64,000 nucleotides of DNA from a virus. Its lineage: Duplodnaviria > Caudoviricetes. Both the position numbers and the translations under genes were made by a program. The stretch is from IMG/VR virus record IMGVR_UViG_3300027805_000006; one strand, written 5' to 3'. Of the stretch, positions 1-64,000 are shown piece after piece. How positions within the stretch are numbered: position 1 is the stretch's first letter; every line of letters starts with the position of its first letter. The notes beneath the pieces are model-generated. The model did no database searches, had not been told where the DNA came from, and saw nothing but the letters and a program-made list of their open reading frames with translations.

Positions 1-19
1 AAGTGATAAATTTAATACT

Positions 20-430
20 TTACAGAATTCTATTCGCCCGAACCATAACCTTTATGGCTTCTATGGTTTTTCTTCCATCAAATTCTTCTAGGTCAATTTC
101 ATGAGATGACAAGAAATACAAAAGTGCTTGAATATTTGCCCACAATTCATTAAGAATATTTACTTCTATGTTCAGTCTTGACATTGATGCTTTTTCACCA
201 GCCTTCCAACGAGAGATGTGCTCAGCCAATTGAGAACACAGCGTAGCAATATTTTCACTCGTAATATCTAACTCGCGTCGTTTAAATGCGGTCGAGTGAC
301 TACTATCAGTGTATCTCTGGACCCAAAACTCCGTGCAGTTAAAAAGGAAATCAAGTTGCTGCATCAAGTCTAAAAATACTGCTTCGGCATTTAGAATAAT
401 TTCTTCTCTTAGCCCCTGATTATCAGACAT
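20..430 (-). CDS. hypothetical protein
   Basis: 136-aa ORF with CTAAATA late-type motif upstream (455-461). Confidence 0.6.
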   Translation of the reverse strand: MSDNQGLREEIILNAEAVFLDLMQQLDFLFNCTEFWVQRYTDSSHSTAFKRRELDITSENIATLCSQLAEHISRWKAGEKASMSRLNIEVNILNELWANIQALLYFLSSHEIDLEEFDGRKTIEAIKVMVRANRIL

Positions 431-527
431 TTTGCCCTTTCAGAAGTGACTGTTTATTTAGTTAAAACACGCTGACTTCTCAGCCATCAAACATAAATAG
501 AAAGGATTACTTTACCGTGGAAAACCT

Positions 528-761
528 ATGAAACTTCACGATTTTATCGCTAAACAAGAAACACAAAAAGCCGAAAGACTACACTCTCTCGGTAAGGCTA
601 TCTCTCAATATGAGATTGCTCCAGTAGAAGAAGCAAAGGCACCTACTGCCCCGTCGGAAGACCTAAATGGCGACGGACATATTGATGGAATGGACGCTGC
701 AATTATGATACTTACACAGGGGAATAAGGCAGCCCACAAAAAGATTAGACATCACGATTGA
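528..761 (+). CDS. small acidic protein with EF-hand/dockerin-like loop
   Basis: DLNGDGHIDGMD fits DxNxDGxIDxxD; CATAAATA at 492-499. Confidence 0.65.
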   Translation: MKLHDFIAKQETQKAERLHSLGKAISQYEIAPVEEAKAPTAPSEDLNGDGHIDGMDAAIMILTQGNKAAHKKIRHHD

Positions 762-772
762 GAGACATAGTA

Positions 773-3334
773 ATGAAAAAATTAAATGTTGCTTCACTCA
801 ATCTCCAGGGAAAAATTCAAACCCTAGAGCACATCTTTGACAATATGCACGCCAAATCTGCCGGTCTCGGACAGGCAGGTTTTATGCTTGGCGGAGATAC
901 TGGTGTTGGCAAGACCTCGTTCATTCGTGACCTTGCCGCTCTTTTAGGTCTAAAACTAATCATGATTGAAACTCCTCATATTGTTGAGGAGCACATTATT
1001 GATATTCCATTCATTGTAGTAAATCCAAATGGAACATCTAAAACAGAACAAATGGTTGTTGATACTAAAGCAAGTCAGCAACAATTTGACATAAAGTTTG
1101 CAAAGTCAAACTTGCACACAGCACTAGTTGCTGCAAAGAAAGAAGCAGATGCTGCTCTTCTGTCTAATATTACGAAGAGAGCAGATTTAGCAATGATTTG
1201 GGAAAAGATAGGTGGGTCACCTAAAAAAATTCCAAGTGAAATTGCAGACCTACGCGCAAAGTATGATGTCATTTTATTCCTAGACGAATATTTCCGCCAA
1301 ACATCAACAACAATCCGCAACATGCTGCGTTCCATTCTAAATGGTAGAATTGGTGCAAATGAAATTGCCGACAACGTCTATATCATTTTTGCGTCAAACC
1401 TAGTTGACCAAGGCGTTGGTGATATTCTTGAGAATGAAGATTTCCGGCTTCTTAACTTTGACAAGCCAAGTGTTGATGATTGGTTTGCATACATGCTATC
1501 AAAGTACAAGGATAACAAGAAGGTAAAACTTGATGAAGACCTTGTTAGTGAAATGTATGAACTCCTAAAGGATAAGAAGGCCCTCTCACACGATGACCAG
1601 GAAGCGGATGTCAGAGTTTCTCCGCGTCGTTGGGAACAGTTGATGGTGTATATCAGCGCTGCTTTACCTGAGGCTGCTACAGATCAGAAGAAAGCAGACC
1701 TGCTGTTAAAGAACGTCGAGATAAACTTTAAGAACTACCAGACTGGAGAGAATGCTGCTCTGGCAAAAGATGTAATTGAGGTAGTTAAGAAGATTATCGA
1801 GAAGCAATCTGGAAAGAAAATAAAAGCAAGTGCTGAGAACGTTGATGATAGCGATTGGAGAGAGACACTTAAGCACCAAGTCGAAATGAAGATGAAGATT
1901 GGTGAAAATAGAAAGTACATTCCTGTTATTGGTGGTATGCCAGGCGCTGGAAAAACTAAGCACATTTCAACTCTTGCCCTTGAACTTAATCTTGTTCCAG
2001 TATTTGTCGATGTCCAAAACCTTTCTGCTGAAGAAGTTATTGGAACTCCTCTAGCAAAGACAGGTGATAAGGAAGAAATTGAAGTTACCTTCTCACGTCC
2101 TCCACTATACGACAATATCTTACAGCAAATTGCAAAGGGCGAAAATAACCTACCAGCAGCAATGGAACGCGCCTTCGGTAAAGAAGAAGGTGTAAATAGA
2201 ATGGCGCTGCACAAGAAGCAGGACGTAAAGACGCTCATCTTCTTTGACGAATTGAACCGTACAAATACCAAAGTATTCAATGCAATTCGTAAGGTGCTGC
2301 TTGAGAAGGAATTTAACGAAGAATACAAACTGCCAGAGAATTCAGTTGTTGTTGCGGCAATCAACCCAACTGGAAAGGGAACACAAGAACTAACAAAGCA
2401 TGTTCGCGATGTGTTTGATGTTATTCCAGTTGGCATTAGTTGGCAAAAGTTTAACGCGCATCTAGATAGCATTGATCTTAAGGTTGACACAGAGATAGCC
2501 TCAATTGCTCGAGACGCACTAAAGGCTTTTGTTGATAACTTTAGGGTGAAGAGTGCAAATAAGATTCAAGGTGCAGATCCACACTTCTATCTTCAGGTAG
2601 GACCAACCCCTCTGTATATGTCAGCACGTGAGTATACTGATGCTCTAGTGAATGCAGCATTTGCAACACAGCGGGCGTATAATAAGGAAATGGATCTTTT
2701 AGCAGACCCCGAGCACGATGCAGGTGAAAGTGAATTGCGTATAAGGGAAGCAATTGCACGGTCATTCAAGCATTCAGTTGAGTATGTTGTGAATATTAAG
2801 CACGCGGTTGAGGCACCTGAATTTGCGAAGGATCTTGAAGAATGGTTCCTCTACACAGATAAGTTTAGCCTCGGCGCAATCTTCAAGAAAAAGGTCGAGT
2901 CCGTAAAATCACTTGAATCACTGCTTTCAAAGTCATTTGAGACGATGGATGATGACTTGTTCAATGACCTTGAATTCGTTAACTACATCACATCGGTTGA
3001 TCCTGTTGTGTTCAAGGAAGACCTTGCAGAATTCCTTGCTAAATATGTAGTAAACGATGCTAAGACTGCATTTGATAAAACTCACAAACTCAAGAAGTTG
3101 GATGCAAAGAAGAAGATGACACAAGTAATGGACCAAGAAATTAGTAAGATTGAGTTCATCACACGCGAAATTCTTCATGCAATCAAACTTCATGACATCT
3201 CAAACAAGATGGTGGAGATGGTAAAGGAAGCAGTGCGCGAAATGCTTGAGAAGGTAGCAGATGAAAATATCGATGCTATCGAAGACATCATGGACTTCGC
3301 CCACGAAATCACCGCGTTTATCAAGAAACTGTGA
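773..3334 (+). CDS. tandem-domain MoxR/dynein-like AAA+ ATPase
   Basis: Two Walker A (GDTGVGKT, GMPGAGKT) and two Walker B (LFLDEYFR, IFFDELNR) motifs; ATG at 773 preferred over TTG at 758. Confidence 0.85.
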   Translation: MKKLNVASLNLQGKIQTLEHIFDNMHAKSAGLGQAGFMLGGDTGVGKTSFIRDLAALLGLKLIMIETPHIVEEHIIDIPFIVVNPNGTSKTEQMVVDTKASQQQFDIKFAKSNLHTALVAAKKEADAALLSNITKRADLAMIWEKIGGSPKKIPSEIADLRAKYDVILFLDEYFRQTSTTIRNMLRSILNGRIGANEIADNVYIIFASNLVDQGVGDILENEDFRLLNFDKPSVDDWFAYMLSKYKDNKKVKLDEDLVSEMYELLKDKKALSHDDQEADVRVSPRRWEQLMVYISAALPEAATDQKKADLLLKNVEINFKNYQTGENAALAKDVIEVVKKIIEKQSGKKIKASAENVDDSDWRETLKHQVEMKMKIGENRKYIPVIGGMPGAGKTKHISTLALELNLVPVFVDVQNLSAEEVIGTPLAKTGDKEEIEVTFSRPPLYDNILQQIAKGENNLPAAMERAFGKEEGVNRMALHKKQDVKTLIFFDELNRTNTKVFNAIRKVLLEKEFNEEYKLPENSVVVAAINPTGKGTQELTKHVRDVFDVIPVGISWQKFNAHLDSIDLKVDTEIASIARDALKAFVDNFRVKSANKIQGADPHFYLQVGPTPLYMSAREYTDALVNAAFATQRAYNKEMDLLADPEHDAGESELRIREAIARSFKHSVEYVVNIKHAVEAPEFAKDLEEWFLYTDKFSLGAIFKKKVESVKSLESLLSKSFETMDDDLFNDLEFVNYITSVDPVVFKEDLAEFLAKYVVNDAKTAFDKTHKLKKLDAKKKMTQVMDQEISKIEFITREILHAIKLHDISNKMVEMVKEAVREMLEKVADENIDAIEDIMDFAHEITAFIKKL

Positions 3335-3341
3335 TAAAAAT

Positions 3342-5270
3342 ATGCTGATAGATGAAAGCAACCAGAAAAAGGCGGTAGGCACGGTATCGCCTACCTCTGA
3401 ATTAAATGACCCACACGTTCAGCGACTTATAAAATATCTTGCTACCAGCATGAAGAAAACGGTGTCAGATATTGAGGACCACCTCAATGACAAGGTAAAT
3501 CAAATGCAGGACCTTGAGAAGAAGGCGCCTATTCTCTATCACTCAATGGTCAAAAATGCAATTGAAGCAGAACTTAATAAGTTATTTGAGGAGGCTCCTA
3601 AGCCCACTAAGGCGCCCGAGTTTGACCCAATTACCTTTTCTGCTCTCGTGCGCAGAGTGAAGGCTGAGAACCCATCTATCTTCCCACTCAGAAACTTCGT
3701 CGACAGAAAGCCAATCGCTTCTCCACGAATTGTTTTGGTTCCATCTAAGGACCCAGCCGATAAGCACTTCAATGATATAGCAACTGCCGCTGCAACCCCA
3801 TCGGGTGAATTCATTTTCTGTGTTCCATTTATGCAGCAACTTTTGAACTTTGCACACATCAAGGGCGTGGTGCCAAAGAGCAAGAAGTACAAGAACAATG
3901 GTGGAGACTTTGACCCAGAGTGGAGCGTTGTAGAGTTCCTAATCCTTCACGAATTTTTCCACTATACACATGCCGACTTTCACTATCAAAAAATTCTAAA
4001 GGCTGACCCAACTATCATCAACTGGGTAGGCGACTTTAGATCAAATTACGATCTCATAAAGGCGGGTCACGAGCCTATCCCAATGGGTCTGTACAATGAC
4101 CTCATCAACTACGACAGACAAAAGACATACAAGGAAATGTATGACCTAGTTAAGTCAGAGTTTGAGAAACTTTCTCCTAAGGACAAGAAGCGTGTTCAAC
4201 AGGCGATGGATGAACTTGGTGACCAGCACCAAGAAGGAGATGGGCAAGGTAGTTCTGGTAGCCAAGAGGGTGAAGGAAAACAAAGTAAGAAAGGCAAAGG
4301 CAGTAGTGAAGAAGAAGGAGAGGGAGAAGGAGAGGGAGAAGGAGAGGGAGAAGGAGAGGGAGAGGGAGAGGGAGAAGGAGAAGATAAAGGCGCTGGTGGA
4401 AAAGAAGTTCCTTCAGAGGAGGAACTGGAAGAACACTCAAAGCGCGTGAGTGAAAAATCAAAGTCTCGCCAAGACGGTGCAGAATCAAAACCGCAAGGAG
4501 ACTCTGGAAAGCAGTCATCAAGTGGGCGTGGTGGTAGAGGCGCTGGCAGCCCAACATCTCCTACAGCAGTTGATTATGCATCTATTAGACCCCGCTACGA
4601 CTGGAAAACTCTTCTAGCACGTCTGGTTAAAGGCGCAGATTCGGCAGAAATAACCTATCAAAAAGTCCATCGTCGAAACATAACAAGCATTCACGTTGCA
4701 ACTCAAACGGGTGCGGGTGTAATTAGACCTGGTGAAAAAGAAGTTCCATCGCACCTTATTAAACTTTGTATTGTAGTTGATAGTTCAGGCTCAATGTCAA
4801 ATAGTATTTCTACTGTATTATCAAACGTTCAAAAACTTCTTACCGATGGAGCATCAGGTATAGCAAGAACTTTTGCTTTTATTGAATTCTCATCAACGCA
4901 TAAGATGTATTCTTGCACAATGACAGGAAAAACAGGAACTGCTCGCGAAATACAGAAGGCTGCTGATATGAAGAATGTCGGTGGTGGTGCAGCGCCAGAA
5001 ACAATTTCAGCAATTCTAGGAAGACATCAAGGCGGTGCAACTAATTTTTCAGCAGACCTTGTATCCCAACTATCAGATTTTGCAAATCAAAACTACAATA
5101 TTCTTATTCTAACAGACACCGATATTGTTGGCGCTGGAAATAAAGAAGCATTTCTTGAACTTTACGGTAAGTATCATTCAAAGGTTTATTTAATTCTTGA
5201 TAGTAAGCAATCTTTTACTGAAGTTGCCCGCTCGCTCAAGTCCGCATCTGGCAACATTAGCCATCTGTAA
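3342..5270 (+). CDS. HExxH metallopeptidase-like plus VWA domain protein
   Basis: HEFFH motif, acidic Gly/Glu linker, MIDAS DSSGSMS; ATG at 3342 follows the ATPase stop. Confidence 0.8.
   Translation: MLIDESNQKKAVGTVSPTSELNDPHVQRLIKYLATSMKKTVSDIEDHLNDKVNQMQDLEKKAPILYHSMVKNAIEAELNKLFEEAPKPTKAPEFDPITFSALVRRVKAENPSIFPLRNFVDRKPIASPRIVLVPSKDPADKHFNDIATAAATPSGEFIFCVPFMQQLLNFAHIKGVVPKSKKYKNNGGDFDPEWSVVEFLILHEFFHYTHADFHYQKILKADPTIINWVGDFRSNYDLIKAGHEPIPMGLYNDLINYDRQKTYKEMYDLVKSEFEKLSPKDKKRVQQAMDELGDQHQEGDGQGSSGSQEGEGKQSKKGKGSSEEEGEGEGEGEGEGEGEGEGEGEGEDKGAGGKEVPSEEELEEHSKRVSEKSKSRQDGAESKPQGDSGKQSSSGRGGRGAGSPTSPTAVDYASIRPRYDWKTLLARLVKGADSAEITYQKVHRRNITSIHVATQTGAGVIRPGEKEVPSHLIKLCIVVDSSGSMSNSISTVLSNVQKLLTDGASGIARTFAFIEFSSTHKMYSCTMTGKTGTAREIQKAADMKNVGGGAAPETISAILGRHQGGATNFSADLVSQLSDFANQNYNILILTDTDIVGAGNKEAFLELYGKYHSKVYLILDSKQSFTEVARSLKSASGNISHL
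4308..4384 (+). repeat. purine-only (GAAGGAGAGGGA)n tract encoding (EG)n linker
   Basis: 77 consecutive A/G bases. Confidence 0.9.
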
Positions 5271-5277
5271 ATGAAAA

Positions 5278-5928
5278 ATGAAAAACGATATTAAGCCGCC
5301 ACTAGTTATTTTACTTTTAAAAAAATTGTTAAGCGCCGGCAAAAATGTTTATTTTGCGCAATATCATACTGGCAAAGTTCCAGGAATGAATCTAGAGAAA
5401 ATTAAAAATGTCACTTTTGAGTTTGATCCAACATATGAATCCGACGATCTTATAGAGGGAGAAATATCAATAAGCACACAATATGACGATAAGTATAAAA
5501 CGCAAAAATACAGACAGTTTCTATTGTCCACAAGTCAAGATATACAAAAGTTTGACAGTGAATATACCCTAAAAAATAGTGATGGTGATTGGTGGTTTGT
5601 TAAAAAACACAATATCAATGAAGAACATATTAGTAGTTCCACTGACTTTCCATTATGGGCAACAATCATAGAGAACGGCTTAAAGCGCGGCGTAATATTT
5701 TATACACAATCTAAAATGCCAATTAGCGCAATTTTAAAAAATACAGTAGATGTAAAATCAAAAACCTCTTCAACATTAAAGAAAATAATTATTTCATCAC
5801 AACTAGGAATGCGCTTTGAGGATGTAATTTTGGAGCCTGCTTTTGAAGATTATACTCTTAAGAAATATAAAGATGGGTTTATGCTAATTGATATACACTT
5901 TGTACCAAAAGATATAGATAATAATTAA
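5278..5928 (+). CDS. hypothetical protein with tandem internal repeat
   Basis: Two halves begin PPLVILLLKKLL/FPLWATIIENGL and end YTLKNSDG/YTLKKYKDG; AT-rich. Confidence 0.65.
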   Translation: MKNDIKPPLVILLLKKLLSAGKNVYFAQYHTGKVPGMNLEKIKNVTFEFDPTYESDDLIEGEISISTQYDDKYKTQKYRQFLLSTSQDIQKFDSEYTLKNSDGDWWFVKKHNINEEHISSSTDFPLWATIIENGLKRGVIFYTQSKMPISAILKNTVDVKSKTSSTLKKIIISSQLGMRFEDVILEPAFEDYTLKKYKDGFMLIDIHFVPKDIDNN

Positions 5929-5951
5929 TCAACTGCTAAAGATGAAATCAA

Positions 5952-5981
5952 AAAGGGGACCTTAGGTCCCCTTTCTCTTTT
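5952..5981. terminator. bidirectional intrinsic terminator
   Basis: AAAGGGGACC-TTA-GGTCCCCTTT with T/A tracts on both sides, between convergent genes. Confidence 0.85.
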
Positions 5982-5993
5982 GCAAAAATGTTA

Positions 5994-6959
5994 TTAGGCA
6001 GCCAGCATTGCGTACAGCGCAAGACGCTTCCAGTGATCAGGCTTGGTAGCACGTGCCTTGGTCACGTTGATGAGCGTGCGCAGATTGATGGACTTGACCT
6101 CAGGGCGATTAGAATTCTCAGAGATGAAGGCAAGGGCTTCCATCTTGTGAGACATTTGGTACTCGTTGAGGAACTCGCCTTCCTTCACGATTGCTTGCAT
6201 ACGCTCGATGATCTCAGGGCGGGTCATAGAAACATCGGCAGGCAGAGAGCGGGAGATCAAAGCCTGAGGGATCTTGAACATCGGCATATTGCTGATAAAC
6301 ACCACGCCACCGTTGAAGATGAAGGAACGCGGCAGATCATCGTCACCACCCAGGCTCTCTGCATTCCAGGTGATCACACGCTTGTCGTAACTGTCAAGGG
6401 CAGCCTTCAGCAGGTTGGCGGCGACGGGATCCTTCAGAACGCTATCGCAGTCGTCGAAGATCACAATCTTGTTGCGGTTCTCATACAGCGTGCGGTAGAG
6501 ACCCTTGGCTGTAGAGAAACCCTTAACAACCACGTATGCCTTGCGGCTCAGACCTTCGTCAAAACGAGCACCGATTTCAGCATCGTCGATGTTGAACAAA
6601 CCAGCCTTAGCCAGCGCCTTCATCACCGTGTGCGACTTGCCGAGACCGCCTTCACCCGTCACAATCGCGGAAGGGATGGTGCGGGTAGCAACCATATCCA
6701 CGAAATCTTCCAGGATCTGGAAACGCTCGTTGATGTTGAAAACCAGGGCAGGGTCGGTGGGCTTGGCAGCAACCGAGCGGGTCTCGCCGATTTCTTCAAC
6801 ACCAGTAACACCCATTGCCTTCGCCTTGGCACTGATTTGGTTCACGATCTTGTCGACCACGTAGTCCTTAGACGTAGACTTCAGAAAAACGTGACCGCCG
6901 TAGGAGGCTTCCCACTTGCCGGTCTTTTCATTCTTCTGGAGGAGAGCAGTCTTTGCCAT
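5994..6959 (-). CDS. AAA-family P-loop ATPase (early gene)
   Basis: Walker A GEGGLGKS, Walker B IVIFDDCD, VFISN; GC-rich codons. Confidence 0.8.
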   Translation of the reverse strand: MAKTALLQKNEKTGKWEASYGGHVFLKSTSKDYVVDKIVNQISAKAKAMGVTGVEEIGETRSVAAKPTDPALVFNINERFQILEDFVDMVATRTIPSAIVTGEGGLGKSHTVMKALAKAGLFNIDDAEIGARFDEGLSRKAYVVVKGFSTAKGLYRTLYENRNKIVIFDDCDSVLKDPVAANLLKAALDSYDKRVITWNAESLGGDDDLPRSFIFNGGVVFISNMPMFKIPQALISRSLPADVSMTRPEIIERMQAIVKEGEFLNEYQMSHKMEALAFISENSNRPEVKSINLRTLINVTKARATKPDHWKRLALYAMLAA

Positions 6960-6992
6960 TTGGAGATACCCTGTTTGTTAATCGATAGGTGT

Positions 6993-7074
6993 ATTGTACA
7001 CCAACTGGGTATCTTGTACACATCTTTATTGTAACAAACTGGCAAATTGTAACAGTGTATCATTTTTGATACAC
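6993..7074 (-). promoter_or_regulatory. early promoter GTGTAC-N17-TACAAT with two GTTAC boxes and TGTATCA-N4-TGATACA palindrome
   Basis: -35 at 7016-7021, -10 at 6993-6998, palindrome 7055-7074; same layout at 27764-27846. Confidence 0.75.
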
Positions 7075-7143
7075 CTTTGGGATGCTGCCCGACAACCTCG
7101 GATCATCAGAGGAACCCAGAAAAAGTGTCAAAAATGATACACT

Positions 7144-7335
7144 TTACAGGTTTTGGGCGATTTTTTCAACTAAAGAACTTACAGCCTCAATTCCATCTCC
7201 TGAAATATCGTACTCGCTGAATGAACAGATTACTTCTCCATCCATCCAAACCTCAAGAATATCAGGGTCATTCTCAGAAATCTCTGCGAATAGCCGTTGT
7301 TCGGGGTCTTTCATTTTCTTCCTCTTTCTGTTCAA
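7144..7335 (-). CDS. hypothetical protein
   Basis: 63-aa ORF in gene series; start uncertain. Confidence 0.5.
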   Translation of the reverse strand: MNRKRKKMKDPEQRLFAEISENDPDILEVWMDGEVICSFSEYDISGDGIEAVSSLVEKIAQNL

Positions 7336-7507
7336 TCACAAACTGCTGATAATCTTTTCTCAGCGTAAGGTCATCTTCAATGATTGTTGGTAGTGGTGAA
7401 ACGGGTATCTTATCTAGTCTATACCAGCCATCTCTTAGACGGACGAGTTGATAACGTGAGAAGCGGCGATACCACCTAAACCTGTAAAGTGCGCGCAGTA
7501 GAAACAC
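7274..7507 (-). CDS. hypothetical protein
   Basis: 77-aa ORF with GGAG upstream. Confidence 0.5.
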   Translation of the reverse strand: MFLLRALYRFRWYRRFSRYQLVRLRDGWYRLDKIPVSPLPTIIEDDLTLRKDYQQFVIEQKEEENERPRTTAIRRDF

Positions 7508-7568
7508 GTTATTCTCACCAAATATTTTATAACATCTGTTTCTATGTATAGAAAAATGGGATATCTAT

Positions 7569-8009
7569 TCAATAATCTTCTTCGTCATCATCATAATTGT
7601 TATCTTCACTGTCAGCATCAGTATCAATCTTGACGTTTCCAAAAATAATTTTTCCGTTCTTGTAGTAGCAAAAAACAGGGCCAGTGAATTCAACTAGATT
7701 TGTTCCCATCATATTGCTAATTCCATTTCCGAACGGGATAATGCCTATCAGCCCAGCATCAACGCCATAATTCCTTCCTTCCTCATCCTGATATGAGCCA
7801 TCTCCCCAAGCCGTGGAAAATGCAACAACATAGCAATCATGCCCGATTTCTGTTTTGAACTTTGCCCAACACTGACCATCAAAACAATCGCTTTCGTCTA
7901 GAACGTGGTCCCATTCTTCATCGGGAACTGTATAGCATGGATCACCAATAATATACTTCCCTGGTGGAAGCATAATTGATTTTTCACCCCTAATGAAATT
8001 AATTTCCAC
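7569..8009 (-). CDS. conserved phage hypothetical protein
   Basis: GKYIIGDPCY and GVDAGLIG motifs; GGAG RBS. Confidence 0.7.
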   Translation of the reverse strand: MEINFIRGEKSIMLPPGKYIIGDPCYTVPDEEWDHVLDESDCFDGQCWAKFKTEIGHDCYVVAFSTAWGDGSYQDEEGRNYGVDAGLIGIIPFGNGISNMMGTNLVEFTGPVFCYYKNGKIIFGNVKIDTDADSEDNNYDDDEEDY

Positions 8010-8043
8010 TGCTTTTCTCCAAATGAAGGTAAAAGATAATACT

Positions 8044-8073
8044 ATTTTACCACTGTTTTGGTAGTTTGTAAAC
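8044..8073 (-). promoter_or_regulatory. T4-like early promoter GTTTAC-N18-TAAAAT
   Basis: Direct reading of the minus strand. Confidence 0.65.
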
Positions 8074-8095
8074 TACTTTTTGGAAAAAATTTAGG

Positions 8096-9118
8096 TTAAA
8101 GGTCTAGAAGATTAGCAAGTTCCTTAGACTTATTTGACAGCGTGTTCTTGGTTTCATCAGCCTTCTTTTTGGCAATATCTGTCTGAGCCTTGTCAAACTT
8201 TGTTGCTACTGCTCCAGCGCTGGCTTTTTCAAGATATACAGTCTTTATTGCTGCAACAACATCCTTTGCCGTCTTGAATGCTGCAAGGTGACCTTTACCA
8301 AGAACATTGCTCTTCTCAAGAGAAAGAGCAATTCCCTTCACAACGTCTGCAAGATCAGCGAAGCGCACCTCCTGCTTTCTCATTCCAGGTCTCTTTTGGA
8401 GTAGCGGGTGTGCAACGAATTTTTCAGCACCGAGGTGCTTTGTTGTCCATTCGGCAATGTGATGACCGAAATTCTCAAAGTCCTTGCTAATCGTAACAAC
8501 TTCATCTGGCTTCAGCGTCTTGAACTTTACAAGTTGTCCAGCCTTCTTCTTCGCTTGAACGCCAAGTTGATTGATGGAAAGGTGGAGAACGTCAGCGAGG
8601 GAAGAATACAGATAACCTATAAGGGCACCCTTCAATTTGTACTCAGGAGTTGTTCTGTACTGCGCCCATTCTGCGGAGTCTGAAAAGGTCTTGATAAGAT
8701 CCACCTGAACATATTGACCATCTCCAATCTTGAAGATAACTTCCTTACCAGCAGGATCTTTCGGTCTGTAGATAAAATCTAAGTCCTGCGTCTTGATGAA
8801 CTCAGCAACTGCTTTTTGGTACGCAGAAGAAACCTTACTTTCAGACTTATTCTCTACCTGAGGTAATACCATTAGAACATCTGCATCGCCATACTCGTGT
8901 TCGGGTCTCTCAACTTCATCTTTATCAACGTAGGCTGTTGATCCAACTGGAATTGAAATAGAAACAGGCTCAAGATCTTGCTTCTTGAGGAAGACGTTTA
9001 GCGCTTTTTCAAATTTTGGAAGAAGAGCAAGTGCCTTCTTAACATTTTTCGGCGTAAGAGAAACTGTCTGCGTTATAGCATCTGACCAACCGCCCTCGAA
9101 CAACTCCTGAATCTTCAT
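8096..9118 (-). CDS. nucleotidyltransferase (Pol-beta superfamily)-like protein
   Basis: VGST...GDADV and QVDL motifs; GTAAATA at 9141-9147. Confidence 0.65.
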   Translation of the reverse strand: MKIQELFEGGWSDAITQTVSLTPKNVKKALALLPKFEKALNVFLKKQDLEPVSISIPVGSTAYVDKDEVERPEHEYGDADVLMVLPQVENKSESKVSSAYQKAVAEFIKTQDLDFIYRPKDPAGKEVIFKIGDGQYVQVDLIKTFSDSAEWAQYRTTPEYKLKGALIGYLYSSLADVLHLSINQLGVQAKKKAGQLVKFKTLKPDEVVTISKDFENFGHHIAEWTTKHLGAEKFVAHPLLQKRPGMRKQEVRFADLADVVKGIALSLEKSNVLGKGHLAAFKTAKDVVAAIKTVYLEKASAGAVATKFDKAQTDIAKKKADETKNTLSNKSKELANLLDL

Positions 9119-9151
9119 ACCACCTCCATTTGCATGGAGATATTTACTGGT

Positions 9152-9544
9152 TTAGAAGCATTCCTTTAGTTCATCAAACGCAATTTCTGCCTCAACTCCC
9201 TTAACTGGGCGGGGAAAGTCAATGTAGCCGGGCAAGTACTCACCGCGCTCCCTTAAAACCTGCCTAAGGTTGTCGATGATGTCCTTAGACTCCTTCAAAG
9301 GAAGCCCGTAGTGCAGTCGAACCTTCTTGATCGCATCGATCTGTTGTTGCTGGATAATCATTTCCTTAATTTGCAGGCTTAGTGCCTCAGGCGTTTCGCT
9401 TACCTGAGCCTTAACTAGGCGAATGTAGATTTCAGGGTACTCAGCGACGAGCGTGGATGCAAGGCGCACGTAGTTGATTTCGTACTCCATCGAAAGAGCG
9501 ATCGCCTTCTTGATCAGCGAAGGATCAACAGGAGGATTTTGCAT
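9152..9544 (-). CDS. protein with ribosomal bL12 (L7/L12) C-terminal-like motif
   Basis: QIDAIKKVRLHYGLPLKESKDIID matches the bL12 CTD pattern K..(V/A)IK.VR..TGLGLKEAK..V. Confidence 0.6.
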   Translation of the reverse strand: MQNPPVDPSLIKKAIALSMEYEINYVRLASTLVAEYPEIYIRLVKAQVSETPEALSLQIKEMIIQQQQIDAIKKVRLHYGLPLKESKDIIDNLRQVLRERGEYLPGYIDFPRPVKGVEAEIAFDELKECF

Positions 9545-9559
9545 AACAGTGTGAGTTGA

Positions 9560-9793
9560 TTAGCGGTTAGCCTTGACCTTGCGGGCTTCAGAAGATAGAA
9601 ATATTGCCCATTCGTTGAGCCGTTGTGTCTTATCAAGGGCTCTTGTCAGTTTTTCTACGTGGCGCACAAGAGTTTGATTTTCGGGAGTTACTTGTTGATC
9701 AGCCGCAGAGATGATGCTTAAGATCTCTTCGTCTGAGAGTTCATTAACGTACTGTTCAACTACGCCCATTTTAGTTACCTGCAAATCGCGCAA
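9560..9793 (-). CDS. hypothetical protein
   Basis: ORF in gene series. Confidence 0.55.
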   Translation of the reverse strand: MRDLQVTKMGVVEQYVNELSDEEILSIISAADQQVTPENQTLVRHVEKLTRALDKTQRLNEWAIFLSSEARKVKANR

Positions 9794-10208
9794 TTTCCTT
9801 ATCGTCGTCGATATAAGAAAAGTTACTTCTATTTACTTCAATTAGGTTTTTACGTGATAATTGCTCTAATGCAACGAACATAATTGTGGCACTTAAACCT
9901 GATGCAAAATCTTCAGTATTAAAGATTGATTTTCCTTCACCCAATTGAAGAACTACAGAAAGAGCACCAAGGTCATGCATCGCGGCTTGAGCATCCTCTG
10001 ATAACTGGTCCGAGTATTTGTTGGACGCAACAATGGCATCACACAGTGTTGAAAGATATTTCAGGTCGGAATCTGGTAGATTTTCAAAGAACTCACCGGG
10101 AAGAAGGTACGTTTTGCTCTTTACAGTAAAGGCAGCCATCTTCACCACTGATGATATGTTACTATCACCCACGATATTATCAAGATTGACATACATGACT
10201 TCATCCAT
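9771..10208 (-). CDS. hypothetical protein
   Basis: ORF; MDEVMY start at 10208 preferred. Confidence 0.6.
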   Translation of the reverse strand: MDEVMYVNLDNIVGDSNISSVVKMAAFTVKSKTYLLPGEFFENLPDSDLKYLSTLCDAIVASNKYSDQLSEDAQAAMHDLGALSVVLQLGEGKSIFNTEDFASGLSATIMFVALEQLSRKNLIEVNRSNFSYIDDDKEIARFAGN

Positions 10209-10219
10209 TTGCTGCTCCT

Positions 10220-10684
10220 TCAATCGTGCGAACATTCTTCTGTCTGAATACCATTCTTCGTAACTATCACCTTGCAGTGGTCACCAAAGGTAGTTTTCAG
10301 AATCGGGAGCAGCCCTTCATTTTCAATGATTTGTTTCAATTCATCGCACAGCGCAGTATTGAAAATGAAGTCCTTGCTTTCATAGCCAGTATAAACCTGT
10401 GCATCTTCGTATTTACCTTCATATTCACCCCAACGAATATTTTCCGGGTCAGGAACGTTGGTAAAGCAAACAGATTCTCCAACCTGAAAGACACATTCGC
10501 TTCCATCATTAAAGTACGGGGTATATTGAGACCACACGATTGCTCGAACCTTTGGATTTTGTCCAAAGAACTCCTTGAACATATCTTTCAGATTTTCACT
10601 GGCTTCTTTTTCAAACTTTGCATAAAATTCTTGATACTCCTGTAGGAGTACGTTATACCGATTAATAAATTTATTCATTATCAT
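10220..10684 (-). CDS. conserved phage hypothetical protein
   Basis: WSQYTPYFNDG.C.F motif. Confidence 0.7.
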   Translation of the reverse strand: MIMNKFINRYNVLLQEYQEFYAKFEKEASENLKDMFKEFFGQNPKVRAIVWSQYTPYFNDGSECVFQVGESVCFTNVPDPENIRWGEYEGKYEDAQVYTGYESKDFIFNTALCDELKQIIENEGLLPILKTTFGDHCKVIVTKNGIQTEECSHD

Positions 10685-10919
10685 TCTCCATTAGGTATTC
10701 GCCTTCTGCCAATTCACAAATCTCAAAGAAGGGAGTTCTCCTAATTGCTGGACTATCTGGTAGGTCAGACCATACGTTGTTCCAAAAAGTGCAGACATCC
10801 TCAGGAGTTTTAATGCTTCGCTTAAACATCTCAAGATTGTATGCAACAATATCAACGTAGTAATCTTCTTTTTCTACCGTGCAAAGAAGACCTTGGTGGC
10901 GTGAAAGAATATCATTCAT
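10671..10919 (-). CDS. hypothetical protein
   Basis: Overlap-coupled ORF. Confidence 0.6.
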   Translation of the reverse strand: MNDILSRHQGLLCTVEKEDYYVDIVAYNLEMFKRSIKTPEDVCTFWNNVWSDLPDSPAIRRTPFFEICELAEGEYLMENDNE

Positions 10920-11098
10920 ACCACATCACCTTTCATCTCATCTGGAACTAGAGAAACCTTTTCTGCGGGAAGTGCAAGACAGGAAGTATCAATGATAGGA
11001 ACATCTTCCCATGTTTCACCATGAAAAAATTGAAGAACTTTTTCTGGACCATCCCACCCGGGTCGGACAATCCAGCGCAGCTTAATAATTCCTTGCAT
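10916..11098 (-). CDS. hypothetical protein
   Basis: Overlap-coupled ORF. Confidence 0.55.
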   Translation of the reverse strand: MQGIIKLRWIVRPGWDGPEKVLQFFHGETWEDVPIIDTSCLALPAEKVSLVPDEMKGDVV

Positions 11099-11099
11099 G

Positions 11100-11954
11100 T
11101 CAAATCTCCACGATTTTTGGATAGAAAGGGTCTATCTCTTGACCTCCTCTTTCGTAACCAACATATCCGCGCGGGTTACACACAACCCTGCACTCGCCAA
11201 TTTCATAGTCTGAATCGTTGTGCATGTGGCCATGAACCCAAAGTTTAATCTGTGGTCGGTCAAGAATGAATTCACTTAGGTCAGAGAAGTACGCGCCATT
11301 CACAAGATGCTCGTGCTTGTACTTTTCATGTACGCTCAGCGAACTAGGAGCCATATGACTAATCACTGCTATCTTGTGGTCTTTACGATCGTCAATTATT
11401 GCTTTGAAGTAATCCAAAGTTTCTTTGTGCCGTTGCATAGTATGAGCAGGTCTAAGTTTTGTGTATCCCTGCCCATCATGTCTAATCATACGATAATCGT
11501 TCATCATATCAGCAACTGCGTGGAGAGTAAGAGGGTCTCCACGATTCATGTCTGTCCATAGTGTCCCTCCTACGAACGTAACATCAGCAAAAGTGAAGAT
11601 GTCACGTTCTAGAAAATGGACATTTGGATACGCAGCATATTCTTCACGAAGAGTTTCAATGCTTTGTAGCCACTTACCATGATACAACTCATGGTTACCT
11701 GCAACGACAATTACATGTGGAAATTGAAAACTCACTCGACTGATAAAGTGGCGGTATTCAATAGCCTTTCGCTGCCTTGACCCCATTGCGTTTAGGACGT
11801 CGAGCGAATATGAAATGTCTGTTCTCGCGTGACGGTGGAGTTCATCAGCAACAAGAATATCACCTGCAAGCACAAGCACATCTGCACCCTCAGCATTAAT
11901 AATGCTTAAGTCACCTATCTCTAGGTGCAGGTCAGAACAGATTGCTAGTTTCAC
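11100..11954 (-). CDS. calcineurin-like metallophosphoesterase
   Basis: SDLH, LAGD, GNHE, HM, HGHMH motifs; GTG start. Confidence 0.9.
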   Translation of the reverse strand: MKLAICSDLHLEIGDLSIINAEGADVLVLAGDILVADELHRHARTDISYSLDVLNAMGSRQRKAIEYRHFISRVSFQFPHVIVVAGNHELYHGKWLQSIETLREEYAAYPNVHFLERDIFTFADVTFVGGTLWTDMNRGDPLTLHAVADMMNDYRMIRHDGQGYTKLRPAHTMQRHKETLDYFKAIIDDRKDHKIAVISHMAPSSLSVHEKYKHEHLVNGAYFSDLSEFILDRPQIKLWVHGHMHNDSDYEIGECRVVCNPRGYVGYERGGQEIDPFYPKIVEI

Positions 11955-12014
11955 GTATGTTTATAAAAAGTTAATAAAGTATATACTGGGTGTAACTTAT
12001 AGTGATTTTTTTAA

Positions 12015-12227
12015 TCACTCCACCTCGTCAGTACGCTCGCTACGGACAATATCGAGATTCATACGGAATAGATTGATGATGAGATATACAAGAACACTGG
12101 TTGCAGAACCGACCATTAGGATGTTTGTTGGAATAAAAAAGACTGCTGCGCTGACGGCTAGAGCGGCCAGCACTGCAATAAGTAGAGGAGCAGCAGTGCG
12201 AATAGCGGCTTCCTTGATATCAGACAT
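12015..12227 (-). CDS. small membrane protein
   Basis: Two hydrophobic segments. Confidence 0.6.
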   Translation of the reverse strand: MSDIKEAAIRTAAPLLIAVLAALAVSAAVFFIPTNILMVGSATSVLVYLIINLFRMNLDIVRSERTDEVE

Positions 12228-12418
12228 TTTCAGTTCCTTTCAGAAGTTTGCTTTGATAAGATGCATTATAACATAAAAAGGTGTGCTGGATACATTAATT
12301 TGTAACTAAATGTAATTTACTGATGAGTTAAAACTCTTTAGGAGACCAGACCTTTGTACAAGTGTTTAGAAATCATTCAATATCGCAAAACGAATAACTT
12401 AATCTAATGATATAGACT

Positions 12419-12562
12419 TCAACCCGGTCCCGTAAAGATAGCAGCAGCCCCGTATTGACCTTCTAGTATCATACGGGCTTGAACAACATTCTCGGCTTGA
12501 ACGGTAACTTTAAAAGTACCTCCCGTGCGGGGGTCTCTAATCCACGCGGTATATGTGTTCAT
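12419..12562 (-). CDS. 47-aa hypothetical protein (below track cutoff)
   Basis: Own translation MNTYTAWIRDPRTGG...; GGAG RBS. Confidence 0.55.
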   Translation of the reverse strand: MNTYTAWIRDPRTGGTFKVTVQAENVVQARMILEGQYGAAAIFTGPG

Positions 12563-12721
12563 TTCAACTCCTATTCAGCACAGCCTGTAGAGCATACACG
12601 GCGTCATGTGTAGTAAAGAGTATAACATCATTTTCAATTACTGTATAGAGATTAGGTTGAATCTCATTGAGTTCATTCACGGTTTTTTCAACTTTGAGAA
12701 CTACGGTTTCGGTTTGTGTTT

Positions 12722-12958
12722 TCATTCTTCAACTCCGAAATGTTCTCTTATAATCTCTGCACCAGAAATACCGTAGTCATTAACACGCAGGTTTTTAACT
12801 TGTTCAGCACATTTCCTGATCAACAACTCGGCGAACTTTTGGTTATACAGTTGAAACCACGCTTGGTTAAATGTATGGCGATCGGCTATACCCTCCGAAG
12901 CAATATCGTTGATAGGTTGAAATGCCTCTAGAGCAAGTTCTTTAATTCGTTCGTTCAT
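12722..12958 (-). CDS. MNER/FGVEE family mini-protein
   Basis: MNERIKELA...KFAELLIRKC...EHFGVEE. Confidence 0.75.
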   Translation of the reverse strand: MNERIKELALEAFQPINDIASEGIADRHTFNQAWFQLYNQKFAELLIRKCAEQVKNLRVNDYGISGAEIIREHFGVEE

Positions 12959-13197
12959 TTGCATTCTTCTTCATAAATTCTTGTCAGGTTTTTGAATACG
13001 TCCATAGCAGAATCGTTAGTCAAAACGTGAGCAGCCACCACGGTAATGATATCTTTGTAAATCAATCCGGCGAATCGTTGGGCACTGGCTTCACCTTGCC
13101 AATATACGGTAGGAGGATTGCCATCAAGTGCAGGATCACCATCGTAGTGGCGAGTTCCGTGTGCTTGGCGATATAGTTCTTTCAATCGTTCGTTCAT
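12955..13197 (-). CDS. MNER family mini-protein
   Basis: MNERLKELY...QRFAGLI; N-half shared with 15474..15719. Confidence 0.75.
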   Translation of the reverse strand: MNERLKELYRQAHGTRHYDGDPALDGNPPTVYWQGEASAQRFAGLIYKDIITVVAAHVLTNDSAMDVFKNLTRIYEEECK

Positions 13198-13454
13198 ACT
13201 AAGTTATCCTTTAACCACCCGATAACGGTCCATTGTTTTACAACAAAAGTTCCATCACCGAATACCGGATTAGCAAAATCGTTCAGAATTTCAAATGGAT
13301 TTTCCGGATCATCTAACCTAACACCATGCTGTTTACAGAAACCAATTAATTCATCTCTATCATAAAATATCTTGCTGGGACCATGGACACCAGGCATTTC
13401 AAAGTTGAATGATTTCCTCCATAATCCTATGTCTCTGGGATAAAAGGTAATCAT
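13194..13454 (-). CDS. hypothetical protein
   Basis: ATGA-coupled ORF. Confidence 0.6.
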   Translation of the reverse strand: MITFYPRDIGLWRKSFNFEMPGVHGPSKIFYDRDELIGFCKQHGVRLDDPENPFEILNDFANPVFGDGTFVVKQWTVIGWLKDNLV

Positions 13455-13681
13455 TCTTCAACTCCGAAATGTTCTTTAATCTTTGAACCAATCACCAACC
13501 CAGGACCTGACATTTTCGGTAGGTCATATGTAGAGGCAACATCGACACAATCCTTGATGATCAACTCTGCGAACTTGTCCATAAAGTTAACCTGTGTTTC
13601 CCAAGAATTGTTTTGCCCGCTTGGATAGGCGGCGGAGGCAGTAGCAGCCTTGTCCCAAAGTTCTTTAATTCGTTCGTTCAT
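13451..13681 (-). CDS. MNER/FGVEE family mini-protein
   Basis: MNERIKELW...KFAELIIKDC...EHFGVEE. Confidence 0.75.
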   Translation of the reverse strand: MNERIKELWDKAATASAAYPSGQNNSWETQVNFMDKFAELIIKDCVDVASTYDLPKMSGPGLVIGSKIKEHFGVEE

Positions 13682-13866
13682 TCTACCACCTCGAATGTAA
13701 TTTTGACCCTAGAACCCACTGGCAATTTGTCGCTGAACCAAAAGTAATCTTCGGGCAAATTGTTTTTAGAGTGATCAAACAATGCTTCAAGACGATTCAG
13801 GATTGGCAAGTTCCTTGCCGTTTCCTCATCATCGAACAAGGTCATTTCAAATTCTGCTTTCATCAT
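13678..13866 (-). CDS. hypothetical protein
   Basis: ATGA-coupled ORF. Confidence 0.55.
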   Translation of the reverse strand: MMKAEFEMTLFDDEETARNLPILNRLEALFDHSKNNLPEDYFWFSDKLPVGSRVKITFEVVE

Positions 13867-14018
13867 TCACTCCCTACCGTCTTCCCAAGTTCGATGGTAA
13901 CTTCTTGGCACTTGCCGTAATTGATGAAACTGCGCCGAACTTCATGCGCTTCTTCCAGTGTAGCGCAGGGCAAACGAGCAGTCTCGTCGTCCTGCAGGAT
14001 AACTACGGTGTAAGTCAT
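13863..14018 (-). CDS. 51-aa hypothetical protein (below track cutoff)
   Basis: Own translation MTYTVVILQDDE...; fills the gap with overlap coupling. Confidence 0.5.
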   Translation of the reverse strand: MTYTVVILQDDETARLPCATLEEAHEVRRSFINYGKCQEVTIELGKTVGSE

Positions 14019-14215
14019 CACCGATCTCCAATAATGTCCACTGACTTGACCAGTTGATCTCGGGAATCAACATATTCGCATTCTTCCTTGGAAACTGATC
14101 GAACAGCAATTCCCAAATCCAATTGCTTTTTGATAAATGCCGAGGCATCAGAGTAGTTGCGGAATGCTCGTTGTTGGTAGGGAACCGCACCATAGTTAAC
14201 TGTATATTGCTTCAT
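14018..14215 (-). CDS. hypothetical protein
   Basis: ATGA-coupled to an FGVEE gene. Confidence 0.6.
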   Translation of the reverse strand: MKQYTVNYGAVPYQQRAFRNYSDASAFIKKQLDLGIAVRSVSKEECEYVDSRDQLVKSVDIIGDR

Positions 14216-14457
14216 TCTTCAACTCCGAAAATTCTACGGATCTTGCCGCTGATTGCACTAGCGGTATCATCGCAGCCTTGCTCGTATGGCTCCATCTCCC
14301 CGTATTCAGCAGGACTGGTGCTATGATGTTCGGTCATAGCCAAAATCGCACATTCCTTCGCAATCAACTCGGCGAACTTTAACTTGTCTTCATTAGTCCA
14401 ATGAACTCCAACCTTTTCATTGAGGTTGTAGATCATTTGTTGAATTCGTTCGTTCAC
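14212..14457 (-). CDS. MNER/FGVEE family mini-protein
   Basis: GTG start; KFAELIAKEC...IFGVEE. Confidence 0.75.
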   Translation of the reverse strand: MNERIQQMIYNLNEKVGVHWTNEDKLKFAELIAKECAILAMTEHHSTSPAEYGEMEPYEQGCDDTASAISGKIRRIFGVEE

Positions 14458-14466
14458 AGCAGCTCC

Positions 14467-14727
14467 TTACATCGGGCGGAGGAGCGAGCCAGACACGTTC
14501 CAGTTGCCGTCAAGACCGCAGTTCACCGAGACCATCTTGATCTTGACCTTAGTGACAGTACCCGTAACGTCCTTGCCGAATCGCGAGCAGAAGAACTTGA
14601 CCTTCTGGCCGGCTTGGAACGATTGAGCTGCTTGCACGCTGCGAACCTTCATGATCTTGGCGATCTGAGCGTTCAGGCTGCGGAGTTCGGTAGAGGACAT
14701 TGCGTTGAGGGTTTTCATGTCGATCAT
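14467..14727 (-). CDS. small basic early protein (KOW/SH3-like C-terminus)
   Basis: Directly behind a promoter; AAGGA RBS; FQAGQKVKF...GTVTKV. Confidence 0.65.
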   Translation of the reverse strand: MIDMKTLNAMSSTELRSLNAQIAKIMKVRSVQAAQSFQAGQKVKFFCSRFGKDVTGTVTKVKIKMVSVNCGLDGNWNVSGSLLRPM

Positions 14728-14756
14728 TTTGTTTCCTTGCTTGATTTGATAGAACA

Positions 14757-14786
14757 ATTATATCAAGAAGTCAAATTGTTGTACAC
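14757..14786 (-). promoter_or_regulatory. early promoter GTGTAC-N18-TATAAT
   Basis: Part of a block duplicated at 14983-15066. Confidence 0.7.
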
Positions 14787-14805
14787 CAGTAGTTGACTAA
14801 AACAG

Positions 14806-14976
14806 TCACCTATACGAGCTGCTGTATTCCACAATAAAGCAAGAGGGAAAGATTGTGTAGAACATATCAGCCGCGTCAAAAAGATCCTTAGCAAAGATCG
14901 TGTAGTCGAACTTCACGACAGACTCAGGAACCATAGGATCGACCAACTCGCCGCCAACAAACTTGTACTCATTCAT
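14806..14976 (-). CDS. 56-aa early protein (below track cutoff)
   Basis: Own translation MNEYKFVGGELVD...; AAGGA RBS; own promoter. Confidence 0.6.
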   Translation of the reverse strand: MNEYKFVGGELVDPMVPESVVKFDYTIFAKDLFDAADMFYTIFPSCFIVEYSSSYR

Positions 14977-15007
14977 TTCGTGTTCCTTTGCTTGATTTGT
15001 TAGAACT

Positions 15008-15037
15008 ATTCTATCAAGAAAGTCAATTGTTGTACAC
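15008..15037 (-). promoter_or_regulatory. early promoter GTGTAC-N18-TAGAAT
   Basis: Paralogous to 14757-14786. Confidence 0.65.
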
Positions 15038-15070
15038 CGCGCAGAACAATAGTTGACTAAAACAGTACAC

Positions 15071-15241
15071 TTAGCCTAAGTTGTTGATTCTAAACGCTTT
15101 TTTCAGAATCGACGCATCCTGCAGAGCGGTGGACAAACGGTCCATGGTAGCGTATTCCAAACCATTACCTACATAAACAGCCGGCTTACCCATTTGCTTT
15201 ACAGCAAGACTTTGAATTTCATGCCACGGACAAACTTTCAT
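15071..15241 (-). CDS. 56-aa hypothetical protein (below track cutoff)
   Basis: MKVCPWHEIQ...; ATGA-coupled to an FGVEE gene. Confidence 0.55.
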   Translation of the reverse strand: MKVCPWHEIQSLAVKQMGKPAVYVGNGLEYATMDRLSTALQDASILKKAFRINNLG

Positions 15242-15477
15242 TCTTCAACTCCGAAATGTTCTTTCAAATCTGACACACAATGCATCCTGCCTGTATTGTA
15301 ATCGCTATTACCTACTCTGCTATTACAAACTTGAATACATTCCCTGACAATCAACTCGGCGTACTTTTCCATTTGTTCAGAACTGACCACATAGTCTCCT
15401 TCGTTCCAATCACTGGGTAATCCAAGAGGTTTCCACCAATCAGCCTGTTCAGCAAGTTCTCTAATTCGTTCGTTCAT
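15238..15477 (-). CDS. MNER/FGVEE family mini-protein
   Basis: 3' 130 bp identical to 18036-18165. Confidence 0.8.
   Translation of the reverse strand: MNERIRELAEQADWWKPLGLPSDWNEGDYVVSSEQMEKYAELIVRECIQVCNSRVGNSDYNTGRMHCVSDLKEHFGVEE
15242..15371. repeat. 130-bp exact direct repeat (second copy 18036-18165)
   Basis: Base-by-base comparison. Confidence 0.9.
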
Positions 15478-15719
15478 TCTTCAACTCCGAAATATTTCTT
15501 AATACGAAGGGCACATTCCATCTCTACAGTATCCCGAGGATCTGCTTTTTCCATGACACAAGCATGGACACATTCTTCAATCAACAGCTTGGCGAATCTT
15601 TGGGCACTGACCTCATCTTGCCAATATACGGTAGGAGGATTGCCATCAAGTGCAGGATCACCATCGTAGTGGCGAATGCTGTGGGATTGACGGTATAGTT
15701 CTTGAATTCGTTCGTTCAT
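15474..15719 (-). CDS. MNER/FGVEE family mini-protein
   Basis: True start MNERIQELY at 15719; the track extension overlaps another ORF. Confidence 0.75.
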   Translation of the reverse strand: MNERIQELYRQSHSIRHYDGDPALDGNPPTVYWQDEVSAQRFAKLLIEECVHACVMEKADPRDTVEMECALRIKKYFGVEE

Positions 15720-15895
15720 AAGAGCAACGATCCTTTCTTTTCGAGACTGACTTGATGTTCTTCCATAGTACGATTGACACATAAACCACCGTCGTACAGA
15801 AGTGGTTGCCCAATCCAGCCCAACCATTCACAAGAATTTGGAGTGAATTTGCGACCGGTTGTGTTCCAGGCTTGCTTGAATTCTTCGTTCATCAT
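15716..15895 (-). CDS. 59-aa hypothetical protein (below track cutoff)
   Basis: MMNEEFKQAW...; ATGA overlaps at both ends. Confidence 0.55.
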   Translation of the reverse strand: MMNEEFKQAWNTTGRKFTPNSCEWLGWIGQPLLYDGGLCVNRTMEEHQVSLEKKGSLLL

Positions 15896-16065
15896 TCAAC
15901 TCCGAAATGTTCAAGAATGCTACTTGCCTCTGACCTTCGGGAAACTTGATCGGCACATTCCCTGACAATCAACTCAGCGAACTTCTCAAGTTTAGTAGGA
16001 ACTCCGTTAGGATTATGTACTAACAAGCCAGCTTCATTGGCAAGTTCTCTAATTCGTTCGTTCAT
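15892..16065 (-). CDS. MNER/FGVE family mini-protein, 57 aa (not in track)
   Basis: MNERIRELANEAG...EKFAELIVREC...EHFGVE. Confidence 0.8.
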   Translation of the reverse strand: MNERIRELANEAGLLVHNPNGVPTKLEKFAELIVRECADQVSRRSEASSILEHFGVE

Positions 16066-16430
16066 TCTTTAACCCCATCAGTGAACATTTGTTCTTCTAG
16101 TTGTGCTAAAAGTGTTCTAACTCTTTGCGTGTCTTCATCATATAGAGCGCTGCGCATTTCGATGATTAGTGGTCTAAACTCGCCAAACACTTCCTCAACC
16201 ATCGCTCGCTTAACTGAAAAAATCATTTCATGATATGCATCTGCGACCAACCCCTCTTCTAGCCAGCAGCTTGTCTCTAATTTAACGCCTATTTTATATT
16301 TTTTTGCTAGTCGGAGATGATCTGCTTCTGAAACAGTTCTGGATACATCAAGATAATTTAGTTTCAGATTGCGCGCCGCCTTAACATCACCAGTTAAAGT
16401 CGCGTTAATTACTTTTGCTAATTTACTCAT
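16062..16430 (-). CDS. hypothetical protein
   Basis: ORF ending GVKE, coupled to an MNER gene. Confidence 0.65.
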   Translation of the reverse strand: MSKLAKVINATLTGDVKAARNLKLNYLDVSRTVSEADHLRLAKKYKIGVKLETSCWLEEGLVADAYHEMIFSVKRAMVEEVFGEFRPLIIEMRSALYDEDTQRVRTLLAQLEEQMFTDGVKE

Positions 16431-16572
16431 GAAATTTTCACCTTTTTAGAGTTCTGAATTATACAAATAGACACAGATTTTTTTGCAGTATTAGAATGCT
16501 TACAGCACCAATCTGCATACTTAGTGCCTACTGCACCTACATTGTGGTGCAAACACCCTTTACAGTGTTTAT

Positions 16573-17421
16573 TCATTTAATGACCTCAATATTAGTAAAG
16601 CCGCGACACTTCTTGCCGTGATACTTGTACGAATCAATAGTAGAGCCGTATCGCTTGAAGGCTTCTAGAGGATCTTCTCCGTATGCTATTTCAACAGAGT
16701 GACCCATAGTTCCGCCTTTCCACGATCCTTTATTATAACCTGTTTCTTTTGAGAATTCAAGGTCTAATGTGTACTTGATCAAGGGCTTCCTGATATAGCC
16801 TAGCCACTTGCACCATCCAATGCCATGACGCCACATTCGTTTTGAGATGTAGCATGTTGCAATAATCTCTTCGCCGTCATAGTCATTGAAACGGAACCTG
16901 ATCTTGTTTACGGCTTGTCTGATTTTACGTTGTTCTTCCCAGTCAGTCCTGCCATTCTTGTCGGCAAGGATAGCATATGATGACCACTCGGGTGTGAAGA
17001 ATTCTTCGTGTTGAAATGTCATGTTCTTCCAAGGGATCCAGACAACCTTCGTGTGGTCAGAGTTCTTCTTATCTCTTGAAGACCAAGATCCGGGTTGAAT
17101 ACCGTAATTGATGTGAACAGAGTCTTCTGTAATAGAGATTCCATACTGGCGTTGGGTGTAGTCCCAATAACCACCTGATGGACTCTTTGACCACGATTCC
17201 TTTGACGTGTCTATCCACTTCTTGCGAGGCTTGAACAACTCGGGAATCCGAAACCACCAAGAGTGCCCAAAGATTGCAACGTGGAGATTACAGTAATTTG
17301 TTCTGGAATGACCGCTTTCATAGTACTCATGGGGATTGGATATAGTCAGTGCGAATGACCAAAAGTCATTCTTTGCATACTCTTTCAACTTAAACAACAT
17401 AAAAGTTCCAGTCAATCTCAA
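16573..17421 (-). CDS. Trp/aromatic-rich hypothetical protein
   Basis: 282-aa ORF; start uncertain. Confidence 0.7.
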   Translation of the reverse strand: MRLTGTFMLFKLKEYAKNDFWSFALTISNPHEYYESGHSRTNYCNLHVAIFGHSWWFRIPELFKPRKKWIDTSKESWSKSPSGGYWDYTQRQYGISITEDSVHINYGIQPGSWSSRDKKNSDHTKVVWIPWKNMTFQHEEFFTPEWSSYAILADKNGRTDWEEQRKIRQAVNKIRFRFNDYDGEEIIATCYISKRMWRHGIGWCKWLGYIRKPLIKYTLDLEFSKETGYNKGSWKGGTMGHSVEIAYGEDPLEAFKRYGSTIDSYKYHGKKCRGFTNIEVIK

Positions 17422-17686
17422 TGAAATTATTAGCAGATTCTATAATTTTTAATTGCTGCTCAATCTCAAATATGTCAGACCTTTCTTGCCATGTCCCAAC
17501 CTTATACCCGTGAATGTTTCGAAGTCCTCGCAGTCTTTCAGCTGTACTAATATAGACAATTTCCTGACTATAAACTGTAAGACCTGCGTCAATCATCTTC
17601 TGCGCAAGAGTTGCTCTAAACTGGTTAAACTGTTCATTATTTCCAGCAATCACATAAATCTTTTCTGAGTTAAACATCCTTGTCAT
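17390..17686 (-). CDS. hypothetical protein
   Basis: ORF in gene series. Confidence 0.55.
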   Translation of the reverse strand: MTRMFNSEKIYVIAGNNEQFNQFRATLAQKMIDAGLTVYSQEIVYISTAERLRGLRNIHGYKVGTWQERSDIFEIEQQLKIIESANNFIEIDWNFYVV

Positions 17687-17700
17687 CTCCCGTATCTAAT

Positions 17701-18036
17701 TTAGCAAGTCACTTTTGTGGGGCAATTATGCCGTGGGCAAACATATCCCATAACTTCTCCATTTGTCCCAATGCCGCATACTGAGCAACCTCTAGAATAT
17801 TGTGGGTGAAGAACAATATTCGGCTTGCCCTTGGGAAGCAGCATATTAATTGTGAGCATATATTCTTCTAGTCGCTGCTTAAGAAATTCAATTTCATCTC
17901 GGTACATTCTTCCTGCTTCATTATGACCACATTGATATACTCTTTCTAACAATGGCGCTAGTAAAGCTGCTCCGGGATACCCGCCATCCTCTAATCCCTT
18001 GATAGCTTGATCTACAATATCTTGCTTATGACTCAT
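17701..18036 (-). CDS. protein with C-terminal CxxC...CxxxxC module
   Basis: CSVCGIGTNGEVMGYVCPRHNCPTK; paralogue of 23479..23769. Confidence 0.65.
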   Translation of the reverse strand: MSHKQDIVDQAIKGLEDGGYPGAALLAPLLERVYQCGHNEAGRMYRDEIEFLKQRLEEYMLTINMLLPKGKPNIVLHPQYSRGCSVCGIGTNGEVMGYVCPRHNCPTKVTC

Positions 18037-18244
18037 CTTCAACTCCGAAATGTTCTTTCAAATCTGACACACAATGCATCCTGCCTGTATTGTAATCGCT
18101 ATTACCTACTCTGCTATTACAAACTTGAATACATTCCCTGACAATCAACTCGGCGTACTTTTCCAACACTAACTCCAAAAGGATACCTTCTTGTTCAAAG
18201 GCATGTTTGGCACCTTTAGCCAGTTCTTGTATTCGTTCGTTCAT
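18026..18244 (-). CDS. MNER/FGVE family mini-protein (chimera of two other members)
   Basis: 5' half identical to 18832..19071; 3' half identical to 15238..15477. Confidence 0.8.
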   Translation of the reverse strand: MNERIQELAKGAKHAFEQEGILLELVLEKYAELIVRECIQVCNSRVGNSDYNTGRMHCVSDLKEHFGVEDES

Positions 18245-18247
18245 TTT
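18141..18247. repeat. 107-bp exact direct repeat (second copy 18968-19074)
   Basis: Base-by-base comparison. Confidence 0.9.
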
Positions 18248-18423
18248 TCAACTCCAAAATGTTCTTTAATCATGTCACCAGTGCCAGCACAATTACCTGT
18301 TGCAATAATACATTCCCGCACGATCAATTCGGCAAACTCATCAGCAACATCTTGCCAGTTCATTGGTGTTTTTGTGTGCTTAACAACACACTGGGCCCAA
18401 AGTTCTCGGATAGGATCGTTCAT
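18241..18423 (-). CDS. MNER/FGVE family mini-protein
   Basis: MNDPIRELW...EFAELIVREC...EHFGVEK. Confidence 0.75.
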   Translation of the reverse strand: MNDPIRELWAQCVVKHTKTPMNWQDVADEFAELIVRECIIATGNCAGTGDMIKEHFGVEK

Positions 18424-18656
18424 TCTTCAACTCCGAAATGTCGTTTGATCTTATTTCCGACATATACCAATGCCTCGTTGAAGCCTTCATAATATTCGCT
18501 TTTGGTGTTGGTATATTGACTATTAACAGACAACTCAGCACATTCTTTCACAATTAGTTCGGCGAACTTTTCTAAATCTTGCTCAATACCAAATCGTACC
18601 ATTGATACCGCATCAAAACCAGCCTGTAGAGCAAGGTCTTTAATTCGTTCGTTCAT
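18420..18656 (-). CDS. MNER/FGVEE family mini-protein
   Basis: MNERIKDLA...KFAELIVKEC...RHFGVEE. Confidence 0.75.
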   Translation of the reverse strand: MNERIKDLALQAGFDAVSMVRFGIEQDLEKFAELIVKECAELSVNSQYTNTKSEYYEGFNEALVYVGNKIKRHFGVEE

Positions 18657-18835
18657 TCTTCATCTCCGAAATAACTATCAAAACATTTTTCGCACGTTCC
18701 GGAGATTGCTACTTCTGCATGTCCCTCTTTTGTGAAGATATTCACACCAAACTTGAACGGCTGCTTACAATCAATACACCTAGCGGTGTCCTTGTCAACC
18801 CATTCTCTACCTACTAGGCGTTGTTCAGTTGTCAT
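18653..18835 (-). CDS. small CxxC...CxxC zinc-ribbon-like protein ending FGDEE
   Basis: CIDC and CEKC; unrelated body but the same 3' junction sequence as the family. Confidence 0.65.
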   Translation of the reverse strand: MTTEQRLVGREWVDKDTARCIDCKQPFKFGVNIFTKEGHAEVAISGTCEKCFDSYFGDEE

Positions 18836-19071
18836 TGTTTAACTCCAAAATGTTTTTTAATCACTGTTGAACCTGTTAGTAATGCTTTGTTATATCCGTT
18901 GTCAAAATCTTCAACTGATTCAAATACAGGGACAGTAATACTTTCTAAAGTCAATGCACATTCTCTAACAATCAACTCGGCGTACTTTTCCAACACTAAC
19001 TCCAAAAGGATACCTTCTTGTTCAAAGGCATGTTTGGCACCTTTAGCCAGTTCTTGTATTCGTTCGTTCAT
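18832..19071 (-). CDS. MNER family mini-protein
   Basis: KYAELIVREC...KHFGVKQ. Confidence 0.8.
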   Translation of the reverse strand: MNERIQELAKGAKHAFEQEGILLELVLEKYAELIVRECALTLESITVPVFESVEDFDNGYNKALLTGSTVIKKHFGVKQ

Positions 19072-19241
19072 TTTCTATTCATCCATCCGATAATGAAAAA
19101 TATTGGCATCGCTGGCAACATAATAGGATAGTCATACCATTTGCTCTTTCGGAATTTATATCCCATAATATTCAGGAAAAACACAACTCCTGCGATAGTC
19201 CACAGAATGTAAATTGCTATACAAATCAGAAATGTCGTCAT
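19068..19241 (-). CDS. 57-aa membrane protein (below track cutoff)
   Basis: MTTFLICIAIYILWTIAGVVFFL...; ATGA overlaps at both ends. Confidence 0.6.
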   Translation of the reverse strand: MTTFLICIAIYILWTIAGVVFFLNIMGYKFRKSKWYDYPIMLPAMPIFFIIGWMNRK

Positions 19242-19468
19242 TCTTCAACTCCGAAATGTTTGCGGATGTTTTCAATGGACTTATCTACAGCCCAGACAAC
19301 ATCGTCGTTTTCACAATTGCTCACACCGATCATGGCAATTTGACTAACACATTCCCGAATCAACAACTCGGCAAACTTCTCTAATTCTAGTCTACTAAAA
19401 GTCCAAGAATCGATTACTGGATAATCTCTCAGTACCTCGAGTGCGATATCATATACGCGTTCATTCAT
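19238..19468 (-). CDS. MNER/FGVEE family mini-protein
   Basis: MNERVYDIA...KFAELLIREC...KHFGVEE. Confidence 0.75.
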   Translation of the reverse strand: MNERVYDIALEVLRDYPVIDSWTFSRLELEKFAELLIRECVSQIAMIGVSNCENDDVVWAVDKSIENIRKHFGVEE

Positions 19469-19483
19469 CTAGATGCTCCTCAA
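19464..19483. repeat. 20-bp exact repeat TTGAGGAGCATCTAGATGAA (minus strand), second copy 19880-19899
   Basis: RBS plus start of two unrelated genes. Confidence 0.8.
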
Positions 19484-19590
19484 TTAAAAACCGTCACCAG
19501 CACCAAAAGAAGTACAGACATAGGCACATAGAGAATGTAGCACATCCAGAATAAACCTTCAATTAATGCATCAAACATATCACGCATCAT
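19480..19590 (-). CDS. 36-aa hydrophobic peptide (below track cutoff)
   Basis: MMRDMFDALIEGLFWMCYILYVPMSVLLLVLVTVFN; AGGAG RBS. Confidence 0.5.
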   Translation of the reverse strand: MMRDMFDALIEGLFWMCYILYVPMSVLLLVLVTVFN

Positions 19591-19617
19591 GCGCTCCTAT
19601 TTTGTTATAACTATTGG

Positions 19618-19884
19618 TCAAGCAAAGTCTTTACGATTGTGACGCTCGCGAGCAGAACTAGCGAAATTGCTGATGTTGCCACACTTGTCTTCCCAACGAA
19701 GCAGACTACGAGCAGTCCAACCAATGTCTATCTTGCTTTCGCAGACAGCCTCTTGGTTCACAACACCATTGAGAAAGATACGCACATGATATCGACCGTT
19801 GATGCAGCGAACAGTAACTTCATGCTCGCACTCGCCTACGATGCAACGCTGGATTTGGATAAGTTGAGTATAGCGGTCTTTCAT
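19618..19884 (-). CDS. hypothetical protein
   Basis: ORF with GAGGAG RBS. Confidence 0.7.
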   Translation of the reverse strand: MKDRYTQLIQIQRCIVGECEHEVTVRCINGRYHVRIFLNGVVNQEAVCESKIDIGWTARSLLRWEDKCGNISNFASSARERHNRKDFA

Positions 19885-19920
19885 CTAGATGCTCCTCAAA
19901 TAGTACGTTCGTGTGCTGGG

Positions 19921-20043
19921 TTATTGAAACAAGTACAGTATTCCATAGAGCACCAGCAAGGGTCCATAGAGTGTAGCACACACAATGCCCAGTAGCAGAA
20001 GAAAGGAAGCAAAGAACTCAACAAACTCGCCAAGTTCGCTCAT
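19921..20043 (-). CDS. 40-aa hydrophobic peptide (below track cutoff)
   Basis: MSELGEFVEFFASFLLLLGIVCATLYGPLLVLYGILYLFQ; GAGGAG RBS. Confidence 0.55.
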   Translation of the reverse strand: MSELGEFVEFFASFLLLLGIVCATLYGPLLVLYGILYLFQ

Positions 20044-20053
20044 GCTATTCTCC

Positions 20054-20131
20054 TCACTTACCCAGGTAGTGAACAATTACGGTGGGACCCACTAGGCATA
20101 GCATTGCTACGATACCAATCAGAATATCCAT
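20054..20131 (-). CDS. 25-aa hydrophobic peptide (below track cutoff)
   Basis: MDILIGIVAMLCLVGPTVIVHYLGK; GAGG RBS. Confidence 0.45.
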   Translation of the reverse strand: MDILIGIVAMLCLVGPTVIVHYLGK

Positions 20132-20132
20132 G

Positions 20133-20330
20133 TTAACCCTCAATTCGTTGTTCAACCAGCTGCGCCATGTACAGAGTGTCCCGGTACCGAGCAACCCACG
20201 ACTCTGAACTCATCGCATTTTCAAAGCTTTTTATCGCTTCTTGCTTAGTGCGATAAGAACCGAGCAGGAAGGGACCCTGCTCGTCTCTGCCACCTACCAC
20301 ATAGCCATGATCCCAGTTCTTCATGTTCAA
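20133..20330 (-). CDS. hypothetical protein
   Basis: Coupled ORF. Confidence 0.6.
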   Translation of the reverse strand: MNMKNWDHGYVVGGRDEQGPFLLGSYRTKQEAIKSFENAMSSESWVARYRDTLYMAQLVEQRIEG

Positions 20331-20650
20331 GCCTCCACAGTCAGCACCGGAGCTGGATCAGTAATACGGCCTTCGTACTCCAGCTGGCTCTTCTCGTACC
20401 AGGTCAGGAAGTCGTCTGCCACAACCTTGTAGGAAACGATGTACTCGCGATACCCCTCGTTGTTGCACTCAATTTGGCCACGCACACGGTCCACGATCAC
20501 CTCGATCATGTCGCACTCGTCCACGTTCTTGACCACGTAGTCGCTGCCGCCCTTGGCCTTCCAGTAGGCATCAGCACCAGTACCCAGCGAACCATCTTCG
20601 CGCCAGGCGTAGTTTTCGAAACATTGAGTAGTGATCAGAAGTTTGGTCAT
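20327..20650 (-). CDS. conserved phage early protein
   Basis: MTKLLITTQCFENY...YWKAKGG; AAGGAGG RBS; behind an early promoter. Confidence 0.75.
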   Translation of the reverse strand: MTKLLITTQCFENYAWREDGSLGTGADAYWKAKGGSDYVVKNVDECDMIEVIVDRVRGQIECNNEGYREYIVSYKVVADDFLTWYEKSQLEYEGRITDPAPVLTVEA

Positions 20651-20693
20651 CGTTTCCTCCTTATCCCTAAGTGTTAATTTAAACAATGAGACT

Positions 20694-20722
20694 ATTATAC
20701 ATCAACCAATAATCTTGTACAC
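20694..20722 (-). promoter_or_regulatory. early promoter GTGTAC-N17-TATAAT
   Basis: Spacer AAGATTATTGGTTGATG nearly matches the 27764 promoter. Confidence 0.8.
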
Positions 20723-20740
20723 TACTATTTTGTAACAAGC

Positions 20741-20771
20741 AAAAACCTGTAACTAAAGTTACAGGTTTTTT
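20741..20771. terminator. 14-bp perfect inverted repeat (terminator and/or operator)
   Basis: AAAAACCTGTAACT-AA-AGTTACAGGTTTTT; overlaps a GTTAC box. Confidence 0.65.
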
Positions 20772-20796
20772 GAAACTATTTTACAGGTTACTAACT

Positions 20797-20982
20797 TTAA
20801 TCGTCAATCCATTCGTGCTTATATTTCTTCCAGCACTGAATAGCCTTTTTTAGATTATCCATCTGTTCTAGACGAATATGATCCATGATTCCCCATTCAT
20901 GATATGTGTTTGTCATCTTCCAAAGACGATCATGTCTCTCTTGTAGAGTTGCAATAACAACATCGTATTTTTCTTCAGTCAT
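20797..20982 (-). CDS. hypothetical protein
   Basis: Coupled ORF. Confidence 0.55.
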   Translation of the reverse strand: MTEEKYDVVIATLQERHDRLWKMTNTYHEWGIMDHIRLEQMDNLKKAIQCWKKYKHEWIDD

Positions 20983-21257
20983 TGTTTACACCTTGCGCGG
21001 ATAGCGGCTGCGCAGACGGAGATCTGCCATGCAGCACTGCGCAGACTGATTGTTTCATCCGTATCTGCGCCGTCACATGCCTGTTCATTTTTCATTGCTT
21101 TGGCATCGCACACCTTCGCACACGCCTCACGCTCGGCAGCGGCAACAAGTTCAGCAAAGCGCGCGAACACGGGGTAGAGATCGCGCTCTACCCACGCGAC
21201 GTGTTCAAACATGGCCCCAGCCTCCTGCGCCATATGCATGATGTCGTCTCTGGTCAT
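20979..21257 (-). CDS. distant MNER-like family member
   Basis: MTRDDIMHMAQEAG...RFAELVAAAEREAC shares the central FAEL..EC core. Confidence 0.65.
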   Translation of the reverse strand: MTRDDIMHMAQEAGAMFEHVAWVERDLYPVFARFAELVAAAEREACAKVCDAKAMKNEQACDGADTDETISLRSAAWQISVCAAAIRARCKQ

Positions 21258-21769
21258 GCTAACTCCTCATTTGGAAATTCTTTAGTTGGTCGAAACATAT
21301 ACTCCGACTTCTCAGGAATAACATATGGAAAAGTTACAGGAACTCTGGACTCATATGATGTGAAATGGGATTTAAACGGCTTACCGTCATTAATACTTGG
21401 AACTGATACCCATTCCCAGAACACTTTGCCATCGATATTGTATGCACCATTGTTATCTTTGAAGACACTGCCGCAACGCTTGTTCTGAAACAGAGGACCT
21501 CCATCAGTGCCATAGGATCTGCTAATATCAACCCACTCCTGGTCTTCACCAGTTAATGGTGTAACTGGCTTGAATCTTGCAAGCGTATCAAACAAATTAA
21601 GCGTATATGGCGCAGTAGTTCCAGAGTGCCCTTCATCACTGAATGTCTCTAGCAACTTTAGAACGTGATTGCAAATTTGTTCTTGCATTTCGTCGGAGAA
21701 CTTGCCGTTCTCATCCATCCAGCCAGCGGCCCTAAACTCATTCTTTGCGTAAAATTCGTAGTTGCTCAT
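21254..21769 (-). CDS. conserved phage hypothetical protein
   Basis: MSNYEFYAKNEF...FSDEGHSG...PLTG...QNKR; AGGG upstream of 21769. Confidence 0.7.
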   Translation of the reverse strand: MSNYEFYAKNEFRAAGWMDENGKFSDEMQEQICNHVLKLLETFSDEGHSGTTAPYTLNLFDTLARFKPVTPLTGEDQEWVDISRSYGTDGGPLFQNKRCGSVFKDNNGAYNIDGKVFWEWVSVPSINDGKPFKSHFTSYESRVPVTFPYVIPEKSEYMFRPTKEFPNEELA

Positions 21770-21838
21770 TCTAATCCCTCGTAAAACATTATGCGCCACA
21801 TTTCTTTTACAATTTTAATCAAAAATCAACCTGCGCAA

Positions 21839-22177
21839 TTAATATTTTAAATGTAACCAACCAATATCCTTTTCCATTGGAGTTATAGTAACTTCTTTCT
21901 TTGAAGACTCAATCAAATTTGATAGAACACCCATTCCATAGACTGAGCATCCATACGCATTTTTGCTACACCCGTATGTTGAGCCTGACGCTCCACGAAA
22001 GTAGAAGCAATTTTCATCTTCAGAGACTGAAACAATTCCACTGTTCATCTTCCAACTATCGCCTCCCGCAAACCCACCGACCCAAGTTGCAAAAACACGG
22101 TAGTGCTGTGGAAGCTCCTCTTTGATCGGTGTAATCTTTAAAACCATCCACCTGTCTGGCATATAATCTTTGCTCAT
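21839..22177 (-). CDS. conserved phage hypothetical protein
   Basis: PDRWMVLKI...GGDSWKMNSGI. Confidence 0.7.
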   Translation of the reverse strand: MSKDYMPDRWMVLKITPIKEELPQHYRVFATWVGGFAGGDSWKMNSGIVSVSEDENCFYFRGASGSTYGCSKNAYGCSVYGMGVLSNLIESSKKEVTITPMEKDIGWLHLKY

Positions 22178-22458
22178 GTACGTGCTCCAAATTGTTTTCT
22201 GATGATAGTGATCTGTTCATCAAGAATAGCATTTTTCTGATATAATGAAGTTTGCCCTGAATATGTTCCACCGCTGTACGGATCATCTTTCTTACTTGTG
22301 TCTAAAACATTTATGCATTCATTCACAATTGATGTTGCAAAATCTTCAAGTGTCAACAGGGATTGGCCATGTCCTGAGAAAGATACAAATTCTCCATGCA
22401 CGTCTTTTCCGAAGTAAAGCCCTGCTTGCTCTGCTAGACTTCTAATTCGCTGATTCAT
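22174..22458 (-). CDS. divergent MNER family member
   Basis: MNQRIRSLAEQAG...DFATSIVNEC...KQFG. Confidence 0.7.
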   Translation of the reverse strand: MNQRIRSLAEQAGLYFGKDVHGEFVSFSGHGQSLLTLEDFATSIVNECINVLDTSKKDDPYSGGTYSGQTSLYQKNAILDEQITIIRKQFGART

Positions 22459-22461
22459 TAT

Positions 22462-22818
22462 TTAATCCTCTAATTTTATAAATCGCTTAGTATTTGTTTT
22501 ACGAGTTCCGCTCATCCACGGTTGAATAGACATGTTGTTCAAATACATCTCCATTGTAGGAATGAAACCAAGATCCTGCTGAATATGATCCTCTGCAATG
22601 TCTCTAGGAGAATATTCTCTACCATCTGAATTTATGCGCGTACGACCAAAAACTTTTTCTACTAAAAAGCACCCAAATGCGGAGTGTAAAATAGCGCGGT
22701 GGCGGACATCAGCAACTGCTTGCTTCGTCGAATCGATAAAGTCGTCAATGTCGGCATAGTCATCTGGCTTTCCACCATACTTCTTAACATGAATCTTACT
22801 GTGTAGAAATGGCTTCAA
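22462..22818 (-). CDS. DUF6915-like protein
   Basis: KPFLHSK...KKYGG...Y..I.DF.D...HRAILHSAFG...AE.HI.QDLG.IPT (recalled family pattern). Confidence 0.65.
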   Translation of the reverse strand: MKPFLHSKIHVKKYGGKPDDYADIDDFIDSTKQAVADVRHRAILHSAFGCFLVEKVFGRTRINSDGREYSPRDIAEDHIQQDLGFIPTMEMYLNNMSIQPWMSGTRKTNTKRFIKLED

Positions 22819-23087
22819 GGAAGCCTCTTGACTATTGATACGACTTCACCGCTGTTGGCTTCATAACTCATGCACCCTCGCTCAAGACACGAATGGTCAA
22901 TCATGAATTTATTTTCAATCGATGTCGCGCTCATTGACGCTCGAAGATGTTCAATTTCTATAGCAGCCTCTTCAAGGAGGTCAGCAATTCGGTCAGGCTT
23001 ACCCTCCTGCACGCTCTTCCTCGATGGGATTTGGCGCCTAATCTCAGCACGCTTTCTTAGCCGATAAACAACATCATTCTCATCCAT
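22815..23087 (-). CDS. hypothetical protein
   Basis: LRKRAEIRRQI..RKSVQEG..DRIADLLEEAA. Confidence 0.65.
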   Translation of the reverse strand: MDENDVVYRLRKRAEIRRQIPSRKSVQEGKPDRIADLLEEAAIEIEHLRASMSATSIENKFMIDHSCLERGCMSYEANSGEVVSIVKRLP

Positions 23088-23088
23088 C

Positions 23089-23325
23089 TTATTCCTTTGA
23101 CTCCATTGCCCAATGCACTACCTTCCAATCATCTAGACAGTCCTCAAAGCAGTAAATTGCATCAACATGGGTCTGACCATACTTTTCACACATCTTGCTA
23201 TACCAGTAGGGCCAGTATTCTTTCCTCACATCTTCTTCAGACATTGTAACATATTCTGGGTCACCTGCATCATTTTTTGGTTGGACGAAGGTAAAGTATC
23301 TCATCACCATTCTCCCTCTGCGCAA
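23089..23325 (-). CDS. hypothetical protein
   Basis: ORF in gene series. Confidence 0.6.
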   Translation of the reverse strand: MRRGRMVMRYFTFVQPKNDAGDPEYVTMSEEDVRKEYWPYWYSKMCEKYGQTHVDAIYCFEDCLDDWKVVHWAMESKE

Positions 23326-23492
23326 GACATCAGGTACCTATAAACCGCCTCTGGATCTTTCTCAAATACTTCTTCTGGCGTGCAGCCAAAAAATTTATTA
23401 TGTCTATTCCACCAATCCACAGCAAGGTCAAGTCCTAGCATACCAACTAGAAGAGCGTGGCACCTCCTATGAAGATTATCAGAGGATAGCAT
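23304..23492 (-). CDS. hypothetical protein (antitoxin Xre/MbcA C-terminal-like)
   Basis: WWNRHNKFFG.TP...V..YL pattern. Confidence 0.45.
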   Translation of the reverse strand: MLSSDNLHRRCHALLVGMLGLDLAVDWWNRHNKFFGCTPEEVFEKDPEAVYRYLMSCAEGEW

Positions 23493-23769
23493 CTTTAACT
23501 ATTATCTTAGTTGGACAATCATCGCGTGGGCACACATAACCAATCACCTCACCATTTGCGCCAATACCACAGACCGAGCACCCCTTATTCGCCCCAGGGA
23601 CGTAAGGAGCACTTCGGTTTTCTCGTCCATTGTTCATTGCCTCAAGGTATCCACAATCATAGACGTTCGATAGCATCTGTGAAAATAAATCTGCAAAGTT
23701 TCTTGGCATACCTGCAGAGACAAGAGTGTCTACAGTATTTTCAATAATTTGTTGCTTATATGTTTTCAA
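23479..23769 (-). CDS. protein with C-terminal CxxC...CxxxxC module
   Basis: CSVCGIGANGEVIGYVCPRDDCPTK; paralogue of 17701..18036. Confidence 0.7.
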   Translation of the reverse strand: MKTYKQQIIENTVDTLVSAGMPRNFADLFSQMLSNVYDCGYLEAMNNGRENRSAPYVPGANKGCSVCGIGANGEVIGYVCPRDDCPTKIIVKDAIL

Positions 23770-23990
23770 GAGACATACTCCTTGACATTCTGCAATTTAA
23801 AATGAGATGCAATTTTATTTGAAACCGAAGTATCATGTGTATCGGTAATTTTTATACATTCCTGAATAATTAGCCGTGCAAACTTGTCGCGGTCAAATCG
23901 GTGATGCGTGCTAGGAAAACCACCGAAGCCAAAGTCACTCGGTTCTTCAACCCAGCATTTTGAGGAAATTTGATAAATTAAATCGCTCAT
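23766..23990 (-). CDS. divergent MNER family member
   Basis: DKFARLIIQEC...SHF. Confidence 0.65.
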   Translation of the reverse strand: MSDLIYQISSKCWVEEPSDFGFGGFPSTHHRFDRDKFARLIIQECIKITDTHDTSVSNKIASHFKLQNVKEYVS

Positions 23991-23993
23991 TTA

Positions 23994-24191
23994 TTACTCA
24001 CTTTTAAAATGGTCTTTTAGACGTTGGGAATACTCACTTGCAGGTACGCGCCGATCAACAAGGTCTTGAACAACTGCAGCACATTCTTTAACAGAAAGTG
24101 CAAACAGCCTATCGAATTTTTCTTCATGAAACCACACGTCATAGTCACCAAATTCAGCCTCATCTAAAATGCTCTTAAGTCTGTGATTCAT
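23994..24191 (-). CDS. divergent MNER family member
   Basis: MNHRLKSIL...VKECAAVV...KDHF. Confidence 0.65.
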   Translation of the reverse strand: MNHRLKSILDEAEFGDYDVWFHEEKFDRLFALSVKECAAVVQDLVDRRVPASEYSQRLKDHFKSE

Positions 24192-24394
24192 CGCTTAACT
24201 CCGAATTTTTCTGCCATATACCAGCCAACGCTAATATCCCGATCGTAATCGGGATATCCCTGCTCCTTCAACTCTGCAATTTTAGCACATTCCTGAACAA
24301 TCAACTCGGCGAACTTTTCTGGATTAAGGTAGGCAGGACCAACACCGTCTTCTTCCCAGCATTGATCAACTAGTTCTTTAATTCGTTCGTTCAT
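24188..24394 (-). CDS. MNER family mini-protein
   Basis: MNERIKELV...KFAELIVQEC...KFGVKR. Confidence 0.75.
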   Translation of the reverse strand: MNERIKELVDQCWEEDGVGPAYLNPEKFAELIVQECAKIAELKEQGYPDYDRDISVGWYMAEKFGVKR

Positions 24395-24609
24395 TCCGAA
24401 ACTCCGAAATGTTGTTCAATATAAGCACCAGCCATTAGTTGACCAGCATATAGTTCATTATTCGTACCGCGATTATAACATTGGTTCAAGCATTCTTTAA
24501 TAATCAACTCAGCAAACTTTTCCGCAAACGAAACAGGATGTCCAAAGTCTGGACTTACCGCAGTTACTTCCCAAGCCTGTTCGGCAAGTTCTTTAACTCT
24601 CTCATTCAT
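24391..24609 (-). CDS. MNER family mini-protein
   Basis: MNERVKELA...KFAELIIKEC...HFGVSE. Confidence 0.75.
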   Translation of the reverse strand: MNERVKELAEQAWEVTAVSPDFGHPVSFAEKFAELIIKECLNQCYNRGTNNELYAGQLMAGAYIEQHFGVSE

Positions 24610-24857
24610 TTTCCTGCTCCTTCAACTAGTGCCTGGAACTCATGCCAGTATTGAGGCATGCCCCAGGTTTCCTCTGTAGAGTTAGCCCACCTGTCAAATG
24701 TTCCATATCGCTCACTTACCTGGAATTGTCCATGCATATTCACCCGCCAATGTCGTCCATGACCCTTCCAGTTCAGACGACAGTTACGAAGCTTACGTCC
24801 TTCAGCGCGCAGCCCTGCCTTAGAAGCCCAATGGTGAATCTGCTTAGGCACTTTCAC
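24606..24857 (-). CDS. hypothetical protein
   Basis: Coupled ORF. Confidence 0.6.
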   Translation of the reverse strand: MKVPKQIHHWASKAGLRAEGRKLRNCRLNWKGHGRHWRVNMHGQFQVSERYGTFDRWANSTEETWGMPQYWHEFQALVEGAGK

Positions 24858-25230
24858 GGTTTAACCTTTTATAGTAGGGTTTTTCAAGCGAGTGCCAAAA
24901 TAGATCAAAGTAGTCTTCAACTTGGTTGATATTATTAAACGAATTCATGTCAATATTAAAGAATGGCTTGTCACTGCCAAGATTAAAATTTACTGTAGCC
25001 ATAAACCCAAATTCTGGAAGGTTTAAGCGATAATCACTTGGATAATTTTTACGATCATAGCAATATACAGTAATAAAATACCGAATACCAGCCTCATCAT
25101 AAACTTCGCGCTGCACAATAAAATCAGCGTATTTATTTATCTCTTTGTTTGTCGATGAAAGAGGAAACTTTCGATACCCTCGGCTCAACCAATTTTCAAC
25201 AGTTAGTTTATTCATTTTTGATGCTATCAT
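24844..25230 (-). CDS. hypothetical protein
   Basis: ORF; start uncertain. Confidence 0.55.
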   Translation of the reverse strand: MIASKMNKLTVENWLSRGYRKFPLSSTNKEINKYADFIVQREVYDEAGIRYFITVYCYDRKNYPSDYRLNLPEFGFMATVNFNLGSDKPFFNIDMNSFNNINQVEDYFDLFWHSLEKPYYKRLNRESA

Positions 25231-25627
25231 ATGATAGTCCGAGAGTCTTTAACATCTTCAGTTTAATAAGAAGGTTGGGCGATCTGAATTTTTCAGTATC
25301 GTAAAAACCTAGAATCGTTCCAATTTCGCATACTGCACCACTTCTGCAAACTCCAACCACGCAATGAACAACAACATTCATTCCAGAAGATAAAGCATGC
25401 GTCAGCAGTGAGCACAACTTCTCTATGTCCTCATCCTTCACCGAGTGCTTGCTAATTGGATCTTCTATGTCTAGAAATTTGAAGCCATGAATTTCTTTGA
25501 ATGACTTAAGAGGCTTTGGAAATTCCATGTCAGGATCAACAATTTGAATAAGCATCGAATTTTCTCCAGCATCAAAGTGTTGACCCCTTTCTATGTCAGT
25601 CAGAGAAACATTTTCAATCCAAGGCAT
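25208..25627 (-). CDS. protein-tyrosine/dual-specificity phosphatase-like protein
   Basis: HCVVGVCRS fits the HCxxGxxRS P-loop; FLD acid loop. Confidence 0.8.
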   Translation of the reverse strand: MPWIENVSLTDIERGQHFDAGENSMLIQIVDPDMEFPKPLKSFKEIHGFKFLDIEDPISKHSVKDEDIEKLCSLLTHALSSGMNVVVHCVVGVCRSGAVCEIGTILGFYDTEKFRSPNLLIKLKMLKTLGLSYDSIKNE

Positions 25628-25684
25628 TTTAAATCTTCTTAGTATTTGTTACCACTCCAGAACACGTTACTTAGCAATAATCTT

Positions 25685-26077
25685 TCAGTCTTCTGGCTTT
25701 GTGTGCTCATCACAAGCAGTATATAACCATCCTTTTCCACGCATTTTTCCCGGATTACCACAGGTTTCACATATTCTTCCACTCAAGTCTTCTGCAAAAG
25801 AAATATAAGCATCAGTTATTTCATCACCACCGTCGACATAAAAGCGAAGAGTGCCAAACTTTTCCTTCACCTGTGCGCAGATAACTGGCTCAATCTTTTT
25901 CCATTCTACCCTGCGTTGAATCTTTTCACAGAGCATGTCAATTAGGTCAAACCACCCATCATTGCACTCAATGTAAAACATAGCGAGTGGTGTTTTGTCA
26001 TTACTATCAGGATCTGCAATTCGCATGAAGATAGTTGGATACTTTTCTACGAGCAGTTTTGTTTTTTCTGGAGACAT
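25685..26077 (-). CDS. conserved phage hypothetical protein
   Basis: ECNDGW...QVKEKFGTLRFY...CETCG...C..H. Confidence 0.75.
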   Translation of the reverse strand: MSPEKTKLLVEKYPTIFMRIADPDSNDKTPLAMFYIECNDGWFDLIDMLCEKIQRRVEWKKIEPVICAQVKEKFGTLRFYVDGGDEITDAYISFAEDLSGRICETCGNPGKMRGKGWLYTACDEHTKPED

Positions 26078-26087
26078 ACTATTTCAC

Positions 26088-26399
26088 TTATTGAATTTTT
26101 TGCCAACCTACAGGCATACATAGAAAAAGTTCCTCATCAACCTTTACAATATCGCCAACACAAATCGATCGCTGGAAACCAAACAAGCGGTTACGCTCAG
26201 TTGAACGGCTAGGGTTGTTTGAAATGTCAAATACTTCTTCTGCTGCATCAACCCCGTGCTTTTCAGTTTGTGCTGCGCAAACACTTTTATATTTACCTTC
26301 TCCCCACACTTTATCTACGTAAGTAATGAATTTGCTTTGCCATAGAAACTGAGAAATATCCACTGATTTATCAAAAAAAAAGATATTTACTGAAGACAT
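26088..26399 (-). CDS. hypothetical protein
   Basis: MSSVNIF start; AEEVFDISNNP.R...SICVGDIV. Confidence 0.65.
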   Translation of the reverse strand: MSSVNIFFFDKSVDISQFLWQSKFITYVDKVWGEGKYKSVCAAQTEKHGVDAAEEVFDISNNPSRSTERNRLFGFQRSICVGDIVKVDEELFLCMPVGWQKIQ

Positions 26400-26418
26400 A
26401 TCACCCCCTAACGTTGAC

Positions 26419-26658
26419 TTACTCTTCTTCTGTATCGTTTGGCGACTCTTTGAAATGCCCCTTTGCAATAAGTTGCTCAAAGGTGCTAAACAACTTTTCA
26501 AACTTCATTTGATACAGAGTTTTCATTCCAAGAAGGACATTTGCCAATTCATCCTCGGACATACGACGCTCGCAGGAGGTCTCAAACAACATGTCGATGT
26601 CATCAACAACGCCCCAGCACTTCATGATTTCCTGCTCAAGATCAAATCGGTTAGCCAT
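26419..26658 (-). CDS. conserved phage hypothetical protein
   Basis: RFDLEQEIMKCWGVVDDI. Confidence 0.7.
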   Translation of the reverse strand: MANRFDLEQEIMKCWGVVDDIDMLFETSCERRMSEDELANVLLGMKTLYQMKFEKLFSTFEQLIAKGHFKESPNDTEEE

Positions 26659-26660
26659 TT

Positions 26661-27068
26661 TTATACTCCTTTTTCTGTGATTAAATTATAACCAGAGAAG
26701 TCATCCACTTCAAAGACTTTTTTGGTTGTGTATTCCTTAATTTTCTCAAGCACTTCCTCGTGCATCACATCTTCAAACTCAACTTTGTCAAAGGCGATTC
26801 TACCGTTAACACCTCGCTCGAATGCTTCTTTAAAGTAGTTCTCTCGCTTTTCCTTGTTTACCCAGCGGAAAGCCTTTCCGTTAATGATGTCAATAACTTC
26901 CATTTCATACACTTTGTGCGTCTGCGTGTCGATAATAATTGAAGCAGACAGTCCTTCCTTCAGGTCACTGTCAATATAATACGCATTTGGACCATAGCAT
27001 GACCAACAGAACTCACTTCCACCAGTAATCCGATAGTTGATAGCATCCAAGAATTTCTGTATTAACAT
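26661..27068 (-). CDS. conserved phage hypothetical protein
   Basis: YRITGGSEFCWSCYGPNA. Confidence 0.7.
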   Translation of the reverse strand: MLIQKFLDAINYRITGGSEFCWSCYGPNAYYIDSDLKEGLSASIIIDTQTHKVYEMEVIDIINGKAFRWVNKEKRENYFKEAFERGVNGRIAFDKVEFEDVMHEEVLEKIKEYTTKKVFEVDDFSGYNLITEKGV

Positions 27069-27070
27069 TT

Positions 27071-27280
27071 TTACTCCAATGTCAAAACTTCAAAGTCAAC
27101 ATATTCATATGTGCCTTGCTTGCTCAAAGTATGAACGAGGGCCCGCGCCTTTTCTTTACTGTCAACAGCGTGCAAAATATGGCGATCAACGGCGCATCCT
27201 GGCAAACCAGGAAATGGCTTTTGATCGCCAAACACAATAAAGACTTCCATCGTTGCAACTTCCTGCATAGTATTTCCCAT
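27071..27280 (-). CDS. hypothetical protein
   Basis: ORF in gene series. Confidence 0.5.
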   Translation of the reverse strand: MGNTMQEVATMEVFIVFGDQKPFPGLPGCAVDRHILHAVDSKEKARALVHTLSKQGTYEYVDFEVLTLE

Positions 27281-27379
27281 GCTTGAATACGGTGGTCTTA
27301 GAGAGAATGGGGAGGTGCTACTGGACCAGTCGTTTCACCGCCGAGATCACTCAACGGAGCACCTCCCCAACTCAATACT

Positions 27380-27706
27380 TCAAGAAGCCTGCACAGGAGC
27401 GACTTCCGCCGGCTGCTCAACCACGGGAGTGGTTTGAGCCTGCAGCCGAGCAGCGACCTTCGTGCGCAGCGTGGCAACCTTCAACTTCTTGAGGTCAGCA
27501 CGTTGGCCAACCTTGAGCGTCACAGCCTGCTCGAGCAACTTGGCAAAGTCAGCAGCCTTGCCTTCAATCACAGCGTGGTTCCAAACCGGTCCAAAGGAGA
27601 AGCGCTTGCGCGCAGCACGCTGAGCAACCGACTTCGGCACCACGGGGGTGACGGCAACTTCCACTTGGGCAACTTCAACAGTTTGAGTGACTTCATTCAT
27701 TTTCAA
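27380..27706 (-). CDS. Ala/Val/Lys-rich early protein
   Basis: Behind an early promoter; GGAG RBS; GC-rich codons. Confidence 0.7.
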   Translation of the reverse strand: MKMNEVTQTVEVAQVEVAVTPVVPKSVAQRAARKRFSFGPVWNHAVIEGKAADFAKLLEQAVTLKVGQRADLKKLKVATLRTKVAARLQAQTTPVVEQPAEVAPVQAS

Positions 27707-27763
27707 AACTCCTTAATGATTGACGTTTCAGAGAATTCGGTTATTTGTTTAACCGATGAAGCC

Positions 27764-27846
27764 ATTATACATCAACCAGAAGTCTTGTAAACAACTTTTT
27801 CGTAACAAGAAATAAGATTGTAACAATGTATCAAAAATGATACATT
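27764..27846 (-). promoter_or_regulatory. early promoter GTTTAC-N17-TATAAT with GTTAC boxes and TGTATCA-N4-TGATACA palindrome
   Basis: -35 at 27787-27792, -10 at 27764-27769, palindrome 27825-27846. Confidence 0.8.
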
Positions 27847-28328
27847 TAGGAGCCCAGCCGCTGCTCAATCCACCGGACAATTGCCTGCTGCAGCATGGGC
27901 TTGAGGTCTTCTTTGTTGAGGACCAGTCGCTCGTCAAAAGCCAATTCACCATCGGCAGTTACATCGGCGGCCCCGCTGCTGCAGAAGCAGTCCATAAGGT
28001 CAAGCGTGGCGTGCTCAAGTGCCTCATCAAAATCAACTATGCCAACAAGATTTTCAAGCGTGCTTTCAAGTTCATCAACCCGCTGAAGTAGTTGATTTCT
28101 TTCTGACCTAGCAATTGCTAGGTCAATCGCCATTGTCTTCAGCGTCTGGTTCATGCTTGATAAAACATCTGACGCCTGCTGGATAAGACTTGGCAAATCT
28201 TCAGCAATTACGGCTATACCATTACCGCCAGGGGCAGTAATGGCTCCCATGCTTCCGTCGATGATGACCTGCTGTAGGCTTTGAAGGTTTGACTGCTCTT
28301 CATTTTTTCGGCTTACAATCGTTGGCAT
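27846..28328 (-). CDS. hypothetical coiled-coil protein
   Basis: 160-aa ORF. Confidence 0.65.
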   Translation of the reverse strand: MPTIVSRKNEEQSNLQSLQQVIIDGSMGAITAPGGNGIAVIAEDLPSLIQQASDVLSSMNQTLKTMAIDLAIARSERNQLLQRVDELESTLENLVGIVDFDEALEHATLDLMDCFCSSGAADVTADGELAFDERLVLNKEDLKPMLQQAIVRWIEQRLGS

Positions 28329-28330
28329 TT

Positions 28331-28654
28331 TTACTCCTTGATATAACCGACCTTTGCTTCAGTGCCTGGAGGACATAAAGAAATTAGATAATCTAGTTCC
28401 TCTTGAGATACATCCACTGGATCAACTGGGGGAAACCGATTTAGAAACTTCTCTTCGTCCATCTGCCCCCTAAAGCCCGGTCCAGCGTACTGTACCTGAT
28501 CAGGCCGCCGACGGATAACTGTCACATATGTATTCTTTTCTTCGTCTAGATAAATTTGACCCGCTGAAACACCAAAGTTTGCTTGAAAGTTCATTTTTAC
28601 CTCAAGGTAGTGGAAGGATAAAATATTGTAGTCTATCCTTCCACCCTTGTACAC
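28331..28654 (-). CDS. hypothetical protein
   Basis: ORF; true start probably MNFQAN. Confidence 0.6.
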   Translation of the reverse strand: MYKGGRIDYNILSFHYLEVKMNFQANFGVSAGQIYLDEEKNTYVTVIRRRPDQVQYAGPGFRGQMDEEKFLNRFPPVDPVDVSQEELDYLISLCPPGTEAKVGYIKE

Positions 28655-28667
28655 CTGCGAATTTAGG

Positions 28668-31436
28668 TTATGTAACTGTAATAGTTATTGTACCTGTTGT
28701 TGCACTTCCAGGAACGTTTAGATTTCTGTCTGTTACGTTCAGAGTAAATGTATAGATTCCAGGAGTAGATGGAGTTCCTAGAATAATTACATCCCCATTG
28801 CTTCCTTGATTTGCTATTAGGCTTGTGCCTGGAGGTATTGCTCCAGAAGCAATCGTATAACTTGAAATTCCATTACCAAAGCCAGAAGTAACATATGCTA
28901 CTGTCTTTCTTGGAGAGGTATACGTTGCTATTGGGCTACCAGATGCAAATGTCCAGTTGGTTGTTGCAACTGTAAATGCTGAAGAATTAACAACAAGATT
29001 TGTTGACCCAGATGCACTTCCACCGGAGTTTGTAACTGTCATCGACAATAAACCGGCTGAACCTAGAGTTATCTCACCGCTATAAGAAATATTGCCACCG
29101 CTAAAATTGTATGTACCATAACCGGTAAATGCAATTCCACCGCTAACAGTATATGTTCCAGGAGCAGTTGGTCCACCACTTACTGTAATTGAAGTTACAG
29201 TACCTGTGTATGTTCCAAGTGCAAATGTTCCAGCACCATCTAGGCGTGCAGTTGCTGAGGTAGTTGCTAGCATACTTAAAGTAGGTGCTGGCGCAGGTGC
29301 AGGTGCTGGCGCAGGTGCTGGCGCACTTGCAATAACAGTTACTGAACGAGTAGCAACTGAATATCCCACTGCATTCGTGGCTCTCATCCAAACATTATGG
29401 ACACCAGGAGGTAGAGATGCAACAACTGATGCACCTGCCGCACTTGTCTGATCAACACTACCATTTCCTGTAAAGTCCCATTCAATTGTTGTTGGAGAAT
29501 TTGCAGAAGTATCAGTAAACGTAATAGACGCTGGGTTTCCTATTGCAGGGTTTGGACTTACTGCGAAACTTGCTATTGGCAATCCTGCGGGAACTGTTCC
29601 ACTAGCTACAGTAATATACGCAATTTTTGTAAGAACGTCTGAACCACCAGAGTTGGATGCACGTACTCTAACGCTATATTTTCCTGCTGTATAGTATTTG
29701 TAAGTTGGTATTGTCACAAATGGATAAACAAACGGAGTGAAATTACCATTTCCTTCAAAATCAAATTCTATAAGAGATGGTGAACCAGTTCCTGTCCATG
29801 AAAATGTAACTAGACCACCAGATGCAGGGGAAACAGTATTTGCGGTAAAATCAACTATTGGTGCTGGTGTAAATGCCACATTAGCAAATGGAGCAGAAGT
29901 TCCTGCAGCATCAGTACCGGCAACATATGTCAATGGGGCTGGAAACAGATCTATGTTGGATATACCATACGCTGTTCTATCTCTAATTACCTGCACGTTC
30001 ACAGTAGAAGAACCAGTAAGACCTACATCTGATTGTAGCCGAACATCTACGTTGAAACTACTCCCACTTGCAGAACCAGTAATCATTATGCCATTTGCCC
30101 CCGATGTTTTATTCACCAGTGTTGATAAAGACGAGATTGCATTTATTAGACCTACAGCACTTGGTACTGCAGACATTACTAAAGGAATAATATTACCAAA
30201 TGACCGTGTTTTATCTGCTGTAACTCTAAAATACGCGTTTGCGTCATCGATAAATGCCTTGAATGCAGTATCAGCAGCTGTTGGTGATGGGCCATGTGTA
30301 TATACAATTTGAATTTGAATTGCATTTCCGCCATAGATGAATGCATCACGATCAGCAACTGAAGTAAAGTTAAATTTTGTGTTTACATATGCAGTTCCAC
30401 CAGTCCAACTTCCTGAGCGAATGCAATGTAACTGTGATACTACTTCAGGAGAAAATGATGTTACAGTGCTTGAATTGCCAGCAATTCCTCTTAGAGAATA
30501 TCGATTTTCTTCTGCAAGTTGAAGTGTGTTTGCTGTTTCTGTATATGCACCAAACATTGTAATTGAACCAAACTTACGACTCATTCTTCTTTCTAGAGAA
30601 GGATACCGTACATCATTTGCTGGGAGTGCTAACAGGTCAGCAGGTGCTTGTCTGCCGTCCTGAACAAATGGGATTGAACTGATGCTTTCAACAGCGGCAG
30701 TAGGTAAATCTAGTCTGCTTACTGCCCATTTTGCAGCAGCAAGCAACTTATCCCAATCCTGTGAATATGGTTGAGCCTCAAGTTGGGGTACTGTTATAGG
30801 AATCGCAATATTAGCATCGCTATTAAAAGCGGTATTTAGGTCAGAATCTAGTGCAGTAAAATCTGTTAGATTGTTAATGAACTTTCCTACTGCACCATTA
30901 CCCCCAGTTATTGCTGGGTCATCAATTAACTGACCTACAACTTCACGTATTGCATTATATTCATATCTTACACCATCTGCTTCCACCTGTGGCCAAATTT
31001 GATTCCAGCCCCCATTTCCTGTACCAACAGGAAAACGTCCTAGACCGGTATAAACATAAAGAACAGCGCTGTTGTTTCCTGTGCGCTCGAGCCATAGGTC
31101 ACCAGTGGTTGGAGATCCAGGTGCTGGATCTCCAGGTGAAGTAAAACTTATCGTTCCCATTGTTCTCCACGTGATGGGAACTGTTGATGTACATAATTTT
31201 AGAACCTCAGCAGCAGAGTCATACCAAAGTTGCCCTGCAGTGGGGTATAAAGGAGCAGTTGAATCTGCAAAGTTCTCAAGCAGCCTCAACAGGTTTTCTT
31301 GCTGTGCTTTACCGTAGTTTGCAGCGCCTTTGCCAGTTAGCACGAGTGATGTTGCAGTTGTTACAGTAGAAGCAACAGGCACTGAAATAGAAGTCTTTCC
31401 TACAATGGTAGGATTTTTCCAGACTAGAGTATACAT
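28668..31436 (-). CDS. virion structural protein with PKD and Ig-like domains
   Basis: N-terminal L.GK...YG..QQENLLRLLENFA...P..GQLWYD; two PKD-like units (IEWDF.GNG; Y..AGKYSV); (AP)n linker; C-terminal GTPSTPGIYTFT. Confidence 0.75.
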   Translation of the reverse strand: MYTLVWKNPTIVGKTSISVPVASTVTTATSLVLTGKGAANYGKAQQENLLRLLENFADSTAPLYPTAGQLWYDSAAEVLKLCTSTVPITWRTMGTISFTSPGDPAPGSPTTGDLWLERTGNNSAVLYVYTGLGRFPVGTGNGGWNQIWPQVEADGVRYEYNAIREVVGQLIDDPAITGGNGAVGKFINNLTDFTALDSDLNTAFNSDANIAIPITVPQLEAQPYSQDWDKLLAAAKWAVSRLDLPTAAVESISSIPFVQDGRQAPADLLALPANDVRYPSLERRMSRKFGSITMFGAYTETANTLQLAEENRYSLRGIAGNSSTVTSFSPEVVSQLHCIRSGSWTGGTAYVNTKFNFTSVADRDAFIYGGNAIQIQIVYTHGPSPTAADTAFKAFIDDANAYFRVTADKTRSFGNIIPLVMSAVPSAVGLINAISSLSTLVNKTSGANGIMITGSASGSSFNVDVRLQSDVGLTGSSTVNVQVIRDRTAYGISNIDLFPAPLTYVAGTDAAGTSAPFANVAFTPAPIVDFTANTVSPASGGLVTFSWTGTGSPSLIEFDFEGNGNFTPFVYPFVTIPTYKYYTAGKYSVRVRASNSGGSDVLTKIAYITVASGTVPAGLPIASFAVSPNPAIGNPASITFTDTSANSPTTIEWDFTGNGSVDQTSAAGASVVASLPPGVHNVWMRATNAVGYSVATRSVTVIASAPAPAPAPAPAPAPTLSMLATTSATARLDGAGTFALGTYTGTVTSITVSGGPTAPGTYTVSGGIAFTGYGTYNFSGGNISYSGEITLGSAGLLSMTVTNSGGSASGSTNLVVNSSAFTVATTNWTFASGSPIATYTSPRKTVAYVTSGFGNGISSYTIASGAIPPGTSLIANQGSNGDVIILGTPSTPGIYTFTLNVTDRNLNVPGSATTGTITITVT
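29283..29325 (-). repeat. short tandem repeat encoding (PA)n linker
   Basis: GGTGCTGGCGCA units. Confidence 0.8.
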
Positions 31437-31510
31437 TCATCTTCCTTTCACCGGCTTGAAAATATGGCGTGGTGCAACCGGTTTTAAGCATCCACTGCTT
31501 ATTTACGCGG

Positions 31511-31538
31511 AAAAGACAAAGGGGGTCTTAAGACCCCC
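31511..31538 (-). terminator. intrinsic terminator after phoH
   Basis: GGGGGTC-TTAA-GACCCCC then TTTGTCTTTT on the minus strand. Confidence 0.8.
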
Positions 31539-31559
31539 ATTATTGCTAAAGTTTCCTCC

Positions 31560-32318
31560 TTATGCTCGTAGGATAGATGGTTCTTGAGAAGACCTCTGTG
31601 TTTTGGTCTCAGGAGAATCAAGGTATGTTAGGAGTTCCCTAACTATCTCTGAGCGCACGCAGTCCTGATTTGTAAAGCGAATAACATTTATATTGCGGCT
31701 GACGCCTGCCAATTTTCTGCTTATCCACCTTAGTCCATTCTCACTGCCACCACGTAAATCACTTTGAGTATCATCTCCATTAATGGCAAACTGACTGTAT
31801 TCACCAATCCGTGTCACAAACAACTTCATTTGCTCTACAGTTGTGTTTTGCGCCTCATCTAGAATGACATAACAGTTGTTGAAGGTACGACCCCTCATAT
31901 AGGCAAGAGGCGCAAATTCAATTTTGCCACTGTCAAGAAGTTTCTTTGACATAGTTGGACCAACTAGGTCATTCAAAGCATCTAGTAATGGGAGAAGATA
32001 CGGTTGAATTTTTTCTTCAAAGGTGCCAGGAAGGAAACCTAGATTTTCTCCGGCTTCGCACACTGGACGTGTAATGACTACTTTTGAAACTTGGTTGCTT
32101 AGTAACTTTGAGACTGCTACCGACATTGCGATGAAGGACTTACCTGACCCAGCAGGACCTGCGCCAATTGTGAGAGTTGATTCTTCTAGCGACTCTTTAT
32201 ACAGTCGCTGAGATTCATTTTTTGGAAGTGGATTGAATTTTATCCGAATTACTTTTGCACTTTCTTCATTAATTGGTTGAGGATAGCGCTGTTTTGCTAC
32301 TGCTAATCGACGTCCCAT
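31560..32318 (-). CDS. phoH: PhoH-family ATPase
   Basis: GPAGSGKS, ITRP, GFLPG, YMRGRT, ILDEAQN, GD..QSD. Confidence 0.95.
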   Translation of the reverse strand: MGRRLAVAKQRYPQPINEESAKVIRIKFNPLPKNESQRLYKESLEESTLTIGAGPAGSGKSFIAMSVAVSKLLSNQVSKVVITRPVCEAGENLGFLPGTFEEKIQPYLLPLLDALNDLVGPTMSKKLLDSGKIEFAPLAYMRGRTFNNCYVILDEAQNTTVEQMKLFVTRIGEYSQFAINGDDTQSDLRGGSENGLRWISRKLAGVSRNINVIRFTNQDCVRSEIVRELLTYLDSPETKTQRSSQEPSILRA

Positions 32319-32497
32319 TATTTCCTCCTACAGGAAGGGCCGTTTGGATATCCGGAGTTAAATAAACTCCGGGGCTTCGACAAACAGAGGGGCTGATAAA
32401 TTTGCAACGAGGCGAAATGACCATTTCTTGCTCGAACATGGTGTAGGATAAGCCCTTGCTTGTATTCATATCAGGCGTTTTAAACCCTGAAGTGAAA

Positions 32498-32857
32498 TTA
32501 GTCTTGACGTGCCAGAACGTACTTCATCCAGTCAACTGGACAAGGTCCTGCTCCCCAAGGCATTTCTTTTCCTGCTTGTAGGCAGTCCTTGAGAAACTGT
32601 GCTAGTTTGACTGTCTCTTCTGGCGTCAATGATTTGATTGATTCAACGACCTCAACAGATGTTGCACCAATTGAACCTGGATTTCTAAGCCCTGGCACAG
32701 TTGGCCTTACACCTTCATTGAAGTACTGTGATAGCCAACTAAGAACAAATGTTTGATAGTGATTTGTTACTTTTCCAGCCTTGATAATCTCATCTAGAGT
32801 CAGGTCAACGAGTTGTTCAGAGTGACCTTCATTTGTGATTGAGCGATGTAGATTCAT
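32498..32857 (-). CDS. hypothetical late protein
   Basis: TATAAATA at 32884-32891. Confidence 0.7.
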   Translation of the reverse strand: MNLHRSITNEGHSEQLVDLTLDEIIKAGKVTNHYQTFVLSWLSQYFNEGVRPTVPGLRNPGSIGATSVEVVESIKSLTPEETVKLAQFLKDCLQAGKEMPWGAGPCPVDWMKYVLARQD

Positions 32858-32951
32858 GATATGCTCTCAGGTTAGGATAAAATTATTTATAGAAACGTGG
32901 TCATCTTTGCATCATAAATAAATTTATAGCGCATATCAATATGGGAGATAT

Positions 32952-33176
32952 ATGGCCGAAAACACAGATGGTGAGTACTTTACAGACGTTCCGAGAACTT
33001 CTATCCCTAATGCAGATACCTGGGATACCCTATCTGCAAATCAACTAATTGAAACAAAAAATACGCTGATGAGTCAATTATTTGCATTTCAGAATAGACC
33101 TGAGATTGCAAAAACATTGCAAAAAGGAATTGCGAGGCTTGATGCGCTTATTTCTTTGCGGTCAGTCGGGTCTTAA
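32952..33176 (+). CDS. hypothetical late protein
   Basis: CATAAATA at 32913-32920; GGAG RBS. Confidence 0.65.
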   Translation: MAENTDGEYFTDVPRTSIPNADTWDTLSANQLIETKNTLMSQLFAFQNRPEIAKTLQKGIARLDALISLRSVGS

Positions 33177-33768
33177 TAGGTAGTTGGACTTCAGCGAAAT
33201 CAACAACTCTATCAACTAGACCGAACTTTTTAAGTTCGATAGGTGTAAGGTACCTATCAGACGGTGAAAATAAAACGTCACGTATTTGACGCTCATTCAT
33301 TGCTGAGTGTCTAAGGAAGTGGCGAATAAAGCGTTGCTCCAGCATTTTATAAGAAGTTTGTGTGGCAAGTAGTTCGTGGTGCTTGCCGCTAAAATAACCA
33401 GCAAATTGATGTGCCATAACTTCTGTATTTTTAGTGATTGCACGATGGCCTTTTGCACCGCCGGAAAGTAGTAGCACCCCCATTGACATAATATTCCCAA
33501 CTCCAACCGTAGCAATTGGAATTCTAGAAGTATCCATCAAGTCAATGATAGCAAATCCTTCTGCACATTCACCACCCACTGTATTCAGAATAAGAGTGAG
33601 GTGAGAACGTTCTCTCTGCAGAATGTTTGATTTAAGAATAAAATCACACGCTGCATATGATTTCTCTTCATCAACTTCACCAAAAAATAAATGAACACCC
33701 AAAGCATCTAAACTAATGGTGTCGTATTGATTTCCTGATTGGTCTTGGTCTTCAGGTTTCTTCTGCAT
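33148..33768 (-). CDS. clpP: ClpP-like protease subunit
   Basis: LNTVGG...GFAIID, MSMG (catalytic Ser), MAHQ (His), YLTP.E.KKFGLVD. Confidence 0.85.
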   Translation of the reverse strand: MQKKPEDQDQSGNQYDTISLDALGVHLFFGEVDEEKSYAACDFILKSNILQRERSHLTLILNTVGGECAEGFAIIDLMDTSRIPIATVGVGNIMSMGVLLLSGGAKGHRAITKNTEVMAHQFAGYFSGKHHELLATQTSYKMLEQRFIRHFLRHSAMNERQIRDVLFSPSDRYLTPIELKKFGLVDRVVDFAEVQLPIKTRLTAKK

Positions 33769-33862
33769 CTAATATCCCTCTGCGGGGTAACCTTACCGAT
33801 TTCTATTTACAGACAAAACAACCTCGTTTTGGGAGGGTGTATTTCATAATATGAAATACAGG

Positions 33863-34267
33863 TCATTCAATGACTTCCAGCCCCCAATCAACTTCCAAGC
33901 AATTTTTTGAATACCACTCCATCCAGTCGATTTCCTGACCTCGGAAAGCCCTCATTATCTGTGAAAACAGAGGTGTTTTTGCGTATTTTTGAGCCATCTG
34001 CTTAACATCCATGTCAGCCGCGGTGCCCGAAATAATTGCAATAATAACCTGCTCACGAGCGTCTTCAATCACCTCGCTGATGGTGCGCTGAACTAATTCA
34101 ATCGGCTTAGTTGATTTTCCAACCATTACAAAAGCAGCCCTGAGGTCGTCAGCAGTTCCAGCAGCAACTGCGCGTGCAATGTCACCGAAGAAGAGGTGAA
34201 CGCCCAGTGAGTTGAGCGATATGTCGTCGTACGTCAGAGCTTCCTGATCCTGCGATCTACGGGTCAT
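33863..34267 (-). CDS. chimeric ORF: ClpP-like N-terminus fused to RNA-ligase C-terminal domain
   Basis: YDDISLNSLGVHLFFG matches the clpP start; the rest aligns to the C-terminus of 35251..36390. Confidence 0.7.
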   Translation of the reverse strand: MTRRSQDQEALTYDDISLNSLGVHLFFGDIARAVAAGTADDLRAAFVMVGKSTKPIELVQRTISEVIEDAREQVIIAIISGTAADMDVKQMAQKYAKTPLFSQIMRAFRGQEIDWMEWYSKNCLEVDWGLEVIE

Positions 34268-34440
34268 CTGTGTCTCCAGCAGAGCTGAACGAGCTGAAGT
34301 ATTTAGCGAACCGGGCGAGGGGTGCTGAATTTTACCTGGTGAAATGCAGGTTAGAGGATCTCGACGACCTACGCGTGAAGGTGATAGTGTGATGAAGTAT
34401 GTGTCTTGAGTTCATAAATACACTTCAAATGGAGAACATA

Positions 34441-35301
34441 ATGAACTTTAAAACGTGGTATGAACAGCACCGCAGCAATCCCAACTGGGCAATTAACCTA
34501 AAAAAGCTTGATGAACCGCTATACAAAAAAGTTGCTTCATCCGTTGGCGATCGTTGGGCAGAGAAGGCCTATACCTTCATCAATCAGCTTTCTTCAAGAC
34601 CTGTATGCCGCTGCGGTGCAGAGAGACCGTGGTATGGTCGTAGCTATGCGCTGAGATGTAGTGTGCGGTGCTCAAATATTGAGACGGCTTCTTTTCGTGC
34701 GACAACTCTCAAGGCTAGAAGCGAAGAACAGAAAAAGAAAGTGGCCGCCAAGGCGCGTGCAACAAGCATTGAAAGATATGGCGAAGATTATGCAACTGCC
34801 CGGGCAAAAAAGCGATCAGCAAGCACTATCTCGCGTACTGAAAATGCTAGGAAGAAATCAATGCTTATTCGCTATGGAGTTTCAAATCCCGCGCAACTTG
34901 AAGAGGCACAGCAAAAGCGCAAATTAACCTACTCAAAGAGAACTGATGAACAGCGAGAGGCAACAAGACTAAAGAACTTTGCAACAAGATGCGCTAGAGG
35001 CATATCATTGCCTAATGATCATCCCTCAATCTTTAAGTCAAAGAAATCCTACACTCGTCGGGTGAGATACCTAACAAATGTTTCTGTGAAGCAGCATGGG
35101 CTTTTTTCAAGCAGATCACGAGAGCAACATGTAGATCACATCTTCTCTGTGCTAGATGGCTACAGGCATCATGTCTCACCAGAAGTATTAGCACATCCTG
35201 CAAACCTCAGGCTGCTGTGCGCAAGCAATAACAGCCGAAAAAACTCACGCTCAGATATCACCATCGATGAGCTGTTCGCCCGCATCGAGCACTGCAAGTG
35301 A
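34441..35301 (+). CDS. free-standing HNH homing-endonuclease-like protein
   Basis: CRCG...CSVRC, ERYG/IRYGVSN repeats, HVDHIFS...NLRLL...N.RK; CATAAATA at 34413-34420 and GGAG favour start 34441. Confidence 0.75.
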   Translation: MNFKTWYEQHRSNPNWAINLKKLDEPLYKKVASSVGDRWAEKAYTFINQLSSRPVCRCGAERPWYGRSYALRCSVRCSNIETASFRATTLKARSEEQKKKVAAKARATSIERYGEDYATARAKKRSASTISRTENARKKSMLIRYGVSNPAQLEEAQQKRKLTYSKRTDEQREATRLKNFATRCARGISLPNDHPSIFKSKKSYTRRVRYLTNVSVKQHGLFSSRSREQHVDHIFSVLDGYRHHVSPEVLAHPANLRLLCASNNSRKNSRSDITIDELFARIEHCK

Positions 35302-36390
35302 AAACTTGTGCTCGAGAACGTGCTTGTTATACCACTCGCGCAAGTTAATCTCCTTACCGTCCATCGCTCGCATGATCAATCCAAACAGGCGATGACCTTT
35401 TGCTGCTAGTGCTGCCTCCTTCTTTGTTTTACCAACAAGCTTTGCGTGCTCTGCCTCTACTTCAGCTTGTAGCTCTGCCAAATCTGCAAGGACAATGTTA
35501 TTGATGCGTCGAACTGGCGTTGGATCCTTATCAACCAGTGCAAACTGGCCAATCAAGTCATCGATCTTATCATCAAGGGCCAAGCGTGCTACATCACGCT
35601 CACGTAGGAATACAATGGTCCTGTGCAGGTCGCAGTACCACTTCGTCTTCAACTTAACCATGTCGCCACTCTCAAACTGGATTACCCAGCCCTCAAAGTT
35701 CTGTGTAGTAAGTGCGGCGCTCTTTAGTTTCTCCCAGGAAACATTTCCACCCTCAAGAAAGTCAGACATGAAGTTCTTAACAAGCGGGAACGGGCAGCCA
35801 CGAGCAGAAAGTTCTGCCTCAGTGAGGTATCTTCCTGAATTATTCTCACGAATATGTAGTAGCGTAAGTTCATCTGAATTATATCGCAACACTATTGGAA
35901 AACGTGGAGAAGTTACCTCAAAGGTTGGAGTCAAGTTTTGATTGAGAATGTCTTGAATCCATTCCTTGCACCCTGGAGTAGATGCGATGGAATCGGCAAG
36001 TGTCGCTTCATTTGTATGAAATGACTTCTTTGTCTTGAACTTGAAACCTCCACCTACAAGTGGAACTGGTACCACCATAGAGCCGTCCCGCTTCTCCATG
36101 ATGCGCGTTACCTTAGACCAGTTAATGTTTTCAGGCAGAGTGCTTTCACGCTCGCCAACATTGAAGAACTTATGCAGGTGCCGAGAAACTATTTTTCCAT
36201 CTTTGCCAAAGGTAATACCTCGGCACTCACGCTCAATACTCTCATTCTCACCAGAAAATACATCATCGTCCTGCAGCATGTAGCAGATAACAGTTAGACC
36301 GAATTCTTCATCGGCTTTTACGCGTATCTGGGGGACGTGCTGAATAAACTTGGTGACATCTGAAATGTCACAAATAACTGGAAAAGGCAT
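35251..36390 (-). CDS. rnlA: RNA ligase 1 (T4 RnlA-like)
   Basis: ECRGI.F...HKFFN.GE, motif I EKRDGS, FEVTS, EGWVI, VKLK. Confidence 0.9.
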   Translation of the reverse strand: MPFPVICDISDVTKFIQHVPQIRVKADEEFGLTVICYMLQDDDVFSGENESIERECRGITFGKDGKIVSRHLHKFFNVGERESTLPENINWSKVTRIMEKRDGSMVVPVPLVGGGFKFKTKKSFHTNEATLADSIASTPGCKEWIQDILNQNLTPTFEVTSPRFPIVLRYNSDELTLLHIRENNSGRYLTEAELSARGCPFPLVKNFMSDFLEGGNVSWEKLKSAALTTQNFEGWVIQFESGDMVKLKTKWYCDLHRTIVFLRERDVARLALDDKIDDLIGQFALVDKDPTPVRRINNIVLADLAELQAEVEAEHAKLVGKTKKEAALAAKGHRLFGLIMRAMDGKEINLREWYNKHVLEHKFSLAVLDAGEQLIDGDI

Positions 36391-36556
36391 AGAGATTTAT
36401 GCTAGAAAATGGAGTGCAATAGTTAGGGCGGCATTTGCTACAAATGAAACAGCCAACCAAATACGAAGTTTTTTGATTTGATCTGTCTGCTTAGCATCAA
36501 TTGCATCTACTTGTGACTTTGTAATTGATTCGCTGCTGTAACTTTTCATATGCTTC

Positions 36557-37417
36557 TCACTCGTATATGATTTCACCCTTCACCAGTGTAGTTGGAAGTT
36601 CATGCTTTATCTCAACTACTGGTGCAACTTGTTTTTTCTTAGGAGACTTTTGAGGAAGTGCTTCCTCTTTCTTCTCAGCAATTTTAACAACATCCCCAAA
36701 CTTTAGTCCTATATTTGCAGGTTGAACCTCTGTTGGATCTGGTAAAGGAGTTTTAATTGGGGCAAATTTCTTCTTTGGTTCTTTTTCTGCTACGGTCTTA
36801 AGATTTTCAAGGACCTTCTTTGGCTTAGTATTGATTTCATCAACTATTGATTTTGTTTCTTTGGATTGTTCATTTGAAGGTGGAGCAGTATCTTCAAATG
36901 AGAACATAAATTTCTTTACAACCGGCTTTTCGGGAGATTTTGCAAGTGAAATGCTTGGTACTTCTTTTTCTACTGGCGGAACTACAGCAGACTTAATATC
37001 TGTAGGAGATAAAACCGATGTCATTGATGGAGCAGAAATAGTGTGCGCATCACTTGGCAGTTCAGGAGCAAATTGTACTACCTCAGGTGGTGGTTCAGCA
37101 GCAATAGCCTGATCTTCTGGTTCAACTGTTTGAACTGGCGCTGCCTCTTCCTGGCGTGCTACAGTAACCTTCTTAACTAACGGCGTAAAAAGTCTGTTGT
37201 TAAGAACAACTTCAACTTTTAGATCATAGTCGCCTGCAGGAAGAGATTCAGGAACTGCAACTTTTGCTGACCAGGTATCTGCACTCTTTGATGCGGTAAA
37301 TGAAAAATTTGATGTAAGTGGATAACCACCAAGAACGAGCCTTACCATAGGCTCAATTGATGTACCCATTACATTGACCTTGAAGGTTACGAGGTGTTCT
37401 TGTCCGGCTATTAACAT
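36557..37417 (-). CDS. hypothetical late protein (N-terminal beta-sandwich, Pro/Lys/Glu-rich tail)
   Basis: ORF composition. Confidence 0.65.
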   Translation of the reverse strand: MLIAGQEHLVTFKVNVMGTSIEPMVRLVLGGYPLTSNFSFTASKSADTWSAKVAVPESLPAGDYDLKVEVVLNNRLFTPLVKKVTVARQEEAAPVQTVEPEDQAIAAEPPPEVVQFAPELPSDAHTISAPSMTSVLSPTDIKSAVVPPVEKEVPSISLAKSPEKPVVKKFMFSFEDTAPPSNEQSKETKSIVDEINTKPKKVLENLKTVAEKEPKKKFAPIKTPLPDPTEVQPANIGLKFGDVVKIAEKKEEALPQKSPKKKQVAPVVEIKHELPTTLVKGEIIYE

Positions 37418-37420
37418 AGT

Positions 37421-37849
37421 TTATATCTCAAATTCAGTAATATTTACGCTGATTTCTGGTTCTTCAAGTTTCCATGGAGGAACAATTTTTAGTTCTTCTG
37501 CAGAAACTTGTAGTTTTCCACCAGCGAGTCCAATTGCAAGATCAAATGCAGCGACGAAAGTGCTTTGCACCGCTGCTTCAAGTTGCTGTGTTCCAACTTC
37601 ACCAAGCAATTCTGCAGTTACAGTAATAAACGGCTGCTCAAACTGAAGTTGATGTGGTTCAAGATCATCGATTACGTGCTGAACCAGATCGGGACGAAGT
37701 TTGACGAACTGCTGACTTATCGATGAATTGTTTGTTCCGAGGAACTGCGTGTATTTGTCACGAATTAAGTTGTCAATAACAATTGCCCTGCGATTAGCGC
37801 AGAAGGCATTTATTGAAGACGTATTAATCGTGCAAAAATTTATACTCAC
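37421..37849 (-). CDS. hypothetical late protein
   Basis: CTAAATA at 37873-37879. Confidence 0.65.
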   Translation of the reverse strand: MSINFCTINTSSINAFCANRRAIVIDNLIRDKYTQFLGTNNSSISQQFVKLRPDLVQHVIDDLEPHQLQFEQPFITVTAELLGEVGTQQLEAAVQSTFVAAFDLAIGLAGGKLQVSAEELKIVPPWKLEEPEISVNITEFEI

Positions 37850-37885
37850 ACTATTCCTTTAAATCTATTCCTTATTTAGGAAGAT

Positions 37886-38398
37886 TTAACCTGGAAATGT
37901 AGCTGGCCAGTTTGAAGAGAAGTCATAGTTTGTAGGATCAGCAGATGCCAGCATTGCTGCCTTATGCTGCTCAGCAGCAGTAAATGCCTGGATGTCGTGG
38001 GCTGCGATTGAATTAAAAATTTCAACCGCCAGGGCTGGTGTCATCTGGGTGAATGAATTGTCCATTGTCTTCCACATAATTCCTGATGGCATATTTGCAC
38101 CCATCATTACAAGACCCAACTGCTGAATTCTGGATGTTGAATCAGAATCAAACCACTTATTCACTGAAGCAATAAGCACACCACCACTTTGAACCTTTGA
38201 GCGCTTCTGCTTAATTTCCTGCCAGACGCGCTCCTTGGTCATATCAACACCAGCAGCATCCAGAGTTGCCTTATCAGGTAAGGTGCCTTCCTGAGCGCGC
38301 AGGTTGTCGTAGTTCTGTGGAGAACCTTCGCTGTACGCAGAAACTGCTTGAAACTTTTCTGCGATGATCTCTAGGTAGTTTGGAAGTTGTACGCTCAT
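37886..38398 (-). CDS. DUF4376-like tail-fibre-associated protein
   Basis: IKQKR...GG...FDSD..SR...WKTMDN; directly after the fibre gene. Confidence 0.7.
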   Translation of the reverse strand: MSVQLPNYLEIIAEKFQAVSAYSEGSPQNYDNLRAQEGTLPDKATLDAAGVDMTKERVWQEIKQKRSKVQSGGVLIASVNKWFDSDSTSRIQQLGLVMMGANMPSGIMWKTMDNSFTQMTPALAVEIFNSIAAHDIQAFTAAEQHKAAMLASADPTNYDFSSNWPATFPG

Positions 38399-41300
38399 TA
38401 TCCGATCTCTGTAATTTCGTATGAAGAAACAAGTGTTCCACCTAGGTCATTTCCGGCGTTGGTAAGGTTAATGTACCACGTTCCACCGCCGCCACCAATA
38501 CCTGCTCGCATTGAATAGGTGACTGGTGCTGTTGTTGCTGGTGAATCGGAAACTGCCAGGCAGAGAGTTGTTGGGCGACCACCGCCTGTTGCGAAGAACA
38601 CCGCTGAACCAATGTTTAGAGTTCCTCTGAACAATGAACAGATAACAATTCTGTTTGAGGTGCTGACGTCAACGGTAAATGGCACAGTAAACTTAAATGT
38701 AGAAGCAACAGAAGATGGCGTAATCGTTCTTGACCAGATCTGCGTACCTTCAGTATCAAGCGGAGCAGTATTGTCCCAAGGAATTGCTGTATTACCAGAC
38801 GTACCAGGAATTGCGCCTGTGTAGATTGCAAGGTAGCCTGAGCCACCGGGAGAAGTTAGACCAATTTCATACCAACCACCATTTTGATAAACTTCAGTTG
38901 CACCAAGCGTGGTGTTGTAGCGAATTGTTCCATTTGTTGGCGTTGCTGGGCGCTCAGCAGATGATCCAGTCGAAAGAACCATACCAGCGGTTCCTGGGAA
39001 GATAGGATTGTCTGCAATTGAGATGACCGGATTACCTGCAACACCATTGCCATTAGTGATGGTAATCTGACTTGTTGTTCCGGTAATTGTTCTTCCAACA
39101 AAGGTATCTGGTGCAGTCTGTGTAAGAATACCGTTGGTGTTGTATGCTGCTAGCGCGGTGAGAGTGCTATCAATTGGCTGGAAGGCAGATGAACTTAGCC
39201 CGTCAAGTAAATCTGCATTCAAACCGGTAACTAACTGTCCTTGTGCATTTGTACCAAGGAGGAATGGTGCACTTGCAGAAGTTGGATTAAAAGTATGTAC
39301 TGCTGTAATTGTTCTGTTCTCAGTAGTATGAACATACTGCGGATGGTCATCATCTCCAAGACCAGAAAGTTCCCCGTGGTCAGACACACTTGTAAATGCT
39401 ACGTTTGAAACCTTTACAGAGCGATAATCATCAACGTTTACCAACCTTGCTTTTATGTCATTGGAGTATGTTGAACTCGTCTGGTAGATCAAGCGGTACA
39501 GCAGTTTAAATTCTGTTTCTGGGAACCCGGTGAAGTTAAGTGCTGCTACTGTATTATTATTTTTAGCATTGTCCAGCGTCGTATCCTGACGCTGACCCAT
39601 AAATGAAACAACAGGAACGCGAACATCATTTGTTGCAAATACCCAGGCAGCAACATAATTGCCCTCTGTCGCTTCTGTTACTGTCCAGTTGCCGCCATTT
39701 AGGTCATTAAAACCTGCCCTATTTGTTACCAATTCAACTGGGAAACTTGTCAAGTTTCCACTAACCCAAACGCCACCAGTTCCGCTCTTTCTGAGTATCT
39801 TGAGACTTACTGCTGGTGTAAGTACCTGCTCAAAAAAGTTTGTTGGCGTGGCGCTGTGGGTAATTGTTGACCTGATGTCTTCGTCGCTGATAATACCATT
39901 CGTGAGACTGAATGTGGCATCTGAGTTGCTGTTTCCAGTTCCAGTTTCCGTAAAGTTTCCAATATCAAACCCACCGAGAAGTTGTGTTCCAAATGCTCTG
40001 TGCAGGTAAGAGTGTGTAGCACCATCCATTGTGATGCCGTGACGCTCTTCAGCAAAAACTGTTGACTTGGAATTTATTGCATCCCAATAAACATATGAGG
40101 TATAAGCAAAATTTTGGAAATCTGGAACAGTTGCTTGTGTTAGCGTACCTGCAGCATCAAACTGAATAAAGTAGGCACCTGACGTATTTGGAAGTTGAAT
40201 GCTGTCAGATGTTGTCTTTACAACTCTAACACCTTTTACATAGTAAACATATGAACCGCTTACGGGAGCAATTGTAAAAGTACGTGTTGCATCATCAAAG
40301 CTAATTGTTGATTGCGTTCTATTGACGTGACCTGTTGGCTCAGCCTCTTCGCCCATAATGAGTGAACTCTTGAAGAACACCCACTGTGTGCCATCAAACA
40401 TTTCAAGGTTGTCAGTGTCTAGATTTACTCTTAGGTCGCCTTCAACAGGAGAACCAGGTCTCTCAGCAGAAGTTCCACCAGGTATCTTTACTGATTCGGT
40501 TCCAGGAAGAACTGGATTACTTGCAATTGCAATGGTAGGATTTCCACTAATTCCGTCAGCATTCGTTACTGAAATTTGGTCAGTCGTACCTAGTATTTCT
40601 CTAGTTGCCCAAGTGTCCGCCGCAGTTCTCACTGCAATACCTGTTCCAGACAGAGATTCAACTGCAGCAAGGTCCCCTGTTAAGGAGAATGTTGGATTGC
40701 CTGCAACGCCATTGGCATTTGTGATGCTGATTCCACCAGTGGGTGCAACAAGCTCTCGTAACTGCCAGGTGTTAGCACCTGTGCGTGCTGCTATACCACC
40801 GCTGGCTAGTGCTTCAAGCGCTGCCAAATCATCAGACAGCGTGAACGTTAAAGTTCCAGCAGAAGTGATTGGTGACCCTGAAATTGTGAAGCCTGCTGCA
40901 GGCGCTGTGGCTGCTACAGATGTTACTGTGCCAGATCCAGCAGGAGCAGCAGAGTTAATCCACTGTGTTCCGTCATACTGAAGCATTTGACCTGGCCCCG
41001 GAGAAACAATGCTTACATCGCCAAGGTCTGTTAAATCGTAATCGCCTTCTAGCGCTGTTACAGCACCTGTTCTTCCAAAAACTGAAGTAACAGGGAAATT
41101 AATATTTGCTTCAACTATATCAATAGTTGGATTACCAGCAACACCATCACCATTCGTGACTGAAATTTTGTTAGAGCCGCCAGTAATAGAGCGAGTTGTA
41201 GAAGTGCCTACACCTGTGATTGTGTAGATGCCTGTAGTTGTTGTATTTGCTAGCGCAGTTAGATCGCTATCAACTGGCTGAAAATCTGCTGCGTGCTGAC

Positions 41301-42834
41301 CATCAAGCAAATCAGCATTCAACCCAGTAACTAACTGTGTCTGAGCATTTGTTCCAAGCACAAATGGGGCAGCAGCTGCAGTAGGTGAGAATGAATGCTG
41401 AGCAGTGATAGTGCGCGGATTAGACGTGTGAACATATTGTGGATGGTCATCATCAGTTAATCCATCTAGTACGCCGTGGTCAACTATGTTAGGTGTTGAT
41501 ACCTGTATGATTGACAGCGTGCGATTGTCTTGAATGTCTCGAAGCGCTGCCTTTACACTATTTGAGAATGCATCTCTAACTTCAAAGATGAGACGATAGA
41601 GAGGTCTCATCTCCTTGAATGGCAAGTTTGATAGGTCAAGGGTATCCCACGTATTACCGCGCTGTGCCTGCTCGAGGCTGCTATCTTCTCTCTGACCAAG
41701 GATAAACATCACTGGTTCAGAAACATCATTTGTTGCAACTACCCAAGCTGCAACGTAGTTGTTATTCCCAGAATCAGGAGTTGTCCAGGTGCCACCAGTA
41801 TTCAAATTATATGTGGGGCGCGCGGTTCCAAACTTTAAAGGAAAGGAAGTTGCGGTATCTCTATACCATGCTCCACCAACGCCAGTGCGGTAGATAGCAG
41901 GAATTTTTGCTGGAATAGCAAGATCTTGTTCAAAATTTGCAGTAGGAGTGGCTGTTGCAACAACCTCGATCTTGATGTCCTCATCAAAGATAGTTCCACT
42001 GGTGACTGCGATTTGTGCATCAGCACCGGCGCTACCACCACCAACAAGTGTGAAGTCGGAAATTGTAAATCCACTGCCATATTGCGCACCACGGGTTATA
42101 TGCAAGTACTCGTGCGTCTGCCAGTCCATCGTGATGCCATGGCGTTCATCGCCAAACAGCGTTGCTTTTTGCTGCACAGAGTTCCAGTAGATAATTGCTA
42201 CAGGAACGTCATTTTCTAAGTTGAAAAAATTCGTACTGCTCTGCAAAGAGGCAGAGGAGTTATAGTAAATGAAGTAGAGATTAGTAGTATCTGGTATGAC
42301 TACACTCTCAGTAATTGTTTTTGTTATCTTTGCGCCCTTGTAATAGTACTCAAACTGAGTAGCAACGGGGGCAATTGAAAATGTGCGAGTTGCTGGAACA
42401 AATGAAATTTGACTTTCAGCGCGATCAATAAATCCTGTAGGTTCGCTGGTATCAAGTTGAACTGCAACTGTTTGGTCAGGTGCCCATTTAACTCCCTCAG
42501 GAGCAGTAGCATCTGCCATCAAAACATACCTGTCAGCACCTACAGCAAGCCTGACGTTGCCTGTTGCAGTTCTGACAATTAAATCACCTTTTGTTGTTGT
42601 GGGTGCAAGCCCATCAAATGTGACGTCAGACTGGCGCAGCACGAACTGCCACTCAGCATCTGCTGCGCCAGTCTTTACGTATAATGAACCATCGGTCCTG
42701 ATAAACAGGGAACCAATGGGAGCCGCTTCTCCTGGAGATGCAGAAGGATCTCCACTTCCCGTGAAAATACCCGTCTGCGTCTCGTCAAACGCCAGTCCGT
42801 CTTCAATTACGAATGCTGCGTTAATATCTGCCAC
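38398..42834 (-). CDS. long tail-fibre-like protein with a duplicated ~440-aa module
   Basis: EPTG...DHG.L.GL.DDDHPQYVHT...GLNADLLDG occurs twice, 701 aa apart; Gly/Thr/Ser-rich. Confidence 0.8.
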   Translation of the reverse strand: MADINAAFVIEDGLAFDETQTGIFTGSGDPSASPGEAAPIGSLFIRTDGSLYVKTGAADAEWQFVLRQSDVTFDGLAPTTTKGDLIVRTATGNVRLAVGADRYVLMADATAPEGVKWAPDQTVAVQLDTSEPTGFIDRAESQISFVPATRTFSIAPVATQFEYYYKGAKITKTITESVVIPDTTNLYFIYYNSSASLQSSTNFFNLENDVPVAIIYWNSVQQKATLFGDERHGITMDWQTHEYLHITRGAQYGSGFTISDFTLVGGGSAGADAQIAVTSGTIFDEDIKIEVVATATPTANFEQDLAIPAKIPAIYRTGVGGAWYRDTATSFPLKFGTARPTYNLNTGGTWTTPDSGNNNYVAAWVVATNDVSEPVMFILGQREDSSLEQAQRGNTWDTLDLSNLPFKEMRPLYRLIFEVRDAFSNSVKAALRDIQDNRTLSIIQVSTPNIVDHGVLDGLTDDDHPQYVHTSNPRTITAQHSFSPTAAAAPFVLGTNAQTQLVTGLNADLLDGQHAADFQPVDSDLTALANTTTTGIYTITGVGTSTTRSITGGSNKISVTNGDGVAGNPTIDIVEANINFPVTSVFGRTGAVTALEGDYDLTDLGDVSIVSPGPGQMLQYDGTQWINSAAPAGSGTVTSVAATAPAAGFTISGSPITSAGTLTFTLSDDLAALEALASGGIAARTGANTWQLRELVAPTGGISITNANGVAGNPTFSLTGDLAAVESLSGTGIAVRTAADTWATREILGTTDQISVTNADGISGNPTIAIASNPVLPGTESVKIPGGTSAERPGSPVEGDLRVNLDTDNLEMFDGTQWVFFKSSLIMGEEAEPTGHVNRTQSTISFDDATRTFTIAPVSGSYVYYVKGVRVVKTTSDSIQLPNTSGAYFIQFDAAGTLTQATVPDFQNFAYTSYVYWDAINSKSTVFAEERHGITMDGATHSYLHRAFGTQLLGGFDIGNFTETGTGNSNSDATFSLTNGIISDEDIRSTITHSATPTNFFEQVLTPAVSLKILRKSGTGGVWVSGNLTSFPVELVTNRAGFNDLNGGNWTVTEATEGNYVAAWVFATNDVRVPVVSFMGQRQDTTLDNAKNNNTVAALNFTGFPETEFKLLYRLIYQTSSTYSNDIKARLVNVDDYRSVKVSNVAFTSVSDHGELSGLGDDDHPQYVHTTENRTITAVHTFNPTSASAPFLLGTNAQGQLVTGLNADLLDGLSSSAFQPIDSTLTALAAYNTNGILTQTAPDTFVGRTITGTTSQITITNGNGVAGNPVISIADNPIFPGTAGMVLSTGSSAERPATPTNGTIRYNTTLGATEVYQNGGWYEIGLTSPGGSGYLAIYTGAIPGTSGNTAIPWDNTAPLDTEGTQIWSRTITPSSVASTFKFTVPFTVDVSTSNRIVICSLFRGTLNIGSAVFFATGGGRPTTLCLAVSDSPATTAPVTYSMRAGIGGGGGTWYINLTNAGNDLGGTLVSSYEITEIG

Positions 42835-42860
42835 TGCGGCTCCTCTTTAGTTGCTAAAAA

Positions 42861-43982
42861 TTACACGATTGCTGTTAAGCGCTTAGCCTTAACATCAACT
42901 GCAGAGGTTGATGTTACACGCAGGTTTAGAGTGTCTCCACCGGTAAGGGTGACAGAAACTGATAGACCTGTGATTGCGCCATTCAGACGTAGAACACCGA
43001 AGGTTGTATAGTCAGGTGATGTGCCGTTGTGTGTAGCAAATACCTTTCCAGCCCATACGCGTGTTGGTGTTCCAACTTCACGTACAAATACATCCCACTC
43101 AGTCACGACCGATGTTGAAGCATCAATTGTGGTAATGGTGGTTACGTTGGCAACATCAGTCTGCAGAGTTGTTTGAGCAAGAGCAGCGTCTAGGTCGCCG
43201 ATGGCGGTTACTAGGCTGTCGCCGTCTGTTACGAAGTTATTGGAAGCATAGTCAGGTGTTGAAGCACCTGCTGTCTTACCAATGAAGGTGTTGGCATAAC
43301 CGGCTTCGGCATCCAACTTACCAATTGCTACTGTGTGGCTGTCATTGTCGGTAACAATGTTCTCTGAGGAATAGTCTGGAAGAACTGCGCCTGCAGTTGG
43401 CTTACCAATGTAATCACGGATGTAGCCAATTTCAGCGTTGGCTGTACCTGTTGTGATTGTAATCCAAGCAGAACCATTGTACTGCCAGGTGCTATCAGCA
43501 GCCGTACCTTCTTGTACGAATACTGTATCACCATCGCTCTCATTGTTGATGTCTTCTGCGAAGGTACCTAGCGCTTGATCATAGACATAAACGTTAGGAC
43601 CATCACCACCGGAAATGCTTGCAAATAGAACGCGCTGACCATTTCCGATTGAAACACCATCTACCGTAACTGGGCTACCTGGGGTGCCAGTTGGGAGAGT
43701 GGTAGCAACCGTGTCAATAACGCGTACTGGCTCTCTCCAGGAAATACCTGTGGTGAGAACAGTTTGGACATAACTTTGTGTTGCCTGTAGGCTCCACTTA
43801 TCAATGCCAGAGCCAGCGGCTGTTTTTGTCCAAAACTCGCCATTTGCTTGGTTTGTGTAGTATGAACCAACACCAGCGGCATCGGTATCAGCTGTAGAGC
43901 CTGGTGCGCCAGTGCCGGAAAGGAACTGGACAGCATCATCGAGCTCTAGGCCTCGATAAATACGAAAGAAATCTTGTGACAT
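42861..43982 (-). CDS. virion structural/fibre-like protein
   Basis: N-terminus resembles the fibre N-terminus (G.G.P...A..GS.Y/F); internal 41-aa tandem repeat; CATAAATA at 44032-44039. Confidence 0.7.
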   Translation of the reverse strand: MSQDFFRIYRGLELDDAVQFLSGTGAPGSTADTDAAGVGSYYTNQANGEFWTKTAAGSGIDKWSLQATQSYVQTVLTTGISWREPVRVIDTVATTLPTGTPGSPVTVDGVSIGNGQRVLFASISGGDGPNVYVYDQALGTFAEDINNESDGDTVFVQEGTAADSTWQYNGSAWITITTGTANAEIGYIRDYIGKPTAGAVLPDYSSENIVTDNDSHTVAIGKLDAEAGYANTFIGKTAGASTPDYASNNFVTDGDSLVTAIGDLDAALAQTTLQTDVANVTTITTIDASTSVVTEWDVFVREVGTPTRVWAGKVFATHNGTSPDYTTFGVLRLNGAITGLSVSVTLTGGDTLNLRVTSTSAVDVKAKRLTAIV

Positions 43983-44034
43983 TTTGCTGTCTCCTTAAGT
44001 TTATTGTTACATCACTTGACGTGACTTCATTTAT

Positions 44035-44709
44035 TTATGACAATAAATGTTGAATGCGAATAACGTCAACTGATGAAAAATTGACTGTGTCATTATTTGT
44101 TATTTGTAGAGACATGTCACTTGGCGAACCAATCACGGAAATTGCGAAATTGACAGCATCTCCAACACGAGCATATACGTTATAAGCAGGTGTTAAAGGC
44201 GCTGCTCTATGAACAGCCAAAACTTCTGCCATGGTTATTCTATTATCTGCAGTGCAGATAGTGATGATCCACTTGCAGGTTTTATTGCCGGCAGAAATTA
44301 GCATAGTGTTAACTAATGAACTGGAGCCTATGGCAATAGTTGCACCATTAGTTCCAACACCGAAGTTGCTGGGCGGCTTTACCATTGATTGCCGCAGTGT
44401 TTCAGCAGTCACGCGGTGGTCAACGAGCGTATCATTCCCGGAAGTTGCTCCCCAGGCTAAAGCCAAAGTTCCCTCCTGCGCTCGGTCAATGCTTGTGAAC
44501 GTATTTCCTGCTCGTGCATTTACACGGATGATTTCACGTGTAGTTGCAGATTGGTTTTCAAGTGTTACTAAAAAATACTCTCCGGGTGCTGATGGCAATG
44601 GGAATAAAGCCCCATAGCCAGGCATAACTGTAAGTGAAGTGTCTGTAGCAGAAATTGGTGCTGCAAGAAGCGCTACAGCATTATTAGCAAAAAGTTGCGT
44701 GTCTGCCAT
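44035..44709 (-). CDS. virion structural protein
   Basis: FANNA...L...ISATDTSLTV..G.G..FP...EII...R...T..RAQEGT, typical of tail proteins. Confidence 0.7.
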   Translation of the reverse strand: MADTQLFANNAVALLAAPISATDTSLTVMPGYGALFPLPSAPGEYFLVTLENQSATTREIIRVNARAGNTFTSIDRAQEGTLALAWGATSGNDTLVDHRVTAETLRQSMVKPPSNFGVGTNGATIAIGSSSLVNTMLISAGNKTCKWIITICTADNRITMAEVLAVHRAAPLTPAYNVYARVGDAVNFAISVIGSPSDMSLQITNNDTVNFSSVDVIRIQHLLS

Positions 44710-44710
44710 T

Positions 44711-44917
44711 TCAACCCTTTACTCTTCCGCCATGCTTTTCAACAAGCTGCATGATAGCGGGCTTGCTTTTGTCACCTTGCTCCTTAAATTCTTGTTCAAA
44801 AATTGGAACAGCCTTTAAAGGCACAAGAACTTTCAGCGTTTCAATTCCATGCTTCAGTGTGTATGTTTGATATGGAACTTTTTTCTCAAGAGCCGCAACA
44901 TTGTTGAGGAGAGACAT
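44711..44917 (-). CDS. hypothetical protein
   Basis: ORF in operon. Confidence 0.6.
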   Translation of the reverse strand: MSLLNNVAALEKKVPYQTYTLKHGIETLKVLVPLKAVPIFEQEFKEQGDKSKPAIMQLVEKHGGRVKG

Positions 44918-44919
44918 TA

Positions 44920-45411
44920 TTAACTTCCTCTATAGTCTGAATAGTATGCTAGAAAGCGGTCCCTAGAAAACATGTCATTACCAATATCGCGCTCGATATC
45001 AACAATTTGTGTAAGACGAACTAACACCTTTTCCTCAGTATCCTTGACATCTCCAAGCACAAATAACCCTTTTGCGAGTTCATTTCGCTTGTGAAGTTTT
45101 AAACCTGTGACCTTCATGGCCTGCGTTCCCATCTTATCCTTGAAGGTAACTTCGTCTGAGACTTGAGGTAATTGTATCTTACGCTTTATTTCTCCAGCAG
45201 ACTTGAATATCTTTGAGCCAGGAATATAGTCCACAGTCTTTCCGTTTATTTTATTGATGTCGAAGAAATAAACGGCGTCAGATGGAACTCCCGCAGTGTG
45301 CTCAACATACACAGCAGGACCCCGGTCGCGATAATTTGTGAATGATAAAACAGTAAAGGACACTCCGTCCTTCGTCTCAATTTTATCACCTTTTACTGGA
45401 ACTACTAGCAC
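44920..45411 (-). CDS. hypothetical late protein
   Basis: GTG start; GATAAATA at 45434-45441. Confidence 0.65.
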   Translation of the reverse strand: MLVVPVKGDKIETKDGVSFTVLSFTNYRDRGPAVYVEHTAGVPSDAVYFFDINKINGKTVDYIPGSKIFKSAGEIKRKIQLPQVSDEVTFKDKMGTQAMKVTGLKLHKRNELAKGLFVLGDVKDTEEKVLVRLTQIVDIERDIGNDMFSRDRFLAYYSDYRGS

Positions 45412-45464
45412 GATGTTTCCCCGGTTTTCATTATATTTATCCCAGTCTTAGGGCAATAGGGGAA

Positions 45465-45662
45465 TTACTGATTTTTTACATCAGTGTATTCATCATCCTC
45501 GTAGCCGTAGTCTTCAAGTTCGGCATTCCTGATTTCGCGAACATAGTTCTTGAAAGAAACCCGTGCCTTGCGGGCAACTGGGTCCAGGTTTTCATTTGTG
45601 CGCTTCTTCTTGGTGCCTACGCGGCGGTCTTGATGCTTATCGTAAATTTCAGAGTGCTTCAA
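45465..45662 (-). CDS. small basic/acidic protein
   Basis: TTG start with GGAG RBS. Confidence 0.55.
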   Translation of the reverse strand: MKHSEIYDKHQDRRVGTKKKRTNENLDPVARKARVSFKNYVREIRNAELEDYGYEDDEYTDVKNQ

Positions 45663-45680
45663 TCACAACTCCATTAGGTT

Positions 45681-46811
45681 TCAGGGGTTAAACTTAGTAA
45701 TGCGGAACTGCACCTGAAGTGGTGTATATCCGCCCGTGGTTGCTCGATATTCAATATCGTAATTTGCTTTTGTGCTCTCAAGTTTTATAGTTATCTGCTT
45801 TGTTTTTTCACTTGGATAACTAATTCTTGTAATCTTTAAATTATTCAATAATTCATCTTCTAGATACTCTTCAGTGATTTCCATGGCGGTAATGTCATCG
45901 CCTTTCTCACGAAGGTAAATGTAATTTGTGCCCCATAACTTCTTTAAAAGTTTCATGACGGTGCTATTAGGCTGTATTCTTTTGTCAACATCATCTACAC
46001 TTGGAGTTTCTACGGGTACTTTAGTTTGATGTGCCTTTAGACCATCTTCAATTCGCTTAACATCTAGACCAAACGGCAGCATGTATGTCTTATACTCCGG
46101 TGACTTTACATCTACCTTTAGGTCCTTTGACAGGGCTGCAGCAATTCCAATATTTGCAATTGTCTTGCCAAGCATATTCTTTACGGAAATATAGTGTTCT
46201 TCACCATCTTCGGTCTTAACAATAATGTCAGCAACAATCTTTCCTACATCTTCCATCTTTGTTTCAACAGACCTCTTAGTGCTTCCTGAACGCTTCTTTA
46301 CCTCAACAATATTTTCAGGAGAGAATTTTGGATCAATTCCTTCAAGGGCTGTAAATGCTTTTTCTGCAAGTTCATTATATTCTCCATCGATATAATCTTG
46401 CATTGCTTTTAACAGGTCACTCTCAAATTTCTCACCTTTGTTTACACCTTGACCAAGCATAAACTCATACTGACCATCAGCATATGTGAAGGTGATGCCG
46501 GAATATTTTCCAGAGTTTCCAGTATCTTGGTCATTTCTTACATTCTCAAACCCAAATTTCTTTCCTGACGGGCTCTTCATAATGGCAAAAAGTTGGTCCA
46601 ACATATCATCTGGGAGTTCTTCTCCCTGCCGAGGCTTCACGCGAATTTGGTAGTAGCCTGATGTATCGTAGTATTTTCCACGGTACTTTTCAATTTCATC
46701 TACTGGAAATTTGCTTTGCACGAAAGACAACAGAACGCCTGCCATTTTTATAACAGGGGCTGGGGCTTTTTCTTGTAGAATTTGTGCTAAAAACTGCTTA
46801 AATGAAATCAC
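45681..46811 (-). CDS. PD-(D/E)xK-like protein with T4 internal-protein-like N-terminus
   Basis: MISFKQFL..E; ADIIV...YISVK; TATAAATA at 46838-46845. Confidence 0.55.
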   Translation of the reverse strand: MISFKQFLAQILQEKAPAPVIKMAGVLLSFVQSKFPVDEIEKYRGKYYDTSGYYQIRVKPRQGEELPDDMLDQLFAIMKSPSGKKFGFENVRNDQDTGNSGKYSGITFTYADGQYEFMLGQGVNKGEKFESDLLKAMQDYIDGEYNELAEKAFTALEGIDPKFSPENIVEVKKRSGSTKRSVETKMEDVGKIVADIIVKTEDGEEHYISVKNMLGKTIANIGIAAALSKDLKVDVKSPEYKTYMLPFGLDVKRIEDGLKAHQTKVPVETPSVDDVDKRIQPNSTVMKLLKKLWGTNYIYLREKGDDITAMEITEEYLEDELLNNLKITRISYPSEKTKQITIKLESTKANYDIEYRATTGGYTPLQVQFRITKFNP

Positions 46812-46864
46812 GTTATATCACAGTAAAAATGTATTTTTATTTATAATCAGGAGTAGTTTAACCC

Positions 46865-48619
46865 TCAACCGGCTGTATTTTCTGGAAGAGCATTCTTTAT
46901 CTCATGTAGAAGTATAAGTGCCTTTGAGTTATGCGTAGCAACCGAAAGAACGTCACGAACTGCCTTCAGATTGGCTTCTTTTCCTGGTGCTTCAGGAATG
47001 CCAAATAACCTGAGAAAGCCACCTGGCAACTTATTAAGTATTTCCTGCTGGGTTGCTTGACCCCGGCGGTGGATATCAAATACTCTACCATTGTTCCAAA
47101 TTAATCCTGCCTTGGTAAGAGAGTTGGCAACCCCGCTGTATATGCTTCCAGTATATGATTGGGTGAAGCGCTTTCCGCTTTTGATGTATACCAAAAAATC
47201 ATCAATCTCTTTTAACACCAGATCATTGTCAAAAAGTGTTTCTACAGATGTTGCATCTAACTCTGCAACTGATACTCTACCAAAGCGATTGTGCGGAGGA
47301 TTTTTAAATACGTCTGATATTATTCGCTGCTCATTCATTACGCTCTTAAGTTTCTTAATTGCGGTAATGGCGCTAGAGTGTTCTGGACCAGCATCAACTC
47401 CCAATTTTTCTATGTCAAGCGGTTCGATGTGCTTTTTGTAGTAATTGGTAATGGCCAAAACAAGTTTCATAAGTTTTGGCTTGAGTTCAGGGTCAATTAG
47501 TTTTTGATATGTTTCGGGGGTTTCTTTAAGGGCATTCGCCCACCTGAAGTGCTCAGTTGAAAAGTGAATTGGCTCCAAAGGAATTTTTAAAATCTTCTTG
47601 AAGAATTCAAGTGATTCTCCGATCTCATCAAGTGTGTCCTTCGTTTCTTCGTCCCTTGCAATTGGATCAACTTCACCTTCTCTAGTGAACTTATGAACGA
47701 CGCGACAAAGTTTCTTTCCCTTTTTAAGAATAACCTTATTGATAAGATCGCTTTCTGGTTTAATCCACTCTGGCTGAGTCTTAGTGGCAACTGAAAAATC
47801 AAACAGTACATCATCAGGATCGGCAAGCGTTGAAATAACGAAGCCCATAATGTTTGGGCTTTCTACTTTATTATTCTTTTCAGACGAGGAATACCTGTAA
47901 CCTTTTGTTGCCGCCTTCACCGCCATCTCCAGGTTTTTTGTCCACATTGTAGGATTATCCCACTCAAGGTTTGCAACGCGAGTACCTTCGCGAATGCTCT
48001 TTAAGAACTTCACTCCTGTTCCCTGCGAAATGCTGGTAAATGATTTACCAACCTCGGTCATTGCGGCAACATCAAATAGAACACCGCGGTAAAGACGAAT
48101 TTTCTTATCTTCCTTGAAATTCAGTGATGAAAGTTCATCTATCGCCCCCAGCGTCAGGTTCACGTCACGGTTGTAGTTGCTGCGGGCGGCGGCTGTCTGC
48201 AGATCATCTAAAACTCCTCGCGTAATATGCTTAGAGGTAGATTGCGCAAGGTCAAAAAAGACGCTCGTAATGACTGCCTTTGCGGTTGCAAAGTAGTTCT
48301 CAATCTTAAACTTTTCTCCGGCACCATCAATCTTCTGGAACCAACTTTTAATGATAGAAGGAGTAACACTTCTTACGTTTTTCCACTGGAAGGAACTTAC
48401 CTTATTAACATCGGCGCGGCTCTTAACGTACTCCTGAACATTCCTATTGTTGAAGAAGTAAAAGTTAAGAGTTGTGACAAACTCCTCAGGATCTTTAATT
48501 TCAAATGGAGAAAAATCACGGTTGAAGAGCGACTTTATCCGAGGATCCTTCCTCATTTTATCCCGTAGTTCATCAACAGGAATATTCGCAGCTTCGCTAA
48601 GTTGTTGTAGTAGGTTCAT
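46865..48619 (-). CDS. large late protein with ADP-ribosyltransferase-like motif
   Basis: RLYRGV...TMWT...A; CTAAATA at 48650-48656. Confidence 0.5.
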   Translation of the reverse strand: MNLLQQLSEAANIPVDELRDKMRKDPRIKSLFNRDFSPFEIKDPEEFVTTLNFYFFNNRNVQEYVKSRADVNKVSSFQWKNVRSVTPSIIKSWFQKIDGAGEKFKIENYFATAKAVITSVFFDLAQSTSKHITRGVLDDLQTAAARSNYNRDVNLTLGAIDELSSLNFKEDKKIRLYRGVLFDVAAMTEVGKSFTSISQGTGVKFLKSIREGTRVANLEWDNPTMWTKNLEMAVKAATKGYRYSSSEKNNKVESPNIMGFVISTLADPDDVLFDFSVATKTQPEWIKPESDLINKVILKKGKKLCRVVHKFTREGEVDPIARDEETKDTLDEIGESLEFFKKILKIPLEPIHFSTEHFRWANALKETPETYQKLIDPELKPKLMKLVLAITNYYKKHIEPLDIEKLGVDAGPEHSSAITAIKKLKSVMNEQRIISDVFKNPPHNRFGRVSVAELDATSVETLFDNDLVLKEIDDFLVYIKSGKRFTQSYTGSIYSGVANSLTKAGLIWNNGRVFDIHRRGQATQQEILNKLPGGFLRLFGIPEAPGKEANLKAVRDVLSVATHNSKALILLHEIKNALPENTAG

Positions 48620-48669
48620 TTTGCAGACGACGCAGGAAACTTTACTGAATATTTAGTAAAAACCAGTAG

Positions 48670-49146
48670 TTATTCCTTATAAACTGATGCTGAAATGCCG
48701 TCCAAGGCTGCCGTCCAGTTTTCAAGAAGGGCTACTTGCCTTTTATTTTCAGTAGAAATCTTCTTAAGAGAGTCTGAGAAGAAGAGCGCGTCGTGGAGCA
48801 GGTATTGATGAACTGGAGAGATAAAACTTACCATCGAAAGTGACCTCGAAAACGAAATAACGCTTTCAATAAGTTCATTAGTATTTTTTGAAGGTGGTAT
48901 TACCGCAAAAACTTCTAAAAGTGATGGGTTGTTTCTAATTACCTCAGCCCTTGCATCGGCAATCTGCTTCGCCACCGCCTTGTTGTACAGATCATCAGTG
49001 TGGCACCGTGAAAAGGAAAACCAAAGAGTTGTTCCATTTTCAATTTCTTCAAAGCGAAGGCAAAGTCCGCCACGTGGCTGCGTTACCAGTTCAGAGCGCT
49101 TGTATTTAAATAGTACTGGGCGAATGTACCTGTAAAATGGCAGCAT
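48670..49146 (-). CDS. hypothetical protein
   Basis: MLPFYRY start just after the thyA stop. Confidence 0.6.
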   Translation of the reverse strand: MLPFYRYIRPVLFKYKRSELVTQPRGGLCLRFEEIENGTTLWFSFSRCHTDDLYNKAVAKQIADARAEVIRNNPSLLEVFAVIPPSKNTNELIESVISFSRSLSMVSFISPVHQYLLHDALFFSDSLKKISTENKRQVALLENWTAALDGISASVYKE

Positions 49147-49147
49147 A

Positions 49148-50083
49148 TTATGCAGACATTTTAAAACTAATTGCAGGGTGAGGATCGTAGCCTTCAAGGA
49201 CGAAGTCTGCCATCTTGAAGGAATCGATATCACCTGAACTGTTGTTAATTACGAGGTTTGGTAAGGCACGAGGATTACGTTCTAACTGCTCCTCAACACC
49301 ATTAATATGGTCCTTATAGATGTGAACGTCTCCCATATTAATGATAAGTTCTGCAGGGGTATAGCCACATACACGTGCAAGCATATGTGTTAGAAGCGCG
49401 TACGACGCAATGTTAAATGGTAGCCCCAGCGCAGCATCTACAGAGCGTTGTGTCATCATACAACTTAGCATCTTGCCCTTTGAGACGTAGAACTGAGCAA
49501 ACATATGGCAAGGAGGAAGTGCCATTTGATCCAATTCTCCAACATTAAGGGCGCTAAGAATGATGCGCCGGTCAGTTGGGTTGTTCTTTAGTTTATTAAC
49601 CACAATGGAGAGTTGATCAACTTCTTCCTCAATAACTTTTGCACCATAGTACGCTGTGCCACCTTCTGGAAAGTGTAGAAAATCGTTATACCCGTCGACA
49701 GTATGCTTCTTCCATTTTCTCCATTGAACACCGTAAATGCGGCCAAGGTCTCCAGGAAATTTCGGCTTGTATAAAGACCCTGACGTCCCTTCTGCATTTG
49801 GTGACCAGATTGTCTTCTTGTTCTCATCGCGCGTGCCGTGCAAAATTTCTGCCAGCCGCCGCTCATCACCACTGCCCTCAATGAACCATAGAAGTTCAGA
49901 AAGAATAGACTTGAATGCCATCTTCTTTGTAGTGACTAAAGGGAAACCCTGAGTAAGGTCAATGTTCATTGAATGACCAAAACTAGAGAATGTACCTGTG
50001 CCAGTGCGGTCAGCCCTTTCCTCTCCTCTGTCTATGAGATGGTACAGAAGATCTAGATAATCTGCTTCAAAGGTATATGACAT
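49148..50083 (-). CDS. thyA: thymidylate synthase
   Basis: DRTGTGT, FPLVTTK, YGVQWR, ALPPCH, QRSVD..LGLPFN, H.Y. Confidence 0.95.
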   Translation of the reverse strand: MSYTFEADYLDLLYHLIDRGEERADRTGTGTFSSFGHSMNIDLTQGFPLVTTKKMAFKSILSELLWFIEGSGDERRLAEILHGTRDENKKTIWSPNAEGTSGSLYKPKFPGDLGRIYGVQWRKWKKHTVDGYNDFLHFPEGGTAYYGAKVIEEEVDQLSIVVNKLKNNPTDRRIILSALNVGELDQMALPPCHMFAQFYVSKGKMLSCMMTQRSVDAALGLPFNIASYALLTHMLARVCGYTPAELIINMGDVHIYKDHINGVEEQLERNPRALPNLVINNSSGDIDSFKMADFVLEGYDPHPAISFKMSA

Positions 50084-50111
50084 TATTTTCTCCTATACTT
50101 TACTTATCATT

Positions 50112-51020
50112 CTAGGGCGAAGAATTATTCAGGTCGCTGCTGTCTTGTACTACCATTTCGTAAAGAGTTTTTACCTTTTTGGGGTCAAGGTTTTTTGCTG
50201 AAGTGAATACCGGTTCAATCTTAACGTACAGATCTCCACGCAGGCCAGGCTTCTTTAGGTCGTGTATCCAGTTGAAGTAGCCCTTGCCCTTTACCTTCAG
50301 GCGCTGGTTGATTGAAAATCCCGAAGGCACCCGCACCTGAAGTTTCTCGCTGTTAAAGTCAGACACAAGGATCCAAGCACCCAAAATAATGTCAAGTGCA
50401 TCGACCTGCATAGTGGTCTCAATATCGCCTGTCTCAATTACGACAACAGCTCGACCATTCATTGTCTCATGGTGCCAACCGCATTCAGATGCCGTTTTAA
50501 CCCTAAAGTCAGCATCGTGAATTCTTGTAATGATGTTTGCCGAAAGATTTTCAGTTACATCAATCTGTGTCCTATACCCGTCAGGAGTTCCTGGTGGTAC
50601 GTGTATGGTTTTTGAGCCGCCTTCAGGCAGTTGAACATCTATGGAAAAACCATCCGCTGCCTGCTTTAGTGTAACACCAGCCTGGAACTCCGTTACGTGC
50701 TTTACACCATGAAAGGGATTAAATCCTCCAAAGCCAGCCCTCCGCATCTGTTCAAACATCTGCTCAATGTCTGGCTGTCCTCGGAAATTTCCTTGCGACC
50801 CTTGTGGATCTCCGCCACGGTCAAAGATACTCCGCCTACGGACATCAGAAAGCGTTTCATACGCCTCTTTTATTTCTTTAAATTTTTCTTCTGCTTCCTT
50901 CTTTTCAGCTTCAGCAACCTTATCAGGGTGGTACTTGCTTGCTAGCCGCTTGTACGCCTTTTTTATTTCCTCATCGGTGGCATTTCGTGCCACACCAAGG
51001 ATTTCATAGTAATTTTTCAC
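50112..51020 (-). CDS. dnaJ: DnaJ/CbpA-like co-chaperone (no zinc finger)
   Basis: YYEILGV...IKKAY..LA.KYHPD, G/F linker, C-terminal GKG...GDLYV. Confidence 0.9.
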
Positions 51021-51028
51021 AGGGAGAC

Positions 51029-52405
51029 TTAAAAGGAAAGAGCCTTCAGTTCACGACGATACATCTCAACAGCAGTGTCTTTCATAATCTTATCCATCTC
51101 ATTCTTGAGGTCCTGTAGTTTCTTATTTAGTTCCTCAATTCTGTCACGTGTAAGAGACCAGATCTGCATTGAAAGAAGACGATCGTAATCATCAAACTTG
51201 TTCTCAAGAAGAATAGCGATAAGGTCCTTCTTTGAGGTATCACGAAAGACCTTCACGTTTGCGAGGTAGAAGCGGATGAAGCGGATAACCTCGCTTGCAT
51301 ACCGAATTTGCTCAGTAAGATCAGCGATGATGTGCTGCCGGCGCGCCTCCATCATTTGAACCCGCCACTTCACGAAGATGTCAATAATTTCTTCAGGGCT
51401 ACTGTAGCGCGTAAGAATGCCCTCAGTTGACCAGCACGTAATGTTCTCTGTATCCCTGCTTATTAGACCAAACTTCTTGTGAAGTTCTTCAGCATCCATT
51501 GCTGTAGTGCTACGAGGAACGCTGATGATGAACTCAAAGCCTTGTTCAGTTGAACGATCCTCATAGTCCTTGATGATCTCGGCGTCCTCAAGTTTATGCA
51601 GCCGCTCCTTGTATTGGTCAAGGTATGTTCCTACCGGAAGTTCAGTTATCTTGATGGTCGTGCTGTTTACAATCTCCATCTTGCCAGTAATTACCACCTG
51701 ACCAGTTTCAGAATTGCGCGAAACATCTCCAGAAAACCCGTTGAACCAAGGCGTAAGAGTACCAGGCTTTAGTTTCTTTCCAGCAAGAGCAGAAAGACAT
51801 GCATTGCGAACTTCATCAGGGTTGTAATTCATGATGAAGCAAGCATGACCAGTACCCGTGCCCTGAGCACCATTCACGAGCACCATCGGAAGAAGAGGAG
51901 CATAGGTCTTTGGTTCAATCTTTTCACCATCAACCTCGTGATGCTCGAGAATTGCATCATCAGCCTTAGGGAAAAGAGCACGAAACCAAGGAGACAACTT
52001 CGTTTCGATGTAGCGATGCGCAGCAGATTCAGCAGTAAGGCGGGAACCAAACTGACCTTCTGGGATGAAGAGGTTAAGGTTGTTAGAGCCTGCATAGTTG
52101 TTCGCCATTCCAACAATCGTTTGCGCCAGGCTTCCAGTGCCGTGGTGATAGTCAGTGGCTGCGGCTACCTGAGCAGCCAGGCGCTCAACTTGAATAAGAC
52201 CCGCATTTTCACCGCGGATAAGCGTGCCGTAGATTGCCTTCCGCTGAGATGGCTTTAGACCATCAGTTAGCATGGGAATAGATCGCACACCGTCATACAG
52301 CGAGAACTCCTTGAATGCAGTGTCGAAAAAGTGACGCATTGGAATGCGACGGGCGCTCAATTGATACTGATTTGGTGCGGTGCTCTTTTGTGCCATAGTT
52401 TTCAT
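51029..52405 (-). CDS. gp52: type II topoisomerase GyrA/ParC-like subunit (T4 gp52-like)
   Basis: [25 protein letters not shown] (catalytic Tyr), [10 protein letters not shown]. Confidence 0.93.
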
Positions 52406-52441
52406 GAATAGTTGGTGAATAGTTGGCTGAATGATATTATA

Positions 52442-54403
52442 TCACAAAGACTCAAGGATGTAATCCTCAAAGTTCTTTGCAGGAGTTTCTAGCCACTTCT
52501 TTCGGTCATTTGCACGTTCGGGATTAAATGCTAAGTCAACTGCCTGCTTGTCTTCCTCTCCCTCACATGTAATTTGGAAGAGGTATTGATCTAGATGTTC
52601 CATATATGGAATAAAGTCAGGAGTCTTCGTGGTACCCAAACCCTTGAAGAATCTATGTGACCAACCCTTCGTAGAAGCGCCTGGCCCATTTGCCCATTCC
52701 TTGAACTCGCGCTCTGTGAAGAATTCCAAAACGGTCTTGTCCTTCAGATATACCTTCACTGTAGGAGTACGGAGGATGTGGACGAAGCCCAGGCGGAAGA
52801 GCTCCGGCCAGAAGGTGTCGAACACGTTCATCAGCAGACCGGCGATGTGGGCACCGTCGACGTCAGCGTCGGTTGCGAAGGCGACCTTACCGAAGTTGAG
52901 CTCGGTGAGGGACTTGACTGGCTCGCCGATCTTCAGGCCGATGAGCGTCAGGATCTTCTGGATCTCGTTCGGCTCCGTCTTCTTGCCTTCCTTCTCGCGC
53001 TCCTTCTTCTTGTCGAGGCCGAGGACCCGACCGATGTCCTTCTCACGGACGTTGAGCGGCTTGCCCTTGAGCGGGAAGGTACCAATGTACGGGTTCTTGC
53101 CGCGAGCCGCGAAGAGGGACTTGGCAGCGGAGTCACCCTCGGCAAGGAAGAGAATGCACTTGTGCCGCTGGATGCGCTCTTGAGCATCTGCAAACTTATC
53201 AATGCGCCTGAAATTTACCTTGTCAGTTTCTTTATTGACCTTACGAAGATCGGCAAGGATTGCGGCTTGCTCCTTTGCTTGAACCCAATCAAGAATAGAC
53301 TTGATGATTTCGGTCTTTACAAGTTTGTTGATGAACTTGTCTGGAACTGTCCAAGATGTTTTCCATTCAGAAGAAGGAGAAATCATATTCTCCTTGGTCT
53401 GAGATGAGAAGCGCGGACGATTAATGCTCGCGCTAATATAGATCCGCATATGCCCACGAATATCACCGGGGGATACCTTAACCTTATGCCGCTTTTCGAT
53501 GTGGGCGCGCAGCGAATCCACAATCTGATTAATTGCGTAGGTAACGTGGGTGCCACCTTGAAAAGTCTCAACTGAATTTACGAAACTGATCTGCTCAAAA
53601 CCATCAGACTTCGTAATACCGACTTTCCAGTCGGGCGTTTCGTCATACACGTATTCGGGATCATACAGCGCGATGTAGTCATCAAAACCACGCGTCATGA
53701 TCCTATCGCCATTGATATAGAACTTAACGCTTGGGTTTGTAGCCGCAGCATCAACAACCTTCTTGACAATTCGAAGGCGATGATCTTCATCAAGCCCCTT
53801 TAACTTGAAGAACTCGTAGTCAGGAGTAAAGGTGATCTTTGTGAAATGCTTGTCGTGATCTCTTACCTTCGGTTCAGAGCGCTTGCGCATTCCTTCAGTA
53901 AATTCCTGCTTGAACAACTTCTTGCCATCGGCGCTCTCAATCTTGAAACTGGTTGAAAGCACGTTGGTCAGTGTAGAGCCTACACCGTTAGTGCCAATCA
54001 ACTGCTGATCTTCTTCATCATTGAAGTTTGAACCAGCACGGAGATTTGAAAACACGGTTTCGGCAACGTACCTGCCAGTTTGCGGGTGAATTTCTACTGG
54101 AATACCACGACCATTATCCAGAACTGAAATTGAACCATCATCAGAGAGTTCAACCCTGATGCTGTCCATTACATCAGAAGCCCGGCGGCTTTCATCAATG
54201 GCATTGTCAAGGATTTCAGAGAAGATCTTAATGAATGCTGGGATAGTTGTAATTTCCCGCTGCATCATCTTCTTTGAAGCGGTATCATAGACCCACTCAG
54301 TGGATGTCTGGAGGGAGGTTGAACCCGCGTACATACCAGTTCTTTTCCTGATGTGCTCAATTTCATCCAACACCTGGTACGTTTGTGCAATTTGCTTTGA
54401 CAT
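52442..54403 (-). CDS. gp39: type II topoisomerase ATPase/TOPRIM subunit (T4 gp39+gp60-like, unsplit)
   Basis: EHIRKR.GMY, EILDNA.D, DNGRGIP, G.NGVG, EGDSA, TDADVDG, KGLG. Confidence 0.93.
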   Translation of the reverse strand: MSKQIAQTYQVLDEIEHIRKRTGMYAGSTSLQTSTEWVYDTASKKMMQREITTIPAFIKIFSEILDNAIDESRRASDVMDSIRVELSDDGSISVLDNGRGIPVEIHPQTGRYVAETVFSNLRAGSNFNDEEDQQLIGTNGVGSTLTNVLSTSFKIESADGKKLFKQEFTEGMRKRSEPKVRDHDKHFTKITFTPDYEFFKLKGLDEDHRLRIVKKVVDAAATNPSVKFYINGDRIMTRGFDDYIALYDPEYVYDETPDWKVGITKSDGFEQISFVNSVETFQGGTHVTYAINQIVDSLRAHIEKRHKVKVSPGDIRGHMRIYISASINRPRFSSQTKENMISPSSEWKTSWTVPDKFINKLVKTEIIKSILDWVQAKEQAAILADLRKVNKETDKVNFRRIDKFADAQERIQRHKCILFLAEGDSAAKSLFAARGKNPYIGTFPLKGKPLNVREKDIGRVLGLDKKKEREKEGKKTEPNEIQKILTLIGLKIGEPVKSLTELNFGKVAFATDADVDGAHIAGLLMNVFDTFWPELFRLGFVHILRTPTVKVYLKDKTVLEFFTEREFKEWANGPGASTKGWSHRFFKGLGTTKTPDFIPYMEHLDQYLFQITCEGEEDKQAVDLAFNPERANDRKKWLETPAKNFEDYILESL

Positions 54404-54470
54404 AGTTGTTTCACTTCACTGAAGATAAAGTGATTATATACTGTTTTTGACCAAAAAGAAATAAAATATT

Positions 54471-54499
54471 TTTCACCTGGTGGTTTTTACCAGGTGAAA
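54471..54499 (-). terminator. hairpin terminator after guanylate-kinase-like gene
   Basis: TTTCACCTGGT-N7-ACCAGGTGAAA. Confidence 0.55.
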
Positions 54500-54520
54500 T
54501 GTAGCAGTTTCTAGCAATAA

Positions 54521-55228
54521 TCAACCCATTCCGGCTGCTACTCTGGTGTTTCTAAGAGCAATACCTTCTTCAACCATCTTAACTGCCTTGGGAAGATCAT
54601 CCCCGGGAACTACAAGATCCCAATTGAAAAGATTAATCCACCGGCGCTCATTACTAGTACAGCTTACTACCCTGCGCTGATGCTCAGTTGCTAGTTGGGA
54701 AAGAGTTCTCTTTGCAATTTCTGCACCTGTTTGAAAGAACTCATTGGTGTATTTTCCCGGTGATGGCTGCAACATATCAACAACATCCCAGGAATTTGCA
54801 ATGGTTCGATGGAGCAGGCGCTGAAGGCGCTGTTCTTCCACACAATGAACGTAGATCTTGAAAATATCCCAACCATTCTGGAAACACTTCTTCATATAGA
54901 TTTCCAAGCCATTGGGCTCAAGTACAACAACCGGAGGTGTATCTGCTTCCATCTTCTTTTTCATTTCTACGTGTGTTACACCATAACGCGTCTTATTGAA
55001 TTCTACAAGTTCAAAAAACAGACCATCGGCTTCTGCTTCCTTCGACTGTTGGTTGCTAATAAAGTTGTAATCAATACCTTCTTTTTCATCTCGCCTTGGG
55101 TGACGTGTGGTTGTACTGACGATCCTGCCAAATCCCTGCTTTGAAACAAGTTCATTCAGCAAGTAACTTTTACCGCTGCAGGTAGGGGCAGTAATGGCTA
55201 TAAGAGTTGGTTTATTGAACTTTAACAT
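54521..55228 (-). CDS. gmk: guanylate kinase-like protein
   Basis: APTCSGKS, STTTR.PR..E..G.DY.F, YG. Confidence 0.85.
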   Translation of the reverse strand: MLKFNKPTLIAITAPTCSGKSYLLNELVSKQGFGRIVSTTTRHPRRDEKEGIDYNFISNQQSKEAEADGLFFELVEFNKTRYGVTHVEMKKKMEADTPPVVVLEPNGLEIYMKKCFQNGWDIFKIYVHCVEEQRLQRLLHRTIANSWDVVDMLQPSPGKYTNEFFQTGAEIAKRTLSQLATEHQRRVVSCTSNERRWINLFNWDLVVPGDDLPKAVKMVEEGIALRNTRVAAGMG

Positions 55229-55246
55229 ATTAATTATCCCTTCGGC

Positions 55247-56443
55247 TTATTGATTATGCTCTGCTAAAAATTTCCCAGCGGTGCGTAGTGATTGAATAAT
55301 GACTGCCCACATATCAAGATATTGAAATGTACCGCATCGCCCAATGAATGTCACTCCCCTTTTATTTTCTGCCATATCGACATATCGATTGTAGAGGGCA
55401 CGATGGGGACAGTCCTTTTCTGTTGTCTTTACGGGGTAGTACCGCTCCAAAGAGTTGTCACGGTAATCACAGGGCTCCTCTACAGTTAGAGTTGTCCAGT
55501 GGGGGTTATCTCCGTGCGACGGCAAGTTTTTCCATTCTGTAACTCGCGTATGAGGACCAGAATGGGTAAAATTTAAAACTGATGTGCTTAGCACCCGTGG
55601 TAGTGGTACAGAGTACGTGTTCATCTTAACCGATCGCCAAGGTAGTTCTCCTAAAGAACAATCGAAATACATATCAATTGGTTCAGAAGTAAAAATGTGC
55701 TTAAATTCCTCTTTTTTCTGCACTTCGTCTCTTGAGCAGTTTAACTGTACGCTAATGTTTTCGTGATCTAAAATACGACGGAACATTTCAGTGTAACCAT
55801 CTTTTGGCAGAAACTGGTACTTATCTTTTGGAAAATAGAGATAACTACGTGTTTCAACGTTTGTTGGAATCCTTGCCGCAACTGAGGCAGGCAGTTCTTC
55901 AAGTTCTAGCCCCCACATCTTCTTCGTGTAAGGCGCAAAAAAGAGATCACATAGTTCTTTTCCAACTGAGTTTTCAACGTGCTGACGGCTGTTGGTTACG
56001 GTTGGGTGGTGCTCAACCAACGTCTCAAGGAAGGCTGCATGCGAGCCCTTCTTGTAGTCGATCATAGCACCTTCTGCATCGTAGTCGATCTGGTCGTTGC
56101 GATCTGCCCAGACATCGAACTGATCAACGAAGACTTCCTCGATGGTATCGTGGTTGATGGGTAGAGGAACACACGTACCATTTGGCAGAAGAGCCTCAAC
56201 CTCGTGCTTGTACTCAACCCAATCAGTAAAGCGTGATGCCCATTTCTGCACATCGTCGTTGGACGTGTGCCATAGATGGGGGCCATACTTATGAACGCGG
56301 ATGCCGTGCTCATTCACGTAGTCATATGCATTTCCAGCGATATGGTCACGCTTGTCAATAACAAGCACCTTTTCACCAGCCTCAGCCAGTTCTCGTGCAA
56401 CAGTAGCACCCGCAAATCCAGCGCCGACAATTAAAATTCTCAT
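55247..56443 (-). CDS. glf: UDP-galactopyranose mutase
   Basis: GAGFAGA, IAGNAYD, HKYGPH.WHT, PYT.KMWG, RYYP, GR...YLDM. Confidence 0.92.
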   Translation of the reverse strand: MRILIVGAGFAGATVARELAEAGEKVLVIDKRDHIAGNAYDYVNEHGIRVHKYGPHLWHTSNDDVQKWASRFTDWVEYKHEVEALLPNGTCVPLPINHDTIEEVFVDQFDVWADRNDQIDYDAEGAMIDYKKGSHAAFLETLVEHHPTVTNSRQHVENSVGKELCDLFFAPYTKKMWGLELEELPASVAARIPTNVETRSYLYFPKDKYQFLPKDGYTEMFRRILDHENISVQLNCSRDEVQKKEEFKHIFTSEPIDMYFDCSLGELPWRSVKMNTYSVPLPRVLSTSVLNFTHSGPHTRVTEWKNLPSHGDNPHWTTLTVEEPCDYRDNSLERYYPVKTTEKDCPHRALYNRYVDMAENKRGVTFIGRCGTFQYLDMWAVIIQSLRTAGKFLAEHNQ

Positions 56444-56467
56444 TTGAATTATCCTTAGTTACAAGAT

Positions 56468-56704
56468 TTAAATATCCTCTACAGCATACTCAATTTCTTC
56501 GGATGAAACTGGAGACTTTAGAATTACGCTTAGAACGGTGTGAATTGACTTTGCTACCGCCAGCTCGCCTTGGTCCTCGCGAAACTGCCGCAGAACATCT
56601 AGGTTGTACGTAATAAGCGGAACATCAGGCTTATCGTGCAGGAAGAAGGAAAGAACTTCCTGTCCGTCTTGATTAGAAACCTGCTTAAAAAATCGATAGT
56701 TCAT
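56468..56704 (-). CDS. hypothetical protein
   Basis: ATGA-coupled between the GT-like gene and glf. Confidence 0.6.
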   Translation of the reverse strand: MNYRFFKQVSNQDGQEVLSFFLHDKPDVPLITYNLDVLRQFREDQGELAVAKSIHTVLSVILKSPVSSEEIEYAVEDI

Positions 56705-57867
56705 TTTTGAGCCTCCAGTACTGCTTTGATTTCTTGCTGCTGAACGTTCTTGTCCAGCGGGTGAATTGAATAGATTGCCTGCTTTTGTGCATCAGCAATG
56801 TGTGAGAGTTCGCTGTCACTAGCGTGAATAAGGTCAGTCGCCTTTAGATCAATCAGAGGGAAGTCTTTGCCATAATAAACTTCAAGTTCTTTCTTCTCTC
56901 CGATAAGAATACAGTTTGCATCTGCAGTTTGCTGGGGACGTGAACGCCACCACCCGCTGCCAGCGTGTTCATAGCCGGGCATCAGACACGCCCAGTCACG
57001 GTAAAACACCTCGCACATCTGGTCTTCGGTAAGCCGCTTCTGTGTTTCTGCCTTTGAGCCATACAGATCAACTGGCCAGGAACCAATTGTACCTTCCTCA
57101 TCATTCTTAGGATTGCCAGTATATCCCTGCTTCTTTAGCCACTTCTGCGTCTTTGATTGGACCAAACTTGCAAAGTTGAATCGACGCTCCTTCTTTGGTG
57201 CAGGCCCAGCAGTATATGATAGAAGTGATGGCGTAAAGGTTGAGTCTTCTACTCCTTCGTGAAGGAAATCACCTGGCTTGCGGTTGCGGTGATACGGGTT
57301 AGGGTTGAAGGTGTAGATGCGGTCACGCGGGTATTTTACCGCATCAAAGAGCAGGTGCGGACCATAATTCTCAGGATCGTTCAAGTGTGTAGTGTCAAAA
57401 GCACATACCAACATCCGATTCTTTCGAGTGATGATAGTATTAATTGCCTGAAGATAGATCTCCTTGTGCTTAGTGACTTCCTCGATTGTGGTCTTGTTCA
57501 CACCTAATATAAAGTCACAGGACAGTTCTTCCCATTTTTGGCACTTTTCGAGTCCTTTGAACAAATCGGGTGCTTGCCAATCGTCAACCCCAAGAATGCA
57601 ATCAGGACGCTGGCTGATTGCCCACAGTCCTTTAAATGTATGTGTTGCAACCAGTTGGCGAGGACCGGCAATATAAACAATTACTTCATCATATGAGGAG
57701 AGATCTTCACCGATTTCAACCTCACGCTGCTCAACCTGATGCCCCATATCTACAAGCGCATTAAATAGACTGTAATGCGCAGGCACCACCTTTAAATTCA
57801 TTTTGAGATAGTGCTTACGCACACTCTGTGATTTATTCATACCGGTGATCAAGATTTTCTTCTTCAT
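56701..57867 (-). CDS. GT-B fold glycosyltransferase-like protein (candidate DNA glycosyltransferase)
   Basis: KILITG...L.DMGHQV...YDEVIVY N-lobe; WPVDLYG...R.Q.TA.A.CILIG C-lobe reminiscent of T4 beta-glucosyltransferase. Confidence 0.55.
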   Translation of the reverse strand: MKKKILITGMNKSQSVRKHYLKMNLKVVPAHYSLFNALVDMGHQVEQREVEIGEDLSSYDEVIVYIAGPRQLVATHTFKGLWAISQRPDCILGVDDWQAPDLFKGLEKCQKWEELSCDFILGVNKTTIEEVTKHKEIYLQAINTIITRKNRMLVCAFDTTHLNDPENYGPHLLFDAVKYPRDRIYTFNPNPYHRNRKPGDFLHEGVEDSTFTPSLLSYTAGPAPKKERRFNFASLVQSKTQKWLKKQGYTGNPKNDEEGTIGSWPVDLYGSKAETQKRLTEDQMCEVFYRDWACLMPGYEHAGSGWWRSRPQQTADANCILIGEKKELEVYYGKDFPLIDLKATDLIHASDSELSHIADAQKQAIYSIHPLDKNVQQQEIKAVLEAQK

Positions 57868-57987
57868 TTTATTCCTTTAAAGTAAGGGCCCCACACCTAT
57901 ATACCTAGGTATTATACACGTTTTAAAAATTAATACAGAATTTTTTAAAGGTCGAAAAAATGCTCACCCGCCTTGGCTGAAGCATTC

Positions 57988-58206
57988 TTAAAACCTCATC
58001 ACTTCATCTACTACAAGTTTATCTGCCTCTAAGAGTGCAATCTTTTCACTGAGTTCTTCTGGACTTCTGACATATAGAAACTTGTTTGATGCTAGCGTCT
58101 TTTTTGGGTCAGCAGAGCAGTAGATAAATGTCACGTATCCTTGCTGCTTTGCTGTGATGAAATCTTCCTGTAGTGTCTCAGCAGTACTGAGAGATGTAAC
58201 CTTCAC
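57988..58206 (-). CDS. 72-aa ORF, possible glycosyltransferase C-terminal remnant
   Basis: D.K..L....FLYV.S.EEL.EKI..LE.D resembles the T4 BGT C-terminus; GTGA-coupled. Confidence 0.4.
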   Translation of the reverse strand: MKVTSLSTAETLQEDFITAKQQGYVTFIYCSADPKKTLASNKFLYVRSPEELSEKIALLEADKLVVDEVMRF

Positions 58207-58778
58207 GATAGAGCCTCACTCAAGATGACATCCTTGGGCTTGAACCCGCCCAGGGCCGGGTCAGTAACACTAATGATGCGCTTATCACGAATAATGGAGC
58301 GATTAAATGCAGCAACAAATCGATTTTGCTCTTCCATTCGGTCGTCTTCGCCGCCAAGACTTTCGCCATCATCTACAAAGTGCCGAGATACTGAAAAATC
58401 CTCAGTGAGCAGGATTAGGCGAATATCAGCAGAGTCTAGGTGGTGATTTTTTTCAAAGTCAAACACGTAATCACCGCTATAGGCCCTATACATTGGTGAA
58501 TATACTGCCTCACCTAGGTGCCAGCGGTCAAAGATAATTCTGGCACCACTCTTTGCCATGATCATGGAATTCCTAAAACTTTCCTGTTGGTAGTGATATG
58601 ACTGCAGGCTTGTATTTGGAACTCCAGTAATAGGAGAAGAATGTGCATAGGCATTTAACTTCTTTGGCTTACTAAAGTGAATAACTTCGTAATAACCAAG
58701 GGTATTCAAAATACCCTCAATAAGAGAACTTTTTCCAAGGCGGTCGAGGCCTTCAATCGCAAATACGTGCTTCATCAT
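58203..58778 (-). CDS. thymidylate/dNMP kinase-like protein
   Basis: IEGLDRLGKS P-loop; IFDRWHLGE.VY. Confidence 0.85.
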   Translation of the reverse strand: MMKHVFAIEGLDRLGKSSLIEGILNTLGYYEVIHFSKPKKLNAYAHSSPITGVPNTSLQSYHYQQESFRNSMIMAKSGARIIFDRWHLGEAVYSPMYRAYSGDYVFDFEKNHHLDSADIRLILLTEDFSVSRHFVDDGESLGGEDDRMEEQNRFVAAFNRSIIRDKRIISVTDPALGGFKPKDVILSEALS

Positions 58779-59083
58779 ACCTCCAACGTTAGGTCATATT
58801 GACCAGTTTTTGTGTTTAAAACTACACCAGTATCGTCCTCAATGGTGGCATTCAAATCCACATTTGCATTGCTGTCATCTAAGAAGTCACTTCCGAAATC
58901 ATTTTCGATTATGTTGATTAGTTCGAATGCTGCCGTGGAATAAACTGAATTACCCCCTAAGCGAACACTACACACTAATGCAGTGATAAGTTCAAGTTGA
59001 TTTACATTGATTTGAAGTATGATGGAGCCATTCCCAATTACTGGTGCATCATCATCTTCGCTGTATCTTGATGAGATAATCAT
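58775..59083 (-). CDS. hypothetical protein
   Basis: Coupled acidic ORF. Confidence 0.6.
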   Translation of the reverse strand: MIISSRYSEDDDAPVIGNGSIILQINVNQLELITALVCSVRLGGNSVYSTAAFELINIIENDFGSDFLDDSNANVDLNATIEDDTGVVLNTKTGQYDLTLEV

Positions 59084-60204
59084 ATAAATCCAATTCCATT
59101 AGTTTTCTTTTGGTGAAGTTGCGTATTGAAAAGTTCTGCAAGCGTAAATTCGTTTCCATCTGGAAGTTCCTTATCTACGCCAGCTTCTTCATACACCTTC
59201 TTAGATTCATCGCGGGTAAGTGCCCTAAACTGCAGAACGTCAAAGCAACGTCCTTCACGTAGAAGAGCGCTGTCAATGTCCCTGATGTTTGGTAGGTTGG
59301 TTGAGAAGACTAGTTTCTTGTCAGCGGCAGACACAAGACCGTCTGATACATTGAGGAACTTATGCATCATTGAATTGCCATCTTGACGTGCAGAGAGAAA
59401 GGCATCTGCATCTTCCATCACAAGGAAGCTACAATCATCCTCAATAAACCCGGCAAAGAAGTCATCAGTGTTGAGAACCTTTTCATCATAGGCAACCTTA
59501 GCATCTCCGCCGGCTCGATGAATTAAATTCTTAATGAATGTTGTTTTGCCAGTGCCTGGCTGACCAATAAGAATTAAAACGTTTGCACTTGAATTTAGGA
59601 AATCTTCAATATACTCATTTAGCCCCTTGTTTAACCAAGGATAGGCGCTCTTTAACGCAGGGCGGTAGTTCAGCGGGACGGAAGTGCTATCACCACGTGC
59701 ATTATACACCCACTCGATCAGGTTCTCAGCACGCTTAAACTTATTATCAAAGTACTTTTCCCATTCTGAGCAAAAGGCTACACTTCCAACAAGATTTACA
59801 TCAATCTTTCCTTTTGCAGAATTCACAGTAAGAAGCCCATCATCATACTGCACAACAACCTTTGTGCTGTGGAAGAAGGTAAATGCCTCAAACTTCATAT
59901 CCACAACCCACTTGTTGAGCCTAAACTCAACAGGTGTAATCCAAGTGCAAGAAACATCTAGCGTCTGCACCTTGGATAAGAAACGGTTGCGCAGAAAATC
60001 TGCAAATACCCAGTCCTCTGAGCCATATACTCCCAGGACTACTTCTGGGCGAGCGATTTCTTGTTTGAACATATGAACATCCTCAAATATATTATGTGTA
60101 TGATGGTTTAGTTTTCGGCGCCGCATTTGTTTTACACTCCGTTTAATTGTACTTCTTCTTTTCCTAGAAAGTTTTGATATAAGCGAATTAATTGAATCAC
60201 TCAT
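59080..60204 (-). CDS. AAA+ ATPase (BCS1-like)
   Basis: GQPGTGKT, LVMEDAD, STN, D.ALLR.GRCFD; alternative start at 60072. Confidence 0.85.
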   Translation of the reverse strand: MSDSINSLISKLSRKRRSTIKRSVKQMRRRKLNHHTHNIFEDVHMFKQEIARPEVVLGVYGSEDWVFADFLRNRFLSKVQTLDVSCTWITPVEFRLNKWVVDMKFEAFTFFHSTKVVVQYDDGLLTVNSAKGKIDVNLVGSVAFCSEWEKYFDNKFKRAENLIEWVYNARGDSTSVPLNYRPALKSAYPWLNKGLNEYIEDFLNSSANVLILIGQPGTGKTTFIKNLIHRAGGDAKVAYDEKVLNTDDFFAGFIEDDCSFLVMEDADAFLSARQDGNSMMHKFLNVSDGLVSAADKKLVFSTNLPNIRDIDSALLREGRCFDVLQFRALTRDESKKVYEEAGVDKELPDGNEFTLAELFNTQLHQKKTNGIGFI

Positions 60205-60213
60205 TTGGGCACC

Positions 60214-61965
60214 TTATAATGTCATTTCTTTTAGTGATGACTTAAAAAGAGTTTGAAATTCATTTGACCACTCATTTGTTTTTGCTGTCCATACTCTCTG
60301 AACCGCACTATCTAGAATGTACGTAGTTGCCCAATCCTCCTGACTTCTGACCGACCGACCTGCACCTTGTACGACCTTCATCAGTGCCTGCAGTTGGTAG
60401 ATATCTGGAAAGTTATCTAAAATTGTTTGAATTCTTTTGTCACCAAGAGATGCATAAGGCATTTTAACTAAAACTTGAAACCTGCTCAAATCTCCTGGCA
60501 GGTCGATGCCTTCAAAACCAGAAGGAGTAACCAACACTGCTGGACCTTTAGAGTGCTGCTTGAAGTCTGCTAGAATAGTTGCTAACTTTTCTCCACGTAC
60601 GTGCTCAAATATCTTGAAGTTTCCTTTTTCTTTTCTAAGTGAAGCGCAGACTGTTTCAGTCACTACGAAACTTGGGGTTAGGATAATTCCTCTTTCTTCT
60701 TTCTCAGTGTGGTGCTTTACAATCTCTGTCACAGTCCTGCTGAGTTTAGTGACAGTTTCAGTTTCCTGCATGCTTCGATAGTTAAGAGACTGTGGCTTGT
60801 AGAAGATAACCTTCTTGTTTTCGGGTAGAAACTGGGGGTCAAGACGGATATGCTTCGTCTTGCCTGGAAGTGTCATTGTGCGTTTTGCAAACTGCTCGCT
60901 GATAGTAGCAGACATTAACAGATTATGTTCAGCGTTATCAAGCACTTCAAACATATCTCCAATGAAGATGGGCTTTACGTGTATTTCATTTTCACTTTGA
61001 CGTGCAGAAGGATCTTTCTTCTTGTACTCAAACACGTGAGGGTACTGAAAGGTAAAGAGGTCATCAATCTTGCAGCCAAAATTATAGTACTTCTTTGCAA
61101 GTTTCTGCAGTTTTAGGTACTTAGATGCATTGCGAATATTTCTATCTGCATTTGACTTAGCTGTTTCACTAATAAGGTTATAAACCTCAAGCAGCTGCTT
61201 TAACCAAGTTGAGTAATTTTGCTCAGTGATTTGCCCTTTTATGAGTGCATCGCGCATCACCTTTAAGTCCCTGAAGATGTCGGTATTACCAAGCGAAAGA
61301 TTATCATTTACCTCATCGGCACATTGCGCCAACCGCTTCTCAGAAATATAGATGGCATTGTGGTCAGTAAAAAGGTCATTCAGCAGGTGTGCCTCGTCAA
61401 ACACAGCAACGGTGCGCCGGGGTAGAGGTGCCTGCGCGTACATCCTATCAATAAAGTAGAAGGCATAGTTCGTAATCAAATGACGAGAAGTTGCCTTTAG
61501 GGCACGTGCCTTTGCATACTCGCATGAATTGCAGTAGGTATCAATAAAGTTCTGCATTCCATTTTTTCTAAAGAGTGTGATTGCACAATTTTCGGCAGTT
61601 TGTGGCTCGTCGTCGGTGCTTAGAGCGCTGCACTCATAGTTTGCTGCACCTTTCAGGAGAAGAAAGGTATTGTCACCTGCCTTCTCAGCAAAGGTCTGAT
61701 GGTACTGGTCAAGCAGAACATTTGTTGCAGAGAGCAAAAATGATGCATTCTCCCTCGTTGCTGGATTTTTGATGCTGTGAATAACTTCAGCAGCAACCGT
61801 TCCAATAATTGACTTTCCAGTTCCCGTTGGTGCCGATAGCACCACGTTCTTTGCCTCTTCTTCTAGGAAGGCTTCACAAATTCTAGATACGTGATTTACC
61901 TGATTATCCCTCGGTGTAAATCCAAATTTACTAAATGCTTCTTCAATTTGCTTCTGATATGACAT
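60214..61965 (-). CDS. DinG/YoaA-family SF2 helicase
   Basis: APTGTGKS, DEAH, EGIDLPG, KMPY, QGAGRSVRS..D; Cys cluster C...C...C..C. Confidence 0.9.
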   Translation of the reverse strand: MSYQKQIEEAFSKFGFTPRDNQVNHVSRICEAFLEEEAKNVVLSAPTGTGKSIIGTVAAEVIHSIKNPATRENASFLLSATNVLLDQYHQTFAEKAGDNTFLLLKGAANYECSALSTDDEPQTAENCAITLFRKNGMQNFIDTYCNSCEYAKARALKATSRHLITNYAFYFIDRMYAQAPLPRRTVAVFDEAHLLNDLFTDHNAIYISEKRLAQCADEVNDNLSLGNTDIFRDLKVMRDALIKGQITEQNYSTWLKQLLEVYNLISETAKSNADRNIRNASKYLKLQKLAKKYYNFGCKIDDLFTFQYPHVFEYKKKDPSARQSENEIHVKPIFIGDMFEVLDNAEHNLLMSATISEQFAKRTMTLPGKTKHIRLDPQFLPENKKVIFYKPQSLNYRSMQETETVTKLSRTVTEIVKHHTEKEERGIILTPSFVVTETVCASLRKEKGNFKIFEHVRGEKLATILADFKQHSKGPAVLVTPSGFEGIDLPGDLSRFQVLVKMPYASLGDKRIQTILDNFPDIYQLQALMKVVQGAGRSVRSQEDWATTYILDSAVQRVWTAKTNEWSNEFQTLFKSSLKEMTL

Positions 61966-62942
61966 TAATTCTTCCTTGGTAGAAAGATCTTTGCACTCTC
62001 TTCTTCATCGCCACCAAAAAAAGCCTTTACCAAAGATTTCCAATATGGTGAAAGATTGTGAAAATCATTGATGCTTTCAAAATTAAATTTTTCTGGATAA
62101 CCACAGTCTCGCCAGCCGCTCTCAATATTTGCGAGCGTTGCTGCGATTGTCTCATCAAACTTATCCATCTCAATCATAGAAACTTCAGAGGTGCTTTCAT
62201 CAGCAATTACCTTATCTGCCATTTCATAGTGCCGTGAATAGAGATGCATCGAGCCGGCGTTATGGAAGTAATAGCCAAGTTGAAGGTCTGGGTATACCTC
62301 CCTAAGTTGTAGCATCATACATTCTTGCAGCATAGTAAATTGGAAAACATCATTCGTAAAACCCAAAATTACGTCATTGCTGCGCATATTGACAATTAGA
62401 TGTAGTTTATCTTCTCGAATAAACCACTGCAGCGTCAGTGTGCAGGCTACATCCTTATTTCCAGCGTGGCGGTCAGTAGGCAGATGAATGTTCATAACTG
62501 CCTGGCGGCTATCTTTATCAGCAGTTAGGATGTTAATAGTTTGGTGCCATTGATTAATCTTGTTTTCGCCGAAGTAGAGAGCCGGTAGAATTGAATGACC
62601 AAACATACGGTGACCGTAGTTTGAATTCACGGTGCCAGCAGGATAGTTGTCTTGATTTCCAGAGTTGATGATACCTTCCCAAAATTTTGCATATGGCACA
62701 ATTCCATCCACCGTATTTTTACCAGTAAGATACCAAATAAACTCACCTAGCAGATACTTTACATTTGTCTTTCTTGCAGGAAAAGTAACTACTCGATTTC
62801 GAGGGTCAGTAAGGGTAATATTGTAGTTGAGCAACTCGCGGGTTTCTGAACCGCGCGGGTTAGAAACCATGCCATTTTCTCTCAGGTTGAAAAGGCACGC
62901 CCGGAAATCACTGTTGAGGCGGAAGGATGGTGTATTTTCCAT
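61965..62942 (-). CDS. gp42: thymidylate-synthase-fold dCMP hydroxymethylase/hydroxylase (T4 gp42-like)
   Basis: NSNYG, D..SRQA, DVACT (catalytic Cys), MRSNDVILGFTND (Asp at the dCMP-specificity position), GSMHLY. Confidence 0.8.
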   Translation of the reverse strand: MENTPSFRLNSDFRACLFNLRENGMVSNPRGSETRELLNYNITLTDPRNRVVTFPARKTNVKYLLGEFIWYLTGKNTVDGIVPYAKFWEGIINSGNQDNYPAGTVNSNYGHRMFGHSILPALYFGENKINQWHQTINILTADKDSRQAVMNIHLPTDRHAGNKDVACTLTLQWFIREDKLHLIVNMRSNDVILGFTNDVFQFTMLQECMMLQLREVYPDLQLGYYFHNAGSMHLYSRHYEMADKVIADESTSEVSMIEMDKFDETIAATLANIESGWRDCGYPEKFNFESINDFHNLSPYWKSLVKAFFGGDEEESAKIFLPRKN

Positions 62943-63012
62943 TTGTATTTCTCCTTATAAGGATAAGTAAATTATACACTGGTTTTTAGTATATTTGACC
63001 TACTTTTACAGG

Positions 63013-63049
63013 AAGAATAAAAAGTAGGGAACCATATTGGTTCCCTACT
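63013..63049 (-). terminator. intrinsic terminator
   Basis: 12-bp stem AGTAGGGAACCA-TAT-TGGTTCCCTACT with U-tract on the minus strand. Confidence 0.8.
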
Positions 63050-63120
63050 AAACGGGTCTAAAGAGACAGACACCGTGCAACTGAAATTTCATTTTATACT
63101 CAAAAAGATGGGGTAACCAC

Positions 63121-63128
63121 CATAAATA
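63121..63128 (+). promoter_or_regulatory. late promoter CATAAATA
   Basis: One of at least 13 NTAAATA motifs upstream of late genes. Confidence 0.7.
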
Positions 63129-63161
63129 GGTTAAGCACAACCTGATAACAGGATAATTGAT

Positions 63162-64000
63162 ATGTCCACTAAAAATCTATTCGGTTCCATTATAAACTAC
63201 GGTGATACCCTCCCATCTTCGACGACAACTCCAGATGGAGCCATGTTCTTCAAGACTGGAACCGCGCCAGGATTTTACATCTTCTCCTACAGAGATGTTT
63301 CTGCTGATCCCGGAAATCAACTAGCATCGGGCTGGCAACTTCTAATATCTTCTGGTAGTGGTCTTGATGCAAATACGCTTGATGGTTTAGATAGCACTGC
63401 CTTTCAACTAGTTGACCCTACTCTTAATGCATTGGCTGCATTTAATTCAAATGGGCTTTTGGTTCAAACAGCCGCCGATACCTTCACAAGTAGGTCAATT
63501 GCCGCTAGTGGCACAGGTCTGTCAGTATTAAATTCCAATGGAGTTTCTGGAAATCCTGAAGTTGTTTTGAACATCGATACTGCTATGGGTGGATTTACTG
63601 GCCCATTATCAGTGTCTAAAGGTGGTACCGGAAGCACATCTGTTGCAATACAGGGTGGAGTTGTTTATGGTGTAAATGGAACGCAACTTGGTTCTTCTGC
63701 TGCTGGCTCAGCATCGAGTGGTTCTGGAACAAGTCAGGTATGGCAAGTTCTTTCTTCAAATGGATCGTCTGCACCAACGTGGTTAAATGCTACTAGTCTA
63801 AATGTATCATACGCTGCCAATGCCAATTATGCAACTACAGCAGGCAGCGCAACTACAGCAGGCAGCGCAACTACTGCGGGTTCGGCAAATTATGCAACTA
63901 CAGCAGGCAGCGCAACTACTGCAGGCAGCGCAACTACAGCAGGCAGCGCAAATTATGCAACTACAGCAGGCAGCGCAACTACAGCAGACAGCGCAACTAC
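63162..64000 (+). CDS. tail-fibre-like protein, truncated by the window end (not in track)
   Basis: Own translation MSTKNLFGS...GLDANTLDGLDSTAFQ..D.TL.ALA...NG..GNP; open to 64000. Confidence 0.8.
   Translation, partial: MSTKNLFGSIINYGDTLPSSTTTPDGAMFFKTGTAPGFYIFSYRDVSADPGNQLASGWQLLISSGSGLDANTLDGLDSTAFQLVDPTLNALAAFNSNGLLVQTAADTFTSRSIAASGTGLSVLNSNGVSGNPEVVLNIDTAMGGFTGPLSVSKGGTGSTSVAIQGGVVYGVNGTQLGSSAAGSASSGSGTSQVWQVLSSNGSSAPTWLNATSLNVSYAANANYATTAGSATTAGSATTAGSANYATTAGSATTAGSATTAGSANYATTAGSATTADSAT
63825..64000 (+). repeat. hierarchical tandem repeat: 18-bp units within 63-bp units
   Basis: AATTAT+(GCAACTACAGCAGGCAGC)x3+GCA encoding NY(ATTAGS)3A. Confidence 0.9.

Follow-up and report, generated by a model that had tools for sequence, protein, structure and literature searches.

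The window analyzed here is a 64,000-nucleotide stretch of DNA from a giant freshwater phage that has not been cultured. Genes in the window include those for topoisomerase II subunits, a helicase, and a metallophosphoesterase; the protein of the gene at 18420-18656 is on record in a 329,993-bp contig, and parts of the region are contained in freshwater and lake metagenome runs. From 12722 to 24609, the minus strand carries an array of mini-genes in which ~17 paralogs, here referred to as the MNERI family, are found among unrelated small genes, and in which neighbors are mostly connected via 4-nt ATGA overlaps. ORFs cover one strand of the array without gaps. The family proteins have a length of 57-94 amino acids and comprise a head (MNERIxEL), a core ((E/D)KFAELIVxEC), and a tail (HFGVEE), which are separated by two variable segments that cannot be aligned. 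An AlphaFold2 model of a family protein (pLDDT 70) is a plain three-helix bundle, of which the last four residues, GVEE, are coil. At E<=1e-3, we identified 964 metagenomic homologs, while Pfam and PHROGs contained no curated match to the family and a cluster look-up returned no names. Among 50,697 records of cultured phages, neither megablast with positions 12000-20000 nor tblastn with two family members gave a significant match. Two other paralogous ORFs of ~100 amino acids on the minus strand (17701-18042 and 23479-23769), each located directly downstream of a family or family-like gene, share the C-terminal motif CSVCGIG..GEV.GYVCPR..CPTK, which is probably zinc-binding. At the end of the window, a 63-nt tandem repeat with copies that are 91% identical (63822-64000) lies within the open-ended ORF 63162-63998.

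The junction of interest is an 18-mer at 15474..15491, which reads TTCGGAGTTGAAGAATGA on the minus strand from 15491 to 15474 and in which two family genes overlap, both of which possess the head, core, and tail blocks. The upstream gene (15474..15719, minus strand) encodes 81 amino acids counted from its MNERIQELY start and has the C terminus KKYFGVEE; the downstream gene (15238..15477, minus strand) encodes 79 amino acids (MNERIRELAEQA...HFGVEE). For the upstream gene, the 18-mer holds the codons F-G-V-E-E and the TGA stop codon (15474-15476). For the downstream gene, it holds a Shine-Dalgarno (SD)-like GGAG tetramer (15485..15488), which is made up of the Gly codon GGA and the first base of the Val codon, a spacer of 7 nt (15484-15478), and the ATG start codon (15475..15477), which overlaps the TGA to give ATGA. 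A previous sequence-only reading of this DNA had reported that a GGAG precedes, by 7 nt, an ATG overlapping the stop codon, and we confirm this arrangement on the minus strand from 15491 to 15474.

The 18-mer is present in the window in seven exact copies and in ten copies if up to two mismatches are allowed, all on the minus strand, while 100 dinucleotide-preserving shuffles gave 0 matches. Exact copies precede non-family genes at 12722..12739 (next gene starting MKTQTETV), 13451..13468 (MITFYPRD), and 14212..14229 (MKQYTVNY), a small membrane protein gene at 19238..19255 (MTTFLICI), and a family member at 18420..18437 (MNDPIREL); the copy at 15238..15255, which is the tail of the gene at 15238-15477, serves the non-family gene at 15071-15241 (MKVCPWHE). 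The copies with one or two mismatches start at 15889, 18241, and 18653. In that at 15889..15906 (HFGVE-TGA-ATG), the stop codon is located one codon earlier, and GGAG-N7-ATG is retained. Looser variants were found at 18832, 22174, 24188, 24391, and 18026-18047; the last of these (HFGVEDES) is shifted, with its ATG at 18036-18034, 6 nt past the GGAG. All positions at which variants of the junction had been claimed could thus be located, and we found two that had not been listed, i.e., the tail-like ends of two non-family genes at 13678 (FEVVE) and 16062 (DGVKE), each of which lies upstream of a family gene.

To determine how general the junction is, relatives were retrieved independently of the tail nucleotides using a fully degenerate back-translation of KFAELIVREC together with a protein-pattern search. 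Among the 157 unique members of this core-ascertained set, 140 have an FG tail. A start codon overlaps the stop codon in 117 of the 139 FG-tail members not located at a contig end (104 with ATGA and 13 with a one-base overlap), and the downstream gene is a non-family gene at 76 of these 117 junctions. In a second set of 390 unique tail-bearing junctions, which was ascertained in part via the exact tail pattern, GGAG-N7-ATG is present in 305. These data support the proposal that the tail supplies an SD element to whichever gene comes next, and this conserved geometry is directly observed. The 7-nt distance is unchanged whether the stop codon is located at -4 (ATGA) or at -1 (TAATG), in which case the upstream protein is one codon shorter and ends with HFGVE or FGVK. 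More generally, the terminal one or two residues vary or are missing (HFGVE, FGVK, FGVKE, and FGVES), and the distance from GGAG to ATG is constant. In tails of the type F-E-V-x-E with an ATG that overlaps the stop codon, Glu is encoded by GAG in 17 of 23 cases compared to a family background of ~19%. This GAG is mostly followed by GTG or GAT, and GAGG(TG) is thus placed at the identical positions -11 to -8. The GAG preference in these tails is explained by selection for an SD element and not by homogenization with the canonical tail.

The long, well-supported genes of the phage have AGGAG, GGAG, GAGG, or AAGGA at -8 to -13, and the phage, judged by these elements, appears to employ SD sites. 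The tail is, on the basis of its sequence, very probably the ribosome-binding site of the following gene. The ATGA overlap is the general type of junction in the array and is also observed for pairs of non-family genes, in which the 3' end of the upstream gene has a purine-rich element of its own at a similar distance. Because the combination of ATGA and an SD element is general in the array, the mechanism would be ordinary, and what sets the junction apart is its stereotyped sequence alone.

The junctions contain no intergenic space and no terminator-like hairpin, and no promoter-like site was detected in the 18-mer and the adjoining head. Promoter-like sequences (TGTACA-N16/17-TATAAT) were found only in gaps near 14757-14785, 15008-15036, and 20694-20721. 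These gaps contain a repeated 58-nt intergenic element (14730-14787, 14981-15038, and also 20694-20721) with TGTACA-N17-TATAAT/TAGAAT, which is likely an early promoter heading operons of coupled genes. In addition, the first genes behind intergenic gaps share a 30-nt repeat with 90% identity between its copies (19457-19486 and 19873-19902), which spans GAGGAGCATCTAG and their ATG; operon-first genes may use it as a common leader and ribosome site. A freshwater metatranscriptome library (run X1, 2017) contains contigs that are 99-100% identical to 13664-14941 and to seven other stretches, and the contig for 13664-14941 comprises 1,278 nt and five genes. The contigs of this RNA library, therefore, cross several genes, but DNA carry-over is possible, and they are no proof of a single transcript or of translation. 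In five contigs of relatives (L016, L028, L044, L059, and L174), the ATGA of an exact tail opens only a mini-ORF of <35 amino acids, and the next longer gene begins 88-90 nt downstream; this mini-ORF may be a conserved micro-gene or a spacer module.

The tail had also been claimed to be present on unrelated genes, with the zinc-ribbon ORF at 18653-18835 as the example. This ORF ends with FGDEE (TTCGGAGATGAAGAATGA; 18653..18670, minus strand), and its junction has the same geometry as that at 15474. The example holds as far as the geometry is concerned but not as a case of capture. The homologs of this ORF mostly end with YFEDEE or YFEDDDE, with E at the position of the G in the window in 20 of 28 homologs, and at the corresponding position, its relatives read GAG-G or GAG-GTG. 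We, therefore, rejected the ORF as the carrier of a captured tail, and FGDEE is a one-base E-to-G variant, creating GGAG, of its own acidic end. The claim itself is supported by other genes. Using a family profile without the tail, 57 of 418 tail-bearing ORFs were unmatched, part of which are divergent family members. Clearly different carriers are peptides of 32-44 amino acids with a transmembrane stretch and proteins of 70-170 amino acids without the family core. Moreover, a small GIY-YIG domain protein (Pfam PF01541) with an NTFGVK end is encoded in at least 12 contigs, and its GGAG-N7-ATG feeds a MNERI gene. Its loci include L018:2485-2943 and loci in L002, L014, L021, L044, L046, L072, L096, L163, and L173, with the ends NTFGVK or NTFGIK; at most of them, TAATG follows the GIY-YIG gene and usually opens a MNERI gene. 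It is possible that this protein is a nuclease that drives recombination in the arrays.

The sequence-only reading had proposed to compare the synonymous sites of the FGVEE codons with those in the rest of the genes. We determined codon shares in the 157 core-ascertained members, using the share of the same codon elsewhere in these genes as the background. In the tail, Gly is encoded by GGA in 133 of 140 members (95%; background, 27%), Val by GTT in 92% (42%), and Phe by TTC in 70% (21%). The core and the head are frozen to an equal extent. In the core, the shares are 91% for Lys AAG (28%), 80% for Phe TTC (21%), 88% for Glu GAG (15%), 87% for Leu TTG, and 99% for Ile ATT; in the head, they are 89% for Asn AAC (31%), 96% for Arg CGA (19%), and 73% for Leu CTT (18%). 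The freezing of core and head frequently runs against the prevailing codon bias. In the core block, of which K/Y-F/Y-AELIVREC at 15337..15366 (minus strand) is an example, the synonymous sites are frozen family-wide, and no start codon follows. The core was also considered as a second ribosome site and rejected upon inspection of the consensus; the GAG is followed by its nearest ATG (in GAATGT) only after 14 nt and in a different frame. The 157 members represent 127 unrelated clusters of the second variable segment (variable-2), and GGA predominates in 113 of 119 clusters. Because GGA is in the majority across unrelated clusters, recent common descent of whole genes is not the cause of the result for the tail. 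The tail sites, therefore, do not vary freely, as had been anticipated, but because core and head are equally frozen, the frozen tail codons cannot be attributed solely to the ribosome site, and the comparison does not isolate this role. More generally, we caution that frozen synonymous sites do not single out a ribosome site in codon-based tests of this kind. A codon-by-codon comparison in one subfamily was restricted to eight unique sequences that are closely related and was too small to distinguish block sites from the others.

We next turned to rearrangements in the window and its relatives. The gene at 18026-18244 is a chimera of the N-terminal half of the gene at 18832-19071 (copy of 117 nt, 98% identical) and the C-terminal half of the gene at 15238-15477 (copy of 130 nt, 100% identical), and the two copies overlap in the core. 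The 130-nt copy stops at 15242/18036, 1 nt short of the junction ATG, and the unrelated gene after the chimera (MSHKQ...) starts 6 nt past the GGAG of the chimera. The N-half repeat, which extends from head to core at 18131..18247 (minus strand) and is 98% identical to 18958-19074, served as the substrate of recombination for the chimera and presumably also for a public 968-bp contig (L194; ENA ERZ27247435 k141_1883623), in which the first and last 141 nt are identical (k=141). In this contig, 18699->18131 is joined via the repeat to 19074->18559, giving an 827-bp circularly assembling unit (18131-18958 in the window), and the 60-amino-acid gene at 18241-18423 is linked through the 117-nt repeat to the full 79-amino-acid gene. 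The contig may stem from a mini-circle, from a tandem duplication, or from a loop in the assembly. The halves of the gene at 18420-18656 match two different adjacent genes of two related contigs (L122 and L123), with matches that overlap in the core, and a 409-bp match to a third contig (L019) spans the stretch between a tail block and a core block. Between two others (L014 and L096), the gene located between two junctions is replaced. The variable-1 and variable-2 segments assort independently; 17 of 18 multi-member variable-2 clusters pair with more than one variable-1 cluster.

For a systematic count of breakpoints, 194 stretches (1.78 Mb) were compared all-against-all, and the ends of matches of >=150 bp with >=90% identity were recorded. 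Within 40 nt of a tail junction, we found 49 of 220 match ends compared to 3 for random positions in the same loci, and within 40 nt of a core, 35 of 220 compared to 5; because the loci were retrieved using tail and core patterns, these enrichments apply to family-rich DNA. Relative to the stop codon, left match ends concentrate between -30 and -10 and right ends between 0 and +10. The mosaic boundaries thus cluster at the junction, as would be expected if it delimits cassettes that can be reordered, but they are just as frequent at the mid-gene core, and what is shuffled is in many cases half a gene and not a cassette.

Two long contigs from lake samples bridge rearranged parts of the window. 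In the first, which was obtained in three runs from different samples and studies, possibly of one campaign, 15591-15894 continues directly, with no extra letters, at 19244-19372. The contig joins the tail of the gene at 19238-19468 to the junction at 15889-15906 inside 12 nt that are common to both, and it omits the 3.35 kb with about 15 genes that lie between the two tails. In the second, 12 letters link the interior of a phrog_7203-like gene (16686) with the tail block at 14230. We only counted these two contigs and left out ~190 block-to-block joints with sides of 20-33 nt and 90% likeness; the short joints were rejected as rearrangements of this phage, as they derive from other family genes in other organisms. 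We note that Logan contigs lose rare variants and cannot reveal transcripts.

The explanation that we favor, and regard as probable, is that the junction is a dual-use block, i.e., an expression signal and a recombination handle within a three-block scaffold. At the protein level, the 18-mer encodes a C-terminal F-G-V-E-E that lies beyond the last helix in the moderate-confidence structural model. On the mRNA, it provides GGAG, a fixed spacer of 7 nt, and an ATG that overlaps TGA. A ribosome that ends translation of the upstream mini-gene could then initiate translation of the next gene, whichever this is, and the genes would be translationally coupled in long early operons. The junction often extends into the MNERI head of the next gene, and across related uncultured phages, head, core, and tail are nearly identical in DNA in hundreds of genes that cannot be aligned otherwise. 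General homologous recombination between the blocks could exchange half-genes, whole genes, and runs of genes, and the recombinants would stay translated, as the expression signal resides in one of the blocks. We infer that GGAG drives initiation in the cell and that recombination rather than selection at the RNA level keeps the three blocks frozen; portability itself may be selected or may merely be a consequence.

An unlikely alternative is that the junction is a by-product of concerted evolution, in which the conserved end of a tandem family of paralogs is kept identical by frequent recombination or gene conversion among copies and coupling is ordinary, with no selection for a portable signal. 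Under this explanation, a core and a head that are as frozen as the tail, with no start codon after them, are expected, as are the non-family pairs that are also joined by ATGA with an SD element in the upstream 3' end. The codon data can be read both ways. Tails without a nearby start codon mostly retain GGA (13 of 16), and yet non-GGA codons are somewhat more common among them than among coupled tails, in which GGA is present in 113 of 117 (Fisher P = 0.037), a weak signal in the expected direction. What argues against the by-product is that the spacing of GGAG is retained when the stop codon moves, that the FE-type tails attain an SD element through different codons, and that unrelated proteins bear the tail.

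We consider it very unlikely that the conservation reflects the protein, with HFGVEE as a functional C-terminal peptide, e.g., a docking or sorting tag of early proteins, and an incidental ribosome site. Among the best 120 of the 964 homologs, 88 terminate in HFGVEE, the tail is present on unrelated small proteins, including membrane peptides, and the bases upstream of GGAG are conserved (His CAT in 45 of 61 and Phe TTY in 56 of 61), which an SD element does not account for. However, the synonymous sites are frozen against the background codon bias; the last residues vary or drop while the distance from GGAG to ATG is constant, and GVEE is unstructured in the model. Finally, that the ORFs are not genes and the repeat is non-coding by chance or through an annotation artifact has nothing but the small size of the ORFs in its favor and can be dismissed as highly improbable given >960 homologs with conserved frames, ten matches to the repeat where none is expected, and the gapless tiling of ORFs on one strand.

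The dual-use block can be extended to the more tentative idea, which we do not regard as likely, that the three blocks jointly act as a dedicated scaffold for recombination, with frozen handles for combinatorial early proteins and for the entry of foreign genes, whose translation the tail would guarantee. The small GIY-YIG nuclease genes at the junction may stimulate recombination between the blocks. If this idea were true, the scaffold would be a translational, homology-driven counterpart of integrons and of the promoter cassettes of T4-type phages discussed below that diversifies proteins for host takeover or anti-defense. For the dual-use block as such, a linker in a coding junction that includes a ribosome-binding site and a start overlap would mean that a recombinant is automatically translated, which would help to explain how giant phages maintain and renew their libraries of tiny early genes. 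In practice, the 18-mer together with the head and core blocks is a sequence handle with which metagenomes can be searched for arrays of this type and for the genes they carry.

Translation of adjacent genes can be coupled at ATGA stop/start overlaps with an SD element within the upstream ORF. The junction analyzed here has such an overlap (ATGA 15474-15477) and an SD-like element 7 nt before the start codon inside the upstream ORF. The geometry is identical to that in re-initiation studies (PMC2268962) and in ccdA, the 3' end of which bears the ccdB ribosome site (PMC9555053), with the SD element in the last upstream codons and a 4-nt overlap. While the mechanism at the junction is, therefore, ordinary, what is unusual, and differs from these precedents, is that one version of 15-18 nt is present at hundreds of junctions in many phages between unrelated flanking genes.

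Integron arrays are likewise rows of promoterless small genes that are expressed from upstream and vary in content among relatives. In contrast to integrons, the mini-gene array has no attC/attI sites or site-specific recombination; the 18-nt coding sequence of the junction contains no attC-like imperfect inverted repeats, no integrase was found among the ORFs of the window that were examined, and exchange apparently occurs by short homology with no discrete excisable cassette. Because integrase and attC are absent, the comparison with integrons is only an analogy. In the gp38 adhesins of T4-type phages, shuffling is mediated by glycine-rich motifs (PMC3157838), and short conserved motifs also flank hypervariable segments and serve as intragenic recombination points. 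Unlike the MNERI genes, which form an array, gp38 is one host-range gene, and its motifs have no part in the translation of a neighbor.

The modular theory of phage evolution, reportedly put forward by Botstein in 1980, is said to have included linker or boundary sequences. Such linkers are likewise short conserved homologies at gene boundaries that permit the exchange of modules by general recombination, and although they were proposed decades ago, they have to our knowledge rarely been documented. Compared to these, the linker described here is explicit, coding, and bound to a gene family. The best-documented linkers, which act on transcription, are the PeSLs of T4-type phages (Arbiol et al. 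2010, PMC2839356; Comeau et al. 2014, PMC4122927), conserved promoter-terminator cassettes that delimit insertions and deletions in hyperplastic regions and give rise to mini-circles. PeSLs and the junction are both short conserved expression signals with many copies in a hyperplastic region that is rich in small, non-essential early genes. Both delimit insertions, deletions, and replacements between relatives, as we observed here, and for both, homologous recombination between neighboring copies has been proposed as the cause. The 827-bp circularly assembling contig has a parallel in the PeSL mini-circles, with the caveat that it may be an assembly loop. While PeSLs are intergenic and transcriptional, with a sigma-70-like promoter and a terminator stem-loop, the junction is coding and translational, with five codons, an SD element, a spacer, and a stop/start overlap in place of promoter and hairpin, and it is one of three blocks, two of which are intragenic, so that half-genes are shuffled as well. 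By this comparison, the junction can be regarded as a translational analogue of the PeSL cassettes, which are its closest precedent.

Follow-up and report, generated by a model that had tools for sequence, protein, structure and literature searches.

The window, the whole stretch of 64,000 nucleotides analyzed here, lies within a 329,993-bp contig of an uncultured giant freshwater phage. This phage encodes T4-like type II topoisomerase subunits; the best cultured match of the topoisomerase II large subunit is the Ralstonia jumbo phage RsoM2USA, at 47.8% at the amino acid level. A megablast search of positions 15000-19500 against 50,697 deposited phage records gave 0 matches, that is, no near relative. 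The minus strand carries an array of mini-genes of one family ('MNERI'), whose members encode proteins of 57-94 aa, with unrelated small genes sitting between the paralogs. The protein frame of the family is MNERIxEL, a variable part, (E/D)KFAELIVxEC, a second variable part, and HFGVEE. At the gene level this corresponds to a start block, a variable N-module, a mid block, a variable C-module, and a tail block. The DNA of the start block is ATG-AAC-GAA-CGA-AT..., that of the mid block ..AAG-TTC-GCC-GAG-TTG-ATT-GT.., and that of the tail block ..TTC-GGA-GTT-GAA-GA, which doubles as the ribosome-binding site of the next gene. Most family genes are linked by ATGA stop/start overlaps, with GGAG placed within the GVEE codons. 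The array and its principal genes are:

12722..24609, minus strand: 'MNERI' mini-gene array with at least 15 clear paralogs (17 by HMM)
15238..15477, minus strand: gene A, 79 aa (a1 + a2), carrying the second exact copy of a2 (ORF, self-comparison)
16573..17421, minus strand: Acb3-like CBASS inhibitor gene, within the array (Pfam PF25187, E=6.8e-48)
18026..18244, minus strand: gene B, 72 aa (c1 + mid block + a2 + slot-specific tail ...FGVEDES) (ORF)
18832..19071, minus strand: gene C, 79 aa (c1 + c2), carrying the second exact copy of c1 (ORF, self-comparison)
21254..21769, minus strand: Tad3-like Thoeris inhibitor gene, within the array (Pfam PF25185, E=3.6e-35)

With Tad3-like and Acb3-like genes inside it, the array region has the look of an anti-defense island. 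Other small genes in the array include one at 22462-22818 (minus strand), which adjoins a family member and encodes a 118-aa protein with a full-length DUF6915 match (PF21866, 2.9e-39), and one at 18653-18835 (minus strand), which encodes a 60-aa Cys-rich, Zn-ribbon-like protein whose C-terminus reads ...FGDEE.

Gene B belongs to the 'MNERI' family (E=2.7e-30 against an HMM built from the window paralogs) and is composed of two tracts, each an exact copy of part of another family gene. The c1 tract comprises 3 nt upstream, the start block, the N-module, and the mid block; the a2 tract comprises the mid block and the C-half.

18036..18165, minus strand: a2 tract of B (C-half plus mid block), identical to 15242-15371 of A over 130 nt (100%)
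18141..18247, minus strand: c1 tract of B, identical to 18968-19074 of C over 107 nt (exact)
18141..18165, minus strand: mid block encoding EKYAELIV, the crossover point, 25 nt, same in A, B, and C
18026..18035, minus strand: slot-specific 3' end of B, 10 nt, common to the slot gene of a relative (L088) and not to A

The copies of the mid block lie at 15347-15371 in A and 18968-18992 in C, and the c1 repeat shared by B and C extends to 117 nt at 98%. The preliminary description of this DNA had reported the two tracts and their 25-nt overlap and had read B as a fusion whose N-half is that of 18832..19071 and whose C-half is that of 15238..15477; its coordinates and identities prove exact, and the join is confirmed without a mismatch.

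Such identity is exceptional within the family. Among the 105 pairs formed by the 15 clear window paralogs, the three longest exact runs are 130, 104 (+3 upstream), and 59 nt; the remaining pairs share at most 27 nt, and the median is 14 (n=105 pairs). When the window is taken together with 87 related viral contigs, an exact run of 40 nt or more occurs in 4 of 776 within-contig paralog pairs, three of which belong to the window; the median over these pairs is again 14 nt. Both tracts of B together show 0 differences over 237 nt, with the qualification that assemblers can pop bubbles and that "100%" between copies could mask a few real differences. About 8 differences would be expected if the copy dated to the split from L088 (3.4% divergence), which gives P ~3e-4 for a copy of that age. 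Since 0 differences stand against about 8 expected, the recent half-gene shuffling proposed in the preliminary description is supported.

The a2 module (18036-18140 and 15242-15346) encodes a Cys-x3-Cys ... His-Cys pattern (ECIQVC ... MHC) that the other C-modules do not have, and its protein sequence is more than 90% conserved across many phages in which the N-partners are unrelated. AlphaFold2 modeling of B from a 73-sequence alignment predicts three helices, at residues 3-19, 23-44, and 52-66, with a mean pLDDT of 76. The crossover block falls within predicted helix 2, and the Cys/His residues of a2 may form a small metal site between helices 2 and 3. The model has no PDB match at E<=0.001, and searches of the family against Pfam, PHROG, ESM Atlas, and BFVD return nothing named and no known anti-defense family. 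Because Acb3-like and Tad3-like genes lie in the array, a role of the family in host takeover or counter-defense is a reasonable guess from gene context.

An alignment of A, B, C, and the L088 gene places three junctions in B, at the start codon, in mid-gene, and in the tail, each within a block that is conserved across the family. B and C are identical over a stretch that opens 3 nt ahead of the ATG, takes in the start block and c1, and reaches the mid block. From the mid block through a2, up to ...GTTGAAGA in the tail block, B equals A. Past ...GTTGAAGA, B matches L088 and differs from A. The earlier reading of a join inside the shared 25-nt block therefore stands, but not that of a single crossover, as B has three junctions. 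The last 10 nt (18026..18035) overlap the start of the downstream 111-aa gene.

The origin of this odd tail is indicated by a relative. L088 is a 2197-bp ENA contig, 96.6% identical to 17331-18060, and its similarity to the window ends 25 nt into the tail block of B. Its gene at this slot is another member of the family, 77 aa long, which also ends in ...FGVEDES and also overlaps the downstream gene by 11 nt; since a different gene shares it, the tail of B is a property of the slot. In a second relative, a lake/freshwater metagenome contig at 92% over 16069-18057, the C-module between the tail and the mid block exceeds a2 by 51 nt. Three related phages thus have three different slot contents, with no outgroup consensus, and only the content of the window's slot has halves that exactly copy two other genes of the same genome. 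A family gene on L001/L002 was considered as an orthologue of the B slot and ruled out: it sits upstream of a Tad3 homologue. A viral-contig search with the 111-aa neighbor as query gave no match. Gene B shows what is expected of gene conversion or homologous exchange between paralogs, namely identity tracts that are outliers with abrupt ends, ends that lie in shared sequence, and flanks of its own that are kept.

Before such a structure is interpreted, it must be asked whether it exists as DNA, and the preliminary description had named misassembly as the point to exclude. A mosaic gene could be made by a wrong de Bruijn path at the conserved blocks or by collapsed repeats. The blocks of this family are very abundant in lake metagenomes, with hundreds of matching contigs, which invites chimeric paths; moreover, the region forms a graph cycle in another assembly. 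The same strain was found by exact-protein look-up in the ENA assembly ERZ27247435, a MEGAHIT assembly with contigs named k141, so that k exceeds the 117- and 130-nt repeats. Its contig L095 (38,254 bp) matches window 18276->14701 letter for letter in its first 3576 nt, covering 29 nt of the tail of g18241, c1, the block, a2, the 111-aa gene, the Acb3 gene, and gene A; it therefore contains both the c1|block|a2 junction and the two 130-nt copies. B, A, and the intervening DNA are reproduced at 100%. With k=141, a false join can arise neither at a 25-nt block nor at the 117- and 130-nt repeats, and the mosaic therefore exists as DNA. ERZ27247435 splits the region over three contigs, all of which the window contig spans, and the assembly is certainly independent of that of the window, even though it may stem from the window's own study and the samples are possibly not independent. 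In addition, the sequence flanking B is unique on either side, and the B slot of a relative is likewise occupied by a family gene. The concern about an assembly artifact is thus largely removed at the level of assembled sequence, and an artifact now seems very improbable. In two comparisons with public runs, the share of sampled words was at most 0.17 and at most 0.33, the latter for 17990-18300. Four lake/freshwater metagenomes yielded contigs of relatives only, none of which spans the region, a result that says nothing about the chimera.

The family to which B belongs is very large, viral only, and uncharacterized wherever it was searched. A profile search of 5.8 billion clustered proteins gave at least 7985 metagenomic relatives at E<=1e-3, none with a Pfam domain. 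The family itself has no Pfam match and no significant PHROG match; its ESM Atlas neighbors are all viral "hypothetical protein" clusters, and its BFVD matches are uncharacterized proteins of uncultured phages. A tblastn search of two family members against cultured-phage records gave no match, and a literature search found no publication on the family motifs.

The N- and C-modules of the family are assorted independently, as judged from a sample of 341 unique proteins drawn from the window, the 87 viral contigs, and the best database matches, in which the variable parts were clustered separately. These proteins fall into 207 N-clusters and 196 C-clusters, in 283 combinations. More than one partner is found for 49 N-clusters and 21 C-clusters, and there are six four-gamete cycles. 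An ungapped-segment scan of 4093 similar pairs, a sample enriched for a2, finds whole-gene similarity in 279; in most others the similarity is confined to one half, with the mid block as its inner limit. The a2 module is found with dozens of unrelated N-modules, and several N-modules of window paralogs are fused to a2 elsewhere. Likewise, c1 is paired with other C-modules and c2 with other N-modules (P0121, P0122, L092). On sequence grounds, this assortment is the general evolutionary mode of the family.

Some of these events can be seen at different ages. In L070, a 150-kb viral contig, the genes at 2881-3066 and 3541-3768 are identical over the 96 nt that lead from the ATG to the mid block, and their C-halves are unrelated; this pair represents, by the same reading of identity, an independent second recent half-gene exchange in another phage. 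In the window, 12955..13197 (minus strand) and 15474..15719 (minus strand) have a common N-module, 89% over 130 nt with 59 nt exact, and unrelated C-halves, which looks like an older exchange of the kind seen in B. The gene at 12955..13197 is without the family tail and terminates in ...RIYEEECK. Two large proteins among the matches to C, P0123 (4978 aa) and P0175 (723 aa), were set aside: they match the N-half of C in 9 and 5 stretches, respectively, and are without the family mid block by regex, so that the similarity is probably of the helical-repeat or coiled-coil type and not kinship. A diversity-generating retroelement does not fit either, as the changes are replacements of whole modules with ends located in the blocks, not scattered substitutions.

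The three blocks are conserved at the level of codons as well as residues. This was assessed on 155 representatives from 58 contigs, no two of which share an N- or C-cluster. The invariant residues of the blocks use a single codon almost exclusively, mostly one that is rare elsewhere in the same genes, with P values from 1e-6 to 1e-63. The frequencies in the block and in the background are:

Start block, Asn: AAC, 0.97 in block vs 0.34 background
Start block, Arg: CGA, 0.97 in block vs 0.22 background
Mid block, Lys: AAG, 0.91 in block vs 0.32 background
Mid block, Phe: TTC, 0.80 in block vs 0.34 background
Mid block, Ala: GCC, 0.89 in block vs 0.26 background
Mid block, Glu: GAG, 0.90 in block vs 0.24 background
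Mid block, Leu: TTG, 0.92 in block vs 0.31 background
Tail block, Gly: GGA, 0.99 in block vs 0.31 background
Tail block, Val: GTT, 0.96 in block vs 0.43 background

Fixation of the tail and start blocks can be explained by translation initiation and coupling, because ribosome binding and re-initiation at the next gene rely on the junction that these two blocks make up. The mid block alone is without an explanation by a translation signal. An Rfam scan of 12-25 kb gave no RNA family, the mid block included, and no known RNA element therefore accounts for the block conservation. Fixation of the mid block would be expected if exchanges repeatedly run through it, or if exchange is the reason for its retention.

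Other assemblies contain further arrangements of this region, one of which, a closed cycle (L093), is an additional recombinant between the repeats. The features concerned are:

18141..18967, minus strand: 827-bp repeat unit (c1 of B, g18241, g18420, Zn-ribbon gene, c2 of C), from L093
19058..19071, minus strand: start block of C, a strain breakpoint, from comparison with L096
18634..18981, minus strand: transferable unit (mid block, c2, Zn-ribbon gene, start block of the next family gene), 98.9% in L092

In the 968-bp contig L093 (ERZ27247435 k141_1883623), window 18699->18141 continues into 18967->18559 without a mismatch. The contig begins and ends with one and the same 141 nt (968 = 827 + 141) and therefore represents a closed cycle of 827 bp, which is exactly the distance between the two copies of c1. 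At its junction, g18241 is followed by c1, the block, and c2. This junction is absent from the window, and there must therefore be molecules in which c1 of B and c1 of C have recombined. The 827-bp cycle is thus read from its junction as a recombination product of B and C, either a circle or a tandem repeat. A second contig of ERZ27247435, L096 (152,026 bp), from an otherwise identical strain, matches window 22241->19058 with 0 mismatches in 3.18 kb and diverges completely right after the 14-nt start block of C. Beyond this breakpoint (L096:3171-4306) lie another family gene (80 aa) and then genes of 106, 59, and 46+ aa.

Exchange also reaches beyond the half gene. In the JGI contig L092, c2 and the Zn-ribbon gene (98.9%) are fused to the N-half of g18241 (93.6%); the join of this segment lies in the mid block and its other end in the start block of the next family gene. 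Three lake metagenomes have contigs that are about 99% identical over 18640-18981 only. In several phages, represented by L092 and contigs from lake metagenomes, the Zn-ribbon-like gene at 18653-18835 accompanies the c2 half-gene. All locatable breakpoints between near-identical genomes fall on one of the three blocks; the smallest unit exchanged is a half gene, and the largest includes neighboring genes as well. To judge from where the breakpoints fall, B exemplifies a shuffling that acts at the blocks throughout the family and transfers multi-gene cassettes too.

Gene B is most likely a real, recent recombinant that arose by homologous recombination or gene conversion at portable homology blocks. 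In the proposed mechanism, the three near-identical DNA blocks would act as short homology arms for phage homologous recombination, so that the segment between any two of them, be it a half gene, a whole gene, or a half gene along with neighboring genes, could be copied or swapped among paralogs and co-infecting phages. At the B slot, whatever lay between the start and tail blocks of the resident gene would have been replaced by an N-module as in C and a C-module as in A, with C and A of this genome or of a sister genome as templates. The most likely route is gene conversion in which the template switched, or a second exchange occurred, within the mid block; the 3' end proper to the slot, which overlaps the downstream gene, would have been retained. 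The resulting 107-117-nt direct repeat of B and C would keep recombining and so yield the 827-bp circle or tandem repeat. The enzymology (template-switch conversion, two events, or circle-mediated exchange), the role of B as recipient, and the maintenance of the blocks because of their service to recombination are all inferred. A simple unequal crossover between A and C is excluded, because the flanks of B are unique and are not those found upstream of C and downstream of A.

Whether B received its halves or gave them away bears directly on this account. B may instead be the older gene, having donated block and a2 to A and c1 and block to C, so that A and C would be the derived mosaics. The wording of the mid block lends this some weight. 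The Tyr form, rare compared with the usual KFAELIV, occurs in A, B, and C and in 9 of about 400 family genes including these, a count to which some contigs fetched by a pattern that included the Tyr variant contribute. Its presence in all three genes requires at least one further block exchange, or B as donor to A and/or C; two events from B would account for the 25-nt Tyr block in all three, and A and C otherwise share nothing. The Tyr block was also tried as a private marker of these genes and rejected, with six occurrences beyond the window, in other phages. In addition, c2 has a different N-partner in L092, so the c1 of C could be secondary. The slot and a distant gene point the other way. 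P0111, a metagenome protein of another phage, combines an a1-like half with a2 and is identical to A at 55 of 79 positions (10 of 27 in the variable N part); having the same gene size, it indicates that the architecture of A is not new. The B slot has other modules in both close relatives. The P0111 architecture and the lack of a2 at the slot in both relatives favor B as the recipient, to the extent that gene content can orient an exchange, although both points leave room for B-to-A homogenization of a half that was already of a2 type. On balance, a donor role for B is unlikely.

A separate question is whether the combination itself is as young as its sequence identity. The c1 + a2 gene could be old at the B slot, with only the identity made recent by concerted evolution with A and C. 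The wide distribution and strong conservation of a2, with its dozens of N-partners, make two a2 paralogs in one genome plausible, and conversion between homologous modules demands less than replacement of unrelated sequence; that both tracts cover whole modules is compatible with either reading. Against this, the two close relatives, at 96.6% and 92% in the flank, have non-a2 modules at the slot, and c1 + a2 is therefore no older than those splits. Among the matches listed, no c1 + a2 gene appears beside the window's own P0001 in the 5.8 billion clustered proteins, nor does one appear among the 1.84 billion representatives searched with C; a gene of c1 + c2 or c1 + a2 was likewise not found beyond this strain among those matches. 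An old c1 + a2 gene is accordingly a rather improbable source of the present structure, and formation of B by recent block-mediated exchange, with B as putative recipient, is the reading preferred here.

The value of the locus lies in the freshness of these products. Phage mosaicism is normally inferred from old, eroded junctions, and here the products have zero substitutions. Parents, mosaic, cyclic product, and alternative strain arrangements are all at hand at 99-100% identity, and the rules of exchange are therefore directly readable: exchange takes place at three short blocks, and the synonymous sites of these blocks are fixed in hundreds of genes that cannot otherwise be aligned. The architecture of the family appears built for in-frame recombination. 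More tentatively, the blocks may be portable recombination arms under selection, forming an evolved combinatorial system of in-frame "DNA shuffling" cassettes in freshwater phages that works partly via small circles such as the 827-bp cycle. If so, it would generate new two-module small proteins, probably host-targeting or anti-defense, and would also move neighboring accessory genes between genomes. If the blocks are kept for recombination, the family would offer a tractable model of the diversification of phage accessory proteins.

Several known systems shuffle variable segments between conserved sequences. In Neisseria pilE/pilS and Borrelia vlsE, variable cassettes with conserved flanks are copied into a resident gene, producing mosaics whose ends lie in the conserved parts. 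These systems of antigenic variation rely on a single expression site with silent donor copies, and they operate within one cell lineage. Unlike them, all copies in the present array look expressed, each with a predicted ribosome-binding site and translational coupling, and exchange also occurs between phage genomes.

In T-even phages, exchanges in the gp38 adhesins occur in conserved glycine-rich motifs that flank hypervariable segments, and the segments form a population-wide library of interchangeable parts reshuffled by efficient phage recombination (Trojet et al. 2011, PMC3157838). Recombination at the gp38 motifs also goes back to Tetart et al. 1996/1998, as cited in PMC3157838. The present family is like gp38 in having short conserved motifs between variable segments. 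It is unlike gp38 in showing no kinship of sequence or fold (no Pfam, PDB, or named BFVD match; three predicted helices), and its genes are of about 70 aa, predicted helical, and non-structural. There are at least 15 tandem paralogs per genome, and donors are therefore available in cis. The blocks also double as gene-to-gene junctions, and whole neighboring genes travel with a half gene.

The PeSL (promoter-early stem-loop) cassettes of T4-type phages mediate modular shuffling and mini-circles (Arbiol et al. 2010, PMC2839356; Comeau et al. 2014, PMC4122927), and exchange between nearby copies gives small circular DNAs (PMC2839356). As with PeSL, short conserved sequences are dispersed here through hyperplastic regions of small non-essential genes, and insertion, deletion, and replacement distinguish near-identical phages, with the strain breakpoints lying on the blocks. 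The closed 827-bp cycle between two repeat copies is either a free circle or a tandem repeat, and in the former case would be a counterpart of the PeSL circles. PeSLs are intergenic promoter-terminator elements; unlike them, the present blocks are coding sequence at the start, middle, and end of ORFs, and the genes mostly abut through ATGA and leave no intergenic space. As the blocks are in-frame coding sequence, exchange directly makes chimeric proteins. If they are kept for recombination, they would be a coding-sequence counterpart of the T4 PeSL system; what sets the family apart from both gp38 and PeSL is that the recombining elements are in-frame coding blocks of a multi-copy family of small genes.

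Follow-up and report, generated by a model that had tools for sequence, protein, structure and literature searches.

A glycosyltransferase-mutase gene block of a freshwater jumbo phage, predicted to act in furanosylation of 5-hydroxymethylcytosine in DNA

The gene block and its surroundings

The stretch of DNA analysed here, the window, comprises 64 kb of the ~330-kb genome of a freshwater jumbo phage. Between positions 62942 and 54521, its minus strand carries a block of 10 co-oriented, tightly packed genes (Table 1), in which neighbouring genes overlap by 1-4 nt or lie 9-24 nt apart, with the exception of a 120-nt gap ahead of the glycosyltransferase (GT) gene. An earlier note on this DNA had named a second thymidylate-synthase (TS) fold, a kinase, a GT, glf and a guanylate kinase; these genes are all present on the minus strand, with the same coordinates. 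The separate, ordinary thyA that it reported is confirmed by its PF00303 match and indicates that thymine synthesis is normal.

The block also holds members that had not been listed before: a helicase, an AAA ATPase and three small ORFs (102, 72 and 78 aa). The DinG/XPD-like helicase lies between the TS and kinase genes in jumbo-phage relatives only, not in T4-like loci, and is probably a block member outside the modification pathway. The AAA ATPase is conserved in the closest jumbo relatives only, and the guanylate kinase after Glf is conserved in jumbo relatives. Neither the 102-aa nor the 78-aa ORF has a match in Pfam or PHROG.

Table 1. Genes and hairpins of the block and the ordinary thyA, with their positions in the window
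Feature	Position	Strand	Evidence or remark
Terminator-like hairpin just upstream of the block	63023..63049	-	12-pair stem, then T run
TS-fold enzyme, predicted dCMP hydroxymethylase (T4 gp42 type), 325 aa	61965..62942	-	PF00303 1e-22
DinG/XPD-like DNA helicase	60214..61965	-	Helicase_C_2 2e-22; ResIII and DEAD matches; phrog_2488 2.7e-91
AAA ATPase	59080..60204	-	PF00004 2e-9; phrog_14322 4.7e-66
102-aa ORF	58775..59083	-	Homologs in loci L016, L017, L019, L021
Thymidylate-kinase-like nucleotide kinase, predicted hm-dCMP kinase	58203..58778	-	phrog_761 2.8e-12
72-aa ORF	57988..58206	-	Same position in relatives: GalE-like epimerase
GT-B glycosyltransferase, unnamed family, predicted DNA 5hmC glycosyltransferase	56701..57867	-	AF2 pLDDT 94.9
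78-aa ORF between GT and Glf	56468..56704	-	4-nt overlap with GT stop
UDP-galactopyranose mutase (Glf)	55247..56443	-	PF03275 1e-51; NAD_binding_8
Guanylate kinase, C-terminal extension of ~90 aa	54521..55228	-	PF00625 4.5e-17; phrog_1815 5.8e-30
Terminator-like hairpin closing the block	54471..54499	-	11-pair stem, then A/T-rich tail (AATATTTTAT)
Ordinary thymidylate synthase ThyA, outside the block	49148..50083	-	PF00303 2.3e-98

Active-site signatures and folds

The best solved relatives of the TS homolog are the CMP hydroxymethylase MilA (3.6e-31) and the dCMP hydroxymethylase of T4 (1.4e-16). According to a published rule, replacement of N177 by Asp gives cytosine specificity and replacement of L143 by Asp or Glu gives water access and a hydroxymethyl product; D169N is diagnostic of 5-hydroxy-dCMP (5hodCMP) synthases (PMC13326640). 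The motifs DVACT, MRSND and GFTND of the window enzyme represent, in E. coli ThyA numbering, L143D with Cys146, a retained D169, and N177D. Both the cytosine-specificity and the water-access substitutions are thus found (GFTND; D-V-A-C), and the catalytic Cys is present, DVACT aligning with DFMCT of T4 and DVACT of MilA. At the positions of MilA K133 and A176, Arg and Ser are of the deoxy type. MRSND is common to the window enzyme and to gp42 of T4, Aes012 and FBB1, whereas the proven 5hodCMP synthases RB69 gp48 and RL38J1 gp216 have MRSQN. The D/D/D signature, with D169 kept, recurs in 65/65 linked TS sequences. From L143D, the retained D169 and N177D together, the TS homolog is predicted to be a dCMP hydroxymethylase of the T4 gp42 type and not a D169N 5hodCMP synthase as in RB69 and RL38J1. 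Membership of the latter class was considered and rejected, the window enzyme reading MRSND.

The Pfam match of the kinase is below the cut-off. Its AF2 model has a pLDDT of 90.8, and the protein contains a P-loop (IEGLDRLGKS) and a DRWHLG motif. With Foldseek, B. subtilis YorR comes first (2axp, 3kb2) and thymidylate kinases next, the same fold neighbours that are given for DLP3 gp78 (PMC13326640). In the RB69, DLP3 and RL38J1 clusters, a "nucleotide kinase" adjoins the first transferase (PMC13326640). The window kinase shares the fold neighbours of these proteins and its gene lies beside the first transferase, which places it in the class of RB69 gp45, DLP3 gp78 and RL38J1 gp214, the BLASTP match to RB69 gp45 being confined to the P-loop region.

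The GT belongs to a family in which none of the 75 members has a Pfam match. Its AF2 model has a GT-B fold of two Rossmann domains, and two aligners both place T4 beta-glucosyltransferase (BGT) nearest to it among solved structures. The top five Foldseek matches in the PDB are all BGT (best E 1.5e-7). VIA gives Z 17.5 against BGT (rmsd 3.5 A over 290 residues) and Z 16.2 against T4 AGT, BGT being ahead of PimA by only ~1 Z unit and GT-B folds being all alike. On the sequence level, the GT falls outside the BGT family: PDB sequences searched with a profile yielded no match, and the hhalign comparison with BGT is marginal (E 1.7e-4, probability 50%), in register over the N-terminal 71 residues only. 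To gp215, the first, base-proximal transferase of RL38J1, it is not homologous (hhalign probability 0.15%). Near-invariant in the family are D96-W97, E281 and G303-x-G305-W306-x-R308-x-R310; in T4 BGT, D100 is the catalytic base, and an Arg and a Glu bind UDP. On the basis of the model, the protein is predicted to be a DNA 5-hydroxymethylcytosine (5hmC) glycosyltransferase of a new family, a distant structural relative of BGT.

The assignment of Glf is based on a full-length GLF domain (model positions 2-203 of 203) with an N-terminal FAD-binding GxGxxG, matched by NAD_binding_8 (1.9e-18). It matches the D. radiodurans UDP-galactopyranose mutase (UGM) with 3.8e-73 and is 33% identical to the Glf of Rhizobium phage RL38J1. 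In a phmmer alignment to 3hdq, the equivalents of W184, R198, R305, Y335, R364 and Y370, which we take to be the substrate-binding residues of the D. radiodurans enzyme, are all conserved.

Linkage across phage genomes

Linkage was compared across 80 IMG/VR loci with the GT family, which dereplication at 90% identity reduced to 41 lineages. Of the loci that could be tested, 65/74 have Glf directly downstream of the GT (median gap, 6 nt), and 57/61 have a TS homolog upstream. After dereplication, Glf is directly downstream in 37 of the 41 lineages, and a gp42-type TS is nearby in 33 and elsewhere in the genome in 2. The arrangement is not due to chance, since dozens of independent viral contigs show the same TS-GT-Glf linkage; glf does co-occur with gp42 and this GT across phage genomes, a point that the earlier note had raised. 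The GT-Glf lineages span Straboviridae, one Kyanoviridae phage, uncultured T4-like contigs and jumbo phages.

T4-like loci have the order gp42, dCMP deaminase, GT, Glf, GalE-like epimerase and, further on, UvsX. In T4 the order is 42, beta-gt, segA, uvsX, and the GT of the T4-like contigs occupies the beta-gt slot; it lies between gene 42 and uvsX in relatives L022 and L084, a position that is not applicable to the jumbo-phage window. The epimerase accompanies the GT-Glf pair in 55/80 loci and completes a route from UDP-Glc to UDP-Galf. The genes around the pair belong to nucleotide metabolism and are not structural or lysis genes.

The loss of Glf maps to one GT clade (L071, L078, L084, L087 and others), so a furanose donor is not obligatory for the family. 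In four lineages a TS homolog is missing within 10 kb, and at least two of these loci have ThyX upstream instead. Phage C48C1 is without a TS-fold gene but has a Tet/JBP oxygenase (3.3e-17) immediately upstream of GT-Glf. This case fits the rule, because Tet/JBP is the other known route to 5-hydroxymethylpyrimidines in DNA, and it resembles the phage glycosylation of TET/5mC-derived 5hmC; the window phage differs in its nucleotide-level TS route. Furanose sugars and a mutase are unmentioned in Burke et al. 2021 (PMC8256090) and in bioRxiv 10.1101/2023.12.21.572611.

A proposed pathway and its alternatives

The gene identities, folds, active-site signatures and conserved linkage established here suggest that the block may represent a T4-type two-stage cytosine hypermodification with a different sugar, leading to galactofuranosyl-5hmC in DNA; we give this reading a probability of about 0.6. 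Before replication, the TS-fold enzyme would convert dCMP to 5-hydroxymethyl-dCMP, which the thymidylate-kinase-like kinase would phosphorylate and a host NDP kinase would bring to the triphosphate, so that the phage polymerase could incorporate 5hmC. The co-transcribed Glf would turn host UDP-galactopyranose into the donor UDP-galactofuranose. After replication, the GT-B enzyme would move the sugar to the hydroxymethyl group in DNA. The product, 5-(galactofuranosyloxymethyl)cytosine, may shield the DNA against restriction, CRISPR nucleases and defences tuned to glucosyl-5hmC. What we infer within this scheme is DNA 5hmC as the substrate, the nature of the donor and of the anomeric linkage, how far C is replaced, and a protective role. 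The core of the earlier note, a C5-oxygenated cytosine that then receives a furanose from the phage's own mutase, is supported by all computational tests run: by the cytosine-specific Asp of the TS homolog, a GT-B fold nearest to T4 BGT, the coupling to Glf and the co-occurrence with gp42-type genes.

The block is reminiscent of the glucosyl-5hmC pathway of T4 (gp42, gp1, gp56, alpha- and beta-glucosyltransferases) in the gp42-type signature, the pre-replicative nucleotide kinase step and the post-replicative GT-B transferase, which in T4-like relatives has the place of beta-gt. It differs in a kinase that is thymidylate-kinase-like and not gp1-like, and no gp56-type dCTPase is seen; a dCMP deaminase and GalE were likewise not found within the 64 kb of the window, and the complete replacement of C put forward in the earlier note is no more than a possibility. 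A further difference is that the GT is coupled to a phage Glf and, in relatives, to a GalE-like epimerase; this implies that the sugar donor is a furanose and not host UDP-glucose.

RB69 and DLP3 share with the block a furanose on a C5-oxygenated cytosine, the order kinase, first transferase, TS homolog, and GT-B transferases, but their acceptor is 5-hydroxycytosine (5hoC; D169N) and their D-Araf is made by an isomerase, phosphatase, kinase and uridylyltransferase, with no mutase. A further comparison is with RL38J1 (Pootjesviridae), which has a galactosyl/glucosyl-5hoC cluster (Lee et al., NAR 2026, PMC13326640). Its DNA contains galactose on a C5-oxygenated cytosine, and the phage encodes a Glf that was proposed to supply UDP-Galf for galactosylating 5hoC (PMC13326640). 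A TS homolog makes the acceptor base in RL38J1, as is predicted for the window enzyme, and in both phages a thymidylate-kinase-like kinase lies beside the first transferase and a MazG-like gene is nearby. However, the TS of RL38J1 is a D169N 5hodCMP synthase, its first transferase is unrelated to the window GT, and its Glf lies ~60 kb from the transferase instead of being directly coupled to it. The view that neither route nor base had been described has to be narrowed: galactosylated 5hoC by way of a phage Glf has already been proposed (RL38J1, PMC13326640), and it is for the 5hmC version with this GT family that the searchable literature gave no description.

For the base, 5hmC or 5hoC had been left open in the earlier note; 5hmC is now predicted and 5hoC disfavoured, because D169N is absent from the window enzyme and all 65 linked homologs. 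That the sugar is ether-linked to 5hoC, as in RB69, DLP3 and RL38J1, would agree with the use of this base by RL38J1, the sole phage with a Glf for which the DNA chemistry has been solved and published, and with MilA, the closest solved relative of the window TS, being the top match for proven 5hodCMP synthases as well. Given that RB69 gp48 and RL38J1 gp216 do have D169N, and that the window GT has no similarity to gp215, this seems very improbable. The choice between Galf and Araf had also been left open; Galf is favoured in view of the GalE-like epimerase of the relatives. For an arabinofuranose, Glf would make UDP-L-Araf from UDP-L-Arap, a weak UGM substrate, and the SDR epimerase of the relatives would be a UDP-xylose 4-epimerase. 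Such enzymes do belong to the GalE family, and RB69 and DLP3 have cytosine that carries arabinofuranose; yet among solved structures the epimerase matches UDP-glucose 4-epimerases best, the active site of Glf is canonical, UDP-Galp is common in bacteria while UDP-L-Arap is not, and none of the four enzymes of the D-Araf pathway is encoded in the window. Arabinofuranose is therefore rather improbable.

It could further be imagined that 5hmC is made and glycosylated from a common pyranose donor, UDP-glucose or UDP-galactose, with Glf serving another glycan, for example on the virion or cell surface. UDP-glucose is the donor of T4 BGT, the nearest fold, and one clade of the same family does without an adjacent Glf. 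But this loss is restricted to that clade, whereas the close coupling of GT and Glf holds in diverse phage groups and is mostly accompanied by the epimerase that completes the route to UDP-Galf, which makes a pyranose donor unlikely. Nor does it seem likely that the GT-Glf pair is directed at protein, lipid or polysaccharide, in superinfection exclusion or virion decoration, and that the TS homolog yields bare 5hmC. The nearest Swiss-Prot folds of the GT model are indeed ordinary polysaccharide and small-molecule GT-B enzymes, glf has been annotated in published phage genome papers as a host-like cell-wall gene (PMC6630229), and phage 25 was regarded by Petrov et al. as being without glucosyltransferases. 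Against this stand the DNA glucosyltransferase as the nearest solved structure, the beta-gt slot, surroundings of nucleotide metabolism, and the gp42-type linkage in most lineages, with Tet/JBP in the sole TS-less genome.

Galactofuranosylation of 5hmC, the preferred reading, can also be put more broadly: 5-(galactofuranosyloxymethyl)cytosine would be an undescribed base, made by a new Glf-coupled family of DNA glycosyltransferases that is widespread among freshwater and marine T4-like phages, cultured Aeromonas Tulanevirus, Erwinia phage FBB1 and jumbo phages of ~330-360 kb, the cassette being plugged into both routes to 5hmC, the nucleotide-level gp42 type and Tet/JBP on DNA. For this broader statement as a whole we regard the chances as even. 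No description of the base was found in the searchable literature. Phages classically use glycosylated cytosines as protection from restriction enzymes and Cas nucleases, and the same bases are attacked by type IV systems such as GmrSD and McrBC. To our knowledge, few combinations are chemically established, namely glucosyl- and gentiobiosyl-5hmC, arabinofuranosyl-5hoC and Gal/Glc-5hoC. Should the reading be confirmed, 5hmC with a furanosyl hexose would represent a new sugar-base combination, a new DNA glycosyltransferase family would be defined, and a function would be provided for phage-borne glf, which genome papers have called a host cell-wall gene. Attachment of an acid-labile, non-mammalian furanose to 5hmC by such a transferase could be used as an orthogonal label in 5hmC mapping, and the modification could account for difficulties in sequencing or cloning the DNA of these abundant aquatic phages. 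Petrov et al. 2010 raised the question of bare 5hmC in Aeromonas phage 25-type phages, in which gene 42 is present with "no glucosyltransferase". This question now becomes answerable, and can be tested at once, since the module is present in cultured phages: Aeromonas phages 25, Aes012 and phiAS4, and Erwinia phage FBB1.

The gene block and its proposed pathway

Ten co-oriented minus-strand ORFs, assigned with Pfam and PHROG, fill positions 54521-62942 of the window. Neighbouring ORFs overlap by 1-4 nt or are separated by short gaps, and terminator-like hairpins flank the block just outside both ends. The gene content listed in the earlier note, namely a second thymidylate-synthase-fold (TS) homolog, a thymidylate-kinase-like gene, a GT-B-like gene, glf and a guanylate kinase gene, together with an ordinary thyA, is correct, and the gene identities are confirmed by Pfam and PHROG. 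A helicase, an ATPase and three small ORFs further belong to the block. The T4 late promoter motif TATAAATA is absent from the block and has a chance-level frequency across the window; sigma-70-like promoters in the block are also near chance, with 22 against a shuffle mean of 17.5. Contigs from a freshwater metatranscriptome match parts of the block at at least 99% identity, but DNA carry-over is possible, so that these matches are not counted as evidence of expression.

Features of the block and of the remainder of the window
Feature	Position	Strand	Assignment or placement
TS-fold protein	61965-62942	-	PF00303, 1e-22
DinG/XPD-like helicase	60214-61965	-	
AAA ATPase	59080-60204	-	
102-aa ORF		-	between AAA ATPase and thymidylate-kinase-like gene
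Thymidylate-kinase-like protein	58203-58778	-	phrog_761, 2.8e-12
72-aa ORF	57988-58206	-	between kinase and 388-aa protein
388-aa protein (glycosyltransferase, GT)	56701-57867	-	no Pfam match; phrog_14998 (unknown function)
78-aa ORF		-	between 388-aa protein and Glf
UDP-galactopyranose mutase (Glf)	55247-56443	-	PF03275, 1e-51
Guanylate kinase	54521-55228	-	
Canonical ThyA	49148-50083		2.3e-98; neighbours are topoisomerase II subunits and DnaJ
T4 RnlA-like RNA ligase	35251-36390		
ClpP-like protease	33148-33768		
PhoH	31560-32318		
Thoeris inhibitor Tad3 homolog	21254-21799	-	PF25185, 4.3e-35
CBASS inhibitor Acb3 homolog	16573-17421	-	PF25187, 6.8e-48

In the proposed pathway, the TS homolog would convert dCMP into 5-hydroxymethyl-dCMP, which the thymidylate-kinase-like enzyme would phosphorylate to the diphosphate and the NDP kinase of the host to the triphosphate, to be incorporated into DNA. 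The GT-B enzyme would then glycosylate 5-hydroxymethylcytosine (5hmC) in the DNA; the donor would be UDP-galactofuranose (UDP-Galf), produced when Glf acts on the UDP-Galp of the host. The analysis shows what the genes are, with their signatures, folds and linkage; acceptor and donor are what we infer from them, and any anomeric linkage, stoichiometry and protective role would have to be regarded in the same manner. Window Glf aligns over its full length with the mutase of D. radiodurans (3.8e-73) and keeps the Arg, Tyr and Trp residues that bind the substrate. The nearest folds to the kinase model (pLDDT 90.8) are B. subtilis YorR and thymidylate kinases, and the same fold neighbours have been described for the "nucleotide kinase" encoded next to the first transferase of DLP3, RB69 and RL38J1 (Lee et al., PMC13326640). 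The guanylate kinase probably contributes to the supply of dGTP, and the two kinases of the block may jointly cover the role of the single T4 gp1.

The transferase and the predicted modified base

Not one of the 75 GT family members has a Pfam domain, and a family profile search against PDB sequences and Pfam gave no match; the fold of the family is revealed by structure only. An AlphaFold2 model, built on a diverse alignment that came from an exhaustive representative search, has a mean pLDDT of 94.9. In a Foldseek search against the PDB, ranks 1-5 are all T4 beta-glucosyltransferase (BGT; best E 1.5e-7), which also comes first in a VIA search (Z 17.5, rmsd 3.5 A over 290 residues), followed by PimA (Z 16.3) and T4 alpha-glucosyltransferase (Z 16.2). 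At the sequence level, the GT profile has a weak in-register N-terminal match to T4 BGT (E 1.7e-4, probability 50%), and the best six-frame match of T4 BGT in the 64-kb window is this same N-terminal part of the GT gene. As modelled, the 388-aa protein is a GT-B enzyme. GT-B folds are generic and the margin of BGT over other GT-B enzymes is small; the assignment as a DNA transferase owes more to the genomic context than to the fold.

The best solved relatives of the TS homolog are the CMP hydroxymethylase MilA and T4 dCMP hydroxymethylase. Residues K133 and A176 of MilA reportedly set the preference for CMP or dCMP, according to a structural paper on that enzyme. Arg and Ser occupy these positions in the window enzyme, with a numbering that agrees with the residue alignment, and this points to a deoxynucleotide as the probable substrate. 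In E. coli ThyA numbering, the residue-level alignment shows Cys146 to be present and L143 to be replaced by Asp (motif DVACT), while Asp169 is retained (MRSND) and N177 is replaced by Asp (GFTND). It has been shown that N177D is a mark of cytosine substrates and L143D/E of non-methyl products, while D169N distinguishes the 5-hydroxy-dCMP synthases, which depend on flavin, of RB69, DLP3 and RL38J1 (Lee et al., NAR 2026, PMC13326640). In the extracted sequences, RB69 gp48 and the RL38J1 synthase gp216 have MRSQN, whereas gp42 of T4, Aes012 and FBB1 has MRSND. Judged by this motif, the window TS homolog is of the hydroxymethylase type.

The earlier note had suggested that cytosine is replaced by either 5hmC or 5-hydroxycytosine, carrying galactofuranose (Galf) or arabinofuranose made by the phage's own mutase. 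The core of this interpretation is supported, narrowed to 5hmC and, most likely, Galf. 5-Hydroxycytosine was rejected as the base, since D169 is kept in the window enzyme and in all linked TS sequences: the D/D/D signature is found in 65/65 of these and D169N in none.

Linkage across phage genomes

Homologs of the GT occur in 29 GenBank phage records, with glf adjacent in the carriers examined. Carriers include Aeromonas Tulanevirus phages (phage 25, Aes012, phiAS4 and others), Erwinia phage FBB1 and phage C48C1; the Tulanevirus phages and FBB1 are T4 relatives with gp42 elsewhere in the genome. Scanning IMG/VR with a closer GT alignment, rather than the diverse one, yielded 80 GT loci. Of the 74 loci that extend far enough, 65 have Glf immediately downstream of GT and co-directional with it (median gap 6 nt); of the 61 in which TS could be tested for, 57 have a homolog upstream, with a median distance of 1 kb. 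Dereplicated at 90% identity, the loci form 41 lineages. Glf is present in 37 of these, and TS is close by in 33 lineages and at another place in the genome in 2, so that the co-occurrence of glf with gp42-like genes and this GT, which the earlier note had put forward as a check, holds. The three Glf-less lineages form one clade (support 100/99), which points to one event, either a loss of Glf or a change of donor. Four lineages have no nearby TS, and in at least two of those loci ThyX is upstream instead. A small clade (L047, 7073-9641; L055, 8144-11026) has the order ThyX - epimerase - GT - Glf; it lacks a hydroxymethylase of the ThyA fold within 10 kb and encodes a conserved protein of about 340 aa, of unknown function, upstream.

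Phage C48C1 (OQ984149, Kyanoviridae), with GT and Glf and no TS-fold gene, could be taken as a counter-example. Immediately upstream of its GT-Glf pair, however, there is a Tet/JBP dioxygenase gene (3.3e-17), completing a three-gene cassette at 8580-12027 in which all members are annotated as hypothetical. Tet/JBP enzymes provide an alternative, DNA-level route to 5-hydroxymethylpyrimidine. This adjacent oxygenase explains the case, and the counter-example was rejected; the GT-Glf cassette thus seems to travel with whichever enzyme makes the hydroxymethyl acceptor. Its gene content predicts that C48C1 DNA carries TET-derived, furanosylated 5hmC or 5hmU, a prediction that concerns a cultured or complete genome.

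T4-like contigs have the genes arranged as gp42 - dCMP deaminase - GT - Glf - SDR epimerase - (C5-methylase-like) - UvsX, and T4 has them as 42 - beta-gt - segA - uvsX; therefore, the GT family takes the place of beta-gt. Among solved structures, the SDR epimerase is best matched by UDP-glucose 4-epimerases. Among the 80 loci, an epimerase homolog accompanies GT-Glf in 55 and a MazG-like pyrophosphatase in 42. The epimerase and Glf would complete a route from UDP-Glc over UDP-Galp to UDP-Galf, and the MazG-like protein is a candidate dCTPase. In L022 (12860-14047) and 38 further T4-like loci, Glf and the epimerase are immediately followed by a C5-cytosine DNA methyltransferase-like gene (PF00145, 7e-18). 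The phages concerned encode a gp42-type hydroxymethylase as well, and their genome would be expected to be devoid of unmodified C. In L084 (11083-13422), the UvsX beside a Glf-less GT is split by a Hint/intein segment together with an ORF that has a NUMOD3 motif. On the 292-kb viral contig of L069, a TnpB/Cas12f-like OrfB_IS605 gene at 5070-6308 lies upstream of the GT-Glf pair, at a distance of about 3.7 kb.

Precedents and the nature of the phage

In full-text searches, with most subscription journals outside their coverage, Lee et al. 2026 (preprint 2025) was alone in connecting the Glf of a phage with the modification of DNA, having proposed UDP-Galf as the source of the galactose on 5-hydroxycytosine in RL38J1 (PMC13326640). 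Neither a mutase nor furanose hexoses are mentioned in the paper on RB69 or in the TET-glycosyltransferase preprint. Because of the RL38J1 precedent, the claim in the earlier note that such a route had not been described has to be tempered. The system of the window differs from that of RL38J1 in acceptor chemistry (its TS keeps D169), in transferase family (no homology of GT to the first transferase gp215) and in gene organisation, Glf being coupled to the transferase. Aeromonas phage 25 was listed by Petrov et al. 2010 among phages with gene 42 and without glucosyltransferases, and the mode of DNA modification in these phages was left open. Since cultured Aeromonas and Erwinia phages carry the module, the reading is directly testable. 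In the Tulanevirus phages, a 348-aa protein without Pfam match directly follows the Glf-GT pair (Aes012, L002, 7126-8172) and could be a second transferase.

Within the 64-kb window, neither a dCTPase nor a dCMP deaminase nor GalE was detected by Pfam on about 55 ORFs, and a relaxed tblastn returned only noise for its queries, which were T4 gp56, dCMP deaminase, the epimerase and a MazG-like protein. One more distant relative has a MazG-like gene directly after guanylate kinase. In the closest jumbo relatives (L016, L019 and L021; about 9078-10004), the gene between the kinase and GT encodes a GalE-like epimerase (about 300 aa); at this place (57868-58202), the window has the 72-aa ORF instead. 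The epimerase was apparently lost or never gained by the window phage, which must therefore rely on host UDP-galactose.

The block has no DNA-level relatives by megablast among 50,697 GenBank phage records. The GT candidate is located on a 329,993-bp contig, contigs of the closest relatives reach 358 kb, and that of one close GT relative is a complete genome with terminal repeats. None of the near relatives is cultured; by topoisomerase (48% identity), the cultured phage that comes nearest is RsoM2USA, a jumbo phage of Ralstonia. From these contig sizes, this relative and the freshwater metatranscriptome matches, it follows that the window phage is an uncultured freshwater jumbo phage. With its homologs of Tad3 and Acb3, two known anti-defence proteins, the phage seems to stack counter-defences on top of DNA modification. 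Finally, the genes for PhoH, the ClpP-like protease and the RnlA-like ligase, which fall within 31560-36390, are auxiliary genes typical of T4-related phages.
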